Positions 1 to 34,759 of a stretch of 34,759 nucleotides of DNA are shown here, in pieces (positions within the stretch are counted from its first letter, which is position 1; the number at the start of each line of letters is the position of its first letter). The stretch is from Candidatus Micrarchaeota archaeon (GTDB lineage: Archaea > B1Sed10-29 > WALL01 > WAMD01): contig CAZZDL010000004.1 in assembly GCA_964652335.1 (NCBI GenBank), positions 1-34,759 on the forward strand. Reading direction: 5' to 3'. A model generated the notes under the pieces. That model saw nothing but the letters and a program-made list of their open reading frames with translations. It was not told the origin of the DNA and searched no databases. Made by a program: the position numbers and the translations under genes.

Positions 1-75
1 GATTATTAAGGCGATTGCCTTAAAAAAAGATAGCTATTTTTATCTGCTCAAGACACAAGTATATTGGTGGCTTGA

Positions 76-1155
76 ATGAAAGGTTTAAGTTATATATTTG
101 CTCTTGTCATATTGTTTTCCCTGGCCCTTGGTGCTTCCCCACATGAGCACACATACCCTGTTGACATTTCTGTATTAGATGTATCACTACCAAGCGATAT
201 GAATATAAAAGATATCCAAGTAGGTGAGAAATACACGCTATACGCTCATATTCATATAAAACTTGATCCAGATGCATACATATACAAAGAATCCTACACA
301 GTATCAATGTACGATGGGAAATTACTATCAAAAGTTAGTTACACAATACCAAATCAGACAGAATACGAAGCATACATACCATTCATATGGACACCGACAT
401 CCCAAGGCAAACACATTATTGTTGCAATGGTTGATGAGGATAATGTGATATCAGAGACAAATGAAGATAACAATTTAGGCTTTATTTTTCTAAATGTAAA
501 TCCGAAAGAAGAATGGCCTACAACTGAGGGTGAATCTGGATCTCAAGAGATAACACAGAACCAGTCCACAACACCAATAACTAACATAACATCAACCAAT
601 ATAACAGGAGCAATACAGGTACCTGACTCAATGGGTAACATAACTACACAAAGTGAAGTTAGTGAAATTTATGTGAAAACTGGTGAAGCATTTTCTCTTT
701 ATATTGGACAACCTGCCAAAATAACAGATCTTACAGATCAAGAAGGTATCCCCTACAAAGTAATCCTTGACACCATAGCGTACGAAGGACACATGGTAAA
801 TGCAAGCAGTGAGAGTACTAATGAAGCAAAGATGGCAGCATTGATAAAAGTTGTATATGGAGAGGGAACAGAACACGAAAGTGTGGGATATCTACACTTG
901 GAGCCAGATCAGACAAAAGTATTCTTGAATGCATCAATAAGCCTATTGGGACTTAAAGATAATGAAGCTGTAATGGTCGTCAAAAAATTTGAACAATTTA
1001 TCCCTACAAGAGAACCTGTTAAAACCACTAAAGGCCCAGGCCAATCTGCTCCGGGGGAAGCTGAAAAATCTATTCCAGGAGAAGCAGAAAAGACTAGTAA
1101 TGTGTTTAACCCAATTGACATAATAGTTTCATTCGTGAAGACAATATTCCATTGA
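76..1155 (+). CDS. Secreted/surface protein with CARDB (Ig-like) domain
   Basis: N-terminal signal peptide (MKGLSYIFALVILFSLALGA), CARDB signature VDEDNVISETNEDNN, T/S-rich linker with N-x-T sequons, amphipathic C-terminus; GGTGG RBS upstream. Confidence 0.7.
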   Translation: MKGLSYIFALVILFSLALGASPHEHTYPVDISVLDVSLPSDMNIKDIQVGEKYTLYAHIHIKLDPDAYIYKESYTVSMYDGKLLSKVSYTIPNQTEYEAYIPFIWTPTSQGKHIIVAMVDEDNVISETNEDNNLGFIFLNVNPKEEWPTTEGESGSQEITQNQSTTPITNITSTNITGAIQVPDSMGNITTQSEVSEIYVKTGEAFSLYIGQPAKITDLTDQEGIPYKVILDTIAYEGHMVNASSESTNEAKMAALIKVVYGEGTEHESVGYLHLEPDQTKVFLNASISLLGLKDNEAVMVVKKFEQFIPTREPVKTTKGPGQSAPGEAEKSIPGEAEKTSNVFNPIDIIVSFVKTIFH

Positions 1156-1167
1156 TCGGAGATCTAG

Positions 1168-1725
1168 ATGGGAGACATCACTTTAGATAGAAAAACGTTT
1201 GAAGCGCTGGCGGCGGAGTCAAGAATTAGCATACTCAAAAGTCTTGCAAACAGAAGGAAAACACAATCAGAGCTGGCCAACGAGTTGGGACTATCAATTC
1301 CAACAGTGGCCGAGCACTTAAGAAAAATGGAATCTGCAGGGCTAGTTAGAAGGATAGACGAGAATAGAAAATGGATATACTACGAGCTAACAAACAAAGG
1401 AAGGAGCATAATAAAACCAAAAACATCAATGAGGTTTGTGTTTGTTTTGAGCGTATCCATAATCCTCATTTTAGCTGGGATTTTCTACTCCCCACTGTTC
1501 ATGCGACACGTACCTTACAGTGCAGCCGGCGAAGAGTGGGAAAAACCAGTTAAAGCGAGTGTCAGTGAAGAAACACCTGTAGGATTCACGACTAATGAGC
1601 AACAAGCCAACCTGCAAAAAGAAAGTGAACAAGACAGAGGAATAATTTCTGCAATACTGATATCCTCTGGAATAATCTTGTTAGTTTCATCAATAGCATG
1701 GCACAAAAAGAATGCTAAATTCTAG
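1168..1725 (+). CDS. ArsR-like winged-helix regulator with two C-terminal transmembrane helices
   Basis: ALAAESRISIL...TQSELANELGLSIPTVAEHLRKMESAGLV...YYELT wHTH followed by two hydrophobic segments. Confidence 0.8.
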   Translation: MGDITLDRKTFEALAAESRISILKSLANRRKTQSELANELGLSIPTVAEHLRKMESAGLVRRIDENRKWIYYELTNKGRSIIKPKTSMRFVFVLSVSIILILAGIFYSPLFMRHVPYSAAGEEWEKPVKASVSEETPVGFTTNEQQANLQKESEQDRGIISAILISSGIILLVSSIAWHKKNAKF

Positions 1726-1726
1726 C

Positions 1727-1753
1727 ATTTGCACAAAAAATAAATATGCAAAT
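1727..1753. promoter_or_regulatory. Inverted repeat, candidate operator upstream of the DUF134 gene
   Basis: ATTTGCA-N13-TGCAAAT enclosing an AT-rich TATA-like stretch, 15 nt before the ATG at 1769. Confidence 0.4.
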
Positions 1754-1768
1754 CTCCAAAAAACTAGT

Positions 1769-2107
1769 ATGCCTAGATGGAAATGGATGAGAGCTGGTTG
1801 GGGAAGAGGCAGACCTGCAAAACCTATAATGCTCGGTTGGATGCCAAACATATTCAGATTTGGTCCAAAACCAGGTCCGCCTGCAGGTATCATAACAATG
1901 GAACCTCCAGAGCTTGAGGTTTTGAGACTTGTAGATCTGCAGGGACTCACACAAGAGGAAGCAGGGGAAAAGCTTGGTGTATCTAGAGGGACTGTTTGGA
2001 GACTTCTTGAATCAGCAAGAAAAAAAGTCACTGACGCTCTTGTAAATGGAAAGGACATAATAATACAAACAAGAGAGGGAAAAAATGAAACTAGTAATCC
2101 TATATGA
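1769..2107 (+). CDS. DUF134 (UPF0251) family predicted DNA-binding protein
   Basis: GRP..., ELEVLRLVDLQGLTQEEAGEKLGVSRGTVWRLLESARKKVTDALVNGK is typical of DUF134; start placed at the MPR ATG. Confidence 0.85.
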   Translation: MPRWKWMRAGWGRGRPAKPIMLGWMPNIFRFGPKPGPPAGIITMEPPELEVLRLVDLQGLTQEEAGEKLGVSRGTVWRLLESARKKVTDALVNGKDIIIQTREGKNETSNPI

Positions 2108-2756
2108 CAACACCGCGAGAGTAGGTATACCTGGATGGGGTTTTTCTTGCCTAGTGGGAGGTACTCTCTTTGATCTAGGTTCTGATCCCTCAATACTAAA
2201 AAAGAATGCAGATGCGCTTGGAATAGACCTTAATAGAGTGAAAAATATCGTGATATCGCACGAGCATTCTGACCACTTTGGTGGTTTAGATTTTGATGCA
2301 ATCCCTGAATTCAGAGGGAAAAACATATTTGTAGGAGATTTCTTTTCTCAGTCGTTCAAAAGGTATATCAAAAAGAACGCAACTCTAAAACCGATTGACA
2401 AAGCTACTGAAATAACCAGAGGAACAACAATAGTACCGATGAAAAAAGAGTGTTTTCTAATAGTAGATAGTGACAAAGGGAGTACAATAATTACTGGCTG
2501 CTCTCATCCAGGAATAGTAAATATCATAAAAAGGGCGAAAGAGCTAAGGAGAAGGATTCATCTAGTAATTGGTGGATTCCATTTAGCTTGGAAAAGCAAG
2601 GGAGAAATTGATGAAATAGTAAAAGCATTCAGAGAATTTGGAGTGGAATCAGTCTGTCCTGCCCATTGCTCAGGAGAGATAGCACAAGAGGCATTCAGGG
2701 CTGCCTACGGCGAAGAATACATAGAGCCTGGTGTAGGAACAATGATAGAAGTCTAA
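2085..2756 (+). CDS. MBL-fold metallo-hydrolase (COG1237-like)
   Basis: WGFSCLV, LFDLG, SHEHSDHFGG, TGCSHPG, IGGFHL, PAHCSG motifs. Confidence 0.85.
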   Translation: MKLVILYDNTARVGIPGWGFSCLVGGTLFDLGSDPSILKKNADALGIDLNRVKNIVISHEHSDHFGGLDFDAIPEFRGKNIFVGDFFSQSFKRYIKKNATLKPIDKATEITRGTTIVPMKKECFLIVDSDKGSTIITGCSHPGIVNIIKRAKELRRRIHLVIGGFHLAWKSKGEIDEIVKAFREFGVESVCPAHCSGEIAQEAFRAAYGEEYIEPGVGTMIEV

Positions 2757-2757
2757 T

Positions 2758-3336
2758 CTACTTAAACTTTGAAAAGAATTCTTGCAAAGCCTTCCAATCT
2801 TCAACTATCTTTGCTTTCACTTCTCCACGGTACAAGCCGGCGGCAGGGTGAAACATTGGAACAAGCCAACCGTGCCAGACCAAGGTATCAATACGAATTG
2901 GTTTCCCATGTATCTTTGAAATTGGTTCCTTACCGATTCCAAACTTTTCCTGAAAGAAAGCCAGAGAAAATCTTCCAAGACTAACTACTACCCTTGGAGA
3001 TATCACTTGAAACTGCTCCTCCAACCAATGTCTGCAAGCCAGGATCTCGCTGGGAAGTGGATCTCTATTTCCTGGAGGTCTACACTTCACAACATTCCCA
3101 ATAAACACTTCCTCCCTTGACAATCCTGCTAGATCAAGAAGCTCATCCAAAAACTTGCCTGCCTGCCCAACAAATGGTCTTCCTTGCAAGTCCTCATTCC
3201 TACCAGGAGCTTCACCTACAAGCATAATCTTTGCATCCTCTGGCCCCTCTCCTGGAACTGGTTTATTTCTAGTTTTATACAAGGGACAGGCCTTGCACTC
3301 TTCTATTTGCCTTGCTATCTCTTCTAATGTGGGCAT
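2758..3336 (-). CDS. udg: Uracil-DNA glycosylase family 4 (4Fe-4S)
   Basis: CxxC, GEAPGRNED, GRPFVG, NVVKCRPPGNRDP, FHPAA motifs. Confidence 0.95.
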   Translation of the reverse strand: MPTLEEIARQIEECKACPLYKTRNKPVPGEGPEDAKIMLVGEAPGRNEDLQGRPFVGQAGKFLDELLDLAGLSREEVFIGNVVKCRPPGNRDPLPSEILACRHWLEEQFQVISPRVVVSLGRFSLAFFQEKFGIGKEPISKIHGKPIRIDTLVWHGWLVPMFHPAAGLYRGEVKAKIVEDWKALQEFFSKFK

Positions 3337-3383
3337 GCCAGATTTTGGGGAACCAATTTTAATAAGTCTAACGTTAACTCCTC

Positions 3384-3956
3384 GTGGAAGCCATTGATGA
3401 GCTATTGGAAATGCTTAAAGAGAGCATCAGCGTAGGATTAATTTACACACTAGTGGAATTACTTACTGGTAGCTTTCTGATCAGCATGGAAAAAGAGCTG
3501 CTGATAGTTCCAGGACTAGCCATAATGCTCCCTGGAATACTAGATCTAAGAGGAAACATATCGTCCACACTGGCATCCAGACTAGGATCCGCTTTACATA
3601 TGGGTTGGATGAAACCTAAGATCGCATTATCAGGAGAAGCTAGAGAAAACATAATAGCTAGCATACTCTTGTCAATTTCAATGAACGTCATAACCGCAGT
3701 CCTAGCCTTCCTAGTCGCCGCCATGCTGGGCATGGCGGCGGATGTGGGAAAGCTTGTTCTAGTGGCTGTGACTGCTGGAATTATTGCCAGTGCCATCTTG
3801 ATGAGCCTCACGCTAGTTATTACGGTCAAAAGCTTCCTGCATGGATGGGATCCAAATAATGTGACCATACCTGTCATAGCAACCCTAGGGGACATAGTAA
3901 TGATTGGTTCTCTTGTGCTGGTAGTAAAAATATTCCACATGGTTGGGTTCATATGA
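3384..3956 (+). CDS. MgtE-type divalent cation transporter membrane domain, first half
   Basis: PGILDLRGNISSTLASRLGSALHMG and GWDPNNVTIPVIATLGD motifs; about 5 TM helices; start uncertain (3384 GTG or 3411 ATG). Confidence 0.85.
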   Translation: MEAIDELLEMLKESISVGLIYTLVELLTGSFLISMEKELLIVPGLAIMLPGILDLRGNISSTLASRLGSALHMGWMKPKIALSGEARENIIASILLSISMNVITAVLAFLVAAMLGMAADVGKLVLVAVTAGIIASAILMSLTLVITVKSFLHGWDPNNVTIPVIATLGDIVMIGSLVLVVKIFHMVGFI

Positions 3957-4489
3957 CACACTACAATTGGAGAACAATAATAAGAGAATCTTTTGGGCCT
4001 TTACTTATGGCCCTTGTTTTCAGCCTAGCGTCAGGAATCTTTCTAAACTCTGCATTGAATATGAAAGAACTAATAGCCATACTCCTAGTACTGCCTGCCT
4101 TCATAAATATTGCAGGAGACATATCTGGAGTGGCAAGTGCAAGGATAACTACTGCTATGTACCTAGGAGAGGATAACAAAATATGGGTTAGTATTCTTGG
4201 TGGGTTTATAGTGGCATTTGTGTTGTTTGCATTCCTGGGCGTAGCAGCTGAGATAGTCCTAAATGCAATAGGAGATGGAATAGGACTAATAAAATTTGTA
4301 TCAATTACAACGATAGCCGGAATAATGGCTACTAGCCTATTGCTTGGCATCGCTCTCGGATTAGAAGTTTTAGGGAGAAAACTAGGTATGGATCCAAGTG
4401 ACCTTTCTATCCCTCTGCTATCTGCAACAGGAGACGCTGTCGGTGTATGGTTTTTAATATTCACTGCAAAAATCATAATGGGGGTATGA
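3953..4489 (+). CDS. MgtE-type divalent cation transporter membrane domain, second half
   Basis: PAFINIAGDISGVASARITTAMYLG and GMDPSDLSIPLLSATGD motifs; ATGA overlap with the upstream gene. Confidence 0.8.
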   Translation: MTHYNWRTIIRESFGPLLMALVFSLASGIFLNSALNMKELIAILLVLPAFINIAGDISGVASARITTAMYLGEDNKIWVSILGGFIVAFVLFAFLGVAAEIVLNAIGDGIGLIKFVSITTIAGIMATSLLLGIALGLEVLGRKLGMDPSDLSIPLLSATGDAVGVWFLIFTAKIIMGV

Positions 4490-4492
4490 GAT

Positions 4493-5032
4493 ATGAATGC
4501 AAAGGATATAATGAAGAATATGAGAAAAGAAAACTTAACTGTAGTTGATATAATAAAGAGAATGAAACACCTTAGCTCACTAATAATGGATCTGGCATTT
4601 GCTGCCCTTGTCACAGGAGATAAGGGATTGGCTAAGCACGTGGCAATGTTAGAAGAAGAGATGGATGTCTTACAGTATCAACTAGAGATAGGAGTAATGC
4701 TGGCCACTAGAAACTGGAAAGACGCAGAAAATTTCACGGCAATAAACAGGATTGCATCTGCAATGGAAGATATATCTGATGGAGCTGAAGAGCTTGTGGA
4801 TGCAGTAATAAGAGGATTTCCAATAGAGAAAAGCATTAGTCAAGCACTTGCTGAGGAAATGCAGCTAAAGGTTTATAAGGTAGGTAAAACTAAATTCTTG
4901 GGAAAAACTACTGACGAGTTGTCTAAAAGCTATGAGATTATAGGGTTGAAAAAAGCCGGGAAATGGATATATATGCCAAAAGAAAATTTCGTCTTAGACA
5001 AGGGAGACATGATAATACTTAGAAAGAGGTGA
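4493..5032 (+). CDS. PhoU-domain / TrkA-C (RCK_C) protein
   Basis: MKHLSSLIMDLAFAAL...LEEEMDVLQYQ...MEDISD PhoU bundle plus C-terminal IIGLKKAGKWIYMP...GDMIILR; usual partner of archaeal MgtE-domain genes. Confidence 0.8.
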   Translation: MNAKDIMKNMRKENLTVVDIIKRMKHLSSLIMDLAFAALVTGDKGLAKHVAMLEEEMDVLQYQLEIGVMLATRNWKDAENFTAINRIASAMEDISDGAEELVDAVIRGFPIEKSISQALAEEMQLKVYKVGKTKFLGKTTDELSKSYEIIGLKKAGKWIYMPKENFVLDKGDMIILRKR

Positions 5033-5037
5033 ACTGC

Positions 5038-6000
5038 ATGGAACTCGGCCTCTCTTTGGGTAAAAAGGCTAGTGGAGAATATGACTTAGTAATAATCGGT
5101 GGTGGTCCTGGAGGATTAACTGCCGCCATCTACGCGAGTAGAAGGAATTTGAAAACATTAGTAGTTGAGAAATCAGTATTTGGCGGGAATGTGGCATTAA
5201 CCACTACAATTGAAAATTATCCCGGATTCAAAAGCATAGATGGGAAGGAACTGGCAAAACGATTTGAGGAGCATGCCAGAGCTGCTGGGGCCGAGCTCGT
5301 GATAGATGAAATAGTAGATATTCAAAAATCAGAGGAAGGATTTATGCTAAGGGGAATTGAAGGGGAATACAAAGCAAAGGCAATAGTTATATCCAGTGGA
5401 TCCAAGCACAGGCCTCTAGACGTTCCAGGAGAAAAAGAGTTCCTAGGAAAAGGAGTATCCTATTGTGCAACATGTGACGCTCCGTTTTACAAAGGAAAGA
5501 CAGTAGCAGTGGTCGGTGGTGGGAACGCTGCAGTGAAGGATGCCAATTATTTGTCAGACATATGTAAGAAGGTCTATCTGATACATAGAAGGAATGAATT
5601 CAGGGCAGAGGAAGCAGATGTCCAGAAATTGAGAGAAAAGAACAATGTTGAATTTGTACTAGACTCTGTGATAGAGGAGATTATAGGTGATGACAAAGTC
5701 AAAAAGATAAGAGTAAAGAATGTAAAAACTGGTGAAGAAAAAGAACTAGAGTTGGATGGGATATTCATAGATATTGGAGAGATTCCAAATACTGACTTGT
5801 TCAAGGCCTTAAGTATACAGACAGACAAAAAAGGTTATATAGAAGTAAACAGAAAAATGGAGACCAACGTTCCAGGTGTTTTTGCAGCTGGAGATGTTAC
5901 TGGTGGCCTTGCTCAGATAGTGACCGCTGCTGCAGAAGGGGCTGTGGCTGCCATATCCGCGTATGAATTTATAAAAAAACCATATTGGGCAAAAAAGTAA
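5038..6000 (+). CDS. trxB: Thioredoxin-disulfide reductase
   Basis: GGGPGG FAD motif, CATCD active site, GGGNAA NAD(P)H motif, TNVPGVFAAGD. Confidence 0.95.
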   Translation: MELGLSLGKKASGEYDLVIIGGGPGGLTAAIYASRRNLKTLVVEKSVFGGNVALTTTIENYPGFKSIDGKELAKRFEEHARAAGAELVIDEIVDIQKSEEGFMLRGIEGEYKAKAIVISSGSKHRPLDVPGEKEFLGKGVSYCATCDAPFYKGKTVAVVGGGNAAVKDANYLSDICKKVYLIHRRNEFRAEEADVQKLREKNNVEFVLDSVIEEIIGDDKVKKIRVKNVKTGEEKELELDGIFIDIGEIPNTDLFKALSIQTDKKGYIEVNRKMETNVPGVFAAGDVTGGLAQIVTAAAEGAVAAISAYEFIKKPYWAKK

Positions 6001-6014
6001 AGGAGGAACTTTGC

Positions 6015-6656
6015 ATGATAGAAATGGATGAACAAACAAAGGCGCAGATAAAACAGATGTTTAATAATTTGGAAAACCCAGTTAGGCTAGTGTTTTTTAG
6101 TGGAGAGAACTGCCAATTCTGCGGACAAATAAAGGAAATTTTACAAATAATAAAAGACTTAGGTGGAGAAAAAATAATACTTGAGGAACATGACTTTGAC
6201 AAAGAAAAGGACTTAGCTAATGCTTTGGGCGTGGATAAATATCCTGCCACTGTGATAAAATCTGGAAAGAAAATGGTTTATTTTTACGGATTGATGAGCG
6301 GTTACGAATTTGGAACATTTATTGAAGATATAATGGATCTCTCAAAAGGAGACACTGAACTAGATGAAGAGGCAATTAGTAAACTAGAAAAAATTGATAG
6401 AGAGATCAGAATAATGGTGTTCGTCACACCCACTTGCCCATATTGTCCAAGAATGGTAAGACTGGCTCATAAATTCGCAATAATAAATCCAAAGATAAAG
6501 GCAGAAATGATAGAAGCTATGGAATTCCCAGATTTGTCTAATAAATATGCAGTAAGTGGAGTACCAAAAACAATAATAGATGACAAGGAAGCTCTGGTGG
6601 GAGCTGTTCCAGAACAGATGTTCTTGGAGAAGCTGGTAGCCGTAGCGTCCAGGTAA
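6015..6656 (+). CDS. Protein disulfide oxidoreductase (PDO, two thioredoxin folds)
   Basis: CQFC and CPYC motifs, SGYEFGTFIEDI, VSGVPKT; AGGAGG RBS before the ATG at 6015. Confidence 0.9.
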   Translation: MIEMDEQTKAQIKQMFNNLENPVRLVFFSGENCQFCGQIKEILQIIKDLGGEKIILEEHDFDKEKDLANALGVDKYPATVIKSGKKMVYFYGLMSGYEFGTFIEDIMDLSKGDTELDEEAISKLEKIDREIRIMVFVTPTCPYCPRMVRLAHKFAIINPKIKAEMIEAMEFPDLSNKYAVSGVPKTIIDDKEALVGAVPEQMFLEKLVAVASR

Positions 6657-6657
6657 G

Positions 6658-7878
6658 TTAGGTAACTAAGATAAGAATCGCTAGAGCTATTAGAACAACC
6701 CCCATTATTAATCTAAATTTCTCTTTGTTTTCCATTAATATTTCATTAGCTTTTTTCAGTCCAAGGTTAGATGCGATCTCTGATGCTTTCTTACCGCCTA
6801 GAGCAATTACAAGCATGCCAACCGGTGGGAGCACAAATATAAGATTGTAAATAAGTAAGTAACCAAACAGTTGGAGGGGGTTCATACCAGTGGACACAAA
6901 GTAGAATATTGCACCCAGATACATTATTCCAGAACAAGGAAATTCCACCACTGTTATGAGAACCGCGATTGAGATTATTGCTGGGATAGACGCTTTCTTT
7001 GCCAGTTCTATGACCTTTTTCTTATGTTCTTCATTTATATTGAAGGTTATGCCTTTCCCCCACCAGAAATAGTCCTTTATGTTCACTACCCCAGCGAACA
7101 CGAGTATGGCAGCGACCACTATCTTTGTGGCAGTTGCTATTTCAGAGGCAAACAGGCTAAGCTGGTTAACAATGTACACCGCCCCAAGCGTTAAAAGAAC
7201 GCCTATGCCTAAGTACGTGAAGTATATGGATGCTACGTAGATTATACCAAAGTCTCTCATTTTCTTGTATTCCTTTATGGAAGCTAGTGTTCCCAGCATT
7301 ATCAATAAAACTGCCATTATGCATGGGTTTATTGAATCTGCTGCGGCGGTCCCTATTAGAAAAGCCAGATCAGCGAACACATTTCTTTCAACATTTGTAA
7401 CCCCACCATATACTTTTTCCTGATTTTTCATGGCTAACTCTGTAACATTGCGTATCTCTGATATTATTGGAGTATCCCCTTGGAGAATTGTTCCGTTAAA
7501 CGGATCTGTGGTAAATATGACTGCTGTCGGAACTCCTGCTACAATTCCATACCTGCTTACAACTTCACTAAATAAGGCATGAGCTTTTGGATCTTTATCT
7601 ACTAGATATTTAGTTACATTAACATAATCTGGTAGTTCGTCTAACACGCCAGACATGAGAACCCTATGACAATGGGGGCACCAAGATGCATAGAAAAACC
7701 AAACAGAGACATTTGCACGTTCTGGGGTATTATGTTGAGCTAAGTAATTATCACTAATAGTCTGATTATCAACACAGATATCCTCTGATGGTGGACAATA
7801 AGCGTATGAGCTGGACAAAAACACAACTGCAACTAAAAGCATAACTACATATGTTATAGCTCTCTTCCTGTTTAACAT
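6658..7878 (-). CDS. Membrane protein: extracytoplasmic thioredoxin-like domain fused to a CcdA/DsbD-beta-like domain
   Basis: Signal/anchor helix, FYASWCPHC, GVPT cis-Pro motif, then DSINPC and VEFPCSG conserved cysteines within a multi-TM domain; start chosen after GGTGGTGG RBS (ORF is open to 7911). Confidence 0.8.
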   Translation of the reverse strand: MLNRKRAITYVVMLLVAVVFLSSSYAYCPPSEDICVDNQTISDNYLAQHNTPERANVSVWFFYASWCPHCHRVLMSGVLDELPDYVNVTKYLVDKDPKAHALFSEVVSRYGIVAGVPTAVIFTTDPFNGTILQGDTPIISEIRNVTELAMKNQEKVYGGVTNVERNVFADLAFLIGTAAADSINPCIMAVLLIMLGTLASIKEYKKMRDFGIIYVASIYFTYLGIGVLLTLGAVYIVNQLSLFASEIATATKIVVAAILVFAGVVNIKDYFWWGKGITFNINEEHKKKVIELAKKASIPAIISIAVLITVVEFPCSGIMYLGAIFYFVSTGMNPLQLFGYLLIYNLIFVLPPVGMLVIALGGKKASEIASNLGLKKANEILMENKEKFRLIMGVVLIALAILILVT

Positions 7879-7890
7879 TCCCACCACCAA

Positions 7891-7941
7891 AGAAACTTGC
7901 TCTGAAACCATATATAAATTTAAGTTTCAAATTCTGAAACT
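7891..7941. promoter_or_regulatory. Divergent promoter with repeated GAAAC/GTTTC operator-like sites
   Basis: TATATAAA at 7911-7918; AGTTTCA-N5-TGAAACT palindrome at 7923-7941; extra half-sites TGAAACC (7903) and AGAAACT (7891). Confidence 0.5.
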
Positions 7942-7946
7942 ATCCT

Positions 7947-8405
7947 ATGGATGGAGATATGAAAAGAATAGTATTTGGTCTTGGAATGATTTCTGGATTC
8001 ATTTTCTTGGTTGCATTCTTATCTTTGATGCTTCAATCAAGCCTTCCACCTGAGTTGTGCACCTGTGAACCATGGGCATGGCTACCATATCTTTTACCTT
8101 TATTGGCATCGTTGGGGATATTCGTTGGAGGAATTGTTTACTATTTAACAGCAACAGGAATGAAAGAAAGGGGAAAAGCGTTAGTAGCAGATGCTTTGCT
8201 TAACTGCTTGCCTGATGAAGAGGCAAAAGTAATACGCGTACTTCTAACAGGGCCAACCACTCAAGCAGAGATATCTAGAAAAACTGGATTAGGAAAAGTA
8301 AAAACACACAGAATAATAAAATCACTAAAGGCAAAAAACATAGTAGACGTCAAGCCGTTTGGCAAAACAAGGCTAATTACACTAATTCTAAAGACAGATT
8401 CATAA
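7947..8405 (+). CDS. Membrane-anchored winged-helix regulator (2 TM + C-terminal wHTH, COG2512-like)
   Basis: Two hydrophobic helices flanking LCTCEP, then LPDEEAKVIRVL...TQAEISRKTGLGKVKTHRIIKSL...GKTRLI. Confidence 0.8.
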   Translation: MDGDMKRIVFGLGMISGFIFLVAFLSLMLQSSLPPELCTCEPWAWLPYLLPLLASLGIFVGGIVYYLTATGMKERGKALVADALLNCLPDEEAKVIRVLLTGPTTQAEISRKTGLGKVKTHRIIKSLKAKNIVDVKPFGKTRLITLILKTDS

Positions 8406-8585
8406 TCCCGACCGAAGGCCTACTTTATGTAGTCCGCAGGGTTAGAAGGGGTGCAACCCCTCTAGCGGGCACGGGGGGATTTGAACAGAGGAACCTCCTA
8501 CGGTCGGCTCACGGGCCATCGCCCTACAGCCACCAGCGGGTTCCCTCTACCCTCCTGCAACCGACTCATAATCCCGACCGAAGGC
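8400..8585. repeat. 20-bp direct repeat A
   Basis: TCATAATCCCGACCGAAGGC identical at 8400-8419 and 8566-8585. Confidence 0.9.
8463..8486 (-). repeat. Duplicate of the tRNA-Arg 3' end (att-like)
   Basis: TAGCGGGCACGGGGGGATTTGAAC identical to 8640-8663; identity begins at the T-loop GTTCAAAT. Confidence 0.9.
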
Positions 8586-8642
8586 TAGCCTATCGCAGAG
8601 CGATAGGCTCCGTTCGCGGCGTAAACGGACGCGGCGGTTTAG

Positions 8643-8733
8643 CGGGCACGGGGGGATTTGAACCCCCGATCGCCGGCTTTCCCCCTTTCGGAGTTAGGAG
8701 GCCGGCGCCTTATCCTGGCTAGGCTACGTGCCC
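8643..8733 (-). tRNA. tRNA-Arg(CCT) with a 16-nt intron at position 37/38 (intron 8679-8694)
   Basis: Cloverleaf GGGCACG/CGTGCCC, D-arm GCCT/AGGC, anticodon stem CCGGC/GCCGG, anticodon CCT at 8696-8698, T-arm GGGGG-TTCAAAT-CCCCC; the intron can form a bulge-helix-bulge; CCA not encoded. Confidence 0.95.
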
Positions 8734-8760
8734 ACGGCTCTTAATTATTGCCCAAAGAGG

Positions 8761-8774
8761 ATTAAAAAACTTTT
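8761..8774 (-). promoter_or_regulatory. BRE/TATA promoter of tRNA-Arg
   Basis: AAAAG-TTTTTTAAT about 28 nt upstream of the tRNA 5' end. Confidence 0.55.
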
Positions 8775-8779
8775 GTCAG

Positions 8780-8895
8780 AAAAAGCAAGAGAGGGTGAGA
8801 GGGGAGGTACGGCCCCAAATTTACCCTCTTGGCCGGGTGAGCCTGGCCGTTTCCCCTCTTAGTTATTTTTCATCGGTCTTATCTTCCACACCTCC
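8780..8895. ncRNA. Candidate structured small RNA, copy 1
   Basis: GC-rich nested stems AGAGGGGA/TCCCCTCT and ACGGCC/GGCCGT around a core shared with 13291-13308; minus-strand BRE/TATA at 8917-8932; T-tracts possible on either strand. Confidence 0.45.
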
Positions 8896-8916
8896 AATTA
8901 GGGTAACTCAACGGTC

Positions 8917-8932
8917 ATATATATACCTTTCT
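8917..8932 (-). promoter_or_regulatory. BRE/TATA promoter with no sizeable ORF downstream
   Basis: AGAAAGG-TATATATAT on the minus strand; predicted start near 8895. Confidence 0.5.
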
Positions 8933-9012
8933 TAGGAAAATTCTAAAAATTTGTAAACCCATGTTAATAGACAATGGACAAATGTTCACTAGATAAATAG
9001 ACAATTGCCTAA

Positions 9013-12000
9013 CTATTCAATATATGCCTTCATATTAACTTCAACCACACTGCTTCCTATCTTCTTGTTCATAGAAACCCCAACTATCTGATCAGCCTCA
9101 TGGATAAGTGTGGCATTATGAGTAACCACAATAAACTGAGACTGCCCAACCCTACCTTTTATCATCTTAGCCAATCTTTCAGAATTTGCTCTATCCAATG
9201 GAGAATCTGCTTCATCCAGAATGTAGAATGGACTAGGCTTGTAGGACTGGATAGCAAACAAGAAGGTTAAAGCTACAACTGCTTTTTCTCCCCCACTTAG
9301 AGCCTCTATCCTCCTTACTGGCTTACCAGCTGGCCTAGCTTCAACTATGAGTCCGCCTTGGAATGGGTCTTCCTCATTCTCTAATTTTATGTCTGCAAAA
9401 CTACCCTCCTCTGGGTAGAATTCCTTGTACAAAGCCTGGAAGTGCTTCCTTATCTCGTTGTAGGTTTTCAAAAAGGCTTCTTTCTTCCTCTCTTCTATCC
9501 TCTCAATCAAATTAAGAACTGCTTCCTTCTCTGATTTTAACTTCTCAGCCTTCTCTTCAACGTCCTTCAATTCTTCTAATGCTTTCTCATATAACTCTAT
9601 AGCCTTCATGTTTACTGGCTCAAGCTTTGCCATTTTCTTCTTTAGCTCATCCAACTCCTTCTCAAGATCCTCAGTGGATTCTGACAACTCCTCAAACTTC
9701 TCTTTCCCTATTTCCTCCCATTCTGCCCGCAAATCAGAAAGCCTAGTCTCAAGCCTTGCCTTTTCAAGCTCTATCTGGTTGATCTCCTGTCTGGCGTTCT
9801 CCATCAACCTCTGAAGTGATCCTTTCTTCTCAGCTAGTTTGCCAAGCTCAGCTTGTAACCTCTCTCTCTTCTTCATTAAATCAGATAACTTCCCAGATAA
9901 CTCTTCCTCTGCCTTTATCATTTCCTGTAGCTTAGTCTCTAGATCAAATATCTTTTTCTTTGTATTCTTTAAGAATTCGTCCAATTCTGATTTTTCCTTT
10001 TCTAGTTCAGATTTTCTATTCATCAACCCAGTCAATCTAGCCTTTAACACAGATTCTAACTCAGACTTCATTGAGTTATACTGTATCTCTATCTCTGTTG
10101 CCTGTGTCTTCAAGGCATTTAGCTCCCTTTGCATCCTCTCCATTTTCATGGTCGCTTCTTTAGCTTCCCTTGATTTAAGCTTGGATTGTATTGTGGCCCT
10201 TCTTTCCTCAAGCTCCTCAAGTTCTTTTTTGATCTTGCTTGCCTTCTCTTCTGCCTCCTTTATCTTGGCCGATAACTCAGCTATCTCCTTCTCTACAGAT
10301 TCCCTTTCTCTCTCTATTGCAGATTTTCTAGTAAGATAATCAGAAAGCCTAGTTTCTATTTGTTCCTTAACCGCTTCCAACTGTTTTACTTCAACTTCAA
10401 CCTCAGACCTCTCTTTTCTCTTTTCTTCTATCTTCTCCCTTAGCTCTTCCATCCTCTTTAGTAGTTTATCCTGCTGCTTTGTCAGAGAATCAATATCCTT
10501 TTTCAGTTTATCTTTCTCAAGCATTTCTTTAAGTGTAACTCCTCCATGCCTGTACCCACCAGTTAATGCTCCAGATGCCTCTGCAAGATCTCCATCAAGC
10601 GTAGCCATTCTAACCTTTCCAAATCCTATCCGCTTAGCCACATCAACATTCTCAACAATTAAAGTATCTCCAAAAACATACTCAAATGCCTTCTTCAGTT
10701 TTTGATCAAATCTAACGAGGTTTATGGCAAATCCTAGCACTCCATCTTCCTTCTCTAAACGCTTAATATCTGGATCAATTGTTTGAGGTTTTATCTTGTT
10801 CAAAGGTATAAAGGTTGTCCTCCCTATCTTCTTGGATTTCAACCATTTAACTGCCTCAGTAGCAGAGACATCATCTTTAGTTATTATGTACTCAAGCCTG
10901 CTTCCTGCAGCCACTTGTATAGCTGTTGTATACTCGTCATCGTATTCACACAAATCTTTAACCCTACCTATTATCCCTCTTAGCTCTCCTCTCTTCGCTG
11001 CGTTTAAGACAGCCTCAGATGCCTCGTTACCAGTGATGGATCTTATGGTGGCTATCCTGGAGTATATGGAATGATACTTTTCCTTCAAAGAATCTATTTT
11101 AGAGTCCAATGCCTTGTACTCTTCGTTTAACTGCTTCTCCTTAGCGAACAATTCATCCAATTCATTCTGCTTCTGCAACAGTTTTCTTCTTAGAACAACA
11201 AGATCCTTCTCTATTGATTTAAGCCTGTCTTCAAGCTCCTTCTCTTCCTTGCTCGCCTCTGTCTTTGACAGGTTAGATAGCGTGAATTTCAAAACAGATA
11301 TTCTTTCTCTACTACCTGTAATCTCAGAAAGGACAGAGTAATACTCCTCTTGTTTTTTATGAATCATTTTTGAAAACTCTTCCAATTTCTCACTTATGTT
11401 AGTAACCAACAAATCTCTTTCTTTCATTGATGCCACAAAATTGTCAAGCTCTTCTTGTTTTTTCTTTATCCTATCTTTGTATGTATTGAGTTCCTTCTCA
11501 AGCTTCTCTATGGATTTTTCTCTCTTCTTTATTTCCCCTTCTAGCGATACCATCTCCTTTTCTAAAACCGAAATTTCAGTAATTATCTGATCCCTTCTCT
11601 TTGTTTTTTCTGAATAGCTTTCCTGGAGATACTTAATTTCAGTCCTCGTGGACTCTATCTGCTTAGCTATTGCCAATTGTTCCTTCTCTCCTCTAGCAAT
11701 TATCTCCTTGTTTATCCCATCTATCTCTCCTTGTAAGCTCCTTAGCTTGGCCTCTATCTCAGACCATTCACTAGACAAGCGTTCGTACTCACTCTTCTTC
11801 TCATTTAACAAAGATAGTTTCTCGTTCAAGGCATCCTCAAACTTCGTTAGCTCCCTCTTCAAAAGATTTGCCCTTATCAAATTAGCTCTCTCTTTGTATT
11901 TTTTGTATCTCAGAGCTTCGTTCCTCTCCTTTTTCAACTCTCCTATGTATCCCTTTCTCTCGTGGAGGAGTATCTCTGCTTCCCTTATCTTTTCCTCCAC

Positions 12001-12525
12001 CTTGGATAACTCCAGCATTGCCTTAGACTTCTTTTCTTCATATTCAGACACACCTGCAATTTCATCAATTACTTCTCTCCTCTGAGTAGGCCCCATCTTT
12101 ATGAATCCTTCCACATCTCCTTGCATTATTATGTTATATCCCTCCGGAGGTATTCCTAAAGACGCTATTGTTTCCTGTATCTCCATTCTAGTGGTTCTTT
12201 TACCATTAAGCCTGTAAATGCTGTTTCCTTGTTTATCTATCTCCCTTGTTATGGCTATTTTCTCTGTTCCTTTTCTAAGCTCAATGGTAACCTCGGCTGT
12301 GCCTGTCCTAGAGTTATGATGAACCAAATCCTTAACTCTCCCAGCTCTTAAGGCCTTCATCGACCCTTCTCCAAGGGTGAATAGAATTGCGTCAACTATA
12401 TTTGACTTACCAGAACCATTCGGCCCGACGACGCATACGAATCCATCTAAAAAAGGTATAACTGCCGTTCTAAAAGACTTAAAATCCCTCATCTTTATCT
12501 TTTCTATCTTTCCCATCTCTAGCAT
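9013..12525 (-). CDS. smc: Chromosome segregation protein SMC
   Basis: Walker A GPNGSGKSN, Q-loop IIMQGD, hinge GALTGG, signature LSGGEK, Walker B/D-loop ILDEADSPLD, long coiled coils; start may be 12516. Confidence 0.97.
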   Translation of the reverse strand: MLEMGKIEKIKMRDFKSFRTAVIPFLDGFVCVVGPNGSGKSNIVDAILFTLGEGSMKALRAGRVKDLVHHNSRTGTAEVTIELRKGTEKIAITREIDKQGNSIYRLNGKRTTRMEIQETIASLGIPPEGYNIIMQGDVEGFIKMGPTQRREVIDEIAGVSEYEEKKSKAMLELSKVEEKIREAEILLHERKGYIGELKKERNEALRYKKYKERANLIRANLLKRELTKFEDALNEKLSLLNEKKSEYERLSSEWSEIEAKLRSLQGEIDGINKEIIARGEKEQLAIAKQIESTRTEIKYLQESYSEKTKRRDQIITEISVLEKEMVSLEGEIKKREKSIEKLEKELNTYKDRIKKKQEELDNFVASMKERDLLVTNISEKLEEFSKMIHKKQEEYYSVLSEITGSRERISVLKFTLSNLSKTEASKEEKELEDRLKSIEKDLVVLRRKLLQKQNELDELFAKEKQLNEEYKALDSKIDSLKEKYHSIYSRIATIRSITGNEASEAVLNAAKRGELRGIIGRVKDLCEYDDEYTTAIQVAAGSRLEYIITKDDVSATEAVKWLKSKKIGRTTFIPLNKIKPQTIDPDIKRLEKEDGVLGFAINLVRFDQKLKKAFEYVFGDTLIVENVDVAKRIGFGKVRMATLDGDLAEASGALTGGYRHGGVTLKEMLEKDKLKKDIDSLTKQQDKLLKRMEELREKIEEKRKERSEVEVEVKQLEAVKEQIETRLSDYLTRKSAIERERESVEKEIAELSAKIKEAEEKASKIKKELEELEERRATIQSKLKSREAKEATMKMERMQRELNALKTQATEIEIQYNSMKSELESVLKARLTGLMNRKSELEKEKSELDEFLKNTKKKIFDLETKLQEMIKAEEELSGKLSDLMKKRERLQAELGKLAEKKGSLQRLMENARQEINQIELEKARLETRLSDLRAEWEEIGKEKFEELSESTEDLEKELDELKKKMAKLEPVNMKAIELYEKALEELKDVEEKAEKLKSEKEAVLNLIERIEERKKEAFLKTYNEIRKHFQALYKEFYPEEGSFADIKLENEEDPFQGGLIVEARPAGKPVRRIEALSGGEKAVVALTFLFAIQSYKPSPFYILDEADSPLDRANSERLAKMIKGRVGQSQFIVVTHNATLIHEADQIVGVSMNKKIGSSVVEVNMKAYIE

Positions 12526-12570
12526 TTACTCGTAATAAGAATAAAAAGATTGTTAGCTAGAAAATACTCA

Positions 12571-13263
12571 ATGAGAGTAAAGATAATATTCAACGGGAGC
12601 AAGGAGTGGACTAAAGGAGTAGCAGAAAGTATAGAGGATAAACTTGCTAAATCTGGATACGAAATAGTAGATAAAAACGCGGATGTCACAATAACCGTTG
12701 GCGGAGATGGAACTGTATTTTACAATCTAGACAAACTAGAAGGGAAGATACTTCCCATAGGCACTGAGAAAAGCGGGTTTTGTATACCCTTCACAAGAGC
12801 ATTGGAGAAACTTGAAGAACTAATGCACTCTAAACCGATACGGCTGATAGTTTTGGAAGCGTACACTGGCAATAAAATGATTGGGAAAGCTATAAATGAT
12901 ATAGTATTTCACACTGTTGATTATAGATTACATGAATTCTCATTCGTATCAAAGGGAAAATCGTATGTGTTTAAGGGCGATGGGCTAGTTTTGGCAACTC
13001 CTCTCGGATCTAGTTCGTACAATAGATCTGTCGGCGGCCCTGTTGTTGATAGGGATCTGAACGTTATGTCTGTATCAGCGATAGCACCGTATACTCAGTT
13101 CTATCCTAAAGTTGTAGCAGCAAATGAGGAATACACTGTCAAATCCGACTCAAAGATGGCTGTCATATTTGACGGATGGAAAGTAATTGAATTAGATAAA
13201 CCAGTGAGCGTAACTGCTAAAGAAAAAATAGATATGCTTATACCTAAAAGGTGCAAGTTCTAG
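12571..13263 (+). CDS. nadK: NAD(+) kinase family protein
   Basis: GGDGT, AIND, GDGLVLATPLGSSSYNRSVGGP motifs. Confidence 0.85.
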   Translation: MRVKIIFNGSKEWTKGVAESIEDKLAKSGYEIVDKNADVTITVGGDGTVFYNLDKLEGKILPIGTEKSGFCIPFTRALEKLEELMHSKPIRLIVLEAYTGNKMIGKAINDIVFHTVDYRLHEFSFVSKGKSYVFKGDGLVLATPLGSSSYNRSVGGPVVDRDLNVMSVSAIAPYTQFYPKVVAANEEYTVKSDSKMAVIFDGWKVIELDKPVSVTAKEKIDMLIPKRCKF

Positions 13264-13266
13264 CTA

Positions 13267-13340
13267 AAATAAAAAGGAACTAGGAGAGGTGCCAGGCTCA
13301 CCCGGCCAGAAGTAAGGGCACCGCTCCTAAGAAGCTAGTA
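13267..13340 (-). ncRNA. Candidate structured small RNA, copy 2
   Basis: CGAAAGG-TTTTTAAATA promoter at 13361-13377, stems TAGGAG/CTCCTA and GGTGCC/GGCACC around the shared core, downstream T-tract; lies between convergent genes. Confidence 0.55.
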
Positions 13341-13437
13341 TGTCTTTTTAAGACTATTTTTATTTAAAAACCTTTCGATTTTTACGGCATTCGCCTATCC
13401 ACTGGCTCTCCTAGACCCTAGCTCTTACTGGTTTACT

Positions 13438-14814
13438 TCACCTTTTTCGCTTTTTGGGCTTAGCTTTCCTCTTTGGTAAACCGACCTTCTTTAGAAACTC
13501 ATTTACAACGTCCTCTAGGTTTGGATGTCCCTTCTCGTCTAGCTCGTATCTAACTCTAACAACCGGCTTGTTTACCTTTAGTATTTTAGTTAGATCAATA
13601 GGTGTACCTGAAAGGACTAGATCGCATTTGGCTCTATTTATTGTCTTCTCAAGATCCCTTATTTGCTGCTTGGAATATCCCATTGCAGGCAAGACTTTAC
13701 CTAACTGTGGGAACTCTTCATATATCGCCTTCAAGGTTTTCGGCACATATGGTCTTGGGTCAATAACTTTACAATGATATTTCCTTGCAGCGATTATGCC
13801 CGCCCCGTACGCCATGTTTCCATGGGTTAGCGTAGGTCCATCCTCAACGACTAGAACTCTCTTTCCTTTCACAAATTCTGGATTCTCAACGATTATCTTT
13901 GAATTCGCATGAATTATTTTTGCCCTTGGATTTATCATCTTGATATTGTTCACAACTGTTTGTATGTCTTTCTTCTTAGCTGAATCTTCCTTGTTTATTA
14001 TAACATAATCTGCAAGCCTAGCATTTACTTCTCCTGGGTATGAGCCGATCTCATCGCCAGGTCTGTGCGGATCTGCCACGACGACCAGTGTATCAGGTAC
14101 GTAAAAGCTAACTTCATTATTACCTCCATCCCAAACAATTATATCTGCTTCCTTCTCAGCTCTCCTTATTATCTTCCCATAATCAACGCCTGAATAAACA
14201 ACTAAACCTCTCTCTATATATGGCTCATACTCTTCTCTCTCTTCTATCGTACATTTGTGCTTGTCAAGATCTGCATAACTGGCAAACCTCATTACCTCTT
14301 GTTCTCTTAAATCGCCATAAGGCATCGGTTCTCTAATTGCCACAACTCTAAATCCTCTGTCTTTTAGTATCTGAACTAGCTTTCTAGATGTCTGGCTCTT
14401 ACCACAACCGGTCCTAACAGCACAAACTGCTATAACTGGTTTTCTAGATTTCAGCATAGTATGGTTTGGACTAACTAACATGAAGTCTGCTCCTGCGGCT
14501 AATGCCCTAGATGCCTTATGCATAACTTCCGGATAAGGGAGATCAGAGTAAGCTAAAACAACTAGATCTACTTTCTTCTTTTTCACGTATTCTTCAAGCT
14601 TAGACTCTGGTATTGTAGGTATTCCTTTAGGATAAAGTCTTCCTGCAAGCTCTGGCGGATATCTTCTAAGCTTGGTGTTTGTGGTTCCTAAATTTTGCTC
14701 TTCAGCCATTGTAAATGCAACTACTTCGTAAGATGGGTTGTCTCTAAATATTGTGTTAAAAACATGGTAATCCATTCCCGCGGCTCCTATGATTATAACC
14801 TTCTTCCTCCCCAT
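13438..14814 (-). CDS. COG2403 P-loop protein, arginine synthetase (ArcE) / cyclic 2,3-diphosphoglycerate synthetase family
   Basis: IIGAAGxDxHxFN, YPPELAG, AVRTGCGKSQT, CTIEEREEYEP, WDGGNN, VEDGPTLTHG, LPAMGYS motifs. Confidence 0.8.
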   Translation of the reverse strand: MGRKKVIIIGAAGMDYHVFNTIFRDNPSYEVVAFTMAEEQNLGTTNTKLRRYPPELAGRLYPKGIPTIPESKLEEYVKKKKVDLVVLAYSDLPYPEVMHKASRALAAGADFMLVSPNHTMLKSRKPVIAVCAVRTGCGKSQTSRKLVQILKDRGFRVVAIREPMPYGDLREQEVMRFASYADLDKHKCTIEEREEYEPYIERGLVVYSGVDYGKIIRRAEKEADIIVWDGGNNEVSFYVPDTLVVVADPHRPGDEIGSYPGEVNARLADYVIINKEDSAKKKDIQTVVNNIKMINPRAKIIHANSKIIVENPEFVKGKRVLVVEDGPTLTHGNMAYGAGIIAARKYHCKVIDPRPYVPKTLKAIYEEFPQLGKVLPAMGYSKQQIRDLEKTINRAKCDLVLSGTPIDLTKILKVNKPVVRVRYELDEKGHPNLEDVVNEFLKKVGLPKRKAKPKKRKR

Positions 14815-14899
14815 ATACAACACCCATAGAATTAGAGATAACTACCTTTAAAAAGAATTTAAAAGAAGAGCTAAAAATAGAGAGTGATGGGTTAGGGGT

Positions 14900-15202
14900 T
14901 TATCCGAACAAGGCAGATAGACCTGCCGCTGCTTCCTCTTCAGACTTCTTCTCTTCCTCCTTTTTCTCTTCCTTCTTCTCTTCCTTTGTCTCTGCTGGAG
15001 CTTGTGCAGGTGCAGCCGCAACAGGTACAGCTGCCTTACTTATGGCCTCATCAATATTAACACCCTCTAGGCTTGCAACCAGCGCCTTTACTCTAGCATC
15101 GTCAACACTAATTCCAGCTGCCTCTAGGACTTTCTTAACGTTGTCCTCGTTAATCTCCTTTCCCGCAGCATGCAAAAGCAATGCAGCATACACGTACTCC
15201 AT
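14900..15202 (-). CDS. rpl12: 50S ribosomal protein L12 (P1)
   Basis: [11 protein letters not shown]...[13 protein letters not shown]. Confidence 0.97.
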
Positions 15203-15217
15203 TTCAACTACCTCCTT

Positions 15218-16057
15218 TTAAGTATGAATATTAGCTACATTGGCTAACGCCAATGCATTCAAATGGGCTTTGCCCAAGATGTCTGAAGCTGTCTGCTTTG
15301 TTAGGAACCCTATCTCTACTGACAGGTTTCTGGCGTTGCTGAATGCCTTTGCTATTAACAAGTCTGCTGTTTGCTTGGTTGGATATGCCACTTCTACTGA
15401 CAGGTTTCTGGCGTTGCTGAATGCAGTCTGTATATCACTGATAACCTTTGATTCATCTATGTCTAGCACATCTGGTGTAAATACGGTTCCATCTTCATAG
15501 ACAGCTAGTACTTTGAGGAATATTTCCACAGGCTTTATGCCTAGCTTGTTAAGCGCATTAGCTACTACCTCAGATATGGGTTCTCCCTCCTTGGCAACCA
15601 CAGAGTCTTTAACAACCTTTATTGATTGTCCTTCTATCTTAGCATTTATCCCTGCAGCTTTTAGATCACCCAGGGCTGGGCCTGGTGGTAAACCAGTGTC
15701 CCCGGCTGGGACAACTATATCATTAGGAGCTATTTGTCCAGCTTTAGCAGGAGCTTTGGACTTCATTCTCTTAAGCGTGTTGTAAAGTTTAAACGCATTC
15801 ATGTCACTGAATATTATTGCCACGGGCCCCTTCATATAATCCTCTAGCTTTTTCAGATCAGCCTTGCTTGCTTCTATTGCTCTCTTTATCAACCTTTTTC
15901 TTGCTACTCTAATAATTGCATGTTCCTTTGTCTTTGCTTTTATCTCCTGGAACTGTGCGGCAGGCAATCCTTCTATAGAGGCTATTCCCACCACTGGATA
16001 GGTTTCTAGCAATTTCTTCAGTTCTTCTACTTCATTTAACTTCCATGGTGCAACCAT
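15218..16057 (-). CDS. rpl10: 50S ribosomal protein L10 (P0)
   Basis: VAPWK...V, AKAGQIAPNDIVVPAGDTGLPPGP, LNKLGIKP; operon position. Confidence 0.95.
   Translation of the reverse strand: MVAPWKLNEVEELKKLLETYPVVGIASIEGLPAAQFQEIKAKTKEHAIIRVARKRLIKRAIEASKADLKKLEDYMKGPVAIIFSDMNAFKLYNTLKRMKSKAPAKAGQIAPNDIVVPAGDTGLPPGPALGDLKAAGINAKIEGQSIKVVKDSVVAKEGEPISEVVANALNKLGIKPVEIFLKVLAVYEDGTVFTPDVLDIDESKVISDIQTAFSNARNLSVEVAYPTKQTADLLIAKAFSNARNLSVEIGFLTKQTASDILGKAHLNALALANVANIHT
15315..15424. repeat. 32-bp exact direct repeat within rpl10, 78-bp period
   Basis: TCTACTGACAGGTTTCTGGCGTTGCTGAATGC at 15315-15346 and 15393-15424 (AFSNARNLSVE twice). Confidence 0.9.
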
Positions 16058-16717
16058 CTAACCACCTATGTTGGACACCTTGACAGCAGGGCCCATTGTC
16101 AATTTGAAATAAACATTCTTTATGTTTGTCTCCCTCTGTGGTAGTTTATCTAAAACTGCATTCAGTATTGTATTTGCATTCTCAACCAGATCATCCACCG
16201 GCATGTCCTCAGTCCCTATTGGAACATGGACTACAGGCAAGTACTTGCCCTTGCTTCTTATCTGGACAGTTGCCTTCATCCTGTTAACTATTGGCTCAAG
16301 ATTTGGAATATTTGGTGGAATTGGCGTTGGCATCTTACCTCTTGGCGCTAAGACGGGACCAAGATTCTTACCCACCAAAGGCATTAAATCTGCCTGAGCA
16401 ATGAATATGTCGTATTCCCTAGCTAGCTTCTTTGCCTTCTTCTTGTTTTTGCCATATTCCTCCAATTCATCTGGAGTTATGAACCCATCCACAAGTCCCT
16501 TTGCCTTCGCTATAAGGTCATCCTTTGCTATTAGGCATATCTTCCTCTTCTTCCCTGGCTTTGGCAGTATAACATCTATTTTCAATCTATTGTCCTGTTT
16601 GCTAAAATCTATATTCTTGAAGTTTATCGCCATGTCCACGGTTTGCGTGAATTTTCTTTTCTTGGCTAAACTAATAGCCTTCTCTATCCCTTCTTTTATT
16701 GATTTGGCTTCTTCCAT
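16058..16717 (-). CDS. rpl1: 50S ribosomal protein L1
   Basis: KRKFTQTVD, LGPVLAPRGKMP, KLTMGP; ATG at 16717 follows a GGAGGGG RBS. Confidence 0.96.
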   Translation of the reverse strand: MEEAKSIKEGIEKAISLAKKRKFTQTVDMAINFKNIDFSKQDNRLKIDVILPKPGKKRKICLIAKDDLIAKAKGLVDGFITPDELEEYGKNKKKAKKLAREYDIFIAQADLMPLVGKNLGPVLAPRGKMPTPIPPNIPNLEPIVNRMKATVQIRSKGKYLPVVHVPIGTEDMPVDDLVENANTILNAVLDKLPQRETNIKNVYFKLTMGPAVKVSNIGG

Positions 16718-16725
16718 CAACAAAC

Positions 16726-16810
16726 CCCTCCTGATGCAAATCGCATCAGTCTGCGGGAGCTTAACACTCCGTGCGGATATTTTTGAAAATGGGTTTTATA
16801 AACTTATCGG
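16726..16810 (-). promoter_or_regulatory. rpl1-rpl10-rpl12 promoter and structured 5' leader
   Basis: GATAAG-TTTATAAAA promoter near 16795-16808; leader CCC-GCA-GA-CTGATGC-GATTT-GCATCAG-GA-GGG overlapping the RBS. Confidence 0.55.
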
Positions 16811-16826
16811 TTCTGACACCCTTGGT

Positions 16827-17306
16827 TCACTCCTTAAGCTTGTCGTCCCACTTGCCTTCATCTATTTCCTTTTGAATCTCTCTTGGGTCTTTGCCTTCAA
16901 CTGTAACTCCCATTGATAAAGCTGTTCCTACAACTTCCTTAACTGCTGCCTTTAGATCTTGGGCTAGCATGGCATCTACTTTCATCTTAGCTATCTTAAC
17001 TGCTTGTTCCATTGTCAGGTTCCCAACCTTCTCCTTCTGATCCTTGCCACCCTTCTCCAGTCCTAGCTCTTTCTTTATCAAAGCTGTAGTGGGTGGTGTT
17101 CCTACCTCTATCCTAAACTCCTTTGTAGAAGTATCAACTATAACCTTCACAGGAACCTGCATCCCTGCAAATGCCTTTGTCTTCTCGTTTATGGCCTTTA
17201 CTACCTCGCCTATGTTCAACTTCAAAGGCCCTAGAGCCGGACCAAGAGGTGGACCAGCAGTGGCCTTTCCCCCTTCAACCAATGCCTCAACAACTGTTTC
17301 TGCCAT
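16827..17306 (-). CDS. rpl11: 50S ribosomal protein L11
   Basis: [34 protein letters not shown]. Confidence 0.97.
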
Positions 17307-17312
17307 TTAAAC

Positions 17313-17765
17313 TCACTCCTCTGTCTTTCTAATAACTCTAATAGCTGCAGCGTCCAATGTTATAGGTATTGGAACTGCTGCTTCTACAAGCTCAACTGTT
17401 ATCTTATCCTTTGACTCATCCACTCTAATAACCTTTGCCTTCTCCCCCTTGAAAGGACCTGATATAACCTCAACTACATCTCCCTTGTTTATGTTGAACG
17501 TTAATGGCTTTTCCTCAAAGAAATGCTTCAACTCGTCAAGCGTCAATCCCTTCTTTATAATTCCCTTAACATGAGGCATACCATATATCAACTTCTTAAC
17601 CTCTACCTCATTCGGGGCCTCAACAAACAAATAACCCCTCATCTCATCTATCATAAATATTGCATAAACCTTCAAATTGTCCTTTTTCTGCTTTGTAGCT
17701 AGCAAATCTGCTAGTATCCTCTCTTGACCAACTGTTGTCCTTACAGTGTAAATCAAAACTCTCAC
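17313..17765 (-). CDS. spt5: Transcription elongation factor Spt5 (NusG)
   Basis: NGN domain (VRTTVGQE, GYLFVEA) and KOW motif GDVVEVISGPFKGEKAKV. Confidence 0.95.
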   Translation of the reverse strand: MRVLIYTVRTTVGQERILADLLATKQKKDNLKVYAIFMIDEMRGYLFVEAPNEVEVKKLIYGMPHVKGIIKKGLTLDELKHFFEEKPLTFNINKGDVVEVISGPFKGEKAKVIRVDESKDKITVELVEAAVPIPITLDAAAIRVIRKTEE

Positions 17766-17770
17766 CCCTT

Positions 17771-17953
17771 CTATCTAAGGCCAACGAACTCAGCTATAAT
17801 CGTTATTACTGTCCCTAGAACCCCTAGTATCACCATTCCCAAACCAGTTACCTTAGCTATGACGATATACTCTTCTTTAGTAGGTTTCCTAGCCAATCTA
17901 AGTATCCTAGCACATTCTCTCAAGAAATGCCTAATACCTGAAAGAGAAATCAT
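17771..17953 (-). CDS. secE: Protein translocase subunit SecE (Sec61 gamma)
   Basis: RILRLARKPTKEEY...GLG plus one TM helix; ftsZ-secE-spt5 synteny. Confidence 0.93.
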   Translation of the reverse strand: MISLSGIRHFLRECARILRLARKPTKEEYIVIAKVTGLGMVILGVLGTVITIIAEFVGLR

Positions 17954-17958
17954 TTACA

Positions 17959-19089
17959 TCACTCTACATATTCTATTCCTATGTCCTCTTCTCCTTCTTC
18001 TACCTTCTCATACTTTTCCTCTAGATAGGGTATTCTGCCACCTGCAATAACGACCATTGCTCTTATTTTGTTCTTACTTATATCATTGTCAATTATTGCT
18101 CCCCAAATTATGTGAGCATTGGGATGTATCTTGTTTGCCACTGCCTCAACTATTAGCTCTGCCTCTCTCAATGTCATATCAACTCCACCAGTAACATTGA
18201 CCAAAGCCCTAGTTGCTTCAGAAACGTCAATATCTAGAAGTGGAGAGTTCAAAGCATCCTCTATCGCTTCCAAAGCTCTTGACTCTGGATCCCCTGTCTC
18301 AGACTCTCCAAGACCAATCATCGCTGCTCCTCCATTTGAAAGAATGGTCCTAACGTCAGCGAAGTCCAAGTTCACCAATCCCGGCTTAGTTATCATCTCT
18401 GTTATTCCTTTCACTGCATTAACAAGTATTTCATCAGCAACCTTGAACGCAGCGTTTATTGGTAAGTCAGGGACTATCTCCAACAACTTGTCATTAGGTA
18501 TAACTATAACTGTGTCTGCCTCTCTTCTAAGCTTCTTCAGTCCTTGAAGAGCGTTTTCCATTCTCCTTCTTCCTTCAACGCTAAAGGGCAATGTGACTAT
18601 CCCAACAGTTAATGCTCCTGCCTCCTTAGCCACCTGGGCAATAATTGGTGCAGAACCTGTACCAGTACCTCCACCAAGACCACATGTAATGAAAACCAAA
18701 TCTGCTCCTTCTAGGACAGTTCTTATTTCATCAACACTGTCCTTTGTAGCGGCTTCACCTAACTCTGGATCGCTACCGGCGCCTAAACCTCTTGTGACTC
18801 TCCTACCAAGCAAAACCTTCTCATCAGCAGGTGTAACCAAAAGGTGCTGAGCATCAGTGTTCATTGCGACTACTTTAGCTCCTTCTACACCAACTTCGTT
18901 TAATCGCATCAACGTATTATTACCTGATCCACCTGTACCAACAACAATTATTCTAGCCTTAGATGTCTGCAACATCTCCTCTATATCCTTGTCAGATACT
19001 ATGTGACTCTTCTTTTTAGTTGACTTGGGTTTGGAAACTTTTGATTTGGCCCTTCGAGCGGCCTTCTTTACCAAGCTCTTCAAGAACAT
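17959..19089 (-). CDS. ftsZ: Cell division protein FtsZ (FtsZ1-type context)
   Basis: [28 protein letters not shown]. Confidence 0.97.
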
Positions 19090-19248
19090 CACCTTCTAAA
19101 AATTGTTAAACAAACTGGCTATATTTGTAATCTATGCCATTTAAAAACGTTTCTAAAAAGCCTTCTAAATCTCCTAACCCGCATAGTTATTCACGAATTG
19201 GCTGGGAAATAACAAAACATATATATCATTCCATCATTATCTTTTTTG

Positions 19249-20160
19249 ATGAAATCAGATCCCATACTCAAGGCATTCAACGAGATAAAATCGCTAAAGG
19301 TGCAAGGGGCTAGAAATGTTTGCATTAGAGGGCTAAATGCAATAGACGAATTCGTAAGGATAAAAAAATGGAAAACTAGAGACAGCTACCTAAAGGCATT
19401 GGAGGCTGCTGTAAGTAAGTTGTGTAAAGCTAGGCCCACAGAGCCGGGGCTAAGAAATGTAACTAGACTACTTCTAAAAAAAGTCAAGCAATGCTCCAAC
19501 CTTGAAGAGTGTATAGACACAACCAAAGAGGAGATAAAAAACCTGAAAGAGGAAATAAACTCCAGCTTGGAAAAGATAATTGAAATCGGTGTAAAAAGAA
19601 TACCGGACGGCGGAATCGTATTCACTCACTGCCACTCTTCCACCGTGACATCTATACTAAAAGCTGCATGGAAAGAAGGAAAGAGATTCAAAGTCATGAA
19701 CACAGAAACTAGGCCTAGGTTCCAGGGAAGGATAACTGCCAAGGAACTGGCTGCGGCTGGGATACCTGTTATCCATATGGTTGACTCAGCGGCTAGATTC
19801 TACATGAACGATGCCGACTTGGTGCTAGTGGGAGGAGACGCTGTTACAGCGGATGGCTTTCTTGTGAACAAAATAGGAACTAGTCAGATAATGCTAGTGG
19901 CTAGGGAAGCTAGGACTACAACTGCTAGCGCTGTGGAAACTTTCAAGTTTGATCCAATAACTATTGCTGGCGACTGGGAACCAATAGAGATGAGAAATCC
20001 GAAAGAAGTCTGGAAGAATCCGCCTAAAAGAGTGAAGATAGTCAATCCAGCATTTGACATGACCCCACCTAACTATATAGATTTCATGATAACCGAATTG
20101 GGAATAATATCTCCATACCAATCAAGAACAATAATGGGTAAAAAATGGGGGTTTGTATAA
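19249..20160 (+). CDS. Ribose-1,5-bisphosphate isomerase (eIF-2B family)
   Basis: VQGA, RPTEP, THCHS (catalytic Cys), ETRPRFQG, GGDA (catalytic Asp), NKIGT, NPAFD; in operon with AMP phosphorylase. Confidence 0.88.
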   Translation: MKSDPILKAFNEIKSLKVQGARNVCIRGLNAIDEFVRIKKWKTRDSYLKALEAAVSKLCKARPTEPGLRNVTRLLLKKVKQCSNLEECIDTTKEEIKNLKEEINSSLEKIIEIGVKRIPDGGIVFTHCHSSTVTSILKAAWKEGKRFKVMNTETRPRFQGRITAKELAAAGIPVIHMVDSAARFYMNDADLVLVGGDAVTADGFLVNKIGTSQIMLVAREARTTTASAVETFKFDPITIAGDWEPIEMRNPKEVWKNPPKRVKIVNPAFDMTPPNYIDFMITELGIISPYQSRTIMGKKWGFV

Positions 20161-20170
20161 GGGGATTAGT

Positions 20171-20467
20171 ATGATAGAGACAGAAATAATAGAATTGAAA
20201 AATGGTGCAGCCCTTGGGTTTAGACATTTGCTTGGGAACAGACCACCTTGGTTATTAATCATACAGGGAGAGAATGGCTATCTAGCAACAGAATATATAA
20301 ACAAGGAATTTGCGAGCAGGGTTGGAGATGCATTTGCAATAGTATCCAACGCTTCAAATTTTGAAGAAATGTTAAAGGGAGAAGTTACATGGGTAAGTGA
20401 AAAAGCCAAAGAGCTAGGTGTAGAACTCGGAATGTCTGGGGAAGAGGCATTGGAATATTTGGTGTGA
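20171..20467 (+). CDS. DUF1805 / YunC family protein
   Basis: LLIIQGENGY...FEEML...VSEKAKELGVELGMSGEEAL C-terminal signature. Confidence 0.75.
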   Translation: MIETEIIELKNGAALGFRHLLGNRPPWLLIIQGENGYLATEYINKEFASRVGDAFAIVSNASNFEEMLKGEVTWVSEKAKELGVELGMSGEEALEYLV

Positions 20468-20476
20468 GGGTCTGAA

Positions 20477-21991
20477 ATGAGATGGAGTTTCAAGGCAAAG
20501 CCTATAGATCTGTCAACAGCAGGGATAAGGGTAGTGGTAATGAATGAAGCTGACGCTCAAGATATGGATGTATACGCAATGGACAGAGTGAGGATATGGA
20601 AAGAGGAATCCTCATTAACTGCTGTGGTTGATCTAACAAAGACATTCGTTAAACCTGGGGAACTCGGTCTTTTCTACGAAGCTTATACTAATCTTGGAGT
20701 CAAAGCTGGGGAAGATATACAGGTGGAACCGATAGAAAAACCAGTATCTGTTTCTTACATTAGGAAGAAACTAGATGGCATAAAACTAACTCAAGAAGAA
20801 ATAGAGAAGATAATTGAGGATCTAATGGAAGATGAACTAACCGAATTTGAATTGTCTGCATTTGTGACAGCTACATACATAAGAGGATTAGATGAAGACG
20901 AAACCGTTTACCTTACAAAGGCAATAGTAAACTCAGGAGAAGTATTAGATCTTGGGAAAGAGAGAGTGTATGATAAACATTCAATTGGAGGAGTTCCAGG
21001 AAACAGAACTACAATGATTATTGTCCCCATAGTTGCAAGCGCAGGGCTAACCATACCAAAAACCAGCTCAAGGGCAATAACTAGTCCTGCTGGTACTGCA
21101 GACGTCATGGAGGTTCTAGCCCCTGTATCACTAGATAAAGAAGAGATTGAAAGGGTTGTGAAAAAAGCTAACGGATGTATAGTTTGGGGTGGTGCCGTTA
21201 ACCTAGCGGCGGCCGATGACAAGCTGATAAGAATAAGACATCCGTTAAGCCTAGATCCAAGAGGCATGCTTCTAGCGAGCATAATGGCAAAGAAAAAAGC
21301 AGTATCTGCTACTGATGTAATAATAGACATTCCAACCGGGGAAGGCGCAAAGGTAAAAACAAGGGAAGAAGCATTAGAACTAGGTGAAAACTTCAAACTA
21401 ATTGGGAATAGGTTGGGAATGCATATTAAAGTTCTGTTAACAGACGGAGATCATCCAATTGGGAGAGCTATAGGGCCAGCTTTAGAAGCGAAGGAGATAC
21501 TAAGAATATTAAACAATGAACCAGTATCCCAGGACTTAACTGAGAAATCTGCCATCCTATCTGGTATACTCCTTGAGATGAGTGGAAAGGCAAATAGAGG
21601 GGAAGGAAGAGATGTAGCTATGAGGATCATAAAGAGTGGAAAGGCTCTTGCAAAGCTCAAAGAAATAATAGAGCTTCAAGGTGGAGATCCAGACATAAAG
21701 CCAGACGACATAAAGATAGGCGAAATATCTGAAACTATAACCAGCCAGAAATCAGGAAGGATAGAGCACATAAACAACAAAGCGATATCCGCCATAGCAA
21801 GGGCAGCTGGAGCGCCAAAGGATAAAGAAGCTGGGATATACATGCATGTAGAAGAGGGGGATAAAGTTAAAGTTGGTTCTCCATTATTTACTTTATACGC
21901 CAAAAAGCAAAGGAAGCTGGAACAGGCTATATCATTATACGAAAAGCTCAATCCGATCAGGTTTGAAAGAATACTCCTTGAGATAGGATAA
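20477..21991 (+). CDS. AMP phosphorylase
   Basis: N-terminal double-psi barrel-like domain, DKHSIGGVPGN, PKTSSRAITSPAGTAD, AGAPKDKEAG. Confidence 0.93.
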   Translation: MRWSFKAKPIDLSTAGIRVVVMNEADAQDMDVYAMDRVRIWKEESSLTAVVDLTKTFVKPGELGLFYEAYTNLGVKAGEDIQVEPIEKPVSVSYIRKKLDGIKLTQEEIEKIIEDLMEDELTEFELSAFVTATYIRGLDEDETVYLTKAIVNSGEVLDLGKERVYDKHSIGGVPGNRTTMIIVPIVASAGLTIPKTSSRAITSPAGTADVMEVLAPVSLDKEEIERVVKKANGCIVWGGAVNLAAADDKLIRIRHPLSLDPRGMLLASIMAKKKAVSATDVIIDIPTGEGAKVKTREEALELGENFKLIGNRLGMHIKVLLTDGDHPIGRAIGPALEAKEILRILNNEPVSQDLTEKSAILSGILLEMSGKANRGEGRDVAMRIIKSGKALAKLKEIIELQGGDPDIKPDDIKIGEISETITSQKSGRIEHINNKAISAIARAAGAPKDKEAGIYMHVEEGDKVKVGSPLFTLYAKKQRKLEQAISLYEKLNPIRFERILLEIG

Positions 21992-22058
21992 GGCTAATAT
22001 AAATAGATACCAAAAAGGCTTTTATATATTCAAATCATTAATTAACTCTCTTAAGGTG

Positions 22059-22613
22059 ATGAAAATGAAAGAAATTAGATGGCACGGAAGAGGAGGACAA
22101 GGTGCTGTTACTGCTGCAGAGGTTCTAGCTGTAGCTGCTTTCTTGGACGGAAAATACTCTCAGGCTTTCCCTCATTTTGGTGTTGAAAGAAGAGGTGCAC
22201 CTGTGAAGGCCTTCACAAGGATAGATGATAAGTTTATCAGATTAAGAGAACATGTGTACACTCCTGACTATGTAATTGTTCTTGAAGCCACTTTACTAGA
22301 CGCAGTTAACGTTGCAGAAGGTTTGAAGGAAGATGGAATAATCATAATAAATACAGAGATGTCGCCAGATGAAGTGAGAAAGAAACTAGGAGTAAATAAC
22401 GAGATTAGGTGTGTTGACGCAACTAAGATAGCGTTGGAAGAGATAGGCAAGCCATTCGTCAACATGCCGATGCTTGGAGCGTTTGTGAAAGCAACAGGAA
22501 TAGTAAGTCTAGACTCGGTCAAAAAGGCTATTATGGAAAGGTTTGCTTCAAAACCGGCTATCGCTGAGAAAAATGTTAAGGCTGTGGAGAGATCATATAA
22601 CGAACTGAGGTGA
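22059..22613 (+). CDS. porC: Pyruvate/2-oxoacid:ferredoxin oxidoreductase gamma subunit
   Basis: EIRWHGRGGQGAVTA, FGVERRGAPV. Confidence 0.93.
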   Translation: MKMKEIRWHGRGGQGAVTAAEVLAVAAFLDGKYSQAFPHFGVERRGAPVKAFTRIDDKFIRLREHVYTPDYVIVLEATLLDAVNVAEGLKEDGIIIINTEMSPDEVRKKLGVNNEIRCVDATKIALEEIGKPFVNMPMLGAFVKATGIVSLDSVKKAIMERFASKPAIAEKNVKAVERSYNELR

Positions 22614-22617
22614 TGGT

Positions 22618-22875
22618 ATGCTTCCAGGATCTATAATAGACAAACCAAAGTCAACTGTGGTGAATAAAACTGGTGGGTGGAGAACATTTAAGCCAATAGT
22701 TGACTCAAGTAAGTGTATAAAATGCGGGATATGTGAAAAATTCTGTCCAGAGGGTATAATTGACATTGATCCAGAAAAAGGTGCTATAGTAGATTATGAT
22801 TATTGTAAAGGATGTGGAATCTGTGCAAACGAATGCCCTGTAAAAGCAATAACAATGGAACTTGAAAGGAAGTGA
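22618..22875 (+). CDS. porD: Pyruvate/2-oxoacid:ferredoxin oxidoreductase delta subunit
   Basis: KTGGWR and two 4Fe-4S motifs, CIKCGICEKFCP and CKGCGICANECP. Confidence 0.93.
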   Translation: MLPGSIIDKPKSTVVNKTGGWRTFKPIVDSSKCIKCGICEKFCPEGIIDIDPEKGAIVDYDYCKGCGICANECPVKAITMELERK

Positions 22876-24023
22876 TGGTTATGGTAAAGAAAATTATGGA
22901 AGGTTCCCATGCTGTTGCGGAGGCCGTGAAGCTGTGTAGGCCAGATGTATTGGCGATGTATCCTATAACACCATCAACACATATTCCAGAGAGATTGTCG
23001 GAAATGGTGAACGATGGTGAACTTGACGCAAAGCTTATTAGAGTAGAAGCAGAGTTCTCTGCCATATCTGCAATAGCTGGGGCTAGTGCTGCTGGATCAC
23101 GAGTATTTACAGCCACCTCAAGTCAGGGTCTAGCCTTAATGCATGAAGTTTTGTACGCTGCTTCCGGGATGAGGCTTCCACTGGTAATGGTGGTCGCTAA
23201 CAGAGCGTTGTCTGCCCCAATTAATATTTGGAACGACTGGCAAGATGCAATATCTGAGAGAGAAAATGGGTGGATCCAGATATTCGTTGAAAATGTTCAA
23301 GAGGCTCTAGACTCAACCATCCAAGCATTTAGAATAGCAGAGGACGAAAGGTCATACACGCCGGTGGCCGTTAACATGGATGGTTTCTATTTAACACACG
23401 TGTACGAGCCTGTGGATATACCAGATGAAAAGGATGTAAGAGAGTTCCTACCTCCTCTAAATTATAAATACAAACTAGATCCTGAACGACCCTTAACCCA
23501 TGGTCCATTCGCATATCCAAAACCGTATGCGGAAGTAAGGAAGATGCAGTTTGATGCATTCCATTCATTGATTCCAATAGTGAAAGAAGTTCACGATGAG
23601 TTCGCCAAGAAGTTCGGAAGATCATATGGTAATGGAGTAATAGAAGAATACAAAAATGATAGACCGATTACTATAGTTACAATGGGTTCAGTAGCAGGAA
23701 CTGTTAAGGAATTCGTTGATTCCAGAGACGATGTTGGATTGGTAAGAGTAAGATTATACAGGCCATTCCCCAAAGAAGAAATAATCAGGGCAATAGAAGG
23801 AAAAGAGAATGTAATTGTTGTTGAAAAAGACGTTGCGATGGGGTCAGGGTCTGGAGCGTTGATGCTAGACCTAAAGGATGCAATGTTTGAAATGAAAGAT
23901 AGACCCAAGCTGAACAATGTTATTGGAGGAATAGGTGGAACAGACATAACAAGAAAAGATCTTGAAAACGCAATCAATGCATTAAAAGATAAAGATAACA
24001 AGGTGATATGGGCAGGGGTGTGA
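22875..24023 (+). CDS. porA: Pyruvate/2-oxoacid:ferredoxin oxidoreductase alpha subunit
   Basis: YPITPST, TATSSQGLALMHE, NRALSAPINIWND. Confidence 0.93.
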   Translation: MVMVKKIMEGSHAVAEAVKLCRPDVLAMYPITPSTHIPERLSEMVNDGELDAKLIRVEAEFSAISAIAGASAAGSRVFTATSSQGLALMHEVLYAASGMRLPLVMVVANRALSAPINIWNDWQDAISERENGWIQIFVENVQEALDSTIQAFRIAEDERSYTPVAVNMDGFYLTHVYEPVDIPDEKDVREFLPPLNYKYKLDPERPLTHGPFAYPKPYAEVRKMQFDAFHSLIPIVKEVHDEFAKKFGRSYGNGVIEEYKNDRPITIVTMGSVAGTVKEFVDSRDDVGLVRVRLYRPFPKEEIIRAIEGKENVIVVEKDVAMGSGSGALMLDLKDAMFEMKDRPKLNNVIGGIGGTDITRKDLENAINALKDKDNKVIWAGV

Positions 24024-24026
24024 AAA

Positions 24027-24902
24027 ATGAAAGGTGATCTTTTTGCTCCAGGACATAGAGCATGCGCAGGGTGTGGACCTGCGATAATAATGAGGCATAT
24101 TCTACGAGCAGCAGGTAAAGACGTAATAGTCGCCCAAGCAACCGGTTGTATGGAAGTAACAACTACTCCTTACCCAGAAACCGCATGGGGTGTTCCGTGG
24201 ATCCATGTAACATTTGAAAACGCAGCATCTGTGGCTAGCGGTATATCCGCTGCAATGAAAATGCAGGGGAAGAAAACAAAGGTTATAGCGATAGGTGGTG
24301 ATGGGGCATCTGCGGATATCGGTTTTGGTGCAATAAGTGGTATGCTGGAAAGAGGGGACGATGTTTTGTATATAGCATATGACAACGAAGCTTACGCTAA
24401 CACTGGAGTACAAAGGTCTGGAGCTACTCCATTGTATGCATCAACCACTACAACACCTGCTGGAAAGAAAATACCTGGAAAGATGCAGATGAAAAAGGAC
24501 ATAGCAATGATTGCAGCAGCACATCACATTCCTTACGTAGCAACAGCAAACTTGGCTTTCATAGAGGACTTCGAGAATAAGGTAAAAAAAGCTCTACAGA
24601 TAGAAGGCGCAAAGTTTATACATGTCCTGGCTCCATGTGTCCCTGGATGGGGAATAGACTCAAGCAAGACAGTTCAGTACGCCAAGCTGGCCGTGGAAAC
24701 AGGAATGTGGGTATTGTATGAAGTGGAAAATGGAAAGATAAAAATCAACTACAAGCCAAGCAAGCTCAAACCTGTGAAGGATTACCTATCTGGTCAAGCA
24801 AGGTTCAGGCATTTAACTCCAGAGCTAATTGACGATATACAAAAAAAGACAGAGGAATTCTATAACAGATTAATAGCTCTGGACGGAACCCAATTATTCT
24901 AA
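24027..24902 (+). CDS. porB: Pyruvate/2-oxoacid:ferredoxin oxidoreductase beta subunit
   Basis: GHRACAGCG, TGCME, GGDG...DNEAYANTG TPP motif, PCVPGW. Confidence 0.93.
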   Translation: MKGDLFAPGHRACAGCGPAIIMRHILRAAGKDVIVAQATGCMEVTTTPYPETAWGVPWIHVTFENAASVASGISAAMKMQGKKTKVIAIGGDGASADIGFGAISGMLERGDDVLYIAYDNEAYANTGVQRSGATPLYASTTTTPAGKKIPGKMQMKKDIAMIAAAHHIPYVATANLAFIEDFENKVKKALQIEGAKFIHVLAPCVPGWGIDSSKTVQYAKLAVETGMWVLYEVENGKIKINYKPSKLKPVKDYLSGQARFRHLTPELIDDIQKKTEEFYNRLIALDGTQLF

Positions 24903-25844
24903 ATCCTTTTCTATTTCTCTTGTCAATGTTACTAGCCTACTAATCAAACGCTTAGCTAATGATATATTCTTACTATTCAAAGCTGAAGACAAAGAAACCA
25001 CTCCAAGCTCTGCCTGTGTGGCTTTTAAGAGCAATGCCTGCTTTTTAGCTTGTGGGAGATTCGCTATCTTCTTTTTAAGATCTGCAAGCTTATCAGTTAC
25101 TAGCCCTAGCAACTCCGACTTGACTATATCCACATTTTTCTCTGACAGATCCGATGAAATTGATTCTACCTTCTTGTAGAACGGATCCGTAGCCTCTTTT
25201 TTGCTCGTGGATTTGCTGGTGGATTCTTTTGCCTTTTTCCCTGCAGATTCCCCAACCACCACTTCTTCAACTAGGGGCATCTCACTGGGCTGAGATATAA
25301 ACTTTGCAGGAGGTATACTTTTGCTTGGTTTTTGTTTCTCCTTTTCCTTTGTAGCCAGTGGTTTCAAGTGCTTAGCAGAAAGTTTTGGTGGATTAAACTG
25401 TAACTTGCCAAAGCTAGATGCCTCCTTCTCAAATTCCTCCCTGGATATTATGCCTCTAACGGCCTTCTTCATTAATTCTATCATTCTTTCTTGCCTTTCC
25501 ACAAGCTTATTTACTATCTGCATAGAATTAGCCAGTGCAGAAACGTCATCTATTACTTTATTCAGTTCATCAATCAGTTTAGAGTTATAAGAAAGAGATG
25601 ATAATTCGCTATCCAATTCATCAAGCCTTTTGCTCATGCTGTACATCTCTCCTCTTATCTCAGCCAACGCTCTTTTATTATCATCTATGGCAGTCTTCAA
25701 CTCGTTTAGCAGGTTTTCTTTACCTGAGATCTTAGAGCGCTTCTTCAGTTCTTCAGAGAATGTCTCAATCATATCTTCAAGCGCAGATATCCTCCTCTCT
25801 AACTTCTCAATCTTATCCATATTCTCCTTTAACGTCTTCTTCAT
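24894..25844 (-). CDS. Hypothetical coiled-coil protein with a low-complexity linker
   Basis: Long ORF with heptad-rich N-half, K/P/S-rich middle and helical C-terminus; ATG at 25844 after GGAG (ORF is open to 25877). Confidence 0.7.
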   Translation of the reverse strand: MKKTLKENMDKIEKLERRISALEDMIETFSEELKKRSKISGKENLLNELKTAIDDNKRALAEIRGEMYSMSKRLDELDSELSSLSYNSKLIDELNKVIDDVSALANSMQIVNKLVERQERMIELMKKAVRGIISREEFEKEASSFGKLQFNPPKLSAKHLKPLATKEKEKQKPSKSIPPAKFISQPSEMPLVEEVVVGESAGKKAKESTSKSTSKKEATDPFYKKVESISSDLSEKNVDIVKSELLGLVTDKLADLKKKIANLPQAKKQALLLKATQAELGVVSLSSALNSKNISLAKRLISRLVTLTREIEKDLE

Positions 25845-25873
25845 ATCTCCGCTTCTTTGTTTTACTAAAGGTA

Positions 25874-26638
25874 TCAAAACAGCTCCCTCCCTATCTCTTC
25901 TATCTTTTCTCTCAATTGTTTGGCGTCATCATACCTTCCATCTATTAACGCTTCTCTTAAAGAAACTAACAATTGTTCCTGTTCTGAAATCTTAAACTCT
26001 TTGTCCAACGTGTCAATGCCCTTTTGTCTAAGCATAGCCACCTTTTCCTTTTCCGTGGATATTAAATCCTGCAAATCTTTAACTTTATCATCGATCTCAG
26101 GTATCTCTGTCTTCATCACGCCAGACTTTACAGTTGGTTCTCCTTGTAATTGATTTTCCTCTGGCTGATTCTCCTCAATATTCTCACTTCCTTCTGATAG
26201 TAGCGAATACAAATCCTTACCTTTACCCACTTCCTCAGGCTCTACTTCCCCCAACTCCTCCTTTAACAAAGCATCTTCATCAGATATAAGATCCATTGTC
26301 TCGCTTAGCTGACTCATGGTTTCCTTTTCTTCGTTAAACAGCTCCTCTGCACCAGCCTCAGATATTTCCTCCATCTCCTCTAATCCTCCAGACTGAACAG
26401 AGAGATAGTGGTCGTGTACTGTTCTGGAAAAATTAACAAGTTCTGTAAGAAACAATTTTATGGCATGTTCATCATCTCGTATGAACCAGTCTATCAAACT
26501 ATTACTCCTCTTCTTAAAATCCTCTAGCTGTCTCTCTAGATCCGATGTGTCCTCTCCTTTCTCTCTTATCTCATCTATCTCGTATCTTATCGTTTCCAGT
26601 AGTTTATCCACTGTCTCAACTACTTTCCTTTCATCCAT
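25874..26638 (-). CDS. Hypothetical acidic coiled-coil protein with a UVR-like C-terminal motif
   Basis: 254-aa ORF, E-rich middle, C-terminal EALIDGRYDDAKQLREKIEEI. Confidence 0.7.
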   Translation of the reverse strand: MDERKVVETVDKLLETIRYEIDEIREKGEDTSDLERQLEDFKKRSNSLIDWFIRDDEHAIKLFLTELVNFSRTVHDHYLSVQSGGLEEMEEISEAGAEELFNEEKETMSQLSETMDLISDEDALLKEELGEVEPEEVGKGKDLYSLLSEGSENIEENQPEENQLQGEPTVKSGVMKTEIPEIDDKVKDLQDLISTEKEKVAMLRQKGIDTLDKEFKISEQEQLLVSLREALIDGRYDDAKQLREKIEEIGRELF

Positions 26639-26668
26639 AAGGAATTATGAAGATTCCTTATTATTTAA
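26637..26668 (-). promoter_or_regulatory. TATA box plus 9-bp palindrome in front of the hypothetical pair
   Basis: TTTAAATA about 30 nt before the ATG; ATAAGGAAT-N7-ATTCCTTAT at 26637-26661. Confidence 0.5.
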
Positions 26669-26670
26669 AT

Positions 26671-27630
26671 CTACTCGTTTAGGCCGTTAATAAAAACAGT
26701 CACCAAGTCAACACAGTATTGCAATACCCTATCTGCCTCTTCCTGTCTAAAGCCTGTTGCTCCAGCTGCTCCAGGATGACCACCAGAATCACAATTAAAC
26801 TTCTCAGCTACCTTTGGGAGTATGTCCTTTCCCAAATGTAACCCTTTAATAACCAGTGCTTGACTTGCCCTTGCGCTTAGTCTGGGCCGCTTTCCTGAAG
26901 AAACCACAAAACTAACATCTGCTCCTAACTCTAGCAAAGCGCTCGCAACACTCCCCTCAAAAGCTGAAACTTTGGTAGTCGCTATTACATAATCCTTAAC
27001 TATGTACATCCTGAGCCTAGATGCAGCCTTTAATCTAGCAACTCTCTCTGACAGGTTCATCCTCATTCTGGCTATCTCAGATATTTTGTCGTATTCAACC
27101 CTCTCGGTTATCTTTGCTAATGCTGAAAAAACTCTAGTATCAGCGACAATAAAATCCGCGGTATCAGTAATTATTCCAGCACCTAGTAATAATAAAGAAT
27201 TATCACACAGTTCAACTCCAAGCTTCTCTGCCAGCTCAAAAACTAATAAAGCTGTAGCTAGAGCCTTGTCATCCACGTATACGTAATCAAAACCAGGATA
27301 ACCGTCCTTTTCCGCATGATGATCTATTGCTATCTTTCTACCTTTGAAGTTTACAAATATATCCTCATCAATCATAGCTAATGACGATGTATCTACAACC
27401 AGCAATGTATCTCCACTAGCCACTTCAACTAAAGGCTCACCAGCAAGAGAGAACATCAAACTAACCTGCTCGTTTATCTTTTCTGTTGTAAGCACCTCTG
27501 CCTCCTTGCCTATTTTCCTCAAGATCCTTGCCATTACTATTGCTGCCGCTGCTGCATCTGGATCAGGAGATTTGTGCATCATTATTGAAAACTTCTTACC
27601 CTTCCTCAGCTCTGATATTAGCTCATCCAT
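26671..27630 (-). CDS. DHH family phosphoesterase (exosome-operon associated, NrnA-like)
   Basis: HKSPDPDA, VVDT, IDHH, GIITDT, GGHPGAAG. Confidence 0.9.
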   Translation of the reverse strand: MDELISELRKGKKFSIMMHKSPDPDAAAAAIVMARILRKIGKEAEVLTTEKINEQVSLMFSLAGEPLVEVASGDTLLVVDTSSLAMIDEDIFVNFKGRKIAIDHHAEKDGYPGFDYVYVDDKALATALLVFELAEKLGVELCDNSLLLLGAGIITDTADFIVADTRVFSALAKITERVEYDKISEIARMRMNLSERVARLKAASRLRMYIVKDYVIATTKVSAFEGSVASALLELGADVSFVVSSGKRPRLSARASQALVIKGLHLGKDILPKVAEKFNCDSGGHPGAAGATGFRQEEADRVLQYCVDLVTVFINGLNE

Positions 27631-27950
27631 TATTCCTCACTTTTACCTGATAACTTAGCCTCCAATTCTTTCAGCTTTTTCTCAACTTTCTGCTTCTGCA
27701 CCTTCAGCGTCTCTAGTCTTTTTTCAATTTTTGATTTTTGTTCTTCTAGCTCCTTCTTGATATCCTCCTTGCTCTTCTCAATCAGTATCCTGCCTATCGC
27801 TAGATACGTCTTACCGTCAGATTTCTCTAACTCATCCAAACTAGAACTTATCTCTTTAACCTGCAAGTCTGCCTTCTGAAGTTCCATCTCTATCAATTGA
27901 TACTGTTGAGCTAAAGCCTTATACTGCTCAATGTCTTTTTCATCTGGCAT
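27630..27950 (-). CDS. pfdB: Prefoldin beta subunit
   Basis: Coiled coil - TYLAIGRILIEK hairpin - coiled coil; operon position. Confidence 0.9.
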   Translation of the reverse strand: MPDEKDIEQYKALAQQYQLIEMELQKADLQVKEISSSLDELEKSDGKTYLAIGRILIEKSKEDIKKELEEQKSKIEKRLETLKVQKQKVEKKLKELEAKLSGKSEE

Positions 27951-28179
27951 TTCTAACTACCTCCCAAACGTTTATTAACATGTCAAATATCCTTAAATTA
28001 CTATTTGCCGACGCTCTCAATGCAGTTGTATCTTTAGCGTCAAATAATATACGTAACTCATCTCCATCCACATTAATGGTTGTAATACATCTCCTATTCT
28101 TTTTTCCTTTTTTCAATGCCATGGAAACTGATTTAGCCAGGGCTTCCTCTGGAAGTTTAAACCTTAGGTCTGCTCGCAT
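27940..28179 (-). CDS. pcc1: KEOPS complex subunit Pcc1
   Basis: LRILFDAKDTTALRASANSNLR motif; operon position. Confidence 0.85.
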   Translation of the reverse strand: MRADLRFKLPEEALAKSVSMALKKGKKNRRCITTINVDGDELRILFDAKDTTALRASANSNLRIFDMLINVWEVVRNAR

Positions 28180-28639
28180 AGTACCACTCCTTCACACTAA
28201 GTCTAGGGCCAACTTCCTTGTTAGCTACATAAAACGTTACTCTCTCTTCAGTTACTACTATCCTATTTCTTGATTCTTCAGCAGGAATAAATCCAAAAAA
28301 ATCAGTGACATCGTGCTTTGTTTTATTTTCCAACGTCAGATCCTTGAATAATACTTTCCTTCCAAATTCTCTTTGGAGCCTAACCCCTGAAAGGTTAACT
28401 ATTAATGGATGCCAGCTCCAAGAATCCTCTTCCACAATTATAGACTCTAATTTCCCAGGATTTCCATGTATGTCATATATTAAAACAACTCTTGTGTGAC
28501 CAGCGTTTCTGGCTAAGCTTACTATCCTTTCTAGGTTCCCCTTACCTCTTGTTATGTATTTACCTCCAAGGACTCTAGCTAAATCTCGCCCTAGGGTTCT
28601 AGACCTTCTAGATGGCTTTCTAGACGTCGTGATTAACAT
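28157..28639 (-). CDS. Brix/Imp4-domain ribosome biogenesis protein
   Basis: MLITTSRKPSRRSRTL, YITRGK, GNPG, EVGP. Confidence 0.9.
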   Translation of the reverse strand: MLITTSRKPSRRSRTLGRDLARVLGGKYITRGKGNLERIVSLARNAGHTRVVLIYDIHGNPGKLESIIVEEDSWSWHPLIVNLSGVRLQREFGRKVLFKDLTLENKTKHDVTDFFGFIPAEESRNRIVVTEERVTFYVANKEVGPRLSVKEWYYASRPKV

Positions 28640-28640
28640 T

Positions 28641-28769
28641 CTACTCAGCCTTAACCTTTCTAGCTATTGGTGGCCTCTTCTTCATTATAATCTTGTATCC
28701 ACAATAAGTGCAAGTAACTCCTTCTGGTATCTCCTTAAACTCCTTCCCGCATTTCATGCAAACATACAT
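28641..28769 (-). CDS. rpoP: DNA-directed RNA polymerase subunit P (Rpo12); not in the ORF track
   Basis: Hand translation MYVCMKCGKEFKEIPEGVTCTYCGYKIIMKKRPPIARKVKAE*; zinc ribbon at the canonical position after rpl37ae. Confidence 0.93.
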   Translation of the reverse strand: MYVCMKCGKEFKEIPEGVTCTYCGYKIIMKKRPPIARKVKAE

Positions 28770-29086
28770 TACTCTCCCTCCTTCTCCTCGGCCTTCTCTA
28801 TTTCAGCTACAGCTTCAACTCCCCTCATATGAGCGCCAACAATTCTCAAAGCGGCTTTACCTATTTCTGTAGATGGAGTGTATGCCCCTCCAGCAAATTT
28901 GTAACCACAACTGGTGCATTCCCAAATTGCATAGCTAACTCTTTTAACCTTTTTCTTACCACATCTCGGACACTTGTATCTAGCCGTTTGCTTTTGCATA
29001 ACATCCCTGTATGCATCTCTAACTCTCTTTCCGTACTTTGCACCAAACTTTCCAGCTATGCCTACCTTCTTTGTTTTCTTTCCCAT
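28769..29086 (-). CDS. rpl37ae: 50S ribosomal protein L37Ae (eL43)
   Basis: TKKVGIAGKFGAKYG, CPRC...CTSC, FAGGAYTP. Confidence 0.96.
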   Translation of the reverse strand: MGKKTKKVGIAGKFGAKYGKRVRDAYRDVMQKQTARYKCPRCGKKKVKRVSYAIWECTSCGYKFAGGAYTPSTEIGKAALRIVGAHMRGVEAVAEIEKAEEKEGE

Positions 29087-29090
29087 ATGA

Positions 29091-29894
29091 TCACCCTTTT
29101 GCCTTGTTTATGAGATCCCTCAGATAATCCCCCTTTTCAAATGCTTTATCAATAATCGTTTCAATATCTTCTGCAGTTATTGCCCCGGATCCTCCTTTCT
29201 GTGCGGCACAAATGTATCCATCATCTGTAGTCGCAATGGTCAGCCTTGCATCCGCTGCCATCTCTTCTTCAAGCACTGGATCCAACAATATTGCGTTTCC
29301 TATCTTTGCGAAGGTTGTTTCAACTGGGATTCTTCTAATTGGGAGATCCATACTAGTTTCATTTCTTATAACCTTATCGTCCTCATATTTTGGAACTTTG
29401 GTATTTAATAATGCTGTTATAGCAGCTAGTGTAGATGCATCAAAAAGGTTTCCATCATAATCAAGTATGTGTAGGTCTATAAATACCATCCAGACTTTTT
29501 CACCCTCCTCTATAACAAGTTTCTCAAGGTCTATTGCTTTTGACTCCCTTATTCCTCTATCAACCACTCTAGCAAGCTCTATTGCATCTTCGCTTGGTGG
29601 CCCAGGTTCAAACGTTGGAGAGGCTAGTGGCACTAGCTCTGCGCCAGTCATTATAACTCCCTCATTTGGAGTATCTGGGAAAGGCTGACCCACGTCCATT
29701 GAAATACCTGCAAGGACTGTTGTATTACCTAATTTAACAAGGGCTGAACCGGCTGACCTAGTTACATAGTTTGGTTCTATGTATATCTCTCTGTAATCAA
29801 AGGCTCCTCTATTATCAACTCTAAGTCCTTGACTAGCAAGCCTATGAACATACTCAGACTTCAATGTCCACAATGTCTCATTCTCTCTATTCAT
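29091..29894 (-). CDS. rrp42: Exosome complex component Rrp42
   Basis: [52 protein letters not shown]. Confidence 0.95.
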
Positions 29895-30645
29895 TCTTCT
29901 CACCTTCCTCTGAAAGATTGATCACCTTATACTTTTCCTTTAATGTCTTCTTCTGCAATTCATTAATCTTCTTCGCCCCTTCCATAGCTAGGTGTAGGGC
30001 TTTCATGAATTCTTCCCTTGTCATTAAACCATCCATCTGGAAAAGTAATATTGAATTTGTCCTAGGAGATATTGCGATTGGCATATCCGCTTCTCCATAA
30101 TTATCCTCTTCCTTCTTTAGATCTAAAGCTACTTTTCCCTCTATCTTTCCAGCTGCACATGCTGCGACCAAATCTCTCATTGGTATCCCTGCATCCGCTA
30201 GAGCCAATGCAGCCGCTGTAAGGGCTGCACACCTAGTACCAGCGTCTGCTTGCAAAACCTCAACAAACACATCTATCATAGTATTTGGAAAATACTCTAA
30301 CATAACTATGCTCTCAAGGGCTTCTCTGCTGATTTTTGATATCTCTATTGACCGTCTGTCAGGCCCTGGTCTCTTTCTATCATCCACACTGAAGGGTGCC
30401 ATATTGTATCTATAAGTCAATACTGCCTTGTATGGATTGGATAAATGCTTTGGCAATACTTCTCTTGGACCGTAAACAGCAGCAATTACTTTGTTTCCTC
30501 CCCATTCAACATAAGCAGATCCGTCTGCCTTCTTCAACACTCCGACTTCCATTTTTACTGGCCTAAGCTCCTCAAGATCCCTTCCGTCTATCCTTTTACC
30601 ATTTTTATCAAGAAGTGGAATATCTGATTTTCCTCCCATATTCAT
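29887..30645 (-). CDS. rrp41: Exosome complex exonuclease Rrp41
   Basis: [36 protein letters not shown]. Confidence 0.96.
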
Positions 30646-31290
30646 TCACCTACCTTCATTTACCTGTTCATTATCTTTATCATCGGTTTCCAACATCTCC
30701 TTTACCTTATCTGTTACTCCGTACAAATGAGCATTGTCCTCTATGAATCTTATTACCTTCTCTGCCTTTAGGATTTTCTCCCTATCACCCCTAAGCCATA
30801 TCCTCCCATTCCTGCCAACTATAATTTGTATACCTGTGCCCTTTCTTATCAAGTCTAGCATGGAACCTGCTTTACCAAATATCCTAGGAACTTTTGTTGA
30901 GGATATCTCAATTAGCTTACCTTTAATCAACCGTCTAGGAGATTCTAAGTGAGTATTACCTACTTCATCCCTACTTGAAACCTTGGCTGTTATAACATCT
31001 CCTGGCTCTAGGCGAATACCCTCTCTAGGAACATGTAAGAATCCAATATAAGCAGAGTTTATGTCAACAAGATATCCTGAATGCCTCATTGACAAAACTA
31101 TTCCTATCACAATGTCTCCTGGTCTGGGTATGTATTTGCCATGTATCGGGGTAACTCTTATACCTTTCTCAGGATCAAACAAGCCGTAAACAGCTGAGTA
31201 CAAGCTGTCTCCATCTCTAAATACCCACTGAGGAAGCTTGCCTGGTTTTGCCTCTCCCAATTTCTCTCCTGGGACCACTATCATTCTCAT
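30646..31290 (-). CDS. rrp4: Exosome RNA-binding protein Rrp4
   Basis: IVVPGE, YIPRPGDIVIG (S1), KVPRIFGKAGSM...VGRNGRIW (KH). Confidence 0.93.
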   Translation of the reverse strand: MRMIVVPGEKLGEAKPGKLPQWVFRDGDSLYSAVYGLFDPEKGIRVTPIHGKYIPRPGDIVIGIVLSMRHSGYLVDINSAYIGFLHVPREGIRLEPGDVITAKVSSRDEVGNTHLESPRRLIKGKLIEISSTKVPRIFGKAGSMLDLIRKGTGIQIIVGRNGRIWLRGDREKILKAEKVIRFIEDNAHLYGVTDKVKEMLETDDKDNEQVNEGR

Positions 31291-31302
31291 TAAAACACCT
31301 CT

Positions 31303-32013
31303 TTAAAGAATTTGGATTAATTTAGAATAAACCTCTCCTTTCGTCATTGAATTCAATTTGTCAAATACCTCAGTCTGCATACCTGCGGGGACCTCTATAA
31401 CTGCATCCAAGCTTCCATCATTCTTCCATTCTGATTTCACTAAACTTAGCTGCTTCAAATATCCATAAACCCTAGAAGCATGAACGGCTGGTATCTTTAG
31501 CTCAATTCTAGCCTTTGCTATCTTTATTGGAATTATTGGTCTTATCTTGTTAACTACTTCTTCAATTTGCCTGTCCACTGATTTTAACGGATCTATGTGA
31601 ACATTTGCTTCTTCCATGGCTCTTTCTATTCTCTGGACTGGATGTGGCAAGTTCGTTGTTGGATCAATGGCTTGCCTAGCTATAGCATTAACAATTGCCT
31701 TCCTCTTCTCCTCTTGCATCCTTCTCTTCTGATCTGTGGTTAAATGCAGCTCTCCGTCTTTTATTATTTTCAGGAATATCCATTTTTTATCTTCTGCACC
31801 AAAAACCTTTTGCACTGCCTCTTCAGATGCTCTTTCCCCTTTTTTGGCGTCCTTGAAGATATCTAAGGAGGCCAAAACATCATCAAGATTTGAAAGTAAT
31901 GAAATGTCTCCCTTCTCCTTTATCTCCAACGCTTTATCTGGGTCAACTAGAATCTCAAACCTGTTATCTCCATGTTCGTATCTTACTATAACAGCCTTGT
32001 CTATTGGGATCAT
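31303..32013 (-). CDS. Ribosome assembly factor SBDS
   Basis: RFEILVDP, IFKDAKKG, LHLTTDQ, PHPVQRIERAM. Confidence 0.95.
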   Translation of the reverse strand: MIPIDKAVIVRYEHGDNRFEILVDPDKALEIKEKGDISLLSNLDDVLASLDIFKDAKKGERASEEAVQKVFGAEDKKWIFLKIIKDGELHLTTDQKRRMQEEKRKAIVNAIARQAIDPTTNLPHPVQRIERAMEEANVHIDPLKSVDRQIEEVVNKIRPIIPIKIAKARIELKIPAVHASRVYGYLKQLSLVKSEWKNDGSLDAVIEVPAGMQTEVFDKLNSMTKGEVYSKLIQIL

Positions 32014-32015
32014 CT

Positions 32016-32744
32016 TTATTTCACCTTATTAGATTTCTTGTTTAAGATCTTCACCAACTTATCAGAAGAAAGCTCCTTAAACTTCTTTTCTTTCGTGAGT
32101 ATGTAATGTATTTCAAGAGTGTCAACATTTGTCTTTGTTTTATTTGCTTTGTTTAGAGCATTTACTGCCAACCTTACAGCCTCCTCAAAGCTCATGTCCT
32201 TTGAATACTTACTTTCAAAAAATTCTTCTACATCTTTTTTGCCTTGCCCTATTGCAGAAGCATAAACTTCTGAGAAAGCTCCTGACGGGTCTGTTTCAAA
32301 CAATCTGACTCCTGTATCATCAATGCCTAAAATAAGCATCGCAACGCCAAACGGCCTAGCTCCACCATACTGTGTATACACCTGCTTTAAATCACATATT
32401 TCCTTTGTTAAAGATTCCACAGGTATTGGCTCTTCGTATATAACTCTCTCCTTTTGAGCTTCTATTCTAGCATGCTGAATCAGCCTTCTTGCGTCTGCAA
32501 CCAGACCCGAAACTGCAGCGCCAACATGATCATCAATCTTGAATATCTTCTCTATTGATTTTGGGTTCACAAGCTTTGATTTTATCAGCTTGTCCGTAGC
32601 TAGTATTCCCCCTCCTTTAAAGACCAAACCTACAGCAGTAGCTCCCCTTTTCACAGCTTCCCTGGCATACTCTACTTGAAACAACCTTCCGTCAGGGCTG
32701 AAAACAGTTATTGCTCTATCATATGCTGAAGAAGCAGGATACAT
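32016..32744 (-). CDS. psmA: Proteasome subunit alpha
   Basis: YDRAITVFSPDGRLFQVEYA, RPFGV, TDPSG. Confidence 0.97.
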   Translation of the reverse strand: MYPASSAYDRAITVFSPDGRLFQVEYAREAVKRGATAVGLVFKGGGILATDKLIKSKLVNPKSIEKIFKIDDHVGAAVSGLVADARRLIQHARIEAQKERVIYEEPIPVESLTKEICDLKQVYTQYGGARPFGVAMLILGIDDTGVRLFETDPSGAFSEVYASAIGQGKKDVEEFFESKYSKDMSFEEAVRLAVNALNKANKTKTNVDTLEIHYILTKEKKFKELSSDKLVKILNKKSNKVK

Positions 32745-32748
32745 TCCA

Positions 32749-33120
32749 TCACCTCTCTATTATTTGTTTCTCTCTATTTAAAAGGTTTTTGCTTAAAAAC
32801 TTTGTTTTAGCTTTATTAATTGTTCCAGATACTCCAAGGACTTTTATCCCTGCTTTTTTCCCTAAAATAGCCGGCAAAAGAGTAATCGCAGTTACCACTC
32901 TCCCCTCCATTTTGTCTGTCGTTCTGGCTATCCCAAGTTTAGAATCTGGATCATAAAAAACAATCTCAAAATCTGCATCTGCGTATCCGACCTCACCTAA
33001 AAATTCTAGTACTTCCTGTTTTATGGATTGGACTATCTGATTCCCTGTGAATCTTGCCTTACTCATCAGTTCAAAGGCAATGTATCTCCTTCTTTCCCTC
33101 AGCACAGGCGGGAATCCCAT
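32749..33120 (-). CDS. rnp2: Ribonuclease P protein Pop5/Rpp14
   Basis: PPVLRERRRYIAFE, GVSGTINKA. Confidence 0.9.
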   Translation of the reverse strand: MGFPPVLRERRRYIAFELMSKARFTGNQIVQSIKQEVLEFLGEVGYADADFEIVFYDPDSKLGIARTTDKMEGRVVTAITLLPAILGKKAGIKVLGVSGTINKAKTKFLSKNLLNREKQIIER

Positions 33121-33654
33121 TTACTTCTTCCTCCTTAATGCCTCTGGGACTTTTGATATGGCCCATCTGGCCTTTTCAGCAGTCATTCCTAGCTCAATCC
33201 CTAGGTTCACTAGCTGGAAAGGTGTTCTAAGCTCAAATGGGTGTTCGGCCTTGCTAGATATAACTATAGGCACACGCTCTTTATGAGCCAAGGCAATTAA
33301 CCTTCTTGCCTTTACGATCAGCCTTGCTCTGTCTATGCCTCTAGTTGACAAGAACTTGCTAAGTGTTATTACTATGACAAGATCGTTATCCCTTGCAACT
33401 GTCAGCATTGCCTTATCAAATGGACTGGCCCTTGGGAAAAATGGGTCAACTATTCCATCTATCGGCAATCTAACTATTTTTTTGTTTTTATCTAGACTAT
33501 TTGAAGCAGTAACGAATACTAGCTCGTCCCTCCTATATGCAGAGTCTGTTTCCTCTGGAGAAAGAACCACTACATCCTTGTCAAACTTACTAAATCCAAA
33601 TTCTTTAACCGTCTGCCTAGCCTCTCCAACTGCAAGGATGTCATAATATTTCAT
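33121..33654 (-). CDS. rnp3: Ribonuclease P protein Rpp30
   Basis: PIVISSKAEHPFELRTP...LGM...AISKVP; operon position. Confidence 0.85.
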   Translation of the reverse strand: MKYYDILAVGEARQTVKEFGFSKFDKDVVVLSPEETDSAYRRDELVFVTASNSLDKNKKIVRLPIDGIVDPFFPRASPFDKAMLTVARDNDLVIVITLSKFLSTRGIDRARLIVKARRLIALAHKERVPIVISSKAEHPFELRTPFQLVNLGIELGMTAEKARWAISKVPEALRRKK

Positions 33655-33663
33655 TGCGTTCCC

Positions 33664-34080
33664 TCAAAGCTCATTTAACAAAGATGTAACCTCAGCTAAT
33701 ATTGCTTCCCTGTTATGTGGGTATGTAACTAGTTTTATAGTAATCCTAATTGGCTCTCTATCTGCAAGGGCAACCTTTCCTTCCAGTGCTTTAAACTTAT
33801 CCAAGCTGAAATGAAACTCTCCATTCTCAAGTCTTTCCTCTGCCTCAGCTAAAAGCTTTTTCTTGTCTGTGGCTGGTAGATCCTTCATCCTTTCTAGGAA
33901 AGTTTTGATCTCTTTTGATTTCGTTAGTTTAGCTTCCAGTGTTAGGATAGGTAATCCAAAATGCGTTGTACCCTTTTTAATATCTGGATCCCTCGGACTA
34001 ATAGTCATAAATGCCTTCTTCACTAGCTCCAATGACTCTGTTGGGTGGCAAAAGGTTTCTATCTTTATAGCCTTTATCAT
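33664..34080 (-). CDS. COG1325 predicted RNA-binding protein (exosome operon)
   Basis: [25 protein letters not shown]; position between rpl15e and rnp3. Confidence 0.8.
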
Positions 34081-34655
34081 TTGCCCTTCCTCTTGTTGGC
34101 TCTAATACTTGGCCTAATCTTTTCGGCTCCCTTTCCTTTGTTTCTCAACCCTCTAGCTTTTTTTCCAGCAGATGTCAATCCCCTGAACACTCTGCCCTTG
34201 ACACCCAATACCCAATTTACATCCTTGTCATTCTTTATTGCTGGATGATTTGGATCAACCATTATAACCTCGTACCAGTAATGCTGGCCATCCTCTGCTA
34301 CGTAATATGAGTTCAGAACCTCAAGGTTTGGGAATTTTCTTGCAACTCTCTCTTCAGCTATCCACTGTATACTCTTCTTCCTCTTCTTCTTGAGAGCGCC
34401 CATCCTGCTTGGCCTTCTACCCTTGTTTGGTCTCTCATGTTTTCCAGAACTTCTTCTTACCCTAACTCTAGCGACTACAAATCCCTGTTTGGCCTTCCAG
34501 CCAAGAGATCTAGCTCTAGCTATGTTTGTGGGCTTATCAAGTCTAACCACTACTGGTTCCTTCCTCCAGGATATTAGTCTTTCCTTTAACTCTTGGGTTC
34601 TATTAGCATATGCTTTCTGAAAAGATTCCTGTATGTACTTATACGCACTAGCCAT
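34077..34655 (-). CDS. rpl15e: 50S ribosomal protein L15e
   Basis: [41 protein letters not shown]. Confidence 0.97.
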
Positions 34656-34690
34656 TTAGATTCCTCCTTCTAAGCGGTGTTCTGGCAATA

Positions 34691-34759
34691 AGGGCGCCTT
34701 CCCCGCCCTTATCAACCCATCCGTACCTGGGGAATAGGGCGCCTTCCCCGCCCTTATCA
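34691..34759. repeat. 24-bp direct repeat with internal hairpin, 45-bp period, cut at the window edge
   Basis: AGGGCGCCTTCCCCGCCCTTATCA at 34691-34714 and 34736-34759. Confidence 0.85.

Follow-up and report, generated by a model that had tools for sequence, protein, structure and literature searches.

The smc-nadK locus and its repeated element

The window, the whole stretch of 34,759 nucleotides that was analysed, belongs to a DPANN phylum whose members carry the NCBI name 'Candidatus Micrarchaeota archaeon'. A first-pass annotation of this DNA had pointed to an 18-mer, TGGCCGGGTGAGCCTGGC, at 8830-8847 (+) and 13291-13308 (-), and both copies were confirmed as exact matches. They are the only two matches in the window even when up to three mismatches are allowed (0.02 expected; none of 100 shuffles gave two or more), and an exact search of the whole assembly (821,209 bases) returned the same two sites only. 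Neither 18-mer has a strand of its own as a feature; that of copy 1 holds most of a 15-nt apical motif whose first base is 8829. Both copies are intergenic, as had been claimed: copy 1 lies between a tRNA-Arg(CCT) gene (8642-8733, -) and the 3' end of smc (9013-12525, -), and copy 2 between nadK (12550-13263, +) and an ORF at 13438-14823 (-). The surrounding elements are also GC-rich, with approximately 56-57% G+C against approximately 40% for the window. A Pfam scan of the 14 ORFs between 5029 and 19092 identified redox proteins, a HTH protein, SMC, NAD kinase, ribosomal proteins, Spt5 and FtsZ. A replication origin was considered for the window and rejected, as the GC skew merely tracks gene direction. 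The motif GGACAAAYGT is not enriched in the window, with four matches against 2.76 expected.

Conserved hairpins with covarying stems

Each copy of the 18-mer sits at the tip of a hairpin. The stems reported by the first-pass annotation are present in both elements, namely AGAGGGGA/TCCCCTCT and ACGGCC/GGCCGT in copy 1 and TAGGAG/CTCCTA and GGTGCC/GGCACC in copy 2. The TTAC-pyrimidine lead-in was likewise found, together with the TAGTT..TTTTT tail. On the strand on which that annotation read both copies, here called the core strand, the predicted folding energy is -38.9 kcal/mol for copy 1 (z -3.09) and -27.1 kcal/mol for copy 2 (z -2.44). The alternative fold of the core that had been suggested, GCCGGG-UGAG-CCUGGC, does exist in the window but is confined to this family of genomes, as is its TTAC/GTGA extension; the four outer pairs of this small hairpin are unpaired in 9-13 of 24 aligned sequences.

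Across the family the apical 15-mer UUGGCYGGGUGRGCC is nearly invariant and the stems are variable. In an alignment of 24 copies, which was fitted to the covariance model and so favours such a result, 82.9% of cells pair compared with 67.6 ± 1.2 in shuffles, and 97 cells are changed on both sides compared with 32.6 ± 5.1 in shuffles (none of 500 reach 97) and 14-22 when the partners are slid against each other. Changes on both sides occur at eight of nine pairs in helix 1 and all eight in helix 2 (16/17 together). The helices are kept through compensatory changes, which on comparative grounds is the general definition of a structured non-coding RNA. The proposal that changed stems around an invariant loop betray a structured small-RNA family is in this respect borne out, both homologs and covariation having been found.

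Distribution of the family and comparison with known RNA classes

The elements are two old paralog types, T1, represented by copy 1 in the window, and T2, represented by copy 2, which revises the earlier picture of two equal copies on one core strand. The T1/T2 family is defined by two covariance models, R1 and R2, the latter applied with a cut-off of E≤0.01. The T1 hairpin of the window (8792-8869) matches on the + strand with 94.8 bits for R1 and 84.6 bits for R2, and the T2 hairpin (13273-13333) scores 38.3 bits with R2 (E 3.1e-7). The genome-wide model search that had been suggested gave R2 matches in 20 of the 31 genomes of the phylum, including eight of the 11 high-quality ones, with 0-3 model matches per genome at syntenic sites. 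Among 185,579 species genomes the exact motif was not found outside this lineage.

Structured RNAs that stand out as GC-rich in AT-rich archaeal genomes include tRNA, SRP RNA, RNase P RNA, 5S rRNA and the C/D and H/ACA sRNAs. The elements resemble the Rfam 15 families in this respect but differ from them in that neither has a match even at E≤10: at gathering thresholds the sole match in the scan was the tRNA-Arg, and at E≤10 none of the eight matches in 8600-13500 overlaps either element. This agrees with the earlier failure to recognise the elements as tRNA, SRP, RNase P, C/D or H/ACA RNA. A housekeeping identity was likewise rejected, the SRP RNA and 5S rRNA of this genome being located on other contigs; a RNase P RNA-like match, below the Rfam cut-off, is also found on another contig. 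The core shares 15 of 18 positions with the SRP RNA of G010, in a stretch that was judged to form the 5' side of the basal part of helix 8, and this likeness was treated as chance since the pairing topology differs. C/D and H/ACA sRNAs are defined by a K-turn, in which tandem G·A pairs adjoin a 3-nt bulge, together with C and D boxes or a 3' ACA box. On inspection of the aligned sequences neither class fits: UGAUGA/CUGA-like boxes flank the stem in locus L045 and partly in L040 and L043 and in no other loci, the purine required as A varies between A and G, and no ANA box follows the stem. Mimicry of a K-turn, a T-loop or an anticodon loop was also unsupported on inspection. A MITE or REP-type repeat, for which many copies had been named as the sign, is rejected in view of just two copies in the host genome (G000) and 0-3 syntenic copies per genome elsewhere. 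A literature search, supplements aside, found no description of the T1/T2 RNA.

Synteny of T1 and T2

In most relatives T1 and T2 are direct tandem neighbours on one DNA strand, about 200-330 nt apart. End-to-start gaps of 203-261 nt separate the two in G002, G006, G007, G009 and G027; in G020 and G004 the gap widens to 705-715 nt. Measured from motif to motif, the distance amounts to 328-333 nt in three further genomes (G008, G023 and G024) and, for G025, to 747 nt. In the lineage of the window the two elements lie on either side of smc following a rearrangement. Proximity of T1 to the smc 3' end is also seen in two other genera of the family, and the linkage of the elements to smc is confined to the order. 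The T1 orthologs of G010 and G011 adjoin the same tRNA as in the window, and in both genomes T1 also adjoins the convergent smc 3' end; in G011 T2 is placed just upstream of the smc start, the ortholog at locus L013 being separated from the preceding L12 gene by 78 nt and from smc by 70 nt. The orientation is constant across the related genera wherever it is visible.

The exact 18-bp inverted repeats at the ends of the 4.4-kb smc-nadK segment had also prompted the suggestion that they are recombination sites which render the segment invertible, and compared with relatives that carry T1, T2 and smc in one direction the layout of the window family does differ by an inversion. This is nevertheless very improbable. 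No recombinase family was detected in the 14 neighbouring ORFs (5029-19092; Pfam), the layout with T1 beside the convergent smc 3' end recurs in G010 and G011, with T2 just upstream of the smc start in G011, and the repeats are the tips of conserved hairpin genes that are direct neighbours in 11 other genomes and at least four metagenome contigs. Nothing obvious would moreover be switched by inverting a housekeeping gene that is essential and carries its own promoter. The invertible-segment alternative is not supported.

Putative promoters and transcribed strands

T1 and T2 differ in where promoter-like sequences are found. On the strand opposite to the core strand, a TATA-like box is present 73-101 nt from the motif in all 18 T1 loci, whereas on the core strand such a box occurs in just nine of the 18 at scattered distances. 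T2 has the reverse arrangement: 14 of the 15 loci have a TATA-like box upstream on the core strand, and seven of the 15 have one, again at scattered distances, on the opposite strand. In the window, the proposed BRE/TATA box of T1, GTATATATAT, is located at 8917-8926 (-) and preceded by AAGAAAG. It is followed after 21 nt by GGAGGUG (8889-8895, -), which has a pyrimidine before it and is where the T1 RNA is predicted to begin. A T5 run at 8780-8784 (-), after the reverse complement of the hairpin, is the proposed terminator, so that the predicted T1 RNA would extend for about 116 nt from 8895 to about 8780 (-). By inspection Y-GGAGGT stands at the equivalent place in ten T1 loci and most others have shorter sequences of the GGAG/GGTG type; in 13 of the 18 loci the opposite strand has a run of at least four T at 30-95 nt from the motif. 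A U5 run falls within the predicted opposite-strand T1 RNA of G023, which counts against this strand. The predicted T2 RNA of the window, also on the - strand, which for copy 2 is the core strand, would be about 68 nt long, with a proposed TATA box, TTTAAATA, at 13361-13368 (-), approximately 32 nt upstream of the stem, and a proposed T5 terminator at 13271-13275 (-) immediately after the hairpin. Across the family a T-run of at least four follows the T2 motif within 8-55 nt on the core strand in 11 of 15 loci.

The base differences between the types point the same way. The CCC partner of the GGG in the motif is intact in 17 of 18 T1 loci, and in 13 of 15 T2 loci it contains a U, which forms a G·U pair on the core strand. 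Promoter position and the direction of wobble-compatible differences together suggest that the transcript of copy 1 comes from the strand complementary to that of the first reading. Read in this manner, the 'same' core would be complementary between the two RNAs. Other measures are less discriminating. Of 25 copies folded, 15, copy 1 of the window included, are the more stable on the core strand, and RNAalifold energies are similar on both strands. Wobbles in the helices number 74 against 40 in unfitted arm alignments that include the flanks and 66 against 17 over all pairs; for T1, with basal pairs left out, they number 15 G·U against 10 A/C in the alignment fitted to the core strand, a count that does not favour the opposite strand. 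T-runs in fixed windows discriminate weakly (7 on the core and 13 on the opposite strand for T1, 11 on each for T2). For copy 1 of G000, core-strand transcription would also be possible because an A/T-rich box is found approximately 30 nt upstream and the stem is immediately followed by a T5 run.

Both elements could instead be members of one family read on the core strand, presenting the apical motif, possibly as a tiny CCC/GGG plus GGC/GCC pseudoknot, to a common protein or ligand and without any pairing between T1 and T2. The layout on the core strand is common to both and the TAGTT..TTTTT tail follows both copies of the window, the core strand folds more stably for both of these copies as well as in the majority of copies counted above, and by inspection the linker that precedes the motif in T1 is rich in A when read on the core strand. 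Against this, in four T1 loci of family f4 the 170 nt upstream on the core strand contain no TATA-like box and look like the tail of a coding region. The TATA box and GGAGGUG held at a fixed distance on the opposite strand of all 18 T1 loci would also be left unexplained, and in the window family only the convergent smc 3' end lies beyond them. Taken with the loop comparisons below, core-strand reading of both types is possible but rather unlikely.

A promoter followed by a perfect SD-like sequence might also serve a small protein, encoded on the opposite strand of T1 in a frame that runs through the motif as ..AHPAK... Both variable positions of the motif are third codon positions of this frame, which is open for at least 16 codons past the motif in all 19 loci then classed as T1. 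Only about six of these 19 loci were judged to offer a start codon (ATG, GTG or TTG) downstream of the preceding stop and ahead of the motif, however, and in L046, L037 and L041 stop codons occur 0-5 codons ahead of the motif. No residue is conserved beyond what the nucleotide motif dictates, and the ORFs directly after the SD-like sequence are unrelated and 2-10 codons long. Such a protein is hardly credible. An ORF on the core strand of copy 1 was discarded as well, being by eye frame-shifted in G010.

It is also conceivable that the hairpins are mainly terminators or 3'-UTR structures, acting as bidirectional terminators or stabilisers, or palindromes at the DNA level, the shared loop being a by-product of paralogy and gene conversion. 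The copies of the window are bordered by A-runs at one end and T-runs at the other, copy 2 is located between convergent genes, T2 comes after the L12 gene in G011 and the helix wobble counts are without strand preference. Termination would not need a 15-nt loop that stays invariant throughout the phylum despite the turnover of the stems, however, nor would it account for promoter-like boxes of the elements' own at fixed distances, and there are 1-3 copies per genome where many would be expected of terminators. A role of this kind is therefore considered improbable.

Putative complementarity of the apical loops

With the strands that the promoter boxes indicate, and only with these, the T1 loop, GGCYCACCCRGCCAA, is the Watson-Crick complement of the T2 loop UUGGCYGGGUGRGCC, extending to 18 bp in the window. 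The Y and R positions of the motif are in the same state in T1 and T2 in 13 of the 14 genomes that have both types (C/A in three, U/G in five and U/A in five), and the exception, G006, would form two wobble pairs between opposite-strand T1 and core-strand T2. Duplexes between cognate partners have a mean predicted energy of -58.5 kcal/mol compared with -47.3 kcal/mol for non-cognate ones, a value not reached in any of 10,000 permutations, and pairing of opposite-strand T1 with core-strand T2 is the more stable orientation in 13 of 14 genomes. Eighteen T1/T2 pairs were compared, 14 from genomes and four new ones among the metagenome matches listed. Transitions in their shared apical block are compatible with G·U pairing between opposite-strand T1 and core-strand T2 in 16 cases and not compatible in five, and inside the 12-nt core all five are compatible. 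The likeness extends into the variable flanks: the unlinked copies of G019 share a gap-free block of 53 nt with five differences, approximately 33 nt of it identical, while their stems differ, and blocks of 26-27 nt are shared in G002, G020 and L197.

These counts overstate independence because the genomes are related, the Y state having changed in about two to three lineages and the R state in one or two. Furthermore, the allowed transitions are mostly T1=C/T2=U (14/16), and a T2 tolerant of U would by itself give the same lean. The likeness of the loops within a genome could also be due to gene conversion between the paralogs or to co-evolution with one shared binding protein. Such a protein could likewise be the source of the joint Y/R changes were both types read on the core strand, but that reading would account neither for the match of the variable motif flanks within genomes nor for the lean of 16 to 5 towards one direction of wobble.

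Complements of the core elsewhere had been proposed as a further lead. Neither loop is complementary to further sites in G000 more often than chance would give: with G·U pairs and two mismatches allowed, 16 and 335 sites were found against 10 and 357 for reversed-pattern controls, in a genome sequence that lacks the 23S rRNA, which might still hold a target. In G010, a 6-kb locus containing the 23S gene shows similarity or complementarity to T1 over at most 8-14 nt (E≥0.6). The GTPase-centre hairpin of this 23S rRNA is unlike T1, and on this locus mimicry or targeting of 23S rRNA was rejected.

A putative pair of trans-encoded small RNAs

It is proposed that T1 and T2 constitute a conserved pair of trans-encoded kissing-loop sRNAs specific to one DPANN phylum, a proposal that we regard as about evenly poised between right and wrong. 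Each RNA would be a long hairpin with the 15-nt motif at its tip and stems that may change freely provided that pairing is retained. T2 would be made from the core strand and T1 from the opposite strand, the latter running from the GGAGGUG start through a small 5' hairpin and the long hairpin to the terminal T-run. T1 and T2 would make first contact through their loops, from which pairing could spread into a longer duplex, and one RNA of the pair would thereby control or titrate the other. It may be inferred from the sequences that both RNAs are transcribed, from these strands, that they pair and that a regulatory outcome follows.

A fuller version is held more tentatively, at slightly less than even confidence. 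According to this, the pair would be ancient and phylum-wide, consisting of separately transcribed archaeal sRNAs whose mutually complementary apical loops co-evolve in trans, as a chromosomal module without a toxin. With the SD-like GGAGGUGA at the T1 5' end, the pair may control whether ribosomes or mRNAs can reach SD/anti-SD-like sequences, and in the order of the host the module may be tied to smc expression.

DPANN genomes are reduced and keep few non-essential parts, and to our knowledge very little is known about RNA regulation in these archaea. A two-gene RNA module with apparent trans covariation between its partners, kept in 20 of 31 genomes of a phylum, would, if true, be a rare conserved sRNA-sRNA pair and the first known to us in archaea. 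T1 and T2 offer a concrete system to study, and the models R1 and R2 supply an annotation family that is missing from Rfam 15.

Comparison with known systems

Like invertons, the locus has short exact inverted repeats around a DNA segment in the window; unlike them, it has no nearby recombinase, the repeats are direct in most relatives and each lies inside a folded, covarying element. An inverted repeat around genes thus need not mean a DNA switch.

Plasmid-encoded antisense RNAs such as ColE1 RNA I/RNA II and R1 CopA/CopT act through kissing loops and are encoded in cis on overlapping DNA. Recognition between T1 and T2 would similarly begin between complementary loops, here 8-nt loops closed by CCC/GGG, but the two are separate genes without an attached replicon or target mRNA.

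Type I toxin-antitoxin systems offer a further parallel. In the part of the zorO-orzO study drawn on here, 18-19 nt of trans complementarity is described, of which 15 nt of continuous pairing suffices, and tisB-istR-1 and shoB-ohsC are named alongside zorO-orzO among the divergently encoded type I loci (PMC3919570). Judged by that part, T1 and T2 would resemble zorO-orzO in being two small neighbouring genes with opposite transcription and short trans complementarity, which here spans 15-18 nt or more, with an ancestral layout that would be back to back on the predicted strands. The antisense side of such a system could have its counterpart in 18 nt of complementarity that covaries across genomes, given the strands indicated by the promoters. 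On the toxin side, no conserved small ORF with a start codon was found in the 19 loci then classed as T1. T1 and T2 differ from type I systems in their archaeal host and in the absence of a conserved toxin ORF, and from zorO-orzO in particular in that the partners are long paralogous hairpins, the pairing site is in their apical loops and the chromosomal sites are kept in synteny across the phylum.

In bacteria, sRNA sponges or anti-sRNAs are small RNAs that serve largely to bind another small RNA. One of T1 and T2 would similarly exist largely for binding the other, but unlike sponges the pair has no known third-party target and both partners are conserved jointly in at least 14 genomes.

Setting and Distribution of the Repeat

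The 18-mer reported by the first-pass annotation is present in two exact copies, at 8830-8847 (+) and 13291-13308 (-), and no further copy occurs within 3 mismatches in the window (0.02 expected) or elsewhere in the 821-kb, 51-contig assembly of the source genome (G000), a small DPANN-type archaeon genome that is 96.8% complete. The copies belong to two elements, T1 (8792-8869) and T2 (13273-13333). Their stems are unlike in sequence yet pair as had been proposed, and both are hairpins. On the core strand, i.e. the strand on which both were originally read (+ for T1, - for T2), T1 folds at -38.9 kcal/mol (z -3.09) and T2 at -27.1 kcal/mol (z -2.44), compared with -31.6 and -23.8 kcal/mol on the opposite strands. 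The neighbouring genes are an intron-bearing tRNA-Arg(CCT) (8642-8733, -), smc (9013-12525, -) and NAD kinase (12550-13263, +). A 461 aa ORF without a Pfam family at E<=0.001 (13438-14823, -) lies between T2 and the L12 gene, and beyond this ORF are the L12, L10, L1, L11, Spt5 and FtsZ genes, all on the minus strand.

The exact 18-mer is also found in two other genera of the same family, and its 14-mer core in 7 of the 31 genomes of the phylum. R1, a covariance model built from four sequences, matches 19 of the 31 genomes (E<=1), and R2, rebuilt from 24 matches, finds the element in 20 of them at E<=0.01 and in 8 of 11 high-quality genomes. The 11 genomes without an R2 match, some of which are very incomplete, include five of the six of family f5 and one 91%-complete genome in two contigs. 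When one genome per species (185,579 species) was scanned with the motif in a 20-nt version, 41 stretches came up. Nine archaeal stretches, titled 'Candidatus Micrarchaeota archaeon', 'archaeon' or 'Nanobdellati archaeon' in their records, fit the covariance model and all are loci already known; the others, bacterial by their titles, show no model fit at the pattern site. Judged from these sequence searches, the element is a genuine family restricted to a single lineage.

Neither element matches a known RNA family: Rfam 15 has no hit to either, whether at gathering thresholds or with the cut-off relaxed to E<=10, and the SRP, 5S and RNase P matches of the genome are located elsewhere. A coding function was rejected, with a start codon in only about 6 of 19 loci (our own reading, one frame being open through the motif) and stops abutting the motif in several. 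The element is also unlike a MITE, having just two copies, which are syntenic, and plain terminators would leave the invariant loop unexplained. The 23S rRNA gene was not found in the G000 assembly, which does contain 5S rRNA and SRP RNA, so that rRNA-related tests must use relatives; no rRNA mimicry is seen in the 23S of a relative.

Structure and Covariation

The idea of a structured RNA with changed but still pairing stems is borne out by the 24-sequence alignment, in which two long helices are well supported. Paired cells amount to 82.9%, where shuffles give 67.6+/-1.2; both sides have changed in 17 of 24 pairs (12.4+/-1.6; reached by 1 of 500 shuffles), and there are 97 double-changed cells (32.6+/-5.1; 0 of 500 shuffles) compared with 14-22 when the partners are slid, all in an alignment that was fitted to the model and is biased towards it. 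Changes on both sides affect 8 of 9 pairs of helix 1 and all 8 of helix 2. The apical UUGGCYGGGUGRGCC, where Y and R are the two variable positions, is almost without variation across copies and has CCC-YN just 5' of it. CCC/GGG is the sole kept part of the small hairpin; the TTAC/GTGA extension and GCCGGG/CCUGGC fold initially described for the core are indeed seen, but are local to the family of G000. CCC/GGG and GGC/GCC, whose bases never vary, could together form a very small pseudoknot.

Two Paralogous Types and Their Gene Order

T1 has a longer, two-part stem. T2 is shorter or has other inserts, and U nearly always replaces C opposite GGG. In most relatives the two are tandem neighbours that share a DNA strand, with an end-to-start gap of 203-261 nt (G002, G006, G007, G009, G027) or, with an ORF in between, 705-715 nt (G020, G004). 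Measured between the motifs, the distance is 328-333 nt for G008, G023 and G024 and 747 nt for G025. Metagenome contigs supply at least four further pairs. Within the order of G000, T2 lies upstream of smc by 70 nt (G011), 116 nt (G006) or about 128 nt (G002), and a short minus-strand ORF separates the two in G008 and G009. In other families the elements have neighbouring genes whose translations read as PRC-barrel-like, Lrp-like and HTH proteins. The order in the family of G000 is T2 - smc - T1, so that two direct neighbours appear as an inverted repeat flanking smc. The suggestion that the smc-nadK segment is invertible is not supported: a Pfam scan of 14 neighbouring ORFs shows no recombinase, the orientation is fixed in related genera where visible, and the copies are direct and tandem elsewhere. 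The SMC N-terminus of G008 (L035:2403-3084) has about 190 unrelated residues after the P-loop GPNGSGK, which by eye look like an intein in the Walker A motif.

Direction of Transcription

Upstream of T2, 14 of 15 loci carry a box of the TTTAAATA or TTTATATA type on the core strand, often followed by a small 5' hairpin, and 11 of 15 have a T-run past the stem. U for C opposite GGG, found in 13 of 15 T2 and 1 of 18 T1 copies, gives G·U on the core strand only.

For T1, the opposite strand has a TATA-like box in all 18 loci. Its distance from the motif is 73-101 nt, mostly 81-90 nt, and an A-rich, BRE-like stretch precedes it in most cases. About 21 nt past the box comes a pyrimidine-GGAGGUG or a comparable run of purines, followed by a small hairpin whose sequence varies, and a CACCC-like tail with a T-run follows the reverse-complement hairpin. 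In the family of G000 this box is hard to ascribe to another gene because only the convergent smc 3' end lies beyond it. On the core strand, 9 of 18 loci have upstream TATA-like boxes, without a fixed distance, and there are none in the f4 loci, where the upstream DNA resembles the last part of a coding region. On the other side, folding energy prefers the core strand in 15 of 25 copies of the element, T1 and T2 taken together, and on that strand the window T1 also has a T5 run and an A/T-rich box, both well placed; the counts of helix wobbles lean neither way (15 vs 10). On balance, T1 is probably transcribed from the opposite strand.

The predicted T1 5' end carries GGAGGUG(A/U), at 8889-8895 (-) in the window and at equivalent positions in other T1 loci, which we take to be the complement of the usual 16S rRNA 3' end; no usable ORF follows it. 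CACCC is present in the T1 tail and loop, and AGGUG/CACCU in the T2 stem. GGACAAAYGT and its inverse ACGTTTGT occur at 8976-8985 and between T1 and T2 at four loci of relatives (L119, L054, L050, L117). In several genomes these copies sit between two back-to-back promoter boxes and could be an operator, but in the window the motif is not above chance (4 matches vs 2.76 expected).

Proposed Complementarity of the Two Loops

If T1 is read from the opposite strand and T2 from the core strand, the two loops are complementary to each other. In 13 of 14 genomes T1 and T2 share the same Y/R states, which are C/A, U/G or U/A by lineage; the lineages behind these co-variation counts are few and related. 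The one exception would form two wobble pairs as T1-opposite:T2-core, and the reverse orientation would give it two C×A mismatches. Duplexes of cognate T1 and T2 surpass non-cognate combinations in stability (-58.5 vs -47.3 kcal/mol; 0 of 10,000 permutations), and T1-opposite:T2-core is more stable than the reverse orientation in 13 of 14 genomes. Among 18 pairs, four of them metagenomic, the shared block shows 16 transitions that are compatible with wobble pairing and 5 that are not, with a further 9 transversions, and inside the 12-nt core all 5 transitions are compatible; the allowed changes are mostly T1=C/T2=U, as is also expected from a U-tolerant T2 alone. The variable flanks of the motif are likewise alike within genomes, the unlinked copies of G019 sharing about 33 identical nt inside a 53-nt similar block. 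The Y/R matching, the cognate stability and the flank likeness could also stem from gene conversion or from a binding protein common to both. In G000 the other element is the sole extended complement of each loop. Together with the wobble bias, these features fit pairing between the two predicted RNAs better than mere paralogy.

Other RNA Features of the Genome

Beside the tRNA-Arg is a GC-rich stretch (8394-8663; 56-65% G+C) with two direct repeats, one of 26 nt (8394-8419 and 8560-8585) and one of 24 nt (8463-8486 and 8640-8663) in which the tRNA-Arg 3' end (T-loop and acceptor strand) is duplicated. Neither ARAGORN nor Rfam calls a second tRNA in this stretch. The duplicate may be a fragment of a tRNA or a scar left by integration, or it may belong to a split or multi-intron tRNA. 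The SRP RNA (L028:1501-1774, contig C11; Rfam 172 bits) lacks 40 positions of the model between helices 5 and 8, presumably the expected place of helix 6. An RNase P RNA candidate (G000:C9:30488-30738) scores 69.6 bits, below the Rfam gathering score of 84, and may be a reduced form.

Comparison with Known Systems

We rate T1/T2 as a putative conserved, trans-encoded pair of hairpin sRNAs, and a literature search found no description of such a T1/T2 RNA. One of its closest analogues is the group of kissing-loop antisense RNAs. The other is the divergently encoded type I toxin-antitoxin pairs, for which PMC3919570 gives a trans complementarity of 18-19 nt. A toxin ORF is among the defining features of type I loci, whereas in T1/T2 such an ORF was looked for and not found. 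By analogy, T1/T2 may work like a type I pair without being one.
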